Shown here in pieces: positions 1-32,000 of a stretch of DNA of 32,000 nt. The notes below the pieces were generated by a model. The model ran no database searches. It was not told the DNA's origin and saw only the letters and a program-made list of their open reading frames with translations. The stretch comes from Pseudoalteromonas tetraodonis (GTDB taxonomy: Bacteria; Pseudomonadota; Gammaproteobacteria; Enterobacterales; Alteromonadaceae), in contig NZ_CP011041.1 of assembly GCF_002310835.1 (NCBI RefSeq), forward strand, positions 180,001 through 212,000, in the 5' to 3' direction. Both the position numbers and the translations under genes were made by a program. How positions within the stretch are numbered: the stretch's first letter is position 1; the number at the start of each line of letters is the position of its first letter.

Positions 1-435
1 CAACTTGCAGCTATAATGCAAGAGCTAGGGTACGCGCCACAAGTTAATTATACAAGTCGTTCAAATCATTTTTATGGTGATGGCAATATAGGCTTTTATT
101 TAAAAAATGCTGATGCCAATAGAAATTTTGTTATGCCTAAACAGCTGAGAACAACTCATTGCAGCGAAGATAAATACAATGATTTAGCAGTCAAATTTGC
201 AAATGAAGCTGTTGAGTTTACATTACCAAGTGGCGCAATCGTGAGGCTAAACTGGGAATATTTATATGGTTATGTTGTTGTTTATTTTAAAGACTATTCG
301 CAAACATACAGTCATTCGCAGCCGCTTGTAAATACCCCCTTTGGCGCCAAGCCGTCAGATACCTACACATATACCGCAAGCGTTAACACCCCTGGTTGGC
401 TTGATTGCTCACTACAAATTGTTTATATGGACTGA
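1..435 (+). CDS. Hypothetical protein, C-terminal part (5' end lies outside the window)
   Basis: Frame 1 is open from position 1 (QLAAIMQELG...), so the listed ORF 16..435 is probably the tail of a longer gene. I recognise no motif. It is Tyr/Thr/Asn-rich with 2 Cys, which is compatible with a secreted protein. Confidence 0.4.
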   Translation, partial: QLAAIMQELGYAPQVNYTSRSNHFYGDGNIGFYLKNADANRNFVMPKQLRTTHCSEDKYNDLAVKFANEAVEFTLPSGAIVRLNWEYLYGYVVVYFKDYSQTYSHSQPLVNTPFGAKPSDTYTYTASVNTPGWLDCSLQIVYMD

Positions 436-436
436 T

Positions 437-895
437 TTAACCGTGGGTTTCTATATGTTCGCTTAGTTTAGCTATGCGCAGGCTCATTCCTTCAATAATA
501 CGGTCTTTAATTTTTTCGCGTATAACATTAGGTAGGCGGGTAAGGGCATCGGCAGTAATAGCCAGTACGATGGCATTTTCTTTGGCGCGTGCATTAATGC
601 TGCGCTCTCGGTTATTAATAAACGCGCCCTCACCAATAAATTCACCAGGCTCTATACTACCCAGTTCCAGTAGGTGACTATGCTTAAACACCATCAAAGA
701 GCCACTGAGGACAATAAAAAGTCGCTTGTCATTATCAAACTCTTTAAATAAAAACTGATTTTTACTTACTAAGTATAATAATCCAAACGACTCTAAAAGA
801 ATTTGACGTTCATTAAGCGTGAACTCTTTAAAGAATTCTAAGCGATTTATAATTTCCATTTGCTTAAACAAAGGGATGTTTTCAATTAACTTCAT
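437..895 (-). CDS. Stand-alone cyclic-nucleotide-binding (cNMP/CAP-effector-like) domain protein
   Basis: The layout matches a cNMP-binding beta-roll (FLFKEFD...LFIVLSGSL...EPGEFIGEGAF...RSINARA), and there is no DNA-binding HTH. The track start at 898 is TTG. The ATG at 895 with AGG about 9 nt upstream is more likely. It lies 28-31 nt downstream of ntrC on the same strand. Confidence 0.7.
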   Translation of the reverse strand: MKLIENIPLFKQMEIINRLEFFKEFTLNERQILLESFGLLYLVSKNQFLFKEFDNDKRLFIVLSGSLMVFKHSHLLELGSIEPGEFIGEGAFINNRERSINARAKENAIVLAITADALTRLPNVIREKIKDRIIEGMSLRIAKLSEHIETHG

Positions 896-926
896 CAATA
901 ACCTAGGGCGCTAGCCTTATAAAATA

Positions 927-2312
927 TCAGCTAATATTGCGCTCTTTTAATTTACGGGTCAACGTATTGCGACCCCAACCAATTTTTACCGCGGCTTCTT
1001 GCTTATGGCCTGAACAATTAGCGAGTGCTGTTTTTATTAAGCGGGTTTCCAGCTGGGCTTGAATATCCGGCCAAATATTTTCTTTACCTTGTTTAAACTC
1101 TTGATTAAGCCATTGCTGAAATGAATCTAGCCAATCGCCTTCTTGAGTTGCGGCGGCATTATCAATAATTTCAGGGGGTAAATCTTGCTCACCAATCAGC
1201 TCCCCAGGTGCCATTACGGTTAACCATCGACAGGTGTTTTCAAGCTGGCGAACATTTCCTGGCCAATTAAATAAACACAGTTGTTTAATCGCTTTAGGGC
1301 TAAGTACTTTACTATCTACTTGCAGGTCTTTTGCACTTTTATGTAAAAAGTGTAGCGCTAAGCGTTCTATGTCTTCGGGGCGCTCGCGTAGAGCCGGCAA
1401 GCGTAAGCGAACCACGTTTAAACGATGAAATAAGTCATCTCTAAACTTACCTTGTTTTACCAGCTCTTCTAAATTTTGGTGAGTGGCAGCAATGATGCGC
1501 ACATCCACTTTTATACTTTGATGGCCGCCAACGCGGTAAAACTCGCCATCGGCTAATACGCGTAACAAGCGGGTTTGTACATCAAGTGGCATATCACCTA
1601 TTTCATCCAAAAATAAGGTACCGCCATTGGCTTGTTCAAAGCGCCCTTTACGCACGCTATCGGCCCCCGTAAAAGCGCCTTTTTCATGGCCAAATAATTC
1701 AGACTCAACTAACTCTTTAGGAATAGCGGCCATATTAAGAGCAATAAATTGGTTTTCTTTACGCGGGCTGTGATTGTGCAAGGCGCTGGCAACCAACTCT
1801 TTACCGGTACCTGATTCACCATTGATGAGTACGCTCATACTGGATGCTGAGAGTTTGCCTATAGCACGAAACACTTCCTGCATAGCAGGGGCTTCGCCAA
1901 TAATATGAGCGCTTTTGGGTGGCGCGCTTTTTCGTTTGGTTTTTTTGGTCGAATTAGCACGATAGGCGCTTTCCACTAGCGCAACGGCTTCATTTAAATC
2001 AAACGGTTTAGCTAAGTACTCAAACGCACCTTTTTGAAAAGCATTAACCGCTGAGTCTAAATCAGAGTGTGCGGTCATAATAATAACGGGTAGGCCAGGG
2101 GTTTGCTCAGCTATCAGCTCAAGTAACGCCATCCCGTCCATCCCCGGCATTCTTACATCTGAAATTAACACACTGGGTTGACTAAATTTTAGTGCATTAA
2201 GAACGTTTTGCGCATCTGCAAAGCTTTCTACTTCAAACCCTGCGCGAGTCAGTGCTTTTTCTAGTACAAAGCGAATTGAGGCATCATCATCTACAAGCCA
2301 AGCTGTTTTCAT
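927..2312 (-). CDS. ntrC: Nitrogen regulation protein NR(I), sigma-54-dependent response regulator NtrC
   Basis: It has a receiver domain (VDDD...SDVRMPGMDG), an AAA+ sigma-54 activator core (GESGTGKE Walker A, GAFTGA loop, ESELFGHEKGAFTGA) and a C-terminal Fis-type HTH. It starts 15 nt after ntrB. Confidence 0.95.
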   Translation of the reverse strand: MKTAWLVDDDASIRFVLEKALTRAGFEVESFADAQNVLNALKFSQPSVLISDVRMPGMDGMALLELIAEQTPGLPVIIMTAHSDLDSAVNAFQKGAFEYLAKPFDLNEAVALVESAYRANSTKKTKRKSAPPKSAHIIGEAPAMQEVFRAIGKLSASSMSVLINGESGTGKELVASALHNHSPRKENQFIALNMAAIPKELVESELFGHEKGAFTGADSVRKGRFEQANGGTLFLDEIGDMPLDVQTRLLRVLADGEFYRVGGHQSIKVDVRIIAATHQNLEELVKQGKFRDDLFHRLNVVRLRLPALRERPEDIERLALHFLHKSAKDLQVDSKVLSPKAIKQLCLFNWPGNVRQLENTCRWLTVMAPGELIGEQDLPPEIIDNAAATQEGDWLDSFQQWLNQEFKQGKENIWPDIQAQLETRLIKTALANCSGHKQEAAVKIGWGRNTLTRKLKERNIS

Positions 2313-2327
2313 GCAAACTCCAAAGTA

Positions 2328-3401
2328 TTAATCTGTAAATGGCAGATAAATATTAAATTCAGTATGTCCTGGCCAACTATCGCATTCGATATAGCCATCA
2401 TGTTGATCAATCAAGGTTTGCGCTATAGATAATCCAAGTCCCGAGCCACCTTCTTTATTAGTGGTCATAGGGTAAAATAAGGTGTCGCGTAAATTAGCAT
2501 CAATACCTGGGCCGTTATCCATTACTTGAATAAGCAATGCCTTTTTAGGGGCTTTTCCCGGGCGACGATGCTGATAATTAATCCGTGTTTTTATTTTTAT
2601 TTCGCCACCATCCACCAATGCCTGTTGCGCATTACGCACAATATTAAGCACCACTTGTTGAACCTTGCTCTGATCAATATAGACATCAGGAATACTCGGG
2701 TCGTAGTCTTTAACTAACCGAATATCGCGGTTGTTATCTAACGTACTGAGTTTAACAACCGACTCTAATGTTTGATGTATATTGCCATACGATTTTTGCG
2801 GTAGTTGGTTAGGCCCAAGGAGTCTATCAACTAATTCACGCAACCGATCGGCTTGTTCAATTATCAGTTCTGCACATTGATCTCTTTCTTGTTGATCACC
2901 CTCATACTGCAATAATTGCGCCGCCCCGCGAATTCCACCCAGCGGGTTTTTAATTTCATGGGCTAAACCGCGAATTAAGTTACGTGCAGCTTGGTATTGA
3001 TGCATTTGATTTGAGACTTGGTCATGTTTTATTTCGTCATCGGTTTGTCGACATTCAAATAAAATATAATAGGTGTCGTTATGTTTTATTCGCCGAGTAC
3101 TCACCGCTAATTTTGCATGGCGAGAATCGATAAACACCACGTCAGCCCTGTGCTGGTGGCAGTCTACACCATCAACTAACGAGTACTGTGCAATGCGTTT
3201 TAAGTCGATAGAATGGTAGTTAAATAAATCGTCGAATGCTTGTCCTAGCAAACGTTTTTCGCCTAAGCCAAGTAATTCACTGGCACTGGTGTTAGCGTAA
3301 ATAAGCTGAAAGCTTTCATCAAGTAACATCAGGGCGGTTGTTTGGTTTTGCCAAATTATATTCAGTAGCTCTGGGCTAAAATGTGTTTTATTAATCATCA
3401 T
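2328..3401 (-). CDS. ntrB: Nitrogen regulation sensor histidine kinase NtrB (NR-II)
   Basis: It has a PAS-like N-terminus, the H-box LAHEIKNPLGGIRGAAQLL and HATPase motifs (NAQQA, DNGPGI, GGSGLGLS). The position upstream of ntrC is classic. Confidence 0.93.
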   Translation of the reverse strand: MMINKTHFSPELLNIIWQNQTTALMLLDESFQLIYANTSASELLGLGEKRLLGQAFDDLFNYHSIDLKRIAQYSLVDGVDCHQHRADVVFIDSRHAKLAVSTRRIKHNDTYYILFECRQTDDEIKHDQVSNQMHQYQAARNLIRGLAHEIKNPLGGIRGAAQLLQYEGDQQERDQCAELIIEQADRLRELVDRLLGPNQLPQKSYGNIHQTLESVVKLSTLDNNRDIRLVKDYDPSIPDVYIDQSKVQQVVLNIVRNAQQALVDGGEIKIKTRINYQHRRPGKAPKKALLIQVMDNGPGIDANLRDTLFYPMTTNKEGGSGLGLSIAQTLIDQHDGYIECDSWPGHTEFNIYLPFTD

Positions 3402-3418
3402 TGCACCATTTTAGTGCG
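3402..3418. promoter_or_regulatory. Putative NtrC (NR-I) binding box immediately upstream of the ntrB start codon
   Basis: TGCACCATTTTAGTGCG compares with the remembered NtrC consensus TGCACCA-N3-TGGTGCA. Its 16-nt core is 15/16 identical to a box upstream of glnA (5657-5672). Confidence 0.5.
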
Positions 3419-3478
3419 CCTGGGAAGGTAGGCAAGGTTTTTAGAAAATATACGCTAAACACGCGTACTTAATTGTAA

Positions 3479-4015
3479 TTATCGACCTATGTTAAGGCCT
3501 TTACGGTGCATAAAAAATACACTGTCAGGACTGGTTGCAATTACCTGATTTTGTTTATTATAAAGTTTAACTTGCAGTGTGTGTTGGCCTCGCTCCACAT
3601 CTCTTAACGCCAGTGTAGTGGTGTCACTAGGTTCACCAATGGCAACGCCATTTAAAAATAAACCAATGGTAAATCCAGCTTCAAATCGAGGGGCAATACG
3701 GGTAGAGACATACACAGAGCCGGTGTTTTCCCTGATAGTTTGGTTTGGTTCAGGCGATGAAATACTAATACTAAACTTTACTGCTGTTTTAGTAGGAGCA
3801 GTATCAAGAATATCGGTGTTTGTAGCGGGCATGCTGAGATGTTGGCTCGTGAGTTTAACCTCTTTAGCGCCAGGCTGAGGAGTATCTGAAAAAACCAACA
3901 CCCCATTTTTGTCTTTCCATGCGTAAATTTTTTTATCGCTCGCATGGCTATTAAGGCTTAACATTAAAGCTATTAATAGCAACAAAATCTTACCTACCAT
4001 CCAGCTATCCTGCAT
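3479..4015 (-). CDS. DUF4124 domain-containing periplasmic protein
   Basis: A signal peptide is followed by the DUF4124-type motif IYAWKDKNGVLVFSDTPQPG. It lies between glnA and ntrB. Confidence 0.65.
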   Translation of the reverse strand: MQDSWMVGKILLLLIALMLSLNSHASDKKIYAWKDKNGVLVFSDTPQPGAKEVKLTSQHLSMPATNTDILDTAPTKTAVKFSISISSPEPNQTIRENTGSVYVSTRIAPRFEAGFTIGLFLNGVAIGEPSDTTTLALRDVERGQHTLQVKLYNKQNQVIATSPDSVFFMHRKGLNIGR

Positions 4016-4060
4016 TGTTTAAACTAACTTCACTTTAGTGTAGAACCGTTAAATTTACCA

Positions 4061-4085
4061 TAAAAAAAGCCCGCAAAGCGGGCTT
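4061..4085 (-). terminator. Rho-independent terminator of glnA
   Basis: The minus strand reads AGCCCGC-TTT-GCGGGCT followed by TTTTTTT, about 30 nt after the glnA stop. Confidence 0.8.
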
Positions 4086-4114
4086 AAAACACACATTATT
4101 TATCGGTTAATAAA

Positions 4115-5521
4115 TTAACAGCTGTAGTACATTTCGAACTCAACAGGGTGAGTTGTCATGTTAAGTTTTTCAACTTCTTTTGACTTAAGTGCGATGTAAG
4201 CATCGATTAGGTCATTGGTGAATACACCACCTTGGTTTAAGAATTCACGGTCTGAATCAAGTGCAGCTAGTGCTTCATCTAATGATGAGGCTACTGTTGG
4301 AATTTCTGCCGCTTCTTCAGCTGGTAAGTCGTATAAATCCTTGTCCATAGCATCGCCAGGGTGGATCTTGTTTTTAATTCCGTCAAGGCCAGCCATAAGC
4401 ATTGCTGAGAAAGCAAGGTATGGGTTAGCTGTTGGATCTGGGAAGCGTACTTCGATACGACGACCTTTTGCAGATGGCACAACTGGAATACGGATTGACG
4501 CCGAACGGTTACGAGCCGAGTATGCAAGCATTACCGGAGCTTCAAAACCAGGTACTAAACGTTTGTACGAGTTAGTTGACGCGTTAGCAAAAGCGTTGAT
4601 CGCTTTAGCATGTTTGATGATACCGCCAATGTAGTAAAGTGCATCTTCAGAAAGTCCGCCGTATTTATCACCTGCGAATAAGTTTACGCCATCTTTTGCT
4701 AAAGACTGGTGACAGTGCATACCAGAACCGTTATCACCAACAACCGGCTTAGGCATAAATGTTGCCGTTTTACCGTAAAGGTGAGCCATGTTGTGGATAA
4801 CATATTTCATTTCTTGGATTTCATCGGCCTTTAACACCATAGTATTAAAACGCGTTGCGATCTCGTTTTGACCGGCAGTCGCCACTTCGTGGTGATGCGC
4901 TTCAACAACTTGACCCATTTCTTCTAAAACTAGGCACGTTGCAGAACGCCAATCTTGGAAATCATCAACAGGTGCAACTGGGAAGTAACCGCCTTTAACA
5001 CCTGGGCGATGGCCTGTATTGCCATCTGCATATTCTTTATCTGAGTTCCAAGCTGCTTGCTTAGAATCAATTTTATACATTGAACCTGACATGTCAGATT
5101 TGTATTTAACATCGTCAAATACGAAAAACTCTGGTTCTGGGCCAAATAAAACAGTGTCAGCAATACCCGTAGAGCGCATGTACTCTTCAGCGCGCTTAGC
5201 AACTGAGCGAGGGTCGCGTTCGTAACCTTGTAATGTAGAAGGTTCAACCACGTCACAACGAACGATTAGTGTTGTTTCTTCTGTGAAAGGGTCAAGTTTA
5301 ATTGAATCTGCATCTGGTAGTAACACCATGTCTGATTCGTTGATGCCTTTCCAGCCAGCAATTGAAGAACCGTCAAACATCTTTCCATCTTCGAAAAAGT
5401 CTTCATCAACTTGATGATGAGGAATAGAAACATGTTGCTCTTTACCTTTTGTGTCAGTAAAGCGTAAATCAATGAACTTAACGTCATTTTCTTTAATAAA
5501 ATCTAAAACCGATTGTGACAT
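4115..5521 (-). CDS. glnA: Glutamine synthetase, type I
   Basis: The 468-aa product is collinear by eye with E. coli GlnA ([38 protein letters not shown]). The adenylylation-site context DLYDLP is conserved. Confidence 0.97.
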
Positions 5522-5577
5522 GTGTCCTCCAACTATTGGGTTTTATTATTGCTGCTTAGATACGTTGAATACTTATA

Positions 5578-5593
5578 AGCTGATTTTGTGCCA
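5578..5593 (-). promoter_or_regulatory. Sigma-54 (-24/-12) promoter of glnA (glnAp2-like)
   Basis: The minus strand reads TGGCACAAAATCAGCT, with GG and GC spaced exactly as in TGGCAC-N5-TTGC. E. coli glnAp2 is TGGCACAGATTTCGCT as I recall. The -12 element lies about 57 nt upstream of the glnA ATG. Confidence 0.7.
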
Positions 5594-5655
5594 CTATTAT
5601 AATTATTTGTTTTTTATGTAAAAAAATATAAATAAAATAAAGGTGATATAGATTA

Positions 5656-5672
5656 AGCACCATCTTAGTGCG
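5656..5672. promoter_or_regulatory. Putative NtrC enhancer site 1 upstream of glnA
   Basis: AGCACCATCTTAGTGCG lies about 70 bp upstream of the sigma-54 promoter. It is a near-duplicate of the box at 3402-3418. Confidence 0.55.
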
Positions 5673-5676
5673 TAAT

Positions 5677-5693
5677 TTTTCCAAAATGGTGCA
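5677..5693. promoter_or_regulatory. Putative NtrC enhancer site 2 upstream of glnA
   Basis: In TTTTCCAAAATGGTGCA the right half-site TGGTGCA is perfect and the left half is weak. Its centre is 21 bp (two helical turns) from site 1. Confidence 0.4.
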
Positions 5694-6029
5694 ATATTTA
5701 CAAAGCAATAATTGCTTGTAAATTAATCACCTTAGACTAGCACAAAGAAAATGCAAAATACGCAGTAAAGTTGCTTTAAATTAACCCAAAACCATCTTTT
5801 TATATAAATATCTAAAAATTAATTATCATAATTAATTATTTTAAAACAATGGGTTAATTATTTTATTGAGAAAGTTTGAAATTTTATTTTGGATAAACTT
5901 TCATCCATTCCATTTATAGGGGATAATATGCGCCCTTTTAAATCCTATGCTGGGACATCTCGTGAAAGCGCAGGTGAGAACGTATAGCCCCTGCAGGATC
6001 AATGAGATTCAATTTCTCTGAGTGAATAT

Positions 6030-7853
6030 ATGAGCATCGAAAAGTTAAGAAATATAGCAATTATCGCCCACGTTGACCACGGTAAAACAACACTGGTTGA
6101 TAAACTACTTGAGCAATCAGGTACATTAGAAACACGCGGCGGTAATGAAGAGCGCGTGATGGATTCAAACGACATTGAAAAAGAACGTGGTATTACCATT
6201 TTAGCGAAAAACACCGCTATCTCTTGGAATGATTACCATATCAATATCGTAGATACTCCTGGACACGCCGACTTCGGTGGTGAAGTTGAACGCGTACTTT
6301 CGATGGCTGACTCAGTATTACTACTTGTTGATGCTCAGGAAGGTCCAATGCCACAAACGCGTTTCGTAACGCAAAAGGCATTCGCGCAAGGCTTAAAGCC
6401 AATCGTTGTTATCAATAAAATTGATAAGCCAGGTGCTCGCCCTGATTGGGTTATGGATCAAATCTTTGATTTATTCGACAACCTAGGCGCAACTGATGAA
6501 CAGTTAGACTTTAAAGTAATCTACGCATCAGCAATCAATGGTTGGGCTACATTAGATTTAGACGAAGCATCTGATAACATGGAACCTATGTTCAAGATGA
6601 TCGTTGACGAAGTATCACCACCGGATGCAGATCCTGAAGGTGACTTCCAAATGCAGATTTCACAGCTTGATTACAACTCTTATAAAGGTGTAATTGGCAT
6701 TGGTCGTATCAAACGCGGTTCAGTTGTACCTAACCAACAAGTTACGGTTATTAGCGCTGACGGGTCTAAACGTAACGGTAAAATTGGTTCAGTACAAAGC
6801 TACTTAGGTCTTGAGCGTATTGACACTGACAAAGCTTACGCTGGTAACATCGTAACGGTAACGGGTCTTGGCGAGCTTAAGATTTCAGATACGCTTTGTT
6901 GTCCTAACAACGTTGAAGCATTACCTCCACTAAGTGTTGATGAGCCAACAGTAACGATGACGTTCTCTGTAAATAACTCACCTTTCTGTGGTAAAGAAGG
7001 TAAGTTTGTAACATCACGTAATATCCGTGAGCGTTTAGACAAAGAATTAGTACACAACGTTGCACTTCGCGTTGCAGACACTGATAACCCAGATAGCTTC
7101 CGTGTATCGGGTCGTGGTGAATTACACTTAGGTATCTTAATCGAGAACATGCGTCGTGAAGGTTACGAGTTAGCGGTATCTCGTCCAGAAGTTATCTTAC
7201 GTACTGTTGATGGTGTGTTAGAAGAACCGTATGAAACACTAACAATTGACTGTCAAGAAGAGCACCAGGGTTCTATCATGGAACAAATTGGTCTTCGTAA
7301 GGGTGAGCTTACTGATATGGCCCCAGATGGTAAAGGCCGTATGCGTTTGGACTTTATGATCCCAAGCCGTGGTTTAATCGGTTTCCAAACTGAGTTCATG
7401 ACGTTAACATCGGGTTCTGGTTTACTTTACCATACGTTCGATCACTACGGTCCGCACAAAGGTGGCGAGCTAGGTGTTCGTAAGAACGGTGTAATGATTG
7501 CAAATGCAACAGGTAAAGCACTAACTAACGCATTATTTAACTTACAAGAGCGCGGCCGTTTATTCATCGGTCACGGTGTTGAAGTATACGAAGGTATGGT
7601 TATCGGTATTCATAGCCGTGATAACGACCTTACAGTTAATGCGCTTAAAGGTAAGCAACTTACTAACGTTCGTGCATCTGGTACCGATGAAGCACAAACA
7701 CTAACACCAGCTCTTAACTATTCACTTGAGCAAGCGCTTGAGTTTATTGCTGATGATGAGTTAGTAGAAGTTACACCTGAGAACATTCGTATTCGTAAAC
7801 GTCATTTAACTGAAAATGAGCGTAAACGTGCGGGTCGTGCGCCAAAGTCATAA
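6030..7853 (+). CDS. typA: Translational GTPase TypA/BipA
   Basis: GTPase motifs [17 protein letters not shown] and NKID are present. At 607 aa it has EF-G-like architecture. It is divergent from glnA, as in enterobacteria. Confidence 0.95.
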
Positions 7854-7878
7854 TCTATTAATTTAGAATCATGATTTT

Positions 7879-7915
7879 AAAAGCCGCTGTATTGCAAAAT
7901 ACAGCGGCTTTTTTG
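7879..7915 (+). terminator. Rho-independent terminator of typA
   Basis: AGCCGCTGTATT-GCAA-AATACAGCGGCT forms a 12-bp perfect stem followed by TTTTT. Confidence 0.88.
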
Positions 7916-8063
7916 TGGATAATAGTTAGCCAGAGAAGAGCGTAAGTCCACAGGTTAAAGCATCGCAGTTGGTTCGATACTGTTAAACAGTTTTTAATAT
8001 TGAACCTAAAAGAGGTATTAAGTTATTATCAAAGCTATATTTACTATGTGCGTGTGAGCTAGT

Positions 8064-8339
8064 GTGAATACCGAAAATGAAATTATGGCAAAACTAGAGA
8101 TAGAACATATTGCTGAACTGCAAAAATATAAAGATGAATTTGAAACGTTAGGAAAAAATGATTGGGGCTTGAAAGATCTCATATCAATCTTTTTACCCTT
8201 TATTTTGTTATCAATTGCTAATAGCTTCTATGATATTGAAACTGAAATATTTCAAATAATATGTTTTATTTTCCTTGCTTCAGCTGTGGTGCAGGGAATG
8301 ATTAGGGAGCAGACCAAAAAAAACAAATCGCAGAATTGA
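8064..8339 (+). CDS. Hypothetical small membrane protein (ORFan-like)
   Basis: The 91-aa ORF has a GTG start (alternative ATG at 8085) and two hydrophobic segments (ISIFLPFILLSIA, IICFIFLASAVV). It is very AT-rich and I recognise no homology. Confidence 0.3.
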   Translation: MNTENEIMAKLEIEHIAELQKYKDEFETLGKNDWGLKDLISIFLPFILLSIANSFYDIETEIFQIICFIFLASAVVQGMIREQTKKNKSQN

Positions 8340-8533
8340 TTTGCTTCTTAAAATTATTAATCATGAGCAAAAGGGTGGCTGAAATTAGCTTTATTAGGGC
8401 GCAGCGCTCTTTATATAAGGAAAAACGTGCTTGAGAATTAAATAATCTATATTGCAAAGTCTCTGTTTTTGTTAATAGGGTATTTTTGTTGGGTTTCGCT
8501 TAGCTCAACCCAACCTTCGTTATCAATTATTAG

Positions 8534-9286
8534 TTAGTGATTACTTACTTTCGGTAGCAAGGTGATTTTCCCAAATACATCTGCATCTATAAATCCACGG
8601 TTTCTGTCACCGTTCACTGGCTTTACTTCGTGTGAGCCCATAAAGTGCTCACGAACTTTACTGCCGTCGTTATCGCAATATGCGAGCATAAAGCCAATAA
8701 CGTGTTTTTCAGTTAATTTAAGCGGAGTGTTTTGTGCGCCTTGTTGATAATCATTCGGGTAGAGTTTTATCGCCACTTCCCACGTGATGTTATAGGGCGC
8801 AGTGGTATTACGCTTCCAGCTACTAACTAAGTGGTCGGTATATAAATGCGCTTTTTTATCAGGGCCATAATCGGCTGCTTGGTTATCAAGACCAATGTGA
8901 TAAGCAAACGCGGTATGATTAAACTGATGATTCCCGCCCGATGCGTCACTATCTATAAACACTTCTAAGGCATCATCATCCCAGTATTTATCAGTTGGAT
9001 TTGGGTGAGTATCAATCAGCACATCGTCACTAATATCTGCTTGTAAATACAAGTAGTTTTCATCCCATAGAAGACGGTAGCGGCCTTTAAAATCGGCATC
9101 TGATGAGGGAAGTGCGCCATCCATTAGGTGCGGCATAGGATGCCATGTGGCGCTATCCCATGTACTTTCAGAGACACCATCAATAATAATAGCTGTTGAT
9201 GTATAACTAACTTCAATAGCCATAAGTGGTTGGGTGAAAAGTAAACTAAAAGCGAGTAGTGTTTTTTTCATTAATAAGCTCATCAA
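8534..9286 (-). CDS. Secreted CBM9/DOMON-like carbohydrate-binding family protein
   Basis: A signal peptide (KKTLLAFSLLFTQPLMA) is followed by the pattern WDENYLYLQADISDDVL...DDALEVFID, typical of family-9 carbohydrate-binding-like domains. The true start may be the downstream MKK (9271). Confidence 0.55.
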   Translation of the reverse strand: MMSLLMKKTLLAFSLLFTQPLMAIEVSYTSTAIIIDGVSESTWDSATWHPMPHLMDGALPSSDADFKGRYRLLWDENYLYLQADISDDVLIDTHPNPTDKYWDDDALEVFIDSDASGGNHQFNHTAFAYHIGLDNQAADYGPDKKAHLYTDHLVSSWKRNTTAPYNITWEVAIKLYPNDYQQGAQNTPLKLTEKHVIGFMLAYCDNDGSKVREHFMGSHEVKPVNGDRNRGFIDADVFGKITLLPKVSNH

Positions 9287-9350
9287 TTAAAGATGATTTA
9301 GCTTGGCTTAAATAGCAATTAAAAACAATCTCATAGTTGTATTTATTATA

Positions 9351-9776
9351 TTAACTTATTGCCCCAGTTATGCTTGTTTTTAATGCCAACATTAATAAAT
9401 GCGCGCTTTCACCCGACATTTTAAAAGGGTTAAAGTCAATGTTACCCGAGTATTTTAGATTAAGTAATTCGGTTAGCTGTGATTGCGGCACATAGCCCAT
9501 TGACCATGTTTCAAACTCTCTTTCGGGAATTTGGGTATAGTTGAGCATAATTACATTGTGGTGGCGTTTGTCATTTAATATTTGTTGATAGGTATTATTA
9601 ACAGCGGTTCTGGAGCCTTCAAGGCATTGTAAAAAGTACTCATTACTAAAACATAACATGCCGGTGACATTTGTTTTTACATTGTAGGTTCGCGCACTTT
9701 GTAAAATATTTTCTATATCTTCAGGCCCAAAACCACTACTTATTTTACTGGCGTAAATGAGTCGCACAAGAAACAT
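9351..9776 (-). CDS. Short BLUF-domain blue-light photoreceptor
   Basis: The BLUF signature layout is present: RLIYASK..., DIENILQSAR..N....TGML, FLQCLEG and W.MGY. At 141 aa it has no output domain. Confidence 0.85.
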   Translation of the reverse strand: MFLVRLIYASKISSGFGPEDIENILQSARTYNVKTNVTGMLCFSNEYFLQCLEGSRTAVNNTYQQILNDKRHHNVIMLNYTQIPEREFETWSMGYVPQSQLTELLNLKYSGNIDFNPFKMSGESAHLLMLALKTSITGAIS

Positions 9777-9824
9777 AAAACCCCCTGACTGTTTAGTTAA
9801 TTAAAGATAGTTCAGTGAGGGGGT
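9777..9824 (-). terminator. Hairpin plus U-tract: terminator of the upstream MBL gene that also contains the BLUF Shine-Dalgarno
   Basis: The minus-strand RNA reads CCCCCUCACUG-(21 nt loop)-CAGUCAGGGGG-UUUU-AUG. Ten of 11 stem positions pair. The AUG is the BLUF start. Confidence 0.6.
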
Positions 9825-9864
9825 TATTACTAATTATGTAAACGTATTTTGCGTAAATGACTAA

Positions 9865-10956
9865 TTAAAGCTGGATGCTTTCACCTTCATTTAAAATATA
9901 CAGAGGTATCTTCGAGTTCATTTTTTTATGCATATGCAATAAGCGCAGTAGTGCAGAGTGGCTGCTGTGATCGCCCATCTTCCAACTTGAGTTACCATAG
10001 CCCCACGGTATCATTACTTTACAGTTAAGCGCTTGTGCTGCGGTTAATGCATCCTCAGGAGTGGTATGTACATAACGGTACCAGTTGCCGTTCTCTTTAT
10101 GGTAATAAGAGGCAATAGGCATTAAGCACACATCGATATCGCCATATTTTTGCTGTATATCGTTAAAGTGTTTTGAATAACCAGTGTCGCCTGCAAAAAA
10201 TAAAGTGCTGCCACTTTGCTCAAGTAACCAGCCATTCCATAGGTCTTTATTGTTATCTTCATAAATAAAAGGCACTAAAACACGACTACTAAAATGATGC
10301 GCAGGTAGCGCATGAATGGTTAAATCATCAATTTTAGTTTTTGCATACCATGCCATTTCACTAATGTTAAAGCCACCTGTTGGAAAGTTATCAGCCATAC
10401 CAAGGGGGGTTAGGTAGCGAGGCTGATTACCAATTTCTTCAATATCGGCTTTATTGAAATGATCGTAGTGAATGTGAGAATACATAACGGCGACTAAGTT
10501 TTTCAATTCATTGTCTGTGAGCCAGTCGCCAGGCTTGCGATAAAATCCTGAAGTAAGGCGAAAAGCTAAATCAATAGGCGAGTCAAATTGCTCTTTTACG
10601 GGATCAAACACAACTTGTTGGCCATTCGGGGTTTTGATCACAAAGCCTGCGTGTCCGAGCCAACGAATAGTAAAGCCCGCATTAACCTGCGGATTTTTTT
10701 GCTGACCTTGATATTGGCAGTTTTCAGCCTCTGTTTCACAAACTAAGTTATTGTTTTTTGGGTAGCAATCAGTTTCACAGCTAACAGGATAACTTTTTTT
10801 GCCTGGGTAGAGGTTGTGGTAGCGCCCAGCTTGCTCACCTTGTTGATGAAGTGGAATAACGGTATTAGGGCCAGCAATAACCTCAATATTATTCGCAGTG
10901 CTGCATGCAACGAGCACACTGGAGGCGATGATTAAGCTAAGTGTATGTATTTTCAT
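9865..10956 (-). CDS. MBL-fold metallo-hydrolase lipoprotein
   Basis: It has a lipobox (LVACS), a Cys-rich N-terminal segment, the metallo-beta-lactamase motif HIHYDHF and later GDTGY. Confidence 0.75.
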   Translation of the reverse strand: MKIHTLSLIIASSVLVACSTANNIEVIAGPNTVIPLHQQGEQAGRYHNLYPGKKSYPVSCETDCYPKNNNLVCETEAENCQYQGQQKNPQVNAGFTIRWLGHAGFVIKTPNGQQVVFDPVKEQFDSPIDLAFRLTSGFYRKPGDWLTDNELKNLVAVMYSHIHYDHFNKADIEEIGNQPRYLTPLGMADNFPTGGFNISEMAWYAKTKIDDLTIHALPAHHFSSRVLVPFIYEDNNKDLWNGWLLEQSGSTLFFAGDTGYSKHFNDIQQKYGDIDVCLMPIASYYHKENGNWYRYVHTTPEDALTAAQALNCKVMIPWGYGNSSWKMGDHSSHSALLRLLHMHKKMNSKIPLYILNEGESIQL

Positions 10957-11044
10957 AATTCATTTTTAGTTGTTATTTTTATCTTACTGAAAGTGTAACA
11001 AAAGCAGTTTGCTAAAAAAGGACAAAAAAGTAACAAAAAGTGTG

Positions 11045-11075
11045 TATAAAAAAGCCCGCTATTTTTAGCGGGCTC
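11045..11075 (-). terminator. Rho-independent terminator after the DUF2959 gene
   Basis: The minus strand reads AGCCCGCTA-AAAA-TAGCGGGCT followed by TTTTTT. Confidence 0.8.
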
Positions 11076-11094
11076 AGTTTAATAGGTTAAATAT

Positions 11095-11748
11095 TTAGGA
11101 TTTATTCATTTGCTCAATAAATTTATTTGAGTCTTCAATCGATTTGTTCATATCATTCATTAATAACTGAATATCGCGCTTTAAGTTAGTAAATTCACCT
11201 TTGATAGCCGCTACCGCTTGCGCATTTAAGTTATGCTTTAAGTACAATACGTTGTCTTTTAAAGATGATAATACCGGCTCCATTTTACTCTCGGCGCTGC
11301 GCATTGAGCGAAGTAACTGGTCGAATTGACGTTGTGTTGCTGCTAACTTTTTGCTGCTTTCACGCTTAAGTGAGGCACTTTTGTATTGCTCTAACTCATC
11401 ATTCCACTCATCAAATAAAGCTTCTGCTACGTCTTCAACTTTATTAATATTACTTGATACTTCGTTTGCCGCTTGAAGGCTTGACTCGTAATCGTCATTA
11501 AGTTGATTGTAAGCATCTTGCAACTCACCGCCATCAAAATTAATGAGTGTAGTTAAACGCTCAAGTGCTGATTGAAATTCTTGTTGAGACTCTTGTTGTG
11601 AGTCTTTTGTTTCTTCAACGCGGTCAATCAAAATATCACGCTTATGAACACCTACTTTTTCCATTGCCGAATAATAAGCAGACTGACAACCAGAGAGCAT
11701 CAGCATTAACGCAAGTATGGTTGTCCCTAAAAATGTTTGTTTTTTCAT
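11095..11748 (-). CDS. DUF2959 family lipoprotein
   Basis: The lipobox LSGCQSAYYSAMEKVGVHKRDILIDRVE matches the conserved N-terminus I associate with DUF2959. The remainder is coiled-coil-like. Confidence 0.65.
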   Translation of the reverse strand: MKKQTFLGTTILALMLMLSGCQSAYYSAMEKVGVHKRDILIDRVEETKDSQQESQQEFQSALERLTTLINFDGGELQDAYNQLNDDYESSLQAANEVSSNINKVEDVAEALFDEWNDELEQYKSASLKRESSKKLAATQRQFDQLLRSMRSAESKMEPVLSSLKDNVLYLKHNLNAQAVAAIKGEFTNLKRDIQLLMNDMNKSIEDSNKFIEQMNKS

Positions 11749-11834
11749 CTGAATTCTTATTTACGAGTGTTAATGCTGTAAATTATGGCCTTGATTGTTA
11801 TTATAATCAAAAGCTCACCAACAAAGTTAATTGT

Positions 11835-12716
11835 ATGAATGATAAGCTCTCCCATTATAAACAGCAAGTTAAGGCGTTTTTAAAACTGCAACCAGGCTGG
11901 TGGATGCAATATTTTAATCGCTGTATTGACGATCAAATAACCATTAATGCAGGGTATTTAGCGTACGTTACTTTACTTTCGTTAGTCCCACTTATTGCTG
12001 TAGGTGTGGCAATATTTTCTGCTTTTCCAGGGTTTGAGTCGACCCGTTTAGCCATTGAGAGCTTTTTGTTTACTAACTTTGTGCCGACCTCTTCTGGTGT
12101 TATTAAAGAGCATATTAGCTCGTTTGCTAGTAATGCCAATCAAATGACGGCAGTAGGTATTGGCTTTTTAGCAGCCATTGCCTTGCTACTTATTCGTAAT
12201 GTAGATGCCACGCTAAACCGTATTTGGCGAGTAAAGAAAAAACGCCCGATGATGATATCGTTTGCCGTATATTGGATGGTACTCAGCTTAGGGCCCGTAT
12301 TACTGGGCGCCAGTATCGGTGTCACCTCATATATTGTGTCGTTGGTATCGTTTGCCGATCAGGGGATCCCAGGGTTTAGTGGCTTCTTGTTAAAGCTACT
12401 CCCTTATGCGATTTCTATGGCTGGTTTTATTATGCTTTACACCTTAGTGCCCAATACTCGCGTTTCGTTTAAGGCGGCCGTTCCCGGTGCGCTATTTGCT
12501 GCCATGTTATTTGAGCTAACCAAAAAAGGCTTTGCTTTGTACATTAGCCATTTTCCATCATACGAAGTGATTTATGGTGCGGTAGCAACCATTCCCATTT
12601 TGTTTGTATGGGTTTACTTGTCGTGGGTCGTGGTGCTACTAGGCGCTGAATTCACTGTGTGTATTAACATGCAGCATTACAATAAAAAAGATCAACAAGC
12701 AGAGGATACAGAGTAA
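11835..12716 (+). CDS. yihY: YihY/BrkB family inner-membrane protein
   Basis: A family-typical N-terminus (INAGYLAYVTLLSLVPLIAV) is followed by 6 TM segments. The track ORF start at 11565 overlaps the DUF2959 gene. The ATG at 11835 gives a canonical 293-aa product. It lies upstream of dtd, as in E. coli. Confidence 0.85.
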   Translation: MNDKLSHYKQQVKAFLKLQPGWWMQYFNRCIDDQITINAGYLAYVTLLSLVPLIAVGVAIFSAFPGFESTRLAIESFLFTNFVPTSSGVIKEHISSFASNANQMTAVGIGFLAAIALLLIRNVDATLNRIWRVKKKRPMMISFAVYWMVLSLGPVLLGASIGVTSYIVSLVSFADQGIPGFSGFLLKLLPYAISMAGFIMLYTLVPNTRVSFKAAVPGALFAAMLFELTKKGFALYISHFPSYEVIYGAVATIPILFVWVYLSWVVVLLGAEFTVCINMQHYNKKDQQAEDTE

Positions 12717-13154
12717 ATGCAGGGATTAATTCAACGAGTAACACATGCTAATGTGGTGATAGACCAACAGCTTGTCGGTGAAATTAAACAAGGCATTTTA
12801 TTATTGCTGGGGGTGGAAAAAGAAGATGATGAAAGCAGCGCTGATAAACTATTACACAAAGTCACCAATTACCGTATTTTTAATGACGAAAACGATAAAA
12901 TGAATCTCAGCCTTAAAGACATACAAGGCGAACTGTTAGTCGTATCGCAATTTACGCTCGCAGCCAATACAAAAAAAGGCATGCGGCCTAGCTTTTCATC
13001 GGCAGCTACACCAGACCAAGCGCAAGCGCTATATAATTACTTTGTAGAGCAGGCTAAATTACTCGGTATTAAGGTCGCGACCGGTGAATTTGCAGCCGAT
13101 ATGCAGGTGAGTTTATGTAACGATGGGCCGGTTACCTTTAATTTAACCGCTTAA
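12717..13154 (+). CDS. dtd: D-aminoacyl-tRNA deacylase
   Basis: The 145-aa product carries MQGLIQRV...VSQFTL...G.RPSF and the C-terminal NDGPVTF motif. Its ATG abuts the yihY stop (TAAATG). Confidence 0.93.
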
Positions 13155-13897
13155 CGTGCTTTTTCTACAATCACAATATGATTAACAAAGCCGGTAATTT
13201 TTTGAATACTAATAGCCTTCCCAAATACAGTCAGTAGTACATGTTGTAACTGAGTGAGTTGTGATGAGTGCTGCGATAAAAAGTTAATAAATAAGATGCC
13301 CTGTTGATCAAGTGCATCATAAATTGTTTGATAAAAGCATGAATCAAATAAAAATCGCGGGGCGTCTAATTCACTAAATAAATCTAAAATGACCCAGTCC
13401 ATATGCTCTGCTGATTTTAAAATTGTTTGCGCATCCTCGCAATGAATCTGTTGTTGTTCACTGGGGGCAAAAAATTGTTGATAACAGTCAATAATATGGG
13501 GGCTTTTCTCTACTGAAGTAACCTGCACTTGAGGATACTGTTCTAATAAGTAATTACGAATGGCACCGCCACCTAACCCCAGTTCGAGTACTTTTTTAGG
13601 CGCAGGTAGCTGTTGCCAAGCCGTTGCTAAATAAGCAAGGTGTGGAAACAGTAATGCATGTGGATGCGCTGTTAAAATAACAGACTGCAACGTGTTATTA
13701 ATGAGTAGCCAGCGAAGTTGTTGATACTCTCTTACTTGTATGTGCTCACCATGCTGATTATGCCAATAAAGTAACTGGCCTAGCGATGAACTATGCTCAA
13801 TAAAATGTTGGCTGATCAGGCCACTACTGCAATGGATATATTTATTCATGCTATTGAGCATAAACCAGCAGAGGTAAATCGCAACGGCTTTTGTCAT
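13151..13897 (-). CDS. Spermidine-synthase-like class I SAM-dependent methyltransferase-fold protein
   Basis: It has a Rossmann motif I ([11 protein letters not shown]) and an acidic loop (VTSVEKSP). The start is uncertain (M1, M13 or M17). It overlaps dtd convergently by 4 bp. Confidence 0.5.
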
Positions 13898-14019
13898 TAA
13901 TTTTTTACAGCTGTTTTCTCAGCACCAAAGTCTTATTTGCAGTTTTATCCAGATCGAGTATGGTGTTTTTCACAAAATGCACAGCGTAATATTTTACATT
14001 TTTAATTTATGGAGTATGT

Positions 14020-14913
14020 ATGTTTCAAGTGAGCACCCCACAAAGTAGTGAAGACTGGCAAGCCTATTACCAATTACGCTGGCAGGTTTTACGTGCCCCA
14101 TGGGGCGAACCTCGGGGCTCTGAGCAAGACGATTTAGAGCAAGAGGCTGAGCATCGCTTCATTAAAAATAAAGCGGGTGAAGTATTGGGTGTGGCTCGTT
14201 TGCACTTTAATAATCAGCAACAAGCTCAAGTACGTTATATGGCGGTTGCAGAGGGTAATCGTAATCAACATATTGGTAGCCGCTTGTTACATGAACTCGA
14301 AAAAATAGCGTGGAATCAAGATGCTGATGAGTTAGTGTTGTTTGCTCGCGAACGTGCACTGGAATTTTATCAGCGCCATGGCTATGAAAATAAAGAAAAA
14401 GCACATTTGGCTTATGGTGATGTACAGCATTATAAAATGGTTAAGCTCAAACCGAGTGAACCAGGTTGGTTTCGCCACCCAAATTGGACTCAAGTACTGC
14501 AAAACACATGGCGTGAATCAATCCCCATTAGTGATGCAATGGGAATAAAAGTTGAAAGTTACACAGATTGGCAATTTACTACTCGTGCAGATTTAAATGC
14601 TAACTTAAATTTACACAACACTATGTTTGCAGGCTCTATTTATAGCCTAGCTACATTAACGGGTTGGGGTGCAACGTATTTAGCATTAAAAGAAGCCGGG
14701 CTTGAAGGGAATATCGTGTTAGCAGATGCCAACATTAAGTATTTAAAGCCACTGAATACTGACCCTAAGGGCTGTGTGAATATTCAAACCTGTAAAGGGA
14801 ACTTAAATGAGTTACAAGATGCGGGTAAAGCAAGTTACCTAGTGCCGGTAACCATTTTTGATGGTGACGAGGTGGTTGCTCAATTTGAAGGGCAGTTTGT
14901 GGTTAAAAAATAA
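14020..14913 (+). CDS. yiiD: Bifunctional GNAT acetyltransferase / hotdog thioesterase (YiiD/FabY family)
   Basis: An N-terminal GNAT core (RYMAVAEGNRNQHIGSRLL) is fused to a C-terminal YiiD_C-like thioesterase fold. The synteny yihY-dtd-yiiD matches E. coli. Confidence 0.8.
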   Translation: MFQVSTPQSSEDWQAYYQLRWQVLRAPWGEPRGSEQDDLEQEAEHRFIKNKAGEVLGVARLHFNNQQQAQVRYMAVAEGNRNQHIGSRLLHELEKIAWNQDADELVLFARERALEFYQRHGYENKEKAHLAYGDVQHYKMVKLKPSEPGWFRHPNWTQVLQNTWRESIPISDAMGIKVESYTDWQFTTRADLNANLNLHNTMFAGSIYSLATLTGWGATYLALKEAGLEGNIVLADANIKYLKPLNTDPKGCVNIQTCKGNLNELQDAGKASYLVPVTIFDGDEVVAQFEGQFVVKK

Positions 14914-14924
14914 TAAGAATAAAC

Positions 14925-14958
14925 GAAAAAGCCAAGCGAGTTGCTTGGCTTTTTTTTA
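14925..14958. terminator. Bidirectional intrinsic terminator between yiiD and pldA
   Basis: AAAAA-GCCAAGC-GAGTT-GCTTGGC-TTTTTTTT has A- and T-tracts on both sides and sits between convergent genes. Confidence 0.85.
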
Positions 14959-14967
14959 TAAGCATTT

Positions 14968-15999
14968 TTACAGTAAATCTGTCAGTAATATACCCACACC
15001 AAAGCGTTCAATATCGGTGTTATAGTCTATCAAGCTCTCGCCATAGCCATTAAAATATTGTGCGTAGCCGCGAACTCTTCCCCATAATGGGAATGACCAA
15101 TCAAGCTGAATTGCCCCGCGGTTATCTGAATTTAAATTATTGCGAGTCATAAAACTAAATTCATGATCGTGAAAGCGATACGCGCCACCAAATTCAAAGT
15201 AACCCATGTATTTATAGATATCAGGGTTATCGTCACCTCGTGCATCTAACGGCGCAGGCTTTTTGTTTTCAGGAATGCGATACCAAGGTTTAAAGCTAAA
15301 TACAAAGCCGTCTTTTTCCCAAATGAAATCGGCATAAATGCGATTCCAAGAACGCGAGTTTGGCTGACTACGACCATTAGATTGGTGCGAAATACCAATG
15401 GCTATTGCCATTTCATCGCCCCATAAAACGTTTTCAGGATCTAAGTAATTAATCCAAAATACTTCTGGCTCGTAGTTGGTTTCACGAAAAGGGGAAGAAA
15501 TATCGTCGTTATATACTTGCCAGTATGACTGCAAAGTAAAGCCAAAAAATATCGCCTGGTCTGAGTCAGCAAACTCATCATACAAAGGCACTTTAATTGA
15601 TAGCTGATATTTAGCTTCTAGGTTATCAAGTGGGTCGCCATCTTTTTTATCGGTTAACTCTGCAAATCCATCAAACGGGCGAGTGTTTGGGTTCGACATA
15701 TAAGAAACAGGTAAAATATAATTACGTTTATGCGGGGTAATTACATTACGATTTTTTTTACCAACCGCCTCACGGGCTTGGCGTTTGTCGATAGCCGTTA
15801 GCTGCTTGCTTTCTTCAACGGCAGAACACTTTTTACGTAATTGATCGAGGGTTTGCTTACCGTCTCCACCGATCACTTCATTTAAAATACATTGCTTTAC
15901 CAGCTCAAGTTCATTGTTTTGCTCGTTATTCGCTGTTTCTTCAGCGACAACGGTTGTGCTGAGTAATGTAGAAAGTAGTATCCAATGGCGCCAACTCAT
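14968..15999 (-). CDS. pldA: Outer-membrane phospholipase A
   Basis: It has a signal peptide, the FRETNYEPE motif and the catalytic HQSNGRS...SRSWNR block characteristic of OMPLA. Confidence 0.88.
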   Translation of the reverse strand: MSWRHWILLSTLLSTTVVAEETANNEQNNELELVKQCILNEVIGGDGKQTLDQLRKKCSAVEESKQLTAIDKRQAREAVGKKNRNVITPHKRNYILPVSYMSNPNTRPFDGFAELTDKKDGDPLDNLEAKYQLSIKVPLYDEFADSDQAIFFGFTLQSYWQVYNDDISSPFRETNYEPEVFWINYLDPENVLWGDEMAIAIGISHQSNGRSQPNSRSWNRIYADFIWEKDGFVFSFKPWYRIPENKKPAPLDARGDDNPDIYKYMGYFEFGGAYRFHDHEFSFMTRNNLNSDNRGAIQLDWSFPLWGRVRGYAQYFNGYGESLIDYNTDIERFGVGILLTDLL

Positions 16000-16094
16000 T
16001 ATAATTCCTTTGTAAGTGAGGGAAGTCAGTATTTTGCTAATTATAGCGCCTTTTTAACACATAAACGGTGAATTTTTCCTGAATTTTAATACTT

Positions 16095-16123
16095 TAAAAA
16101 GAAAAGCGACCTAAGTCGCTTTT
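16095..16123 (-). terminator. Rho-independent terminator ending the riboswitch-controlled operon
   Basis: The minus strand reads AAAAGCGAC-TTAG-GTCGCTTTT followed by CTTTTT, about 55 nt after the stop at 16177. Confidence 0.75.
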
Positions 16124-16176
16124 ACTGTGTAACTAGTTGTTTACTAGCTAACTCTCACGCAATGAGAAGGGGTGAG

Positions 16177-17298
16177 CTAAAGCTCAAAGACGTTAGTAAA
16201 AAATTTATACAGCTCGGTACCTTGATTCACACTCGCTGAGGCAAAATGCAATATCGCAATTGCATCGAGATCAAAGCTTAGAGTTTGCAGCGGTTGTTCG
16301 CTTAAATAGCGCTCCATGCGCAGTATTTTAGCAATGGGTTCTCCAGCTTTAACATGCCCGCCAAGAGGTGCTAGGTATTCGACCATGCCACCCATGGGGG
16401 CGTAATAAGCAATATAATCATTTAGTTGGCAGCCATATCTTGTCATCAATTTTGGCTTGTAGGGGGCATCAACAAATACTTGCTTATGATTTAAATAACT
16501 TAAAATACTATTGGCATCGTCTAGTGCCGCGCTTAAATCGATTTTTTCTTGGCTGCCAAGCTCTACCGTAAAGGCTTCAACTTGCACGTTAAATTCACGC
16601 CCTTGCTGAGCAAGTTGCTCACTAAGCTGCCACCATGGACAAAAGCTTGCTTCATCCATTGCGCCATCAAAGGCATTAGGAATAACCAGCACATGGGGAA
16701 TATTAAAGTAACGCGCGCTATCGGTCGCATACTCAGGGCAATATAAGTGCTGACTAGAAATAGGGCCGGTGTGTAAATCTAAAACTATATCTGCTTGATG
16801 CGCCAATTTTTGTAAGTTTAGCGCAATCCGTTTCCCCGTTGTTAAACGATAATCAGGGCCGTTGAGTTGTTGCTCAACGTCATTAATTAACGCGGCTTTA
16901 AAGGCTGTTTTCAGAATCTTATCATCGGCATCGCTGAACTGCTGTGCAAACTGGGTCGCCAGTTTATTATTGCAGTGATACATGCGATTCCAATTAGTCC
17001 CCGTAATGGGATCGAATCGGCCAAGGGTAAATTCCCCCGACTTTTGATTACAGCCAATGGGGTTAGCGTAAGGAACTAAGGTAATATCACCTTTTAAATT
17101 AAGTGTTTTTAGTTGCTCAAGTAATTGGTAAATTACCGCGTTGCCTTGCACTTCTGCGCCATGCATATTTGCTTGTACATACACACTTGGGCCGGTGCCA
17201 TCGCCTTTTAAACGATACACAGGAATAGTCAGTGGTAGTCCGTTTGCGACTTCGCCAACTACAATGTTTTCTTGGCTTATAGCTATGGTGTTATTCAT
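16177..17298 (-). CDS. Succinylglutamate desuccinylase/aspartoacylase (AstE/AspA) family zinc hydrolase
   Basis: Zn-ligand contexts typical of the family are present (NMHGAEVQGN and LDLHTGP). I prefer the start MNNTIAIS (17298), 5 nt after the upstream stop. The track start at 17346 would overlap the upstream gene by 43 nt. Confidence 0.8.
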   Translation of the reverse strand: MNNTIAISQENIVVGEVANGLPLTIPVYRLKGDGTGPSVYVQANMHGAEVQGNAVIYQLLEQLKTLNLKGDITLVPYANPIGCNQKSGEFTLGRFDPITGTNWNRMYHCNNKLATQFAQQFSDADDKILKTAFKAALINDVEQQLNGPDYRLTTGKRIALNLQKLAHQADIVLDLHTGPISSQHLYCPEYATDSARYFNIPHVLVIPNAFDGAMDEASFCPWWQLSEQLAQQGREFNVQVEAFTVELGSQEKIDLSAALDDANSILSYLNHKQVFVDAPYKPKLMTRYGCQLNDYIAYYAPMGGMVEYLAPLGGHVKAGEPIAKILRMERYLSEQPLQTLSFDLDAIAILHFASASVNQGTELYKFFTNVFEL

Positions 17299-17303
17299 CT
17301 TTT

Positions 17304-18509
17304 TTATCTCAAGTAGTGGCTTGCATCTTCTGCTTGTCGCACGCAACTCAATACGCCATTGTGGATAACATATTCACCGGCCAGCTCATGGCATAAAAAG
17401 TACGGCATACTTTCGGTAAAACCGTAGGCACCGCATTGACTAAATACTAGCCAGTCTTGCTCATTTAAATCACTGGGTAATTGGTGCTCTCCTAAGCAAT
17501 CAAGTGCAGTACATAAGGGGCCGTATAGGCTCATTGCTTGATTTGCTGCGTTTGAATCTCGTAATAAACGCGCAGGGAAATCTTGACTGGTGACCGCAGG
17601 GCGCAATAAATGATTAATGCCGCCGCTCATAATCACCTGTTGTTGGCCGTAATTTAGTTTACGCTCAACAACAGGTGTGGCGTAGTGGCCGCATTCGCCT
17701 ACAGCGTAGCGACCTAGTTCCATCCATAGCTCAGTAACCCCCGCATCGCATTTAATTTTTGCAAGCGCCTCTATGAGTGCATCCCAACTTAGAGTGGGCG
17801 TATCAAGCGTATAGGGAATACCTAAACCACCACCTAAATCCAGCACCTTGAGGTTAATATTTAAATCCTCAGCAAGTTGCCTTAACGGCGTAATCATTTG
17901 TGTCCACAGCTCAGCGAGTTTGTCGCTGCTAAGCATGTTGCCCCACTGAAAAATATGCAGACCGTCAAAATTAAGTGCACAGTAGTCACTGGTATTTAGC
18001 GCCTGCCACTCGTCGCACCCTAAGCCAAATGGAGTAAGACTATCGCCCCCTAGCGGGTTTTTATCACCCTCGGGCCAGCGTAATTGTACCCTTAATAAAA
18101 CCTGCAACTGGCACTGCTGAGCAATCGCTTGTTCGTTGAGCCAACGTACCTGATTGAGACTTTCGGCCACAAAGGTACGCACGCCACGCGCAATAAAGTG
18201 CTTAATTTGTTTAGGGCTTTTTGCAGGCCCCGTGTTGAGCACGCGTTCACTGTTAATTCCTTGAGCAAGGACTTGCTCAAGCTCGCCTTTACTGGCGACA
18301 TCAAAGTTAAAACCAGCGTTATTTAAGCGTTGGATCACGCTAGATAACGGGTTCGCTTTAACTGCATACCAGAGTTTTACCTCGGTTTGTGCCACTAAAC
18401 GCGTTAAATGTGTGTTTAGTGAATCAAGATCATAAACAAAAAAGGGCGTATCAAGCTCAGTTGCTAGCTTATCAATAGCGGTTTTAACGGGCGTGCTCAA
18501 AAAGGTCAT
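17304..18509 (-). CDS. PLP-dependent group IV decarboxylase, diaminopimelate-decarboxylase-like
   Basis: It has the PLP-lysine motif YAVKANP, then GGGLGIPY, ELGRY and GPLCT..D, which align by eye with E. coli LysA. Its start overlaps the dapD-like stop (ATGA-type coupling). Confidence 0.78.
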   Translation of the reverse strand: MTFLSTPVKTAIDKLATELDTPFFVYDLDSLNTHLTRLVAQTEVKLWYAVKANPLSSVIQRLNNAGFNFDVASKGELEQVLAQGINSERVLNTGPAKSPKQIKHFIARGVRTFVAESLNQVRWLNEQAIAQQCQLQVLLRVQLRWPEGDKNPLGGDSLTPFGLGCDEWQALNTSDYCALNFDGLHIFQWGNMLSSDKLAELWTQMITPLRQLAEDLNINLKVLDLGGGLGIPYTLDTPTLSWDALIEALAKIKCDAGVTELWMELGRYAVGECGHYATPVVERKLNYGQQQVIMSGGINHLLRPAVTSQDFPARLLRDSNAANQAMSLYGPLCTALDCLGEHQLPSDLNEQDWLVFSQCGAYGFTESMPYFLCHELAGEYVIHNGVLSCVRQAEDASHYLR

Positions 18510-19249
18510 TAACGTAAAACCTCTTCAAGCAATAATGACGCATCACTTTGCTCGTCACGGTATTTAACAATTAACGCACACGACATGCTTAAGCCTTGCT
18601 CGCGCGCCCAATCGTTTGACGCAGGGCGAGATCCAGGGATCACAATCGCGTATTCAGGGATTGCTTCGCCTTTATCAAGCTGGCGCTCATTTACGCAGTC
18701 ATAAACAGGGATGGTTGCAGATAAGCGAACACCTGGGGCAAGTACCGCGCCTTTTTTAACTACCACGCCTTCAACAATCACACAGCCTGCACCAATGAAT
18801 GCATCGTCTTCTATGACCACAGGGCTGGCACCAATGGGCTCAAGTACTCCGCCTAATTGTACCGCTGCGCTTAAATGCACATTTTTACCTACTTGAGCAC
18901 ACGACCCTACGAGCGCGTGGCTATCTACCATAGTGCCCTCGTCAATAAATGCACCAATATTTACGTACGCAGGTGGCATAATAATAGTGCCTTTGGCAAC
19001 ATGTGCACCACGGCGCACACTTGAACCACCGGGTACCATGCGAACGCCTGCTGTGGCTTCAAAGCTTTGCGGCGCTAAGTTATGTTTATCAACAAAACCG
19101 CCAGCAAACTCGGTGTTTTGACCGTTTTTAAAGGCTTCTAAAATGCCTTGCTTTACTTCTACGTTAGCGTGCCATTGGCCGTTTTCGTCTTGTGTTGCTG
19201 CGCGAACCGCGCCCGTTTCTAAATTATTTAATAGTTCTAACCAGTTCAT
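18509..19249 (-). CDS. dapD: Tetrahydrodipicolinate N-succinyl(acyl)transferase, DapD-like (short form)
   Basis: The block PPAYVNIGAFIDEGTMVDSHALVGSCAQVGKNVHLSAAVQLGGVLEP is near-identical to the E. coli DapD hexapeptide core. It lacks about 30 N-terminal residues relative to E. coli DapD. Confidence 0.82.
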   Translation of the reverse strand: MNWLELLNNLETGAVRAATQDENGQWHANVEVKQGILEAFKNGQNTEFAGGFVDKHNLAPQSFEATAGVRMVPGGSSVRRGAHVAKGTIIMPPAYVNIGAFIDEGTMVDSHALVGSCAQVGKNVHLSAAVQLGGVLEPIGASPVVIEDDAFIGAGCVIVEGVVVKKGAVLAPGVRLSATIPVYDCVNERQLDKGEAIPEYAIVIPGSRPASNDWAREQGLSMSCALIVKYRDEQSDASLLLEEVLR

Positions 19250-19264
19250 TATAAAAACCTGTAT

Positions 19265-20149
19265 TTAATGCCAAGATAAAATGGTGTTGTTTGCCGATGA
19301 AATGTCATCTGTGTGTGTCAGCTCAAGGTGTGTTAAAGGTGGGCGTAAATACGGACTGCCAATACGCCCTTGTAAATGCATTAACACTTTGACTGGGATA
19401 GGGTTGGCTACTGAAAATAAGCTATTGATAGCACTAGACCACTGGACAAAAAGATTAGGGTGTTGGCCGCTTAAACTGCGCTTTACAAACTCATGGGTTT
19501 GCACTGGCCATGCATTGGCTGCAACCGACACTAAACCTTTTGCACCTGCTTGGGCAAAATAAGGCATGAGGGCATCGTCACCACTAAAAATGGCTAGTTC
19601 AGGCGCTGCTTGTCGATAGGCTTCAAATTGAGAGATAGAGCCACTGGCTTCTTTCAGTGCCCATAAATTTTTATGTTGTTTGAGGTTTTCAATGGTTGCA
19701 ATGGGAATGCTAACCGCACTACGTCCTGGTACGTTATAAAGCATACAAGGATGAGAACTGGCATTGAGTAAGCTTTCAAACCAATGCGTTTGCCCCACTG
19801 CACCGGGTTTGGCATACAAAGGCGAGCCGAGTAAAAAACCATGGATAGGCAGCTGGTTGCAGTAATTAACCCATTCAAGCTGTTGCTTTAAGTTACTACC
19901 GCCTACCGCAACCATAAGGGGGACGCTCGGCTGTAATTGGCAGACATGCTCTACGATGGCTTGCTGTTCTTTGAGGGTAAGGGCTAACCCTTCGCCGGTG
20001 CTACCTAGCAGTAAAATGCCATTGTTAGCGGCTTCTTGTTCGGCCACCAAGGTGTCTAAGGTTGCGTAATCAACTAGGCCATTTTGATCAAATGGGGTGA
20101 TCAGCGCAGTCCATAAATGGAAATTGTTAATATTGAAGTTGTTGATCAT
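19265..20149 (-). CDS. dapA: 4-hydroxy-tetrahydrodipicolinate synthase, DapA-like
   Basis: DHDPS/NAL family motifs are present: GSTGEG, LYNVPGRS (with the Arg used for aspartate-semialdehyde binding in DHDPS), the Schiff-base Lys in ALKEASG, and NPIPVK. Confidence 0.82.
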   Translation of the reverse strand: MINNFNINNFHLWTALITPFDQNGLVDYATLDTLVAEQEAANNGILLLGSTGEGLALTLKEQQAIVEHVCQLQPSVPLMVAVGGSNLKQQLEWVNYCNQLPIHGFLLGSPLYAKPGAVGQTHWFESLLNASSHPCMLYNVPGRSAVSIPIATIENLKQHKNLWALKEASGSISQFEAYRQAAPELAIFSGDDALMPYFAQAGAKGLVSVAANAWPVQTHEFVKRSLSGQHPNLFVQWSSAINSLFSVANPIPVKVLMHLQGRIGSPYLRPPLTHLELTHTDDISSANNTILSWH

Positions 20150-20251
20150 CTCTCACGAACTTATAGGGCATTCGTCGAGTTTTTGGCGGGTATTTAGGAT
20201 GCCTGACTCTTTGAATGTGTTTATAATTCGAAGAGCGAATGGGCTTAAATA

Positions 20252-20450
20252 ATAGGGCGCACGGCCTTATTATACTAAGACCAGAAGCTCTCCACCAAAT
20301 ATGTTATTGGTGACAGTCGCTAGGATTCAGCCTAGTCGCCCGAAGCAACCTTTCACAAAAAAGTGTTACCTCTCGGCGTTAATTCCCCTCACGTATGCTC
20401 AATGGAGTTTGCGCTCCTAACATACGCTACCTGAATAACGCACCTCTTCC
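20252..20450 (-). promoter_or_regulatory. Lysine riboswitch (L-box) aptamer in the leader of the dapA-like operon
   Basis: The minus-strand RNA contains AGAGGUGCG, then GCGUAUG..GGAG..CUCC..CAUACGU GAGGGG, then ACGCCGAGAGG, then CUAGGCUGAAUCCUAG, then CUGUCACCAA...UUGGUGGAGAGCUUCUGG, then GUGCGCCCU. The order and wording match the conserved L-box blocks of E. coli lysC and B. subtilis lysC leaders as I remember them. Confidence 0.85.
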
Positions 20451-20514
20451 AGCCCTTTGCACTTGCTATTGAAAAATCAATCAGCAAATACAATGTAATA
20501 GGGTAAGTGTGGCG

Positions 20515-20544
20515 ATTAAACCACTTTAGCCGTCTAGGTGTCAA
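20515..20544 (-). promoter_or_regulatory. Candidate sigma-70 promoter for the riboswitch transcript
   Basis: The minus strand reads TTGACA-18 nt-TTTAAT, about 60 nt upstream of the aptamer 5' end. This rests on sequence pattern only. Confidence 0.3.
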
Positions 20545-20643
20545 GTGACTAAATATAGATAGATTCATCCTGATTGACAGTTATTACGTATTAGCTGCTT
20601 TTCTCGTACACTAGTACTATTGTCGAAGTAAGGTATTAAGCAG

Positions 20644-21342
20644 ATGGAAAAATTTAGTGATATTTATAAGCGAGCGGTAGAGCGAAAGGGCTCTGAAAAA
20701 ATGCTTAAGTTGTTACTCGCAAAACCTTTATCAACAAAGCAACTCGTCACATTAAGTGATGATGATTGGCTAGAAGAATTTACTCGGAAAGTTTTTCAAA
20801 GTGGTTTTTATTGGTCGGTGATCAACAGTAAGTGGGCCGGATTTAGAGAGGTTTTCTGGGATTTCAATGTTGAAAAACTATTGATGATGCCACCGGATAT
20901 GCTTGAGCAAAAAGCCAGTGATGAGCGGATTGTACGCAACTATAAAAAAGTAAAAACTATTACTGAAAATGCGTATATGATCCACGAAGTTGCAGAGCAA
21001 TACGGCAGCTTTAGTGAGTTTATTGCTAACTGGCCAAGTGAAGATATTATTGGCTTGTGGGCGTATTTAAAAAAGCATGGTGCAAGGCTTGGTGGTAATA
21101 CCGGCCCTTATGCGCTGCGCGCCTTAGGAAAAGATACTTTTTTACTTTCAAGAGACGTAGAAAGCTATTTGCGTGCCCATAAAATTATAGATGGCGGATT
21201 ACAAACTAAAAAGTCACTAAGTGCGGCGCAGGCATTCTTTAATGAACTGCAGCAGCAAAGCGGCTTAAGCATGCAAGAGCTAAGCTTAATTGTCGCTTAT
21301 GGTGTAGGTGACAATCGCGTAGGTATCAGCCAAAAACAATAG
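20644..21342 (+). CDS. DNA-3-methyladenine glycosylase I (Tag)-like helix-hairpin-helix protein
   Basis: The central region aligns by eye with E. coli Tag (QSGFYWSVINSKWAGFREVF vs QAGLSWITVLKKRENYRACF; IVRNYKKVKTITENA vs IIRHRGKIQAIIGNA). The Tag N-terminal Zn and catalytic residues are not evident. Confidence 0.6.
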   Translation: MEKFSDIYKRAVERKGSEKMLKLLLAKPLSTKQLVTLSDDDWLEEFTRKVFQSGFYWSVINSKWAGFREVFWDFNVEKLLMMPPDMLEQKASDERIVRNYKKVKTITENAYMIHEVAEQYGSFSEFIANWPSEDIIGLWAYLKKHGARLGGNTGPYALRALGKDTFLLSRDVESYLRAHKIIDGGLQTKKSLSAAQAFFNELQQQSGLSMQELSLIVAYGVGDNRVGISQKQ

Positions 21343-21350
21343 GATTAAAC

Positions 21351-22760
21351 ATGAAATTAGTGCCAAGGTATACCGACATTGGTGAGGGGTTTGCAATTAG
21401 CGATCATCCAGCCAAGGTGACAGCGCCACAGTTATTGTTATGGAATGAGCCCCTAGCTAAGCAATTTAATATACAGGTGAGTGCCGATTCTCGAGCAAAT
21501 ATATTTAGCGGTAATGAACCCCAAGCGATTTCTGCGGTGGCACTGGGATATTCTGGTCATCAGTTTGGTCACTTTTCACCGCGACTAGGGGATGGTAGGG
21601 CACATTTGCTCGGTGCGATTAGCGATGATAAAAATCAGCTTTGGGATCTGCAATTAAAAGGCGCTGGTGCTACGCCATTTTCGCGCGGAGGCGATGGCCG
21701 CTGTGCATTAGGTCCAGCTATTCGTGAGTACGTAATGAGCGAAGCTATGCACGCGCTTGGCATTCCAACAACGCGTTGTTTAGCCGTGGTTGGCAGTGGC
21801 GAAACCGTTTATCGCAACCCACCTCAACCAGGTGCTATTGTAACCCGACTCGCCAGCAGTCATATTCGGGTGGGCTCGTTTCAATATTTAGCCACTCAAG
21901 GTGACGTTACTAGCCTAAAAAACTTAGCCGACTTAGCCATTCAAAGACACTATCCCGAGATTAACAGCACTGGCGCTCAGCGTTATTTAGATTTTTTAGC
22001 CGCAGTGATAACCAATCAAGTTAACTTAGTCGTAAGTTGGATGAGGGTGGGGTTTATTCATGGGGTAATGAATACCGACAACACCTTAATTAGTGGTGAA
22101 ACCATAGATTACGGTCCATGTGCCATGATGAACCAGTTTGATTTTGATACCGTGTTTAGCTCTATTGATAAACAAGGGCGTTATGCGTTTGGTAATCAGC
22201 CAAACATGGCAAGTTGGAACTGTGCCCGCTTAGCAGAGAGTCTAATAGCGCTGATCAGTGACGATGACGAGCAAGCGGTGGCAATGATGACGCCTTTAAT
22301 TGAGGGCTTTTCAACGCAATTTAATCAGCAATTTAGCGCTATGTGGGCACAAAAGTTAGGGCTAACAATAGCTGATGATAAAGATAATGAGCTGGTGGGG
22401 GAGTTACTAGGGTTATTAAAACAACACCAGCTTGATTATACCAATACTTTTAATGCACTCACTGAGTCGTTAAATGGGCAAGCTGAAATACCATTAGCAC
22501 TTACCTCTTGGGCACAGCAATGGCAAACACGAACTAATGAGCACAGCTATCAAGTGATGCGACAAGCCAATCCGAGCGTGATCCCACGTAACCATATTAT
22601 TGAAGATATTATTACGCAGTACACTACGCATGGGGATAGTGAGCTACTCAGTCGTTTTAGCAAAGTGATGTCGAGCCCTTACACAAGCCATGCGCAGGCC
22701 ACTGAGTTTCAAACGCCGCCCGAAGATGATAAGAATTATCGTACTTTTTGCGGTACTTAA
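21351..22760 (+). CDS. selO: Protein adenylyltransferase SelO (YdiU)
   Basis: At 469 aa it is full-length collinear with the SelO/YdiU family (GHQFG, LGDGRA, GAG.TPFSR.GDGR, HGVMNTDN). Confidence 0.92.
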   Translation: MKLVPRYTDIGEGFAISDHPAKVTAPQLLLWNEPLAKQFNIQVSADSRANIFSGNEPQAISAVALGYSGHQFGHFSPRLGDGRAHLLGAISDDKNQLWDLQLKGAGATPFSRGGDGRCALGPAIREYVMSEAMHALGIPTTRCLAVVGSGETVYRNPPQPGAIVTRLASSHIRVGSFQYLATQGDVTSLKNLADLAIQRHYPEINSTGAQRYLDFLAAVITNQVNLVVSWMRVGFIHGVMNTDNTLISGETIDYGPCAMMNQFDFDTVFSSIDKQGRYAFGNQPNMASWNCARLAESLIALISDDDEQAVAMMTPLIEGFSTQFNQQFSAMWAQKLGLTIADDKDNELVGELLGLLKQHQLDYTNTFNALTESLNGQAEIPLALTSWAQQWQTRTNEHSYQVMRQANPSVIPRNHIIEDIITQYTTHGDSELLSRFSKVMSSPYTSHAQATEFQTPPEDDKNYRTFCGT

Positions 22761-23080
22761 GTATGGTTTATTGCATTTTAAAATGAATATAAAAGGTCAT
22801 TTTTTACCCCAGCGACGTTCATTCATAGAGCAAACTATGAACGGGTGATACCATAACTCCATAAAAGCCAGTGATCGTGTGGGGTTTAAAGCGATTGTTT
22901 GCTTTTTGAGCTAGCCTGTGTTCATCGACATTTTTTATGAGCTAGTTTTATTATCCTAGATATTGAAAAAATATATTTGCGTTAAGTATTGATTAACAAA
23001 GACTCAGTTACTGTATAGGTAAGTTAGAAGAGCTAGCAATGCTTAGCTACATTTTTAGTTGTTAAAATGGGAAGAAAACA

Positions 23081-24145
23081 ATGAAATTAAAATCACTTAC
23101 AATGGCTATTGCGTTAGCTGCAACTAGCGCATCTACTTTCGCAGCCGAGCAAGAAGGCTTTTACATCGGTGCATTCGGCGATTATTACGATGCTTCGTGG
23201 AAAAACATGCGTGAGCAAGCTGGCCTTGACGTTAATGAGTCAACAGGCTGGGGTGCTGAATTAGGCTACCGCTTTAATGATTACTGGAGTGCGCGTTTAG
23301 AGTACGCAGACCTAGACTTTAATGCTCACGACAAAGTATTGAATAACCGCAACGATATTGACGGCGAACGTTACGGTATCGATGCACTTTACCACTTTGG
23401 TGGCGGTCCTTTCTACGGTTTATTTGGTCTGAAAGATATTGATGTTGTTGATGACAACACGTTTGTAAACGCAGGTGTAGGTTACCGACACTTTGTTACA
23501 GACAACTTTTTTGTTAATGCTGAAACCAGTGTTTACCAAGGTTTAGACAAAGGCTACACAGATGTTGGCGCTAAATTAGGTATAAACTACTTCTTTGGTC
23601 AAAAATCGGCGCCAGTAGCACCGGTTGAGCCTGCACCACAGCCAGAGCCAGAAATTGTTCCTGTGCCGGTAGCACTTGCTGATACAGATAAAGACAGCAT
23701 TCCTGATGTAGATGATAAATGTGCCAATACACCTATGACAGATGCTGTTGGTAGCGATGGTTGTACACTTTATGAAGATACTGAAGTAACAGTAAGCTTG
23801 TTAGTAACATTCCCTAACAATGACTCGTCAGTTTCACAGCAGTACTTAAATGATATTGATGAAGTAGCGACTTTCTTAAAAGAGTACCCAGATACAACAG
23901 TGCTTCTTGAAGGTCATACGTCTGCAGTAGGTAAAGCGTCTTACAATAAATGGTTATCTAAAAAACGTGCTGATGCAGTAGCTAAAAAGCTAATTGCTGA
24001 TGGTATTGCAGAAGATCGCATTACAACGGCAGGTTTAGGTGAAGAACGCCTTAAAAATGAAGCGAATACGGCAAAAGCGCATGCTGAAAACCGCCGCGTT
24101 GAAGCACACGTAAAATCTATTAAACGTGTAAAAGTATTACGTTAA
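23081..24145 (+). CDS. OmpA-family outer membrane protein with thrombospondin-type-3-like linker
   Basis: It has a signal peptide, an N-terminal beta-barrel-like region with alternating aromatics, a Pro-rich hinge (APVAPVEPAPQPEPEIVPVP), a DTDKDSIPDVDDKC Ca-binding-like repeat and a C-terminal OmpA domain (LEGHTS..G....N..LS..RA..V). Confidence 0.85.
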   Translation: MKLKSLTMAIALAATSASTFAAEQEGFYIGAFGDYYDASWKNMREQAGLDVNESTGWGAELGYRFNDYWSARLEYADLDFNAHDKVLNNRNDIDGERYGIDALYHFGGGPFYGLFGLKDIDVVDDNTFVNAGVGYRHFVTDNFFVNAETSVYQGLDKGYTDVGAKLGINYFFGQKSAPVAPVEPAPQPEPEIVPVPVALADTDKDSIPDVDDKCANTPMTDAVGSDGCTLYEDTEVTVSLLVTFPNNDSSVSQQYLNDIDEVATFLKEYPDTTVLLEGHTSAVGKASYNKWLSKKRADAVAKKLIADGIAEDRITTAGLGEERLKNEANTAKAHAENRRVEAHVKSIKRVKVLR

Positions 24146-24163
24146 TAGCCTCATTATTGAGTA

Positions 24164-24191
24164 AAAACCCAGCTTAGGCTGGGTTTTTTTA
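24164..24191 (+). terminator. Rho-independent terminator of the ompA-family gene
   Basis: ACCCAGC-TTAG-GCTGGGT is followed by TTTTTT. Confidence 0.88.
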
Positions 24192-24400
24192 TGGCTGCTT
24201 AATAGGTATTCATGGGATTTGGTTTTACTTTTTTCACTATTCATATTATTAATAATCGGTATAACTAGTTGCCTAACTGGATGGATTTTAATCTATGCAC
24301 AAAAGCTTTATAATCGGCAGATAGAATACTATAAGTATTGGGTTATGGTGTGTTTAGTAAACACCACCGAATACTTTAACGTCACCAAGAGGGCAATACT

Positions 24401-26998
24401 GTGCTACAAGAATATCGTAAACACGTAGAAGAACGTGCCGCGTTAGGTATCGTACCAGCGCCATTAGATGCTCAGCAGACGGCTGATCTTATTGAGCTAA
24501 TTAAAACGCCACCGGCAGGTGAAGAAGAGTTCATCCTAGAACTACTGATCAACCGCGTACCACCAGGTGTTGATGATGCAGCCTACATTAAAGCAGGATT
24601 TTTAGCGGCTGTTGCTAAAGGTGAAGCTGTTTCTCCGTTGATTTCTAAAGAAAAAGCAGCTGAGTTACTAGGTACTATGCTCGGTGGCTACAATATTGCG
24701 CCAATGGTTGAACTACTTGATGACGAAGCGTTAGCGCCAATTGTAGTAAAAGGCCTTTCGAACACATTATTAATGTTTGATGCGTTCTACGATGTAGAAG
24801 AAAAAGCAAAAGCAGGTAATGCATACGCCAAGCAAATTATAGAGTCTTGGGCTGCTGCAGAATGGTTTATCAATAAGCCAGCCGTTGCTGAAAAAATCTC
24901 TGTTACGGTATTTAAAGTCACTGGCGAGACAAACACAGATGATTTATCACCAGCACCAGATGCATGGTCACGTCCTGATATTCCACTTCATGCATTAGCT
25001 ATGCTTAAAAATGAGCGTGATGGTATTAACCCTGACAAAGACGGTGAAGTAGGTCCAATCACTCAGCTTGAAGAATTAAAAACTAAAGGCTTACCACTTG
25101 CTTACGTAGGTGACGTTGTTGGTACAGGCTCTTCGCGTAAGTCTGCAACAAACTCTGTGCTTTGGTTTATGGGGGATGATATCCCATTCGTACCAAACAA
25201 GCGCGTGGGTGGTGTATGTTTAGGTAACAAGATTGCGCCTATTTTTTTCAATACAATGGAAGACTCGGGTGCGTTACCAATCGAATTAAATGTTGATGAA
25301 TTCAACATGGGTGACCAAATCGACATCTACCCTTATGAAGGTGTTGTGAAACGTCATGGTACTGATGATGTGATCTCTACATTTGAACTTAAATCAGAGG
25401 TAATTTTAGACGAAGTTCGTGCTGGTGGTCGTATTCCATTGATCATTGGTCGTGGTCTTACAGACAAAGCACGTACATCATTAGGTTTAGGCGCAACTGA
25501 CGTATTTAAAGTACCAGCAATGACTGAAGTATCAGACAAAGGCTTTACGCTTGCGCAAAAAATGGTTGGTAAAGCATGTAACGTTGCCGGTATTCGCCCA
25601 GGCCAATACTGTGAACCTAAAATGACCACGGTTGGCTCGCAAGATACAACAGGTCCTATGACGCGTGATGAGCTTAAAGACTTAGCCTGTTTAGGTTTCT
25701 CTGCAGATTTAACAATGCAGTCTTTTTGTCATACATCCGCTTACCCTAAGCCAATCGATGTAAACACGCACCATACGCTTCCTGATTTTATTATGAATCG
25801 TGGCGGTGTATCGCTTCGCCCTGGTGACGGTGTAATTCACTCATGGTTAAACCGTATGTTATTACCAGATACCGTAGGTACGGGTGGTGATTCACATACA
25901 CGTTTCCCATTAGGTATTTCATTCCCAGCAGGTTCGGGGGCGGTAGCGTTCGCAGCTGCAACGGGTGTAATGCCACTAGATATGCCTGAATCAATTTTGG
26001 TTCGTTTTAAAGGTGAAATGCAACCGGGTATCACTTTACGTGACCTTGTACATGCTATCCCTTATTTTGGTATCAAAGAAGGCCTATTAACGGTTGAGAA
26101 GAAAGGTAAAATCAACGAATTCTCTGGTCGCATACTAGAAATTGAAGGGGTTGAGCACTTAACGGTTGAGCAAGCGTTTGAGCTATCCGATGCATCTGCA
26201 GAGCGTTCAGCTGCTGGCTGTACTGTTAAGCTTTCTAAAGAGTCTATCAGCGAATACCTTGAGTCTAATATTGTTATGCTTAAGTGGATGATTTCTGAAG
26301 GTTACGGCGATGTACGTACGATTGAACGTCGTGTTACTGCAATGCAAGACTGGTTAGCAAACCCAGAGCTAATGGAAGCTGATAAAGACGCAGAGTACAA
26401 ACACGTACTTGAAATCGACCTTGCTGAGATTAAAGAGCCAGTACTGTGTGCGCCAAATGATCCTGATGATGCACGCCTACTTTCTGATGTGACAGGCGAG
26501 AAAATCGATGAAGTATTTATCGGTTCTTGTATGACTAATATTGGTCACTTCCGTGCTGCAGGTAAATTACTCGATGGCTTTAAAGGGCGTATTCCAACAC
26601 AGCTTTGGGTTGCTCCACCAACGAAAATGGATAAAGACCAACTTACAGACGAAGGTTACTACGGTATTTTTGGTCGTGTTGGTGCACGTATTGAAACGCC
26701 AGGGTGTTCACTGTGTATGGGTAACCAAGCACGTGTTGCGGACAAAGCAACGGTTGTGTCTACTTCTACACGTAACTTCCCTAACCGTTTAGGTACAGGG
26801 GCAAACGTATTCTTAGCATCAGCAGAGCTGGCAGCAGTAGCAGCAATTTTAGGCAAATTACCTACACCTACTGAGTACCAAGAATACGCAGCGAAGATCA
26901 ATGCAACGGCAGCAGATACCTACCGTTACTTGAACTTTCACCGTATGCCTCAGTACACTAAAAAGGCAGACAACGTAATTATTCAGCAAGCTGTATAA
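24401..26998 (+). CDS. acnB: Aconitate hydratase B / 2-methylisocitrate dehydratase
   Basis: The 865-aa product is near-collinear with E. coli AcnB from [14 protein letters not shown] to the C-terminus. It uses a GTG start preceded by AAGAGGG. Confidence 0.97.
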
Positions 26999-27013
26999 TT
27001 TATAGAGTGTGTT

Positions 27014-27041
27014 TAAAAAACTCGCTTCGGCGGGTTTTTTA
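27014..27041 (+). terminator. Rho-independent terminator of acnB
   Basis: AACTCGC-TTCG-GCGGGTT (one G-U pair) is followed by TTTT and preceded by an A-tract. Confidence 0.8.
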
Positions 27042-27199
27042 TTGTCCAAATAAAATATTAGATAGATAATGCTTAATTCGCTGCATGATTGTATTAACTT
27101 TCGTTAAATATCGTCATTGATATGGTTAATAAAGCAAAAAATCCTCTCTACATGCATTAAAATCCTCGACAATATTATCATTATTATAAGCAGGATTTT

Positions 27200-27832
27200 A
27201 TGACCGCATTAAACAACCAGAATTTACTGCAACTTCGTTTTATTAACCAAGCCAATATTGATTTGGTTAAGCCTTCTTTTGATAACTTACCTGCAAATCC
27301 TTATGCAGATGGTGCGTTTCGTAAACGCCGTTATTCAGTGGTTAAATTACAAAATGGTGAGCTTAATCTTCAAGCGACCAAAGCGTTTGTGCAAGACGAT
27401 TCAATTAATACCTTTCAAGGTAATGTTGAGCGTACTTACGAAAACTTAGAGCAAAGCTTGCTTGAGTCTGAGGGTATGAAAAGCATTGTTAGCGAATTTG
27501 CAGCGATCACCGGCATTGACGCAGAGCGTGATATTGAAATTCACCAATTTAGAATGCTTGCCATTGATAGCGATACGCCAGCAGCTCCAGAAGGTGTGCA
27601 TCAAGATGGGTTTGACCATGTGTGTGTATGTGGTGTTTCTCATGAAAATTTAGAAGGTGGTGAGCTATTGGTTTATGAAAACCAACAAGCTGAACCGTGT
27701 TTTAAAATGGAAATAAAAGACGGCATGTTTGCACTAATTAATGACCGTCAGGTATGGCATAACGCCACGCCAATGAACAAAATTGATGCTAACAAACCAG
27801 GTTACCTGGATTGCTTTGTACTAACTGCTTAA
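27200..27832 (+). CDS. 2OG-Fe dioxygenase family protein (PF10014-type, free-amino-acid hydroxylase-like)
   Basis: The facial-triad context is GVHQDGFDH ... VWHNATP. The size (210 aa) and motif layout fit the family that includes L-isoleucine dioxygenase IDO. Confidence 0.7.
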   Translation: MTALNNQNLLQLRFINQANIDLVKPSFDNLPANPYADGAFRKRRYSVVKLQNGELNLQATKAFVQDDSINTFQGNVERTYENLEQSLLESEGMKSIVSEFAAITGIDAERDIEIHQFRMLAIDSDTPAAPEGVHQDGFDHVCVCGVSHENLEGGELLVYENQQAEPCFKMEIKDGMFALINDRQVWHNATPMNKIDANKPGYLDCFVLTA

Positions 27833-27842
27833 GAGAAATAAA

Positions 27843-29075
27843 ATGAATTTAATGCAATTGCGCGCGCAATTTCCTGCTTTAATGCAAACTGTTGATGGCA
27901 AGTCACCGGTGTTTTTAGATGGGCCAGGTGGCTCACAAGTACCTCAGTCGGTACTCAATGCCATGACCGCTTATTTAGGGCATTACAATTCAAACTTGGG
28001 CGGTGCGTTTTTCTCAAGTGACAAAACGGTTGAGCTGATGGCGAATGCGCGTCAAGCGGCGGCTGATTTGTTAAATGCGCCCAGTGCACAAAATATTGTG
28101 TTTGGCCCTAATATGACTAGCCTAACATTTAGCTTTAGCCGAGCAATTTCACGCAATTGGCAAGCAGGTGATGAAATTATAGTGACCAATGCTGATCATT
28201 TTTCAAATGTATCGTCTTGGCAGCAAGCCGCTGAAGATAAAGGCGCAGTGGTTAACACAGCGCTAATTAACGAAGCCGATTGTAGTTTAGATATGGCGCA
28301 TTTTGAAAGCTTATTAAACGCTAACACTAAATTGGTTGCGGTTACGTATGCATCAAATACCACTGGCTCTATTAACGATATTAAACGTATTATAGAGCTT
28401 GCTCATAATGTGGGTGCGTTGGTGTATGTTGATGCGGTGCATTATGCGCCACATGAACTGATTGATGTACAAGCGTTAGATTGCGACTTTTTAGCTTGTT
28501 CTGCATATAAGTTTTTTGGCCCGCACTTAGGCATGGTTTATGGTAAAACTGAGCACTTAGAAGGGTTTACACCTTATAAAGTAGAGCCAGCAAAAGATGT
28601 TGCACCAGGTCGCTGGGAAACCGGCACACAAAGTTTTGAGGCACTTGCAGGCTTTATTGCGGCGGTTGATTACATAGCGGCGATTAGCGAACTTGATGAC
28701 AGTCACTCACGCCGAGAAAAATTACGTGTTGCGTTTGCTAAAACAAAACAACATGAAATGGCATTGAGTGAATACTTTTTAACGCGTCTAGTTAACTACC
28801 CAAAAATTAAGTTGTTTGGTATAGACGATTTAGAGCGTTTGAGTGAGCGTACCCCTACGTTCGCACTGACCTTTGAAGGGTTAGAGCCTCGCCAAGTGTC
28901 TGAATTTTTGGGTAAACAACATGTATGTGTATGGGATGGTAATTTTTACGCCCAAGGTTTATGCAAACAACTGGGTGTGCTTGATAAGGGCGGCGTAGTA
29001 CGCATTGGTTGTATGCACTACAACACCATTGAAGAGATGGACACTTTGTTTGACTTGTTTGATGAGCTGATTTGA
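27843..29075 (+). CDS. Class-V PLP-dependent aminotransferase / cysteine-desulfurase-like protein
   Basis: It has fold-type I class V motifs (ASNTTG, VYVDAVHYAP) and a PLP-lysine context SAYKFFGPH. It starts 10 nt after the dioxygenase stop and has its own AAGAG SD. Confidence 0.85.
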   Translation: MNLMQLRAQFPALMQTVDGKSPVFLDGPGGSQVPQSVLNAMTAYLGHYNSNLGGAFFSSDKTVELMANARQAAADLLNAPSAQNIVFGPNMTSLTFSFSRAISRNWQAGDEIIVTNADHFSNVSSWQQAAEDKGAVVNTALINEADCSLDMAHFESLLNANTKLVAVTYASNTTGSINDIKRIIELAHNVGALVYVDAVHYAPHELIDVQALDCDFLACSAYKFFGPHLGMVYGKTEHLEGFTPYKVEPAKDVAPGRWETGTQSFEALAGFIAAVDYIAAISELDDSHSRREKLRVAFAKTKQHEMALSEYFLTRLVNYPKIKLFGIDDLERLSERTPTFALTFEGLEPRQVSEFLGKQHVCVWDGNFYAQGLCKQLGVLDKGGVVRIGCMHYNTIEEMDTLFDLFDELI

Positions 29076-29077
29076 AG

Positions 29078-29147
29078 CTGTCAGCTATAAGCCGTCAGCT
29101 TTCAGTTTAATGCAAATACTTGACAGTAGTCAGCAGTTAGTTAATTT
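29078..29147. repeat. Ten degenerate heptads (consensus CTGTCAG), in phase with the perfect array
   Basis: Parsed in 7s from 29078, the units read CTGTCAG CTATAAG CCGTCAG CTTTCAG TTTAATG CAAATAC TTGACAG TAGTCAG CAGTTAG TTAATTT. Seven of 10 units match the consensus at 5 or more of 7 positions. The frame runs straight into the array at 29148. Confidence 0.75.
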
Positions 29148-29702
<555 letters not shown>

Positions 29703-30407
29703 TTAGCTTTGTGGCGTTCCATAAATTTGCTCTGCTCGATTAAACAAAACCCATGAGGTTAAAATATACTTATCGTTTGATACTGGCTTATTGCCTCTAT
29801 GTGTATGCGTAAAGTAGCCTGGGGCAATTACCATGCTGCCTTTTTTAGGGGCTATTTTACGATTTTGATAATAAAACTCGGTTTCTCCGCCTTCTTCAAC
29901 ATCATTTAAATAAAACATAAATAACAACACCCGATGCAGTGCTTCATTATGCTGTAGCTGCGGATACACCTCACTGTGCCAATACGGATAACCGCCTTTA
30001 TTTACTTCGTATTTTTGCGCTTGAATATTACCGAGTCTAAAAATTTGCTGTACCAATAAGGGGAGTTGTGGTTTACCTACCTCGTCATAGTTGGCGTGAG
30101 TTAAATCAACCGGTTGTCCTGTTTTTGGGTGATATACCTTTAAACCAAATGCCCCAATCATCATAAAAATATGTTCTTCAATGTAGTTGAAAACATACTG
30201 TGCAGTGGTTTGTTGAATATGTTTTAATTGTTCTGCGTATTCAGGATGATTGTTTAAGTATAAGTCGTGGCTATCTTTTTTATTAAGGTCAACACCGCCC
30301 GATGTCATCCCTTGTTTAATATGCGGGCTTTGAGAAAAGGTAGTGATAAAGTTATCGCAAAATTCATTACTGAGCGCGTTGTCATACACGCGGATAAAGT
30401 CCGTCAT
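29703..30407 (-). CDS. 2OG-Fe(II) oxygenase superfamily protein (prolyl-hydroxylase-like fold)
   Basis: It has an HxE/D...H pattern (YWHSE ... THTHRG), and GGETEF and ILTSW are typical of small bacterial/phage 2OG-Fe(II) oxygenases. Its TAA stop is separated from the heptamer array by 2 nt. Confidence 0.72.
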   Translation of the reverse strand: MTDFIRVYDNALSNEFCDNFITTFSQSPHIKQGMTSGGVDLNKKDSHDLYLNNHPEYAEQLKHIQQTTAQYVFNYIEEHIFMMIGAFGLKVYHPKTGQPVDLTHANYDEVGKPQLPLLVQQIFRLGNIQAQKYEVNKGGYPYWHSEVYPQLQHNEALHRVLLFMFYLNDVEEGGETEFYYQNRKIAPKKGSMVIAPGYFTHTHRGNKPVSNDKYILTSWVLFNRAEQIYGTPQS

Positions 30408-30438
30408 GAGTTACCTGTTTAATTATTATTGGATTATT

Positions 30439-30837
30439 ATGTTTACTGAAAAAGTGATGCCGCGTTTTAGCGAAACGGATGCACTCGGACACATCAACAA
30501 TACCGTACTCCCCGTATGGTTTGAAGCGGCCCGAGTACCTATTTTTAAATTTTTTACGCCTGATCTAAATCCACACAACTGGAAGTTAATCATTGCTAAA
30601 GTAGAAGTGTCGTTTGTTGGCGAACTATTTTATGCCCATGAGGTGACAATTAACACCAGCATAGAGCAGATTGGCAATAGTTCATTTGTGATCCGCCAAG
30701 AAGCATGGCAGCAAGATAAGTGCTGCGCCATTGGTAAAACGGTGATGGTACGTTATGACTTTGCTAGTAAAACAAAGCAACTACTTTCGACTGATGAAAA
30801 AGCCGCATTAACACAGCACCTTGTAGCAGTTAGTTAA
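30439..30837 (+). CDS. Hotdog-fold acyl-CoA thioesterase (4HBT/YbgC-like)
   Basis: RFSETDALGHINNTV is the typical 4HBT N-terminal catalytic Asp context. The ATG at 30439 gives a 132-aa product. The track start at 30343 would overlap the divergent oxygenase gene. Confidence 0.8.
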   Translation: MFTEKVMPRFSETDALGHINNTVLPVWFEAARVPIFKFFTPDLNPHNWKLIIAKVEVSFVGELFYAHEVTINTSIEQIGNSSFVIRQEAWQQDKCCAIGKTVMVRYDFASKTKQLLSTDEKAALTQHLVAVS

Positions 30838-30844
30838 TCGCAGC

Positions 30845-32000
30845 TTAACTATGACAAGCAGGATGTTTAGTTAAATATTGCCCCAAGGCAATGACTTGTT
30901 TTTCAGTAAAGCGCAGCCCAAGCTTTGTTCGTCGCCAAAGTATATCTGCGCTGGTTCTTGCCCATTCATGGTTTACTAAGTAATCAACTTCTTGCGCATA
31001 AAGACCATGACCAAAGTGATAACCTAAATCGCCGATTGCTTGGCTGTTCCCCAGTAATTGATAACTAAGCGTGCCATAGCTGCGAACCATACGTTTTAAG
31101 GTGTCGATTGCCAGCCAAGGGTAGCTGCTTTCTAACTGTGCGCTAAGGTATGCTTGGTTACTAAAGTCACCGCCTGGTAAAGGGGCATCTTTCGTCCATG
31201 AGCCACTCATTTGTGGGTAAAAAGGCGCTAACTTATTGACGGCATTTTCTGCAAGCTTTCTATAAGTGGTAATTTTGCCACCAAACACACTTAATAATGG
31301 AGCATAATCAGCTTCATTATTTAATATCAGTTTGTAATCGCGGGTCACCGCTTGGGCATCTGTTGATTTGTCATCTAACAGCGGGCGCACGCCACTAAAC
31401 GTGTGCACAATATCCGCTTCGCTTATTGGCTTTTTAAAGTAATGATTAGTAATACTGATGAGATACTCGATTTCTTGCTCACTAATTTTTACATCAGCAA
31501 TATCGCCGGTGTACTCTTCATCTGTGGTGCCAATCAGTGAGTAATCTTGCTCATAAGGAATGACAAATACAATGCGGTTATCTTCATTTTGTAAAATATA
31601 GGCAACTGGCTCATCGTGGAGTCGGGGCACTACAATATGACTGCCTTTCACAAGGCGAATAGTGTGCGGTGTGGGCTGGGTAAATACATCTTCAAATAAT
31701 GACGCGACCCATGGGCCTGTGGCATTTACAACACTTTTTGCCTTTATATTTAGGTGCTGCTTGCTGGCTTGTTGCTCTAAAATCACATCCCAATAATCTG
31801 CGTTACGCGTTGCTTTAATGCAGCGGGTGCGTGTTGCAATGGTGGCGCCTAAATTATGAGCCGCTTGGGCGTTTAAAATCACTAAACGCGCGTCATCAAC
31901 CCAGCCGTCTGCGTATTCAAAGCCTTGGGTAATGCTGCTGTTAAGAACGCTATCGCTGTTAAACTCAATCGCCTTTGAAGCGGGTAAAGTATTACGCTTG
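30845..32000 (-). CDS. glpD: Aerobic glycerol-3-phosphate dehydrogenase, N-terminus outside the window
   Basis: It is collinear with E. coli GlpD from ...WVDDARLV(I)LNAQ to the C-terminus (NATGPWV, IRLVKGSHIVVPR, YILQNEDNRIVFVIP, LSVFGGKITTYRKLAE). The frame stays open to position 32000. Confidence 0.92.
   Translation of the reverse strand, partial: KRNTLPASKAIEFNSDSVLNSSITQGFEYADGWVDDARLVILNAQAAHNLGATIATRTRCIKATRNADYWDVILEQQASKQHLNIKAKSVVNATGPWVASLFEDVFTQPTPHTIRLVKGSHIVVPRLHDEPVAYILQNEDNRIVFVIPYEQDYSLIGTTDEEYTGDIADVKISEQEIEYLISITNHYFKKPISEADIVHTFSGVRPLLDDKSTDAQAVTRDYKLILNNEADYAPLLSVFGGKITTYRKLAENAVNKLAPFYPQMSGSWTKDAPLPGGDFSNQAYLSAQLESSYPWLAIDTLKRMVRSYGTLSYQLLGNSQAIGDLGYHFGHGLYAQEVDYLVNHEWARTSADILWRRTKLGLRFTEKQVIALGQYLTKHPACHS

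What the first reader, a model, noticed from the sequence alone, without database searches (positions are those of the whole stretch)
16177..20149. Lysine-riboswitch operon pairs DapA/DapD/LysA-like enzymes with an AstE/AspA-family desuccinylase instead of DapE
Four genes are packed with 15-nt, overlapping (shared nt at 18509) and 5-nt junctions, and are closed by a terminator at about 16095-16123. They are DapA-like, a short DapD-like acyltransferase, a DAP-decarboxylase-family PLP enzyme, and a zinc hydrolase of the succinylglutamate-desuccinylase/aspartoacylase family (PF04952 type).

The established succinylase pathway uses the M20 peptidase DapE for desuccinylation, and no DapE, DapB, DapC or DapF is encoded here.

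Under lysine-riboswitch control, the AstE-like enzyme is a strong guilt-by-association candidate for a non-orthologous N-succinyl-diaminopimelate desuccinylase. There is a more radical alternative. AstE chemistry is hydrolysis of an N2-succinyl amino acid. The decarboxylase could therefore act on N-succinyl-LL-DAP to give N2-succinyl-L-lysine, which the AstE-like enzyme would then deprotect to lysine. That route would bypass both DapE and DapF. I am not aware of either variant being described, and this is inference from gene context only. It is also unknown whether this is the sole dapA/dapD/lysA set or a paralogous set in this genome.
Basis: inference. Interest (0 to 1): 0.7.

Follow-up and report, generated by a model that had tools for sequence, protein, structure and literature searches.

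The report
Lysine-riboswitch operon with variant lysine pathway
A lysine-sensing RNA switch in a marine Pseudoalteromonas controls four genes, three of which (a short DapD, an unusual decarboxylase and a zinc deacylase) travel together in several bacterial phyla and probably form an undescribed way of finishing lysine synthesis.

Summary
A lysine riboswitch (20277-20456, minus strand) precedes dapA, a short dapD, a PLP decarboxylase ("dec") and an AstE/AspA-family zinc hydrolase ("X").

The order dapA-dapD-dec-X recurs in 80 of 80 Pseudoalteromonas loci. The dapD-dec-X triad recurs in Colwellia, Ferrimonas, Halobacteriovorax, an Opitutae single-cell genome and 8 metagenome contigs. No DapE, DapF or LysA lies beside it.

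X is also the last gene of riboswitch-controlled lysC-X operons (Shewanella and relatives) and of a dapA-X operon (Thalassomonas). Its active-site residues are identical in both settings.

Dec is not a standard LysA. It fails the LysA model, and the conserved Cys-Glu and Tyr that hold the far end of DAP are Thr. Such decarboxylases sit next to dapD; Cys-Glu LysA-like genes never do.

X's closest characterised relative is CphZ, a beta-Asp-Arg/Lys hydrolase. X keeps CphZ's acidic pocket for a cationic side chain.

- **Best reading (about 0.45):** dec decarboxylates N-succinyl-DAP, and X desuccinylates N2-succinyl-lysine.
- **Main rival (about 0.35):** X does DapE's job, and dec acts on free DAP.

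I could not inventory the canonical dap genes in this genome. I found no paper describing either variant.

The parts
20277..20456 (-). Lysine riboswitch aptamer
   Evidence: RF00168, 102.5 bits, E = 1.9e-26, model positions 1-182 of 182. Aptamer-like sequence lies upstream of dapA in 80 of 80 Pseudoalteromonas loci (nhmmer). Rfam hits lie upstream of the equivalent operons in L080-L082, L084-L090 and L046.
20150..20276 (-). Leader and presumed expression platform. Includes a predicted hairpin at about 20152-20179 whose 3' arm covers part of the GAGAG Shine-Dalgarno-like sequence just before the dapA ATG.
   Evidence: RNA fold of 20140-20300, MFE -39.7 kcal/mol, z = -2.43. The regulatory mode (translational or transcriptional) is inferred, not shown.
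19265..20149 (-). dapA, 4-hydroxy-tetrahydrodipicolinate synthase (294 aa), a divergent copy
   Evidence: TIGR00674 261 bits against a cut-off of 206; PF00701. Only 28% identical to E. coli DapA. The catalytic motifs GSTGE, LYNVPGR and LKEASG are readable in the sequence. The residues I recall as the E. coli lysine allosteric site are all different (plus my own knowledge).
18509..19249 (-). Short-form dapD, tetrahydrodipicolinate N-succinyltransferase (246 aa)
   Evidence: NF008808 296 bits against a cut-off of 204; TIGR00965 (E. coli type) 185 bits against a cut-off of 375. It is the most conserved gene of the cassette, 83-96% identical across the genus. It shares one base with the start of dec.
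17304..18509 (-). dec, a fold-type III PLP decarboxylase (401 aa). It is related to LysA but fails LysA membership. Proposed N-succinyl-diaminopimelate decarboxylase.
   Evidence: PF02784 and PF00278. lysA TIGR01048 189 bits against a cut-off of 298. Best matches among solved structures are BtrK and SbnH. E. coli LysA positions K54, H189, G227, E268, R271, R307, C342, D346 and Y378 are kept, while Y311 and E343 are Thr. NCBI names its orthologues 'PLP-dependent decarboxylase'.
16177..17298 (-). X, an AstE/AspA-family (M14-like) zinc amidohydrolase (373 aa). Proposed desuccinylase of the pathway.
   Evidence: PF24827 104.6 bits. PDB 3FMC and 3LWU (Shewanella structural-genomics entries, function unassigned) at E = 1e-135 and 1e-132. 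CphZ (8EIN) at E = 6e-26. Zinc ligands, catalytic base, alpha-carboxylate triad and acidic pocket are conserved.
16092..16123 (-). Intrinsic terminator closing the operon
   Evidence: A 9-bp stem (4 G-C pairs), 4-nt loop and T-rich tail. It is the only terminator-like site found in 15900-20700.

Best explanation
This is a lysine-repressible operon for a lysine-only branch of the succinylase diaminopimelate (DAP) pathway.

**Shown**
- A lysine riboswitch precedes dapA, a short dapD, a LysA-related PLP decarboxylase (dec) and a CphZ-like zinc amidohydrolase (X).
- dapD-dec-X is a conserved module.

**Inferred**
1. DapA, with DapB encoded elsewhere, makes tetrahydrodipicolinate.
2. The short DapD succinylates it.
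3. An aminotransferase gives N-succinyl-DAP. It is encoded elsewhere in this genome. In two distant lineages a class IV enzyme sits inside the operon.
4. Dec decarboxylates the free amino-acid end while the other end is still succinylated, giving N2-succinyl-L-lysine.
5. X hydrolyses that to L-lysine and succinate.

This route would need no DapE, DapF or LysA. A constitutive route to meso-DAP for the cell wall would be left untouched when lysine switches the operon off.
For: **1. Module conservation.** dapD-dec-X are contiguous, often overlapping, in:
- 80 of 80 Pseudoalteromonas loci;
- Colwellia L081 and a metagenome-assembled genome, L082;
- Ferrimonas L090 and Halobacteriovorax L089;
- Opitutae L091;
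- metagenome contigs L093-L100: X downstream in 8 of 8, and dapD upstream in 6 of 6 with sequence available.

**2. Near-complete operons.** These contain X as the only hydrolase, and no DapE, DapF or Cys-Glu-type LysA.
- Opitutae: asd-lysC-aminotransferase-dapB-dapA-dapD-dec-X.
- Halobacteriovorax: asd next to lysC-dapB-dapA-dapD-dec-X.

**3. Dec's active site.**
- It keeps the PLP catalytic residues and the Arg that binds the distal carboxylate.
- The Glu of the conserved Cys-Glu-Ser motif and the Tyr are Thr, Ile or Val in nearly all of the 18 family representatives. One has Met at the Glu position; two have Gly or Ala at the Tyr position.
- In my recollection of LysA structures, these two residues hold the free distal amino-acid end of DAP.
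- 0 of the 150 nearest cluster representatives have Cys-Glu.
- The DAPDC structure paper describes the CES(G/S)D motif and the Arg/Tyr pair as conserved among the DAPDC orthologues it compares (10.1101/2020.10.01.322594).
- Dec's nearest solved relatives are BtrK and SbnH. Both act on amino acids conjugated at the far end (my own knowledge).

**4. Gene pairing in the metagenome loci.**
- dapD lies immediately upstream of 13 of 14 Cys-Thr/Ser decarboxylases of this kind.
- It lies upstream of 0 of 27 Cys-Glu LysA-like genes.

**5. L125.** This locus carries lysC-dapB-dapA-dapD-dec(Cys-Thr)-LysA-like(Cys-Glu)-DapL. The two decarboxylase types therefore coexist. The Cys-Thr type sits with DapD, and the Cys-Glu type sits with the enzyme that makes unsuccinylated LL-DAP.

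**6. X's active site compared with CphZ (8EIP).**
- X keeps the zinc triad, the catalytic Glu, the Arg/Asn/Arg alpha-carboxylate clamp, and the Asp-Glu pair that binds the cationic Arg/Lys side chain.
- The Asp near the amino group of CphZ's beta-aspartyl moiety is Gly in 226 of 226 Alteromonadales sequences.
- That is the change expected for succinyl in place of beta-aspartyl.
Against: **1. X occurs without dec.**
- It is conserved, with identical active-site residues, where no dapD or dec is adjacent: riboswitch-lysC-X in Shewanella, Parashewanella and Paraferrimonas, and riboswitch-dapA-X in Thalassomonas sp. M1454.
- None of the named dec-family clusters was from Shewanella.
- An enzyme specific for N2-succinyl-lysine would have no obvious substrate there.

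**2.** I found no family-specific basic residue in dec that could hold the succinyl carboxylate.

**3.** The Opitutae X has Asp at the CphZ D181 position, and the Halobacteriovorax X has Gln at K365. The acyl-site argument is therefore not universal.

**4.** A second, more LysA-like group of Cys-Ser/Thr decarboxylases also follows dapD but has no X downstream. It could simply be a divergent LysA.

**5.** The in-operon aminotransferases score as BCAT-like. That implies an L-centre, so dec would have to act on an L-centre, unlike LysA.

**6.** No biochemical or genetic data exist, and I could not inventory the rest of the genome.
Confidence: 0.45

Rival explanations
1. X is a non-homologous N-succinyl-LL-DAP desuccinylase, a lysine-regulated analogue or isozyme of DapE. 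Dec acts afterwards on free DAP. Either it is a divergent meso-DAP decarboxylase (with DapF encoded elsewhere), or it is an LL-DAP decarboxylase that bypasses DapF. The operon is then a lysine-repressible second set of ordinary pathway steps.
For: - N-succinyl-LL-DAP should be available wherever the canonical succinylase route runs, which is implied for S. oneidensis MR-1. This explains why X is kept, with an unchanged active site, behind lysC in Shewanella and behind dapA in Thalassomonas, without dec.
- All of X's operon partners are DAP-pathway enzymes.
- The acidic pocket of X could bind the distal ammonium group of DAP (inference).
- A stereopromiscuous DAP decarboxylase that accepts LL-DAP has been reported (10.1101/2020.10.01.322594).
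- The second decarboxylase group, 31-36% identical to dec, scores almost at the LysA cut-off: 276 against 298 bits.
Against: - Dec lacks the Glu and Tyr that are conserved among the DAPDC orthologues compared in that paper, and it fails the LysA model.
- Its strict pairing with dapD, and its coexistence with a Cys-Glu LysA-like gene and DapL in L125, are unexplained if it uses free DAP.
- A two-acid pocket with no conserved basic residue nearby suits lysine better than the zwitterionic end of DAP.
- GapMind reports no lysine gap for S. oneidensis MR-1, implying a canonical DapE. X would then be redundant there, yet it is conserved across the genus.
Confidence: 0.35
2. X is a lysine-salvage enzyme, not a pathway step. 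It would be a CphZ-like hydrolase that frees lysine from beta-Asp-Lys or another N2-acyl-lysine when lysine is scarce. It would simply be attached to whichever lysine-riboswitch operon a genome has. DapA, DapD and dec would then be extra copies of standard steps.
For: - The closest characterised relative, CphZ/AotO, hydrolyses beta-Asp-Arg and beta-Asp-Lys, and X keeps its Arg/Lys-binding residues.
- X is always the last gene, behind varying partners.
- Salvage would explain why X is retained without dapD-dec.
Against: - In the near-complete operons of Opitutae and Halobacteriovorax, X is the only enzyme that could remove the succinyl group DapD adds.
- X is immediately downstream of dec in 8 of 8 metagenome loci of the dec family.
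- In the loci examined here, no cyanophycinase, cyanophycin synthetase or aot-type transporter appears near X.
- The Asp contacting the beta-aspartyl moiety in CphZ is Gly in X.
Confidence: 0.12
3. The module does not end in lysine. DapD and dec would make N2-succinyl-lysine or a related compound as a product in its own right, for example a building block or signal. X would have an unrelated role.
For: The second decarboxylase group follows dapD without any X. In L125 the pair sits beside what looks like a second route to lysine, DapL plus a LysA-like gene; no DapF homologue was detected in that locus.
Against: Lysine riboswitches usually switch off lysine supply genes (established knowledge; PMC5584792). 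The operons hold only lysine-pathway genes. X follows dec in every locus of the family to which the window's gene belongs.
Confidence: 0.05

Closest known systems
Succinylase branch of the diaminopimelate pathway (DapD, DapC/ArgD, DapE, DapF, LysA)
   Same: It starts from the same trunk (DapA and DapD match curated models). It uses a succinyl protecting group that must later be removed. It ends in a PLP decarboxylation. It is controlled by lysine.
   Different: The hydrolase is an M14-like AstE/AspA-family enzyme, not the M20 peptidase DapE. The decarboxylase fails the LysA model and lacks LysA's distal-site Glu and Tyr. No DapE or DapF homologue appears in the dec-family module loci screened by tblastn, nor an M20 or DAP-epimerase Pfam domain in the other module loci examined. 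The proposed order, decarboxylate then deprotect, is not part of the known pathway.
CphZ/AotO cyanophycin dipeptide hydrolase (PDB 8EIN, 8EIP; PMC9974463)
   Same: Closest characterised relative of X: E = 6e-26 with the single sequence and 9e-34 with a profile. The zinc ligands, catalytic Glu, Arg/Asn/Arg carboxylate clamp and the Asp-Glu pocket for a cationic side chain are all conserved. The chemistry is the same: hydrolysis of an N2-(4-carbon dicarboxylic acyl) amino acid.
   Different: The relationship is distant, at 94 bits. CphZ D181 is Gly in the window's family. The gene context is lysine biosynthesis under a lysine riboswitch, not cyanophycin genes or the aot transporter. CphZ does not cleave N2-succinyl-arginine, so the acyl specificity would have to differ.
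BtrK, SbnH, FslC and the TIGR03099 family: LysA-like decarboxylases acting on conjugated amino acids
   Same: BtrK and SbnH are the best matches to dec among solved structures, and TIGR03099 is its best NCBIfam hit. BtrK shares the Cys-Thr motif in place of LysA's Cys-Glu, as do 112 of dec's 150 nearest cluster representatives. Their substrates carry an acyl or carrier group at the far end (my own knowledge).
   Different: Dec is no closer to them than to LysA: 120 bits to BtrK, 103 bits to a Brucella LysA. It keeps the LysA-like N-x-L-L-R-P-A motif. It sits in lysine operons, not antibiotic or siderophore clusters.
Lysine-riboswitch-regulated lysine biosynthesis operons (PMC5584792)
   Same: That survey lists the Pseudoalteromonas operon as 'dapA-dapD-lysA-hypothetical1-hypothetical2', and the Bacteriovorax marinus operon as 'lysC-dapB-dapA-dapD-lysA'.
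   Different: The survey treats the decarboxylase as lysA and leaves the hydrolase as hypothetical. It regards the operon as confined to Pseudoalteromonas. It does not note X behind lysC in Shewanella or the cross-phylum module.
Acetylase DAP variant with an M20D N-acetyl-DAP deacetylase; N-acyl protect-and-deprotect logic of arginine and LysW-type lysine pathways
   Same: An acyl group masks one amino group while the rest of the molecule is modified, then a metallohydrolase removes it. In locus L092 an M20D amidohydrolase lies convergent to the operon, immediately downstream of dec where X would be.
   Different: In those pathways no decarboxylation of a protected DAP is known (my own knowledge).

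Membership tests
Lysine riboswitch (Rfam RF00168) | Covariance-model score at or above the gathering threshold over the full aptamer | tested here: met
   102.5 bits against 30, model positions 1-182 of 182.
Lysine riboswitch (Rfam RF00168) | Lies in the 5' leader of a lysine biosynthesis or transport gene, with an expression platform | tested here: inconclusive
   The aptamer ends 127 nt before the dapA ATG. A predicted hairpin overlaps the Shine-Dalgarno-like sequence. No alternative-pairing analysis or experiment was done.
DapA (TIGR00674) | Score above the curated equivalog cut-off, and catalytic Lys, Tyr and Arg motifs present | tested here: met
   261 bits against 206. The motifs LKEASG, LYNVPGR and GSTGE are present. 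Only 28% identical to E. coli DapA.
DapD (NF008808, short form; TIGR00965, E. coli type) | Score above the curated equivalog cut-off | tested here: met
   NF008808: 296 bits against 204, met. TIGR00965: 185 bits against 375, not met. It is a DapD by NCBI's broad model, but not the E. coli-type orthologue.
LysA, meso-diaminopimelate decarboxylase (TIGR01048) | Score above the curated equivalog cut-off | tested here: not met
   189 bits against 298. NCBI names the orthologues 'PLP-dependent decarboxylase'.
LysA, meso-diaminopimelate decarboxylase | Conserved CES(G/S)D motif supplied in trans, and the Arg/Tyr pair that binds the distal end of DAP | tested here: not met
   The window has CTALD and R-P-A-V-T. 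E. coli E343 and Y311 are both Thr, while R307 is kept. The motif definition comes from 10.1101/2020.10.01.322594.
LysA, meso-diaminopimelate decarboxylase | PLP-binding Lys, stacking His, and Glu/Gly/Arg of the EPGR motif | tested here: met
   K54, H189, G227, E268, R271 and Y378 equivalents are present (EPGR reads ELGR). These features are shared by the whole fold-type III decarboxylase group and are not specific to LysA.
DapE (M20 succinyl-diaminopimelate desuccinylase) | M20 peptidase fold and a match to the DapE models | tested here: not met
   X matches PF24827 and PF00246 (M14-like) only. It has no DapE or M20 hit. Any DapE-like role would be by analogy, not homology.
AstE/AspA family (PF24827) | Pfam domain above the gathering score, with the His/Glu/His zinc site and a catalytic Glu | tested here: met
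   104.6 bits against 25. H46, E49, H176 and E246 are invariant in 226 sequences.
AstE proper (succinylglutamate desuccinylase) | Match to a curated AstE model, and an AST-operon context | tested here: not met
   The only NCBIfam hits are a weak DoeB match (33 bits against a cut-off of 403) and a negligible one. The context is lysine genes.
CphZ/AotO cyanophycin dipeptide hydrolase | Residues R102, N112, R113, D222, E223 and E251 (essential or conserved in CphZ) | tested here: met
   The equivalents R94, N104, R105, D215, E216 and E246 are invariant.
CphZ/AotO cyanophycin dipeptide hydrolase | D181 and a basic residue at position 366 contacting the beta-aspartyl moiety; clustering with cyanophycin or aot genes; more than 30% identity to AbCphZ (the authors' search criterion) | tested here: not met
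   D181 aligns with Gly178. K365 is conserved, but its equivalence to K366 was not aligned. No cyanophycin or aot genes appear near X in the loci examined. The match is only 94 bits over residues 10-326; percent identity was not computed.

The most novel reading that the evidence does not exclude
A further variant of the diaminopimelate pathway exists, spread by horizontal transfer among Alteromonadales, Bdellovibrionota, Verrucomicrobiota and other lineages. In it, N-succinyl-diaminopimelate is decarboxylated while still protected, by a new LysA-derived enzyme. N2-succinyl-L-lysine is then deprotected by a new CphZ-like desuccinylase. Lysine synthesis is thereby uncoupled from DapE, DapF, LysA and the cell-wall meso-DAP pool.
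Probability: 0.45. Interest if true: 0.85.

Novelty: new variant of a known kind. Interest (0 to 1): 0.75.

Why it matters
Lysine synthesis through diaminopimelate is textbook metabolism and an antibiotic target. DapE, DapF and LysA inhibitors are being pursued because the pathway feeds both protein and cell wall.

A conserved module that replaces or bypasses these steps would have four consequences:
- It would add two enzyme activities to the pathway map.
- It would change how lysine prototrophy is predicted from genomes. GapMind still lists unexplained DapE gaps in some Bacteroidota (PMC7311316).
- It would show how a cell can regulate lysine without starving its wall of meso-DAP.
- It would give a function to a family with two solved but unassigned structures (3FMC, 3LWU).

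Even under the more conservative rival, an M14-like enzyme doing DapE's job is a new case of non-orthologous displacement.

Tried and rejected
1. **Genome inventory of canonical dapB/C/D/E/F and lysA in Pseudoalteromonas.**
   - No tool reaches whole genomes.
   - I spent the one genome-contig scan on X, and it returned only Pseudoalteromonas.
   - Literature searches for Pseudoalteromonas with dapE, dapF, lysA or the enzyme name found nothing useful.

2. **The homologous-protein search with dec.** It listed only orthologues at 80% identity or more. Beyond NCBI's naming it added little.

3. **A class IV aminotransferase about 5 kb upstream of the cassette in about 38 Pseudoalteromonas loci.** It is the ordinary ilvE of an ilvG-ilvE operon, scoring 458 bits on the BCAT model. 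Rejected as part of the system.

4. **The downstream 343-aa gene, presumably 'hypothetical2' of the 2017 survey.** It is phospholipase A1 (PF02253) and lies behind the terminator. It follows the cassette in 79 of 80 loci, but I treat it as a neighbour, not a member.

5. **A search for a dec-specific basic residue that could bind the succinyl carboxylate.** None found.

6. **DapF adjacency as a discriminator.** DapF lies immediately downstream of 5 of 37 Cys-Glu LysA-like genes and 0 of 12 Cys-Thr/Ser ones. This is not significant (p = 0.32).

7. **Literature searches for a described pathway.** Searches on lysine riboswitch plus desuccinylase, N2-succinyl-lysine, succinyl-DAP decarboxylase, and AstE-family plus dapE found no description.

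8. **One failed look-up.** P0075 is not on record.

Full report
**1. What is in the window**

The window comes from a Pseudoalteromonas. The AstE-like protein is 93-95% identical to proteins of two Pseudoalteromonas isolates.

On the minus strand, a full-length lysine riboswitch aptamer lies at 20277-20456 (RF00168, 102.5 bits, E = 1.9e-26). Four genes follow:
- dapA, 19265-20149
- a short dapD, 18509-19249
- a PLP decarboxylase, here called dec, 17304-18509
- an AstE/AspA-family zinc hydrolase, here called X, 16177-17298

I read the junctions directly. They are 15 nt, a one-base TAATG overlap, and 5 nt. A hairpin with a T-run at 16102-16123 ends the unit.

The next gene is phospholipase A1. 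Nothing else in the 32 kb belongs to lysine synthesis.

**2. What the four proteins are**

- **DapA** passes the curated model: TIGR00674, 261 bits against a cut-off of 206. It is only 28% identical to E. coli DapA.
- **DapD** passes NCBI's model NF008808: 296 bits against 204. It fails the E. coli-type model TIGR00965: 185 bits against 375.
- **Dec** belongs to the ornithine/DAP/arginine decarboxylase fold. It fails the LysA model at 189 bits against 298, and its best NCBIfam hit is an uncharacterised exosortase-associated decarboxylase. Among solved structures it is closest to BtrK (Glu-ACP decarboxylase) and SbnH, ahead of any LysA. NCBI now names its orthologues 'PLP-dependent decarboxylase'.
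- **X** carries the AstE_AspA catalytic domain. It is very similar (E = 1e-132 to 1e-135) to two Shewanella structural-genomics structures of unassigned function, 3FMC and 3LWU. Its closest characterised relative is CphZ (8EIN and 8EIP). [quoted passage not shown]

**3. How conserved the arrangement is**

A scan of one genome per species returned 80 loci, all from Pseudoalteromonas. Every one has dapA-dapD-dec-X in this order and an aptamer-like sequence upstream. DapD is the most conserved of the four, at 83-96% identity. DapA is the least, falling to 55%.

Outside the genus, I found these arrangements:

| Arrangement | Where found |
|---|---|
| riboswitch-dapA-dapD-dec-X | Colwellia (L081), a marine metagenome-assembled genome (L082) |
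| riboswitch-lysC-dapD-dec-X | Ferrimonas marina (L090) |
| asd beside riboswitch-lysC-dapB-dapA-dapD-dec-X | Halobacteriovorax, phylum Bdellovibrionota (L089) |
| asd-lysC-(class IV aminotransferase)-dapB-dapA-dapD-dec-X | Opitutae single-cell genome, Verrucomicrobiota (L091) |
| asd-lysC-aminotransferase-dapA-dapD-dec, then a convergent M20D amidohydrolase where X would be | a 1.1-Mb genome; the fetched locus is 27% G+C (L092) |

A metagenome scan with a dec-family profile gave eight more loci of the same family (L093-L100). X is immediately downstream in 8 of 8. dapD is immediately upstream in all 6 that extend far enough.

None of these loci carries a DapE, a DapF or a Cys-Glu-type LysA.

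**4. X also occurs without dapD and dec**

- In Shewanella (L084, L085), Parashewanella (L087) and Paraferrimonas (L086), X lies within 35 nt downstream of, or overlaps, the aspartokinase gene lysC. A lysine riboswitch precedes lysC.
- In Thalassomonas sp. M1454 (L088) the arrangement is riboswitch-dapA-X.
- The residues that matter are H46, E49, K86, R94, N104, R105, H176, G178, D215, E216 and E246. All are identical in 119 sequences of the Pseudoalteromonas/Colwelliaceae set and 107 of the Shewanella set. K365 is the same in 223 of those 226.
- So X very probably does the same thing with or without dec.
- The GapMind paper lists no lysine gap for S. oneidensis MR-1 (PMC7311316). A canonical DapE is therefore expected there, and X is not simply its replacement.

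**5. Why dec is not an ordinary LysA**

- Aligned with E. coli LysA, dec keeps K54, the stacking His, G227, E268, R271, R307, C342, D346 and Y378. E343 and Y311 are both Thr.
- Across 18 representatives of the dec family, R307 is invariant. Position 343 is Thr in 17 and Met in one. Position 311 is Thr, Ile or Val in 16 and Gly or Ala in two.
- Among the 150 nearest cluster representatives in a library of 1.8 billion proteins, 112 have Cys-Thr and none has Cys-Glu.
- A structural paper on a diatom enzyme describes the CES(G/S)D motif and the Arg/Tyr pair as conserved among the DAP decarboxylase orthologues it compares (10.1101/2020.10.01.322594).
- In LysA, as I recall, the Glu holds the free distal amino group of DAP and the Arg/Tyr pair holds the distal carboxylate.
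- Losing the Glu and Tyr while keeping the Arg is what one would expect if the distal amino group were acylated.

**6. Gene pairing supports a link between dec and succinylation**

The 80 metagenome loci fall into three classes:
- **Dec-like decarboxylases with Cys-Thr or Cys-Ser (31-60% identical to the family).** dapD is immediately upstream in 13 of 14 cases with enough sequence.
- **Cys-Glu LysA-like genes.** dapD is upstream in 0 of 27 cases. The Fisher p-value is 8e-10, but the loci are not phylogenetically independent. These genes are sometimes followed by dapF (5 of 37), and the dec-like ones never are (0 of 12). That difference is not significant (p = 0.32).
- **Other Cys-Thr decarboxylases (27-31% identical).** These have no dap genes nearby.

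Locus L125 is the most telling. Its operon reads lysC-dapB-dapA-dapD-dec(Cys-Thr)-LysA-like(Cys-Glu)-DapL. The two decarboxylase types coexist there. The Cys-Thr type sits with DapD. The Cys-Glu type sits with the enzyme that makes unsuccinylated LL-DAP.

**7. What X's active site suggests**

In the CphZ complex with beta-Asp-Arg:
- R102, N112 and R113 clamp the alpha-carboxylate.
- D222 and E223 form the pocket for the cationic side chain.
- E251 is the catalytic base.
- D181 and K366 lie within hydrogen-bonding distance of the beta-aspartyl part.

X keeps the first six of these residues without exception. D181 is Gly in all 226 Alteromonadales sequences, although it is Asp in the Opitutae X. 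I found no conserved basic residue in the stretch of X that forms the side-chain pocket.

By this reading, X prefers an N2-acyl amino acid with a lysine-like side chain, and an acyl group that has a carboxylate but no amino group. N2-succinyl-L-lysine fits. N-succinyl-LL-DAP is not excluded, because its distal ammonium group could occupy the same pocket.

**8. Weighing the explanations**

*Best explanation (about 0.45).* DapD, an aminotransferase, dec and X form a lysine-only branch. Dec decarboxylates N-succinyl-DAP to N2-succinyl-lysine, and X removes the succinate. This accounts for:
- dec's altered distal site;
- the dapD-dec pairing;
- L125;
- the near-complete operons without DapE, DapF or LysA;
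- X's CphZ-like pocket.

Its weak point is X without dec in Shewanella and Thalassomonas. That requires X to have a second use, or dec to exist elsewhere in those genomes. None of the named dec-family clusters came from Shewanella.

*Main rival (about 0.35).* X hydrolyses N-succinyl-LL-DAP as a lysine-regulated analogue of DapE, and dec then acts on free DAP, either meso or LL. This explains the Shewanella arrangement simply. It leaves dec's missing residues and its pairing with dapD unexplained.

*Minor rivals.* A pure salvage role for X (about 0.12) fits its kinship with CphZ. It fits poorly with operons in which X is the only possible desuccinylase. A non-lysine end product is a remote possibility (about 0.05).

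**9. Is this the only dapA/dapD/lysA set?**

I could not test this directly. Three lines of indirect evidence favour an additional, horizontally spread set:
- DapA is only 28% identical to E. coli DapA.
- DapD fails the E. coli-type model.
- dapD and dec are absent from the equivalent operons of two lineages whose nearest relatives carry them: Shewanella and Paraferrimonas compared with Ferrimonas, and Thalassomonas M1454 compared with other Colwelliaceae. I read this as loss.

This remains inference.

**10. Novelty**

A 2017 survey of lysine riboswitches lists the Pseudoalteromonas operon as 'dapA-dapD-lysA-hypothetical1-hypothetical2'. It considers the operon confined to that genus (PMC5584792).

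I found no paper in the searchable library that links an AstE-family enzyme to DAP or lysine synthesis, or that mentions N2-succinyl-lysine as an intermediate. The library is incomplete, so this is absence of evidence only.

I rate the finding as a new variant of a known kind of system. It is well supported as a conserved module. The order of its last two reactions is undecided.

Noticed in passing
window 19265-20149: The cassette's DapA differs from E. coli DapA at every residue I recall as forming the lysine allosteric site: S48G, A49L, H53L, H56Q, N80S, E84Q and Y106L in the alignment. It may therefore be insensitive to lysine feedback, leaving the riboswitch as the only lysine control. The residue list is from memory, not from a tool.
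   Followed up: partly
L037-L043 (Pseudoalteromonas loci), dapA at about 7138-8019: In one clade of the genus, DapA is only 55-58% identical to the window's DapA, while the adjacent DapD stays at 86-90% and X at 75-78%. This looks like replacement of the dapA allele within an otherwise vertically inherited cassette.
   Followed up: no
L092 (OZ026533.1, 1.1-Mb genome; locus 27% G+C) and L091 (Opitutae): Both operons contain a divergent BCAT-like class IV aminotransferase between lysC and dapA or dapB: 291-300 bits on NF005146, where a true IlvE scores 458. It is a candidate for a new type of N-succinyl-aminoketopimelate aminotransferase. In L092 an M20D amidohydrolase lies convergent to the operon, immediately downstream of dec where X would be.
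   Followed up: partly
L102-L107, L166, L125: A second group of decarboxylases, 31-36% identical to dec, has a Cys-Ser or Cys-Thr motif. One member tested scores almost at the LysA cut-off (276 bits against 298). They also follow a short dapD but have no X downstream. I did not find which deacylase, if any, they work with.
   Followed up: partly
L082 8776-9994: In this long metagenome-assembled contig, the decarboxylase is called as two ORFs of 119 and 296 aa. It is either a frameshift from sequencing or a pseudogene.
   Followed up: no
window 14968-15999: An outer-membrane phospholipase A1 gene (PF02253, 338 bits) follows the cassette on the same strand in 79 of 80 Pseudoalteromonas loci, but lies behind the terminator. 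It is probably the 'hypothetical2' of the 2017 riboswitch survey.
   Followed up: partly
window 14020-14913: A fused GNAT acetyltransferase and YiiD-type thioesterase (PF00583 and PF09500) lies just beyond the phospholipase gene. It is conserved there in most Pseudoalteromonas loci.
   Followed up: no
window 27200-30407: A protein with grass-antifreeze beta-roll repeats (PF21300, 29141-29722) sits among two 2OG-Fe oxygenase genes and a class V aminotransferase. This is an odd small cluster of unknown role.
   Followed up: no
window 927-5521 and 9351-9776: glnA with the ntrB/ntrC two-component pair lies at 927-5521, and a stand-alone BLUF blue-light sensor protein at 9351-9776. Ordinary features, noted for orientation.
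   Followed up: no
L087 17301-17385: A group II intron with its reverse transcriptase lies in the Parashewanella locus, about 6 kb downstream of lysC-X.
   Followed up: no

Follow-up and report, generated by a model that had tools for sequence, protein, structure and literature searches.

The lysine riboswitch has been known as an RNA class since 2003. In Escherichia coli, the riboswitch of lysC acts on translation as well as on RNase E cleavage and Rho termination (PMC10946432; Caron et al. 2012, cited there), and a segment of its expression platform is double-stranded in the ON state, where it belongs to an anti-P1 stem, and lies exposed in the OFF state (PMC10946432). The lysC-type L-box of Bacillus subtilis carries an aptamer of the same family. 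Closest to the present locus, a 2017 paper (PMC5584792) lists a lysine riboswitch before a Pseudoalteromonas operon given as "dapA-dapD-lysA-hypothetical1-hypothetical2" and states that this operon riboswitch is confined to Pseudoalteromonas. The DNA that we analyzed (the window, 32,000 nucleotides of Pseudoalteromonas tetraodonis) holds the same RNA family before the same operon in the same genus and represents the published case in another strain. Riboswitch and operon have been known since 2017, and, with both the RNA class and its occurrence before the Pseudoalteromonas operon on record, the locus carries little weight as a discovery. It does serve as a positive control, the riboswitch and its platform logic being recognizable from raw sequence without tools. 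Beyond that paper, we describe the expression platform, the promoter, and a 5' stem-loop; the new points are minor and comprise riboswitch-operon units in Colwellia and Thalassotalea, the conservation of the 5' stem-loop, and a predicted terminator that is kept in distant congeners.

The aptamer and the first gene of the operon are located as follows (window coordinates).

20277..20456, minus strand: lysine riboswitch aptamer (RF00168, by covariance model), with P1 pairing 20452-20446 and 20287-20281, extendable to 20455 with 20278
19265..20149, minus strand: dapA (4-hydroxy-tetrahydrodipicolinate synthase), first operon gene (TIGR00674, 261 bits, cutoff 206)

A sequence-only reading of the window had called a lysine riboswitch at the head of a dapA-like operon and had named a covariance-model comparison with RF00168 as the check. 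That comparison returned a full-length minus-strand match at 20456-20277, which covers all 182 model positions (1-182) and, with 102.5 bits (E = 1.9e-26), far exceeds both the gathering threshold of 30 and anything expected by chance. The tertiary elements (the K-turn in P2 and the L2-L3 loop-loop contact) enter implicitly, through this alignment to the model. The call is upheld by this score and by compensatory changes, which among 20 sequences affect 21 of the 50 predicted aptamer pairs, in P2, P2a, P3, and P4; P1 and P5 are almost invariant in this set, and the five-helix junction P1-P5 is maintained. Alignment to the consensus and motif positions also located AGAGGUGC, GCCGA, CUGUCAC, and GGAG.GCU, the conserved sequences of core and junction. 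The operon part of the call is borne out by the TIGR00674 assignment of dapA, on the same strand and with 127 nt between the aptamer end and its ATG, and by the arrangement in relatives: in 80 of 80 related Pseudoalteromonas loci, the aptamer lies upstream of an operon of four genes, dapA and dapD together with those for a decarboxylase and an AstE-like deacylase. Beyond the limit stated in PMC5584792, Thalassotalea and Colwellia also have the riboswitch-operon unit, at 88.6 and 79.8 bits, respectively. That a lysine riboswitch controls the dapA-led operon is, in our view, almost certain. A decaying relic without regulatory function is hard to reconcile with a full-length, high-scoring match, an invariant core with compensated stems, and retention in all 80 congeners and two other genera; nothing was found in its favor, and we consider it extremely improbable.

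At the level of individual blocks, all L-box sequences listed by the earlier reading were found on the minus strand in the order given. The role assigned to P2 (GCGUAUG...GGAG/CUCC...CAUACGU, followed by GAGGGG) is correct by the covariance-model alignment, and those assigned to the block ACGCCGAGAGG, to the P4 hairpin CUAGG-CUGAA-UCCUAG, and to CUGUCACCAA...UUGGUGGAGAGCUUCUGG (P5 plus 3' core) were likewise correct. The extent of the aptamer and its P1 had to be revised. Instead of 20450-20252, the covariance model gives 20456-20277, and P1, previously read as AGAGGUGCG/GUGCGCCCU, is placed by the covariance model and RNAalifold at CUGGAAG (20452-20446)/CUUCUGG (20287-20281), a helix that can be extended to 10 bp (GGGCUGGAAG/CUUCUGGUCU), the consensus P1 length across relatives. 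AGAGGUGCG (20447-20439) comprises the end of P1, then J1/2, and then the start of P2, and GUGCGCCCU (20262-20254) lies outside the aptamer as the loop and 3' arm of the hairpin that follows. Pairing of the two appeared in the unconstrained MFE, though only as a nonconserved alternative, and was rejected; GUGCGCCCU is not kept in the distant clade.

The E. coli lysC aptamer scores 99.5 bits against the same model, compared with 102.5 bits for the window. A blastn search of E. coli genomes with the window aptamer gave no match, because the aptamers have only short motifs in common, and the lysC leader was taken by coordinates for comparison. The K-12 leader contains all of the motifs that the earlier reading had given for it (GGCUGAAUCC, UGUCACC, and GGUGGAGCACUUCUGG). 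It shares with the window GGCUGAAUCC, UGUCACC, and GGUGGAG..CUUCUGG, the lack of an intrinsic terminator, and a C-rich, G-poor platform. Its platform has a similar UGCGCCC...CCGCUCUUCC segment (..GCGCCC...CGCUCUUC..) able to pair with the aptamer (anti-P1), and in both leaders a downstream helix is predicted to mask the start region. The switch in the window is most likely lysine-OFF, like that of E. coli lysC. As a whole, an L-box in the dapA operon leader that works as such a switch is the best explanation of the locus and a probable one. The two systems differ in that the E. coli riboswitch controls lysC and that of the window a four-gene dapA operon, and in that the window has a 5' stem-loop before the aptamer and, after it, a conserved hairpin that is predicted to be a terminator in some congeners.

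Upstream of the aptamer, the leader begins with the following features.

20515..20544, minus strand: candidate sigma-70 promoter, TTGACA (20544-20539), 18-nt spacer, TTTAAT (20520-20515)
20497..20504, minus strand: ACCCUAUU, close to where the transcript is predicted to begin, conserved genus-wide as ACCC(U/C/G)AUU
20457..20493, minus strand: 5' stem-loop directly adjoining the aptamer, 16 bp in the window, outside RF00168

The coordinates of the TTGACA-18-TTTAAT promoter proposed earlier were confirmed, and the candidate is conserved in 81 of 81 leaders examined, being exact in 39 and reading TTCAAT at unchanged spacing in the other clade. Its TTTAAT is preceded by TGG (extended -10 TGn), and a simple scan missed it because the -10 element has no A at position 2. 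From this conserved element, transcription would probably start near 20508. The conserved ACCCUAUU is identical in sequence to GCCCUAUU, the 3' arm of the hairpin that follows the aptamer. The 5' stem-loop of the window has a predicted dG of -16.9 kcal/mol (z -5.9); over 78 distinct flanks, its median length is 13 bp, with z < -2 in 86%, and in 70 of the 78 it ends 1 to 2 nt before GGGC, in widely divergent sequences.

Downstream of the aptamer, a hairpin region offers several pairing partners.

20240..20283, minus strand: post-aptamer hairpin region (MFE fold and variants among relatives)
20282-20275, minus strand: segment A, GGUCUUAG, able to pair with B, the tail, or the 5' GGGC (extended P1)
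20271-20263, minus strand: segment B, AAUAAGGCC, pairing with C
20258-20251, minus strand: segment C, GCCCUAUU, pairing with B
20248-20240, minus strand: U/A-rich tail, UUAAGCCCA, which can pair with A

The B:C stem shows compensatory changes (A-U to G-C in L042 and L044; A-U to U-A in L047), a reading made by eye and from per-sequence scans, the MAFFT alignment not being structure-aware in the B:C loop region. The lower stem involving the post-aptamer region is 99.4% paired. The sequence-only reading had seen no strong hairpin with a U-run between the aptamer and the ATG, and our scans agree: nothing terminator-like was found in this interval of the window, where the longest U-run is 3, and an intrinsic terminator in the window was rejected. 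In 36 of 81 loci, nearly all from the distant clade, the homologous hairpin is followed by 5 to 7 U and qualifies as terminator-like, as in L045 (ATAAGGC/GCCTTAT + CTTTTTT). In L045, moreover, the A:B helix (CTGGTCTTA/TAAGGCCAG) reaches into the P1 3' strand in a classic anti-terminator arrangement, and the distant clade thus has a P1/anti-terminator/terminator layout comparable to that of the B. subtilis L-box. These relatives speak for transcription attenuation at B:C (20271-20251) in the window too, in the style of the Bacillus L-box and with the GGUCUUA:UAAGGCC hairpin as anti-terminator. In the window itself, however, the stem has an A-C mismatch, the tail UAUUAUUUAAG has no U-run longer than 3 and so no U-tract of the Bacillus kind, and the U-runs are only 2 to 4 throughout the window's clade, all of which makes attenuation here very unlikely. 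The U-run at the homologous terminator position has decayed. Within one genus, the same platform is found with a terminator in one clade and with the U-tract lost in another, and this clade series provides a natural system for studying transcriptional/translational shifts of expression platforms.

Control of translation would instead involve three elements between this hairpin and the start codon.

20222..20241, minus strand: S1, switching strand CAUUCGCUCUUCGAAUUAUA, with CUCUUC (20235-20230) in its core
20169..20217, minus strand: variable internal hairpin inside the S1:S2 helix, M1 CAUUC..AAAGAGUC paired with M2 ACUCGACGAAUG
20146..20165, minus strand: S2, translation-initiation region UAUAAGUUCGUGAGAGAUGA, including GAGAG (20154-20150) and AUG (20149-20147)

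CUCUUC, GAGAG, and the ATG lie where they had been placed, and the suggestion that CUCUUC can pair both with the aptamer and with the start region stands by folding and conserved complementarity, with the amendment that the masking helix has 17 bp, not 5. This S1:S2 helix covers GAGAG and AUG and is part of the MFE structure for the full leader as well as for the aptamer-locked context. Locking the aptamer raises the predicted pairing probability of its core (CUCU:AGAG) in the window from 0.06 to 0.92; over 76 distinct leaders, the corresponding medians are about 0 (free) and 0.80 (locked). The S1 core GCUCUUCG is invariant in 61 of 61 distinct sequences, and the enclosed hairpin differs in sequence in most relatives, in which it carries UUCGAA repeats. 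Pairing potential is kept in 86.9% of cells for S1:S2, over the 61 sequences, and in 99.7% for the rod that S1 can form with the aptamer, compared with 29 to 56% for slid controls, a comparison biased in favor of a structure derived from one aligned sequence. Neither platform helix (S1:S2 or rod) showed covariation above shuffles, because the strands barely vary; support for both thus consists of conserved complementarity and thermodynamic prediction.

The predicted consequence for the start region was scored over positions -6 to +3, since the interval from -12 to +3 is too coarse, the left half of S2 being paired in both states. In the window, the unpaired probability falls from 0.55 with the aptamer free to 0.26 with the aptamer locked. 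Across 76 leaders, the means are 0.39 and 0.28, and the change reaches at least 0.2 in 17. S2 is often predicted to pair elsewhere, for instance with M2 or the coding sequence, and in the sub-clade L018-L027 it reads GUUGCAG, with a predicted S1:S2 core pairing of 0 to 0.08. GAGAG is unlikely to be a canonical SD, because it adjoins the AUG without spacing and is missing in one sub-clade. The earlier preference for translational control over attenuation gains from the missing terminator and the predicted masking of the start in the window, but the predicted opening is modest across the genus.

On the basis of this modeling, we believe that a switch of partners that masks translation is the probable mechanism. 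Without lysine, P1 would remain unformed and S1 (20241-20222, core CUCUUC) would be held by the aptamer, leaving the GAGAG-AUG region more open so that dapA can be translated. With lysine, P1 (CUGGAAG/CUUCUGG) would lock and release S1, which could then join S2 (20165-20146) in the 17-bp helix and bury GAGAG and AUG. The C-rich, G-poor platform would also become single-stranded and, like that of lysC, may draw in Rho or RNase E. What we infer here comprises the lysine dependence, the choice of anti-P1 partner, the response of translation, and the involvement, if any, of Rho or RNase E. In E. coli, the sequestering pairing was read as the adjacent CCUUGUG:CACGAGG, whereas in the window it is the CUCUUC strand itself that would mask the start (S1:S2, 17 bp).

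Possibly, the output lies mainly in the mRNA level, with lysine exposing the platform (about 20267-20190) to Rho and/or RNase E and the drop in translation being secondary. The platform is rut-like in composition (29 C versus 15 G), and C exceeds G by 10 to 20 percentage points from about 20267 to 20190. The mRNA level of E. coli lysC depends more on Rho than on RNase E (PMC10946432); by our own mapping, the lysC rut and RNase E sites fall in the S1-like segment, S1 resembling the lysC GUCUUCCGCUCUUCC, where this mapping puts RNase E Site1 (PMC10946432). The modest change in predicted start accessibility in many leaders points the same way. Against this, S1 is predicted to be paired with S2, rather than single-stranded, in the lysine-bound fold, and we regard a mainly mRNA-level output as rather doubtful. 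It is compatible with masking of the start, and the two are not mutually exclusive.

The partner-switching mechanism leaves two candidates for the lysine-free partner of S1, the 5' GAAGAG (20449-20444) and the 3' core UGGAGAGC (20294-20287). P1 itself is predicted at about 0 without ligand in all leaders. In the 3' option, the pairing of S1 with UGGAGAGC would grow, through UGG:CCA and CUUAG:UUAAG, to a long anti-P1 rod, and only this rod involves the tail (20248-20240) and the flanking G20236 and G20229. In the 5' option, S1 would occupy GAAGAG in the P1 5' strand. The sequence-only reading had named GAAGAG, and in the window it does win the co-transcriptional fold (0.41-0.43 versus 0.06-0.10). 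For window RNA transcribed as far as S1, the MFE includes it (P = 0.43 versus 0.06 for the 3' option), and the window is among the 12 of 80 leaders that favor it (0.41 versus 0.10). The E. coli lysC leader, for which an "anti-P1 stem" is described (PMC10946432), has the same GAAGAG and CUCUUC motifs. In contrast, the other 68 of the 80 related leaders favor UGGAGAGC (median P 0.65 versus 0.009 for GAAGAG), and with the aptamer 3' strand free, the probability of UGGAGAGC:GCUCUUCG has a median of 0.95 over 76 distinct leaders and is 0.88 in the window. The GAAGAG pairing comprises only 6 bp, cannot be extended, and is about 0 in every full-length ensemble, whereas the 3' option explains the complementarity of UUAAG(C/U)CCAUU(C)GCUCUUCG to UGGAGAGCUUCUGGUCUUAG over 16 pairs. 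In the Thalassotalea platform (CCCAGAGCUUCCC), inspection shows no CUCUUC and complementarity to the 3' strand only. When the states were forced on the full window leader, P1 gave -113.0, the 3' anti-P1 -115.6, and the GAAGAG anti-P1 -112.1, a spread of about 3.5 kcal/mol. That lysine-free CUCUUC pairs with GAAGAG (P1 5' strand and J1/2) instead of UGGAGAGC, mimicking the P1 3' strand, is therefore a tentative alternative to which we give the smaller share of our confidence.

The remaining operon genes raise the question of what the riboswitch controls.

18509..19249, minus strand: dapD, short form (tetrahydrodipicolinate N-succinyltransferase; NF008808, 296 bits, cutoff 204)
17304..18509, minus strand: PLP-dependent decarboxylase, Orn/DAP/Arg fold, LysA-like (TIGR01048, 189 bits, below the equivalog cutoff of 298)
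16177..17346, minus strand: AstE/AspA-family (succinylglutamate desuccinylase/aspartoacylase) deacylase, last conserved operon gene (PF24827)

The operon contains none of dapB, dapC, dapE, and dapF. Among solved structures, BtrK (1e-33) and 6knh match the decarboxylase better than canonical DAP decarboxylases do. The substrate of BtrK is an acyl-tethered amino acid, which it decarboxylates at the L-centre, and members of the AstE family hydrolyse N2-succinyl-L-amino acids. Conceivably, though we consider it unlikely, the operon does not simply duplicate the DAP pathway, and what the riboswitch controls is a variant of the late lysine pathway. N-succinyl-LL-DAP may then be decarboxylated to N2-succinyl-L-lysine, and desuccinylation of the latter may yield lysine, which, if true, would bypass DapE, DapF, and LysA. 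In a weaker version, the AstE-like enzyme may be a non-orthologous DapE. Our literature searches found no AstE-family enzyme in the DAP pathway, and the alternative DapE of GapMind 2026 is an unrelated amidohydrolase. The constant link of the riboswitch to an uncharacterized AstE-family deacylase and a BtrK-like decarboxylase marks both as candidate lysine-synthesis genes. DapA of the window is 98% identical to that of Pseudoalteromonas sp. 2CM28B. The AstE-like deacylase, whose gene is present in 80 of 80 loci, matches 3fmc and 3lwu at E about 1e-135; its homologs have 370 to 373 aa, and its true start probably lies downstream of the listed TTG.

The window certainly carries a lysine riboswitch aptamer. 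RF00168, the lysine riboswitch model, was the sole above-threshold match in a whole-window Rfam 15 scan, scoring 102.5 bits (gathering score, 30; E = 1.9e-26) across model positions 1-182 of 182. This full-length match bears out the sequence-only reading, which had called such an element and named this covariance model as the check; every one of its L-box blocks is present on the minus strand of 20000-20700, and the E. coli motifs it named are truly found in the K-12 lysC leader. Aptamer, P1 and downstream genes are as follows.

20456-20277, minus: lysine riboswitch aptamer (RF00168, 102.5 bits)
20452-20446 with 20287-20281, minus: P1, CUGGAAG paired with CUUCUGG (RF00168 structure line)
20149-19265, minus: dapA (TIGR00674, 261 bits, cutoff 206)
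19249-18509, minus: dapD, short form (NF008808, 296 bits, cutoff 204)
18509-17304, minus: PLP decarboxylase, under the LysA cutoff (TIGR01048, 189 bits, cutoff 298)
17346-16177, minus: AstE/AspA-family deacylase (PF24827)

The roles given to the blocks agree with the RF00168 structure line for P2 (GGAG/CUCC), ACGCCGAGAGG, the P4 hairpin CUAGG-CUGAA-UCCUAG and CUGUCACCAA...UUGGUGGAGAGCUUCUGG, which comprises P5, the 3' core and the P1 3' strand, but not for the two strands proposed as P1. RNAalifold on 20 relatives lengthened the model's P1 to 10 bp (GGGCUGGAAG/CUUCUGGUCU), and 21 of 50 predicted aptamer pairs have compensatory changes on both sides. The segment GUGCGCCCU (20262-20254), put forward as the P1 3' strand, lies outside the aptamer; a counterpart in a distant clade that includes P. 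luteoviolacea, P. piscicida, P. phenolica, P. citrea and P. aurantia is, for example, CAGUUUGCCUUAU.

The link of the aptamer to the operon is equally certain. In all of 80 Pseudoalteromonas loci from a one-genome-per-species scan (DapA 66-96% identity), the aptamer precedes the ATG by 110-192 nt (nhmmer E <= 7e-20) and the four-gene order is kept. The riboswitch heads a same-strand, dapA-led operon as had been proposed; pldA is the next gene beyond it, and the window DapA shares 98% identity with its counterpart in Pseudoalteromonas sp. 2CM28B. Riboswitch and operon were already known, since a paper (PMC5584792, PLoS One 2017; Table 1, Gammaproteobacteria section) lists a lysine riboswitch before Pseudoalteromonas 'dapA-dapD-lysA-hypothetical1-hypothetical2' and infers its origin within that genus; the window element is this known element, correctly called. 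We also find the unit outside Pseudoalteromonas: in Colwellia sp. 1_MG-2023, RF00168 (79.8 bits) is followed by DHDPS, DapD-like, decarboxylase and AstE-like genes, and in Thalassotalea sp. PS06 (88.6 bits) by only dapA and an AstE-like gene.

Comparison of 81 leaders gave the following layout of the expression platform.

20296-20276, minus: invariant GGUGGAGAGCUUCUGGUCUUA
20271-20251, minus: hairpin with variable arms B (AAUAAGGC) and C (GCC(C)UAUU)
20248-20240, minus: U/A-rich tail UUAAG(C/U)CCA
20241-20222, minus: S1, the putative switching strand, invariant, CAUU(C)GCUCUUCGAAUU
20217-20169, minus: variable middle region
20165-20146, minus: S2, the start region, UAAGUUCG(UGAGAG / UAAGAG / UUGCAG / GUAGAG)AUGA

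Changes in the B:C hairpin read by eye as compensatory (A-U to G-C in L042/L044, A-U to U-A in L047). A consensus scan of 19900-20800 found no terminator-like site, and the same scan applied to all 81 leaders flagged 36, nearly all from the distant clade, where 5-7 U follow the B:C hairpin (for example ATAAGGC/GCCTTAT plus CTTTTTT in L045, confirmed by the terminator scan). The U-run is just 2-4 long in the window's clade; the sequence-only reading was therefore right that a terminator is absent, and the window platform looks like a terminator that lost its U-tract. With the U-tract gone from the window's clade, both platform types occur within one genus. Terminator-like hairpins lie about 100-130 nt upstream of dapA in L040-L073 and other leaders (for example L045:5894-5923), and in the distant clade the hairpin before them, CTGGTCTTA/TAAGGCCAG, shares bases with the 3' strand of P1 in an anti-terminator-like manner.

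How, then, might the window platform switch? The CUCUUC core of S1 had been noted as complementary both to GAAGAG on the P1 5' side and to GAGAG beside the AUG. Both complementarities are real: the first (20449-20444 with 20235-20230) amounts to 6 bp, and the second lies within a 17-bp S1:S2 helix over GAGAG and the UG of the AUG in the fold of the window leader. Folded from the aptamer 3' core onward, the RNA instead forms UGGAGAGC:GCUCUUCG stacked on UGG:CCA, CUUAG:UUAAG and the B:C hairpin. We folded 76 distinct leaders with the aptamer 3' strand either free or locked. The median probability of UGGAGAGC:GCUCUUCG with the strand free was 0.95 (window, 0.88), while that of the S1:S2 core was 0.80 locked versus about 0 free (window, 0.92 versus 0.06). 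Positions -6 to +3 were unpaired with a probability of 0.55 free versus 0.26 locked in the window, compared with genus-wide means of 0.39 and 0.28; the shift reached at least 0.2 in only 17 of the 76 leaders, since S2 pairs with other partners.

In the lysine-free state, S1 may pair with either of two candidate partners. Pairing with GAAGAG, as originally suggested, is preferred over the aptamer 3' core by the window transcript up to S1 in its full 5' context (0.43 versus 0.06), but across 80 leaders the 3' core is favored in 68 and GAAGAG in 12, the window included (median probabilities, 0.65 and 0.009). Forced states of the full window leader span only about 3.5 kcal/mol (P1, -113.0; 3' anti-P1, -115.6; GAAGAG pairing, -112.1), and P1 has a probability of about 0 without ligand in all 80 leaders folded. 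Either partner would exclude the ligand-bound aptamer, and from these alternative pairings with aptamer or S2 we conclude that S1 is the predicted switching strand, as had been surmised. Pairing potential is kept in 86.9% of cells for S1:S2 and 99.7% for the rod, the long helix of S1 plus tail with the aptamer 3' end (slid controls, 29-56%). Because the strands hardly vary, neither platform helix showed covariation above shuffles; support for the platform model accordingly comes from conserved complementarity and from thermodynamics rather than from compensatory evolution. We consider a lysC-like translational OFF mechanism fairly probable.

As to the proposed masking of a Shine-Dalgarno sequence, S1:S2 is predicted to cover the start codon region, but GAGAG directly touches the AUG with zero spacing (20154-20147, minus) and is replaced by UGCAG in the sub-clade L018-L027, so that it is probably not a canonical Shine-Dalgarno sequence; dapA starts without a canonically spaced one. 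The S1:S2 helix would nevertheless exert its effect, by making the start codon region inaccessible. GAAGAG and CUCUUC motifs are also found in the lysC leader of E. coli, and our own mapping places the RNase E Site1 of that leader (positions 250-253) in GUCUUCCGCUCUUCC; the region around this site is described as double-stranded when the switch is ON, through an anti-P1 stem, and as exposed when it is OFF (PMC10946432). The window platform (20262-20160) is C-rich and G-poor (29 C versus 15 G; aptamer, 32 C versus 55 G), resembling the lysC rut region in composition alone, which is only a compositional hint of a role for Rho or RNase E.

Between S1 and S2, most leaders (L002-L038) have UUCGAA-type repeats. 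The arms of the middle hairpin resemble the flanking strands, M2 being similar to S1 and M1 to S2 (window, 20169-20217), so that a relay of alternative hairpins S1:M1, M1:M2 and M2:S2 is possible. One-sided A-to-G variants of M2 (CCGAAC, CCGGAC, CCGAGC, CCGGGC) all still pair by inspection with GUUCGG of S2. The middle segment of the window and L001 differs from that of other leaders. In the P. distincta/fuliginea group (L003-L006, L008, L009, L037), M2 and S2 are separated by an additional ~60-nt hairpin, UACCAAUU...AAUUGGUA, lying ~60-120 nt upstream of dapA and increasing the aptamer-to-ATG spacing from ~130 to ~191 nt with S1 and S2 intact.

Two further elements precede the aptamer.

20544-20515, minus: candidate promoter TTGACA-18-TTTAAT (exact in 39 of 81 leaders)
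20493-20457, minus: 5' stem-loop, 16 bp (dG -16.9 kcal/mol, z -5.9), directly abutting the aptamer 5' end

The promoter, proposed earlier, is supported by its conservation: the remaining leaders have TTCAAT at the same spacing, a TGn lies just upstream of the -10, and conservation extends to the 18-nt spacer, CCTAGACGGCYAAAATG, and to ACCC(U)AUU beyond the -10. A simple scan missed it because position 2 of the -10 is not the usual A. Everything between the -35 and about +12 (20497-20545, minus) is conserved genus-wide, exceeding the needs of a sigma-70 promoter; a regulator site may overlap it, or ACCCUAUU may be an RNA partner, being identical to the hairpin arm GCCCUAUU at 20258-20251. The stem-loop is outside RF00168, and in nearly all 78 distinct leaders it has a counterpart, unrelated in sequence, whose end lies 1-2 nt short of GGGC; mRNA stabilization and insulation of folding are possible roles.

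The operon lacks dapB, dapC, dapE and dapF. Its decarboxylase ('lysA') has BtrK as closest solved relative, which together with 6knh ranks ahead of canonical DAP decarboxylases. The product of the fourth gene closely resembles structural-genomics entries labeled 'succinylglutamate desuccinylase/aspartoacylase', and its family occurs widely in Pseudoalteromonas, Thalassomonas, Thalassotalea and Colwellia; a literature search turned up no publication that gives it a function in the DAP pathway. The operon may represent a variant late lysine pathway or contain a non-orthologous DapE, the simplest reading being a lysine-repressible set in which dapA and dapD are joined by a substitute for DapE and by a divergent LysA; a bypass through N2-succinyl-lysine is a speculative alternative. 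In the region 17277-17346 (minus), the AstE-like frame, from its listed TTG start (17346), overlaps the decarboxylase gene by 43 nt; homologs of 370-373 aa and PDB alignments beginning at residue 24 place the real start probably ~16-20 codons downstream. The divergent neighbor (20644-21342, plus; 232 aa) partially matches DNA-3-methyladenine glycosylase I (Tag) below threshold (TIGR00624, 38 bits, cutoff 232; Pfam Adenine_glyco over profile positions 24-116 of 177) and is followed by SelO (21351-22760).

What the first reader, a model, noticed from the sequence alone, without database searches (positions are those of the whole stretch)
29078..29147. The perfect array is preceded by an in-phase, decayed heptad array of a related, near-palindromic unit (CTGTCAG)
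Parsing from 29078 in steps of 7 gives CTGTCAG, CTATAAG, CCGTCAG, CTTTCAG, TTTAATG, CAAATAC, TTGACAG, TAGTCAG, CAGTTAG, TTAATTT. The phase lands exactly on the first CTGACCG at 29148.

The old unit differs from the amplified unit at positions 4 and 6 (CTG-T-C-A-G vs CTG-A-C-C-G). This looks like two evolutionary layers: an old array that has mutated away, and a variant unit that expanded recently to 79 copies. That implies the locus has been a heptad-repeat site for a long time, so the repeat is maintained or regenerated rather than being a one-off accident.

Because CTGTCAG is almost its own reverse complement, its GTCAGC cores are also complementary to the GCTGAC cores of the array. Transcripts crossing both could therefore pair.
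Basis: seen in the sequence. Interest (0 to 1): 0.55.

Follow-up and report, generated by a model that had tools for sequence, protein, structure and literature searches.

The report
Paired inverted seven-base repeat arrays
The imperfect seven-base repeats beside the 79-copy array are real, but they are the opposite-facing partner arm of a paired repeat cassette between two converging Pseudoalteromonas genes, one arm stable and the other changing length from strain to strain, not an eroded older layer of the same array.

Summary

In 80 Pseudoalteromonas species the junction carries two separate heptad arrays. One abuts the aminotransferase stop, the other the 2OG-oxygenase stop, and they face each other.
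- The flank matches the reverse complement of the array unit better (23/30) than the unit itself (17/30). In relatives with a non-palindromic unit the figures are 52/73 vs 30/73.
- The "in phase" relation is not conserved in other species (shifts 6, 4, 6, 6, 2).
- The flank is not eroding. It is 72/72 identical in species whose four-fold sites are about 50% identical, and gene-tree conflict indicates lateral exchange.
- The right array is a hypervariable VNTR: 5-14 copies in strains with identical flanking proteins, 79 here.

Flank and array fold into a long hairpin (−53 kcal/mol, z −5.5); the array alone is unstructured.

The closest published precedent is the convergent heptamer repeat pairs of Xanthomonas. 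In passing I found the same TCAGC→←GCTGA architecture in 79 viral and at least 120 metagenome stretches. Function is untested.

The parts
27843..29075 (+). Class-V aminotransferase gene (context). Its stop codon TGA is at 29073-29075, and the left heptad arm begins at the very next base.
   Evidence: ORF list. Pfam Aminotran_5, E 2e-69.
29076..29105 (+). Left (outer) heptad arm: AGCTGTC AGCTATA AGCCGTC AGCTTTC AG. It is an imperfect array oriented opposite to the big array, with TCAGC/TAAGC cores.
   Evidence: TRF period 7. Lag-7 autocorrelation z 4.7. 23/30 match to the reverse-complement unit against 17/30 direct. 77% complementary to any 30 nt of the array. Whole-unit indels of 7 or 14 nt in L001, L016 and L023.
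29106..29119 (+). Non-periodic spacer TTTAATGCAAATAC. TGCAAAT (29111-29117) is the direct repeat that flanks a 34-nt AT-rich hairpin. The hairpin is present in L001, L016 and L020 and absent here.
   Evidence: No lag-7 signal and no match to the unit. Indel seen in the alignments.
29120..29140 (+). Second (inner) cluster TTGACAG TAGTCAG CAGTTAG. It is predicted to pair with the first two to three array units.
   Evidence: 17-nt arm 29124-29140 is 76% complementary to the array start. Inner hairpin in the MFE folds. The periodicity is weak on its own, p≈0.02.
29141..29147 (+). Predicted hairpin loop TTAATTT between the inner cluster and the array.
   Evidence: Folds.
29148..29702 (+). Right arm: perfect (CTGACCG)x79 plus CT. 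It is a hypervariable VNTR that runs up to the stop codon of the minus-strand gene.
   Evidence: TRF 79.3 copies, 100% matches. 5-14 copies in conspecific strains, with all spacer lengths equal to 4 mod 7. Contigs of L013, L016, L087 and L091 break inside it, and L024 has an N gap. On its own it is less structured than shuffles.
29076..29198 (.). Predicted composite stem-loop. The flank pairs with about the first 7 array units. The helices are 5-6 bp GUCAGC:GCUGAC segments separated by small internal loops.
   Evidence: MFE -53.4 kcal/mol (+ RNA) and -54.4 kcal/mol (- RNA), z -5.5 and -5.2. The same fold appears in L084 and L023 and in the 7-sequence consensus.
29703..30407 (-). 2OG-Fe(II) oxygenase gene (context). 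Its stop codon, TAA on the minus strand, is at 29703-29705 and directly abuts the array.
   Evidence: ORF list. Pfam 2OG-FeII_Oxy_3, E 3e-11.

Best explanation
The segment 29076-29147 is the stable, imperfect, oppositely oriented partner arm (plus spacer and loop) of a two-armed heptad-repeat cassette. The cassette fills the gap between the stop codons of two convergent genes.

Each arm reads 5'-AGC-NN-TC-3' units running away from the stop codon of its own gene, so the arms face each other. The arm next to the oxygenase gene, (CTGACCG)n on the + strand, is a hypervariable tandem repeat. It gains and loses whole units, presumably by replication slippage, and has recently ballooned to 79 copies in this strain.

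The two arms are extensions of the stem of the hairpin that normally sits at this convergent junction. Together they can form a long imperfect stem-loop in transcripts from either gene, or in single-stranded DNA.

I infer, but have not shown, that this stem-loop does the job of the bidirectional terminator or 3'-end-protecting hairpin that array-less relatives carry at the same spot. On that view only the first few array units matter, and extra copies are near-neutral.

The cassette is also exchanged between species by recombination.

Shown: the anatomy, the orientation, the hypervariability, the conservation, the pairing potential and the positional equivalence to terminators. Inferred: slippage as the mechanism, and the terminator or stabiliser function.

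The confidence of 0.5 is for the whole statement. I put the anatomy alone at about 0.85 and the terminator or stabiliser function alone at about 0.35.
For: Orientation.
- The flank matches the reverse-complement unit 23/30 against 17/30 direct.
- In L017, L019, L024, L025 and L027 the figures are 52/73, 22/31, 22/31, 18/27 and 22/31 inverted, against 30, 12, 13, 11 and 12 direct.

Two arrays. Relatives show a left array after the aminotransferase stop (L017 has about 10 AGCTATA units) and a right array before the oxygenase stop. A unique spacer or hairpin lies between them.

Left and right core variants tend to go together: TCAGC with GCTGA in the window group, TAAGC with GCTTA in the L017 group.

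VNTR behaviour. Copies are 5, 8, 9, 9, 12, 14 and 79 in strains with identical flanking proteins, with an invariant flank.

Pairing.
- Folds have z -5.5 and -5.2.
- The array alone is unstructured.

Origin in a stem.
- In L019 the single unit GCTTACC and its inverse GGTAAGC form the base of a perfect 17-bp hairpin.
- In L030, TAAGCAGCCC pairs with GGGCTGCTTA.

Positional equivalence. Array-less species carry a canonical bidirectional terminator here, AAAGCCATAAGT...ACTTATGGCTTTTTT. Every spacer variant I folded forms a strong hairpin, z -2.1 to -6.7.

Conservation.
- The flank is 72/72 identical to L013 and L020.
- Four-fold sites are 44-49% identical.
- The neighbouring spacer is 58-60% identical to L016 and L020.

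Exchange.
- The gene-A tree puts the window with array-less species.
- The last 60 nt of gene A are 57/60 identical to L020, against 80% for the whole gene.

Precedent. Convergent heptamer pairs lie within 50 bp of stop codons in Xanthomonas (PMC4692102).
Against: - No expression or 3'-end data are available.
- The simple terminator scan finds nothing in 29076-29702, and no U-run follows the predicted hairpin on either strand.
- Several species have only 27-35 nt between the two stops and no room for a hairpin, so a structure here is not indispensable.
- The alignment gives almost no covariation. Sequences are nearly identical, and the few one-sided changes are merely wobble-compatible.
- L018 combines an L017-type flank with a CTGACCG array, so the left/right covariation is not strict.
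- The high flank identity could come from recent lateral spread rather than purifying selection.
- In the look-alike elements of viral contigs, the variable dinucleotides that face each other are no more complementary than chance. This is odd for a structure selected only for pairing.
- The figure of 79 copies rests on one assembly.
Confidence: 0.5

Rival explanations
1. The flank is the eroded remnant of an older array in the same orientation and register. One variant unit of it re-expanded into the present 79 copies.
For: - Direct match in register is 17/30, against 13 or fewer in other registers, p≈0.001 against shuffles.
- The second cluster directly abuts the array.
- TTGACAG is a direct-orientation look-alike of the unit.
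- Decayed direct edges do occur in other CTGACCG arrays, e.g. L093 and L100.
Against: - The inverted match is better here (23/30) and far better in relatives with a non-palindromic unit (52/73 against 30/73).
- The register differs in every other species.
- Relatives have a unique spacer or hairpin between the two arrays, and the left array is anchored to the other gene's stop codon.
- The flank shows no erosion between species whose synonymous sites are near saturation.
Confidence: 0.08
2. There is no function at all. Both arms are selectively neutral slippage products parked in a harmless spot between two gene ends. The flank looks conserved only because the cassette has recently spread between species by homologous recombination, with the perfect array serving as a crossover substrate.
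For: - Copy number is extremely polymorphic.
- The cassette is absent from many congeners, some with only 27-35 nt between the stops.
- The gene-A tree conflicts with cassette distribution.
- The 3' end of gene A is a mosaic.
- Heptanucleotide repeats are the commonest long simple repeats in bacteria, which has been ascribed to polymerase slippage (Mrazek 2007, as cited in PMC4679880 and PMC4692102).
Against: - All 15 species pairs within the type-I group would need recent exchange of a tract bounded almost exactly by the two stop codons.
- Window against L013 shows no rise in identity in the last 90 nt of gene A, yet the flank is 72/72 identical.
- The unit sequence itself is unchanged in 7 species.
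- The look-alike family elsewhere is strongly arrangement- and core-specific, which neutral slippage does not predict.
Confidence: 0.27
3. The heptads are binding sites for a sequence-specific protein on DNA or RNA. Units in head-to-head arrays would recruit a cooperative multimer, as with the ribbon-helix-helix omega repressor on heptad iterons, or HutP on NAG-N4 repeats (both recalled from memory). Pairing between the arms would be incidental.
For: - The 5-nt core is conserved, with a free 2-nt spacer drawn from a restricted vocabulary (TA, TT, GG, CG) on both arms of 95 viral sites. The same types occur in the window.
- Facing dinucleotides are not complementary.
- Arrangement is strongly specific: convergent 79 stretches, divergent 2.
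- The core is specific: 1 hit for a permuted core.
Against: - No candidate protein was identified.
- The heptamers are not over-represented elsewhere in 1.6 Mb of Pseudoalteromonas DNA.
- In 1.6 Mb of Pseudoalteromonas DNA around this locus, GCTKA-type arrays were found at only two sites: this junction and the (TCGCTTA)n site after the tRNA-Met genes.
- Copy number from 5 to 79 would titrate a regulator very unevenly.
Confidence: 0.12
4. The array is an unstructured, C-over-G RNA tract that loads Rho. It would terminate aminotransferase transcripts before they run antisense into the oxygenase gene.
For: - The + strand RNA (CUGACCG)n is 3/7 C and 2/7 G.
- It is less structured than shuffles.
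- No intrinsic terminator is detected.
Against: - This is purely compositional.
- The flank pairs with the first units, which would hinder loading.
- It does not explain the conserved inverted arm or the left array.
Confidence: 0.04
5. The minus strand of the array encodes a repeat protein (SGQRSAV)n, ORF 29141-29722, perhaps an ice-binding-like beta-roll.
For: - The minus strand is open in all three frames.
- The 193-aa ORF hits Pfam LbR_Ice_bind at E 1.8e-31.
Against: - Its ATG lies out of frame inside the end of the oxygenase gene.
- In conspecific strains the same region is only 35-98 nt of array.
- Each 7-nt copy change shifts the exit frame.
- The CTTACCG variant of relatives has TAA in every minus-strand frame.
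- The Pfam hit is what a V-x-G heptad peptide repeat would give by periodicity alone.
Confidence: 0.01

Closest known systems
Convergent pairs of intergenic heptameric repeats in Xanthomonas, (GGGAATC)n (Rehm et al. 2015, PMC4692102)
   Same: - The unit is 7 nt, with conserved and free positions.
- Arrays have 2-26 units.
- They are intergenic, mostly within 50 bp of a stop codon or overlapping it.
- 70-75 cases per genome have two arrays on opposite strands in convergent orientation, able to form stem-loops.
- Length and sequence vary extensively between close relatives.
   Different: - The unit here is not G-rich and cannot form a G-quadruplex.
- In the Pseudoalteromonas DNA I hold, heptad arrays occur at only two sites, not hundreds.
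- One arm is stable and near-identical across species, while the other is hypervariable and very long.
Long simple sequence repeats / VNTRs of prokaryotes, with the heptanucleotide excess (Mrazek, Guo & Shah 2007, as summarised in PMC4679880 and PMC4692102)
   Same: - A perfect head-to-tail array of a 7-nt unit.
- Strain-to-strain copy-number polymorphism in whole units.
- Non-coding location.
   Different: That class says nothing about a conserved inverted partner arm, pairing, or attachment to stop codons.
TAACTGA heptamer direct repeats of marine Beggiatoaceae, cyanobacteria and Bacteroidetes (MacGregor 2015, PMC4679880), and the cyanobacterial tandem heptanucleotides of Calothrix (cited there and in PMC4692102)
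   Same: - Intergenic heptamer arrays that hug coding-sequence ends.
- Stop codons in all frames on one strand and an open reverse strand.
- Assembly breaks in long arrays.
- Patchy phylogenetic distribution, suggesting lateral spread.
   Different: - Those are mostly direct repeats just upstream of start codons. Only one indirect repeat is reported in the Maribeggiatoa genome.
- The unit is different.
REP / BIME / REPIN extragenic palindromes of Gammaproteobacteria (from general knowledge)
   Same: - An imperfect inverted doublet forming a hairpin just after stop codons, often between convergent genes.
- A proposed role as mRNA 3' stabiliser or terminator.
- Patchy, lineage-specific spread.
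   Different: - REPs have no internal 7-nt periodicity and do not expand as tandem arrays.
- They occur in hundreds of copies and are tied to RAYT transposases. None of this was seen here.
Simple-sequence contingency loci (phase variation) of Haemophilus and Neisseria (PMC2651432; general knowledge)
   Same: A hypermutable tandem repeat whose copy number changes by slippage.
   Different: Here the tract lies after both stop codons. Copy number therefore cannot shift a reading frame or promoter spacing.

Membership tests
Prokaryotic VNTR / long simple sequence repeat | Head-to-tail perfect or near-perfect copies of a short (5-11 nt) unit, longer than chance allows | tested here: met
   TRF: 79.3 copies, 100% matches, score 1110.
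Prokaryotic VNTR / long simple sequence repeat | Copy number polymorphic in whole units among close relatives | tested here: met
   5, 8, 9, 9, 12, 14 and 79 copies in strains with identical flanking proteins. All spacer lengths equal 4 mod 7.
Convergent heptamer repeat pair (Xanthomonas type, PMC4692102) | Two heptamer arrays close together on opposite strands, in convergent orientation | tested here: met
   The left arm matches the reverse-complement unit 23/30. Relatives give 52/73 inverted against 30/73 direct. The inverted-repeat finder gives 77% over 30 nt.
Convergent heptamer repeat pair (Xanthomonas type, PMC4692102) | [quoted passage not shown] | tested here: met
   The left arm starts at the base after TGA (29076). 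The right arm ends at 29702, the base next to the minus-strand TAA at 29703-29705.
Convergent heptamer repeat pair (Xanthomonas type, PMC4692102) | G-rich unit capable of G-quadruplex formation; hundreds of dispersed copies per genome | tested here: not met
   The unit CTGACCG/CGGTCAG has no G-runs. Only this locus and one other site carry GCTKA-type arrays in 1.6 Mb of Pseudoalteromonas DNA. A whole-genome census was not possible.
TCAGC>-<GCTGA convergent heptad elements of viral and metagenome contigs (seen here; I found no description of them) | At least 3 TCAGC cores spaced 7 nt, a gap of 3-33 nt, then at least 3 GCTGA cores spaced 7 nt | tested here: inconclusive
   - The window has TCAGC, TAAGC, TCAGC, TCAGT, then 42 nt, then GCTGA x79.
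- It fails the strict pattern by one core mismatch and by gap length.
- It passes a relaxed 2+2 pattern with core TMAGC/GCTKA and a gap up to 80 nt.
- The variable-dinucleotide types TA, TT, CG and GG are the four commonest of the family.
- It abuts stop codons as the family does, where the median distance is 5-7 nt.
- Common descent cannot be tested.
Rho-independent (intrinsic) terminator | G+C-rich stem-loop followed by a run of U | tested here: not met
   No terminator-like site in 29076-29702 on either strand. The predicted hairpin is followed by more CUGACCG on the + strand, or by CUUCAAAUCAG on the - strand.
Phase-variable contingency locus | Repeat tract inside an ORF or between promoter elements, so that unit changes switch expression | tested here: not met
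   The tract lies between the stop codons of two convergent genes. No promoter-like site is found in the spacer.
Dispersed uptake- or Chi-like signal | The motif is strongly over-represented genome-wide outside the array | tested here: not met
   Observed/expected is 0.4-1.4 for all rotations of the units in 0.34 Mb and 1.6 Mb of Pseudoalteromonas DNA.
Known RNA family (Rfam 15) | Match to a curated covariance model at gathering score | tested here: not met
   The only hit is a sub-threshold one to P26: 17.7 bits against a gathering score of 36, E 0.69.

The most novel reading that the evidence does not exclude
The Pseudoalteromonas cassette may be a chromosomal, AT-rich-genome member of a widespread family of gene-boundary elements that I could not find described.

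The family consists of head-to-head arrays of a heptad with a fixed 5-nt core (TCAGC facing GCTGA) and a free dinucleotide.
- They sit a few bases after stop codons.
- They occur up to about 14 times per phage genome.
- They are present in many soil and sediment metagenome contigs across GC 0.36-0.75.

The core is strongly specific and so is the arrangement, yet the facing dinucleotides are not complementary. This suggests recognition by a dedicated factor, or a specific generating or mobilising mechanism, rather than plain hairpin stability or random slippage.
Probability: 0.2. Interest if true: 0.7.

Novelty: new variant of a known kind. Interest (0 to 1): 0.45.

Why it matters
For this finding, the work replaces a neat but wrong evolutionary story (old layer, new layer, same register) with a testable anatomy. 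The anatomy is two facing heptad arms at a convergent gene junction: one fixed and one hypervariable.

- It gives a ready-made VNTR marker for typing SM9913-like Pseudoalteromonas strains.
- It warns that short-read assemblies break or collapse at this site.
- It is a natural series (0, 1, 5-14 and 79 units; with and without the central hairpin; terminator replaced by cassette). That series could test whether heptamer repeat pairs act as terminators, RNA stabilisers or insulators. The question was left open for the Xanthomonas, cyanobacterial and Beggiatoa heptamers.
- If the link to the TCAGC/GCTGA elements in phage and metagenome contigs holds, it points to a broad class of gene-boundary elements whose function and origin are unknown.

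Tried and rejected
- In-phase continuity of flank and array. Rejected, because the register differs in all other species.
- Coding potential of the minus strand, with the Pfam LbR_Ice_bind hit. Rejected.
- Uptake-sequence or Chi-like dispersed motif. The units contain AGCGG/AAGCGGT, which I recalled as resembling known signals. Rejected, because there is no over-representation.
- Known RNA family. Nothing found.
- Sigma-70 promoter or intrinsic terminator in the spacer. None by consensus scan. A TTGACA at 29120 has only a poor -10 partner.
- Self-structure of the array as a driver of expansion. Rejected, because the array alone is less structured than shuffles.
- A 13-codon ORF starting at ATG 29110. 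It is disrupted by the 34-nt insertion in L020, L016 and L001, so it is not conserved.
- Nucleotide search of a heptad-rich phage contig against annotated phages. No match.
- Literal searches of the literature for the repeat strings. No paper.
- Mrazek 2007 (PMC1895974) could not be opened. It is cited only through two papers that summarise it.
- Covariation test of the hairpin. Uninformative, because the sequences are nearly identical.

Full report
**Setting.** The window is Pseudoalteromonas DNA. The aminotransferase and oxygenase proteins that flank the repeat are identical to those of Pseudoalteromonas sp. SM9913 (CP001796.1) and several other assemblies.

The local map is as follows:
- acnB, 24401-26998 (+)
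- a 2OG-Fe dioxygenase, 27200-27832 (+)
- a class-V aminotransferase, 27843-29075 (+)
- a 627-nt spacer, 29076-29702
- a 2OG-Fe(II) oxygenase, 29703-30407 (-)

The spacer therefore lies between the stop codons of two convergent genes.

**Checking the observation.** The perfect array is (CTGACCG)x79 at 29148-29700, plus CT.

The periodicity of the flank is real.
- TRF calls 29076-29105 as period 7.
- Lag-7 autocorrelation of 29076-29147 is 0.508, against 0.258±0.057 in dinucleotide shuffles (z 4.4, 0/5000). Taking the maximum over lags 2-15 gives p≈0.002.
- Nearly all the signal comes from the four units at 29076-29105 (z 4.7).
- The cluster TTGACAG TAGTCAG CAGTTAG is weak alone (p≈0.02).
- 29106-29119 is not periodic.

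The flank is in register with the array in this sequence.

**What the relatives show.** I fetched the junction from 80 Pseudoalteromonas species. In 35 of them the same two genes are adjacent, and their spacers fall into clear types.

Many species have only 27-87 nt between the stops. These spacers either have no room for structure or carry a textbook bidirectional terminator (AAAGCCATAAGT...ACTTATGGCTTTTTT).

The others carry two separate heptad arrays.
- A left array starts right after the aminotransferase stop. Its units are AGCTATA, AGCTGTA, AGCCGTC and the like, and L017 has about 10 of them.
- A right array runs up to the oxygenase stop. Its unit is CTGACCG or CTTACCG, with 1 to more than 24 copies.
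- A unique spacer, often containing a hairpin, lies between them.

Contigs of L013 and L016 end inside the right array, and L024 has an N gap there.

The flank, however, is a second array belonging to the other gene end. It is not the frayed edge of the big array.

**Orientation and phase.** CTGTCAG is nearly its own reverse complement, so the window alone is ambiguous. The flank matches the unit 17/30 in direct orientation and 23/30 as reverse complement.

Relatives with the non-palindromic unit CTTACCG settle the question. Their left arrays match the inverted unit 52/73 (L017), 22/31, 22/31, 22/31 and 18/27. The direct matches are 30/73 and 11-13.

Each arm therefore reads AGC-NN-T(C/A) away from its own gene's stop, and the arms face each other. 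The core variant tends to agree between arms: TCAGC with GCTGA, and TAAGC with GCTTA. L018 is mixed.

Relative to their arrays, the left heptads of L001, L013, L016, L020 and L023 are shifted by 6, 4, 6, 6 and 2. The causes are a 34-nt hairpin indel flanked by TGCAAAT repeats and small changes next to the array.

**The right arm is a hypervariable VNTR and the flank is not decaying.** Assemblies whose aminotransferase and oxygenase proteins are identical to the window's have 5, 8, 9, 9, 12 (SM9913) and 14 units. Two more contigs break inside the array. All their spacer lengths equal 4 mod 7. The 72-nt flank is invariant apart from one SNP.

Between species the flank is astonishingly constant.
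- It is 72/72 identical to L013.
- It is 72/72 identical to L020, apart from the 34-nt insertion.
- It is about 94% identical to L023, and the aligned blocks of L016 are 95-100% identical.
- Four-fold degenerate sites of the adjacent gene are only 44-49% identical to those species.
- The neighbouring acnB spacer is 58-60% identical to L016 and L020.
- Its length differences are whole units, 7 or 14 nt.

This contradicts "an old array that has mutated away".

Two explanations remain, and both probably contribute. One is purifying selection. The other is lateral exchange of the cassette.
- The gene-A tree places the window and L001 among array-less species, far from L013, L016, L020 and L023.
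- The last 60 nt of gene A in the window are 57/60 identical to L020, against 80% for the whole gene.
- The window and its closest relative L001 differ precisely in this segment and in the cassette.

**Pairing.** The flank is 77% complementary to any 30 nt of the array.

RNA of 29060-29200 folds into one long nested hairpin on either strand, at -53.4 and -54.4 kcal/mol (z -5.5 and -5.2).
- The inner stem is 29124-29140 paired with the first units, around the loop UUAAUUU.
- The outer stem is 29076-29106 paired with later array units; the whole stem-loop ends at about 29198.
- The same fold is predicted for a 5-unit conspecific strain, for L023, and for a 7-sequence alignment.

The array alone is less structured than shuffles.

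In species with a minimal cassette the heptad is visibly the base of a hairpin stem. L019 has a perfect 17-bp stem running from GGTAAGCC to GGCTTACC. L030 pairs TAAGCAGCCC with GGGCTGCTTA. Every spacer variant I folded, with or without arrays, forms a strong stem-loop (z -2.1 to -6.7).

This is the basis for my preferred reading. The arms are amplified outer parts of the stem of the hairpin that serves this convergent junction. The right arm's surplus copies are slippage products of little consequence.

The function is inferred only. No canonical terminator is detected, covariation is uninformative, and some species manage without any structure here.

**Things excluded.**
- The minus-strand ORF through the array, (SGQRSAV)n, gives a Pfam LbR_Ice_bind hit at E 1.8e-31. 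It is an artefact. It shrinks to a few codons in sister strains, changes exit frame with each unit, and is closed by TAA in the CTTACCG variant.
- The units are not over-represented elsewhere, so they are not uptake- or Chi-like signals.
- Rfam has nothing.

**Comparison with what is known.** Heptanucleotides are the commonest long simple repeats in bacteria. This is Mrazek 2007, as summarised in PMC4679880 and PMC4692102.

The closest precedent is Rehm et al. 2015 (PMC4692102). Xanthomonas (GGGAATC)n arrays have these properties:
- They are intergenic.
- They lie within 50 bp of stop codons.
- They are length-variable.
- In 70-75 cases per genome they are paired in convergent orientation, able to form stem-loops.

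The Pseudoalteromonas cassette has that architecture, but with a non-G-rich unit, one fixed arm and one hypervariable arm.

MacGregor 2015 (PMC4679880) describes TAACTGA heptamers hugging gene boundaries in Beggiatoaceae, cyanobacteria and Bacteroidetes.

The cassette is not a contingency locus, because it lies after both stops.

**Seen in passing.** I wrote the window's architecture as a pattern: TCAGCNN x3, a gap of 3-33 nt, then GCTGANN x3.
- Scanning IMG/VR gave 79 stretches, holding 95 distinct sites.
- The arms-swapped pattern gave 2, a permuted core gave 1 and the TAAGC core gave 0.

Properties of the family:
- Sites have a median of 4 units per arm and start a median of 5-7 nt after a stop codon.
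- They sit in the gaps between co-directional genes of bona fide tailed phages.
- They use a restricted set of variable dinucleotides (TA, TT, GG, CG), the same types as in the window.
- The dinucleotides that face each other are no more complementary than chance.

I found no paper containing these repeat strings. Whether the Pseudoalteromonas cassette is a true member of this family is open.

**Verdict.** The segment is the conserved, inverted partner arm of a convergent heptad-repeat cassette whose other arm is a strain-variable VNTR. It is a new variant of a known kind of bacterial repeat. Interest is moderate. It would rise if the link to the widespread TCAGC/GCTGA elements and a defined function were established.

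Noticed in passing
L092-L179 (IMG/VR) and L183-L302 (metagenome contigs); e.g. L092 7179-7245, L138 with at least 12 sites, L188 1019-1133: A widespread element: head-to-head heptad arrays (NNTCAGC)n, a 2-33 nt gap, then (GCTGANN)n.
- 2 hits for the swapped arrangement, 1 for a permuted core and 0 for a TAAGC core.
- Median of 4 units per arm.
- Sites start about 5-7 nt after stop codons.
- Up to about 14 per phage genome.
- Facing dinucleotides are not complementary.
- I found no description in the searchable literature.
   Followed up: partly
L038 9083-9159, L039 328-382, L040 9103-9157, L041 9068-9158, L045 1-55, L079 9068-9157: A second heptad VNTR in the P. phenolica-like clade: (TCGCTTA)x8-13, that is GCTTA plus TC, the same GCTTA core as the CTTACCG arrays. 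In L041 it lies downstream of three tandem tRNA-Met genes and upstream of the 2OG-Fe dioxygenase gene. No inverted partner was seen. The L045 contig starts inside it.
   Followed up: partly
L077 1290-1383: An unrelated AT-rich heptad array, (GTTAAAA)x13, in an intergenic region between a terminator hairpin and the next gene. In the 1.6 Mb sampled, period 7 accounts for 18 of 27 tandem arrays with 5 or more copies. Most of those 18 are at the two loci described here.
   Followed up: no
window 29141-29722 (-): A 193-aa ORF reading (SGQRSAV)n through the array. It scores E 1.8e-31 against Pfam LbR_Ice_bind (grass antifreeze beta-roll). I judge this a periodicity artefact, not a gene.
   Followed up: yes
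window 29111-29117; L001, L016 and L020 just after the equivalent TGCAAAT: A 34-nt AT-rich hairpin, CTGCACTTTAATTATTGTTTATTAAAGTGCAAAT, bounded by direct TGCAAAT repeats. It is present in three species and absent in the window's species, L013 and L023. It could be a deletion by slippage or an insertion, and the direction is unresolved. It is what breaks the heptad register in the other species.
   Followed up: partly
window 29016-29075, compared with L001, L016, L020 and L078: The last 40-60 nt of the aminotransferase gene are a mosaic.
- The window matches distant L020 at 57/60.
- L001 matches L016 at 60/60 and shares most of that stretch with L078.
- The C-terminus is ...DELI* in cassette-bearing species and ...ELLG* in array-less ones.
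This suggests that the cassette, together with the gene's 3' end, is exchanged between species.
   Followed up: partly
window 30343-30422: The list's longest thioesterase ORF (GTG at 30343) overlaps the start of the divergent oxygenase gene by 65 nt. Public gene calls at the orthologous site use shorter starts (132 or 143 aa), so this is probably just a start-codon choice.
   Followed up: no
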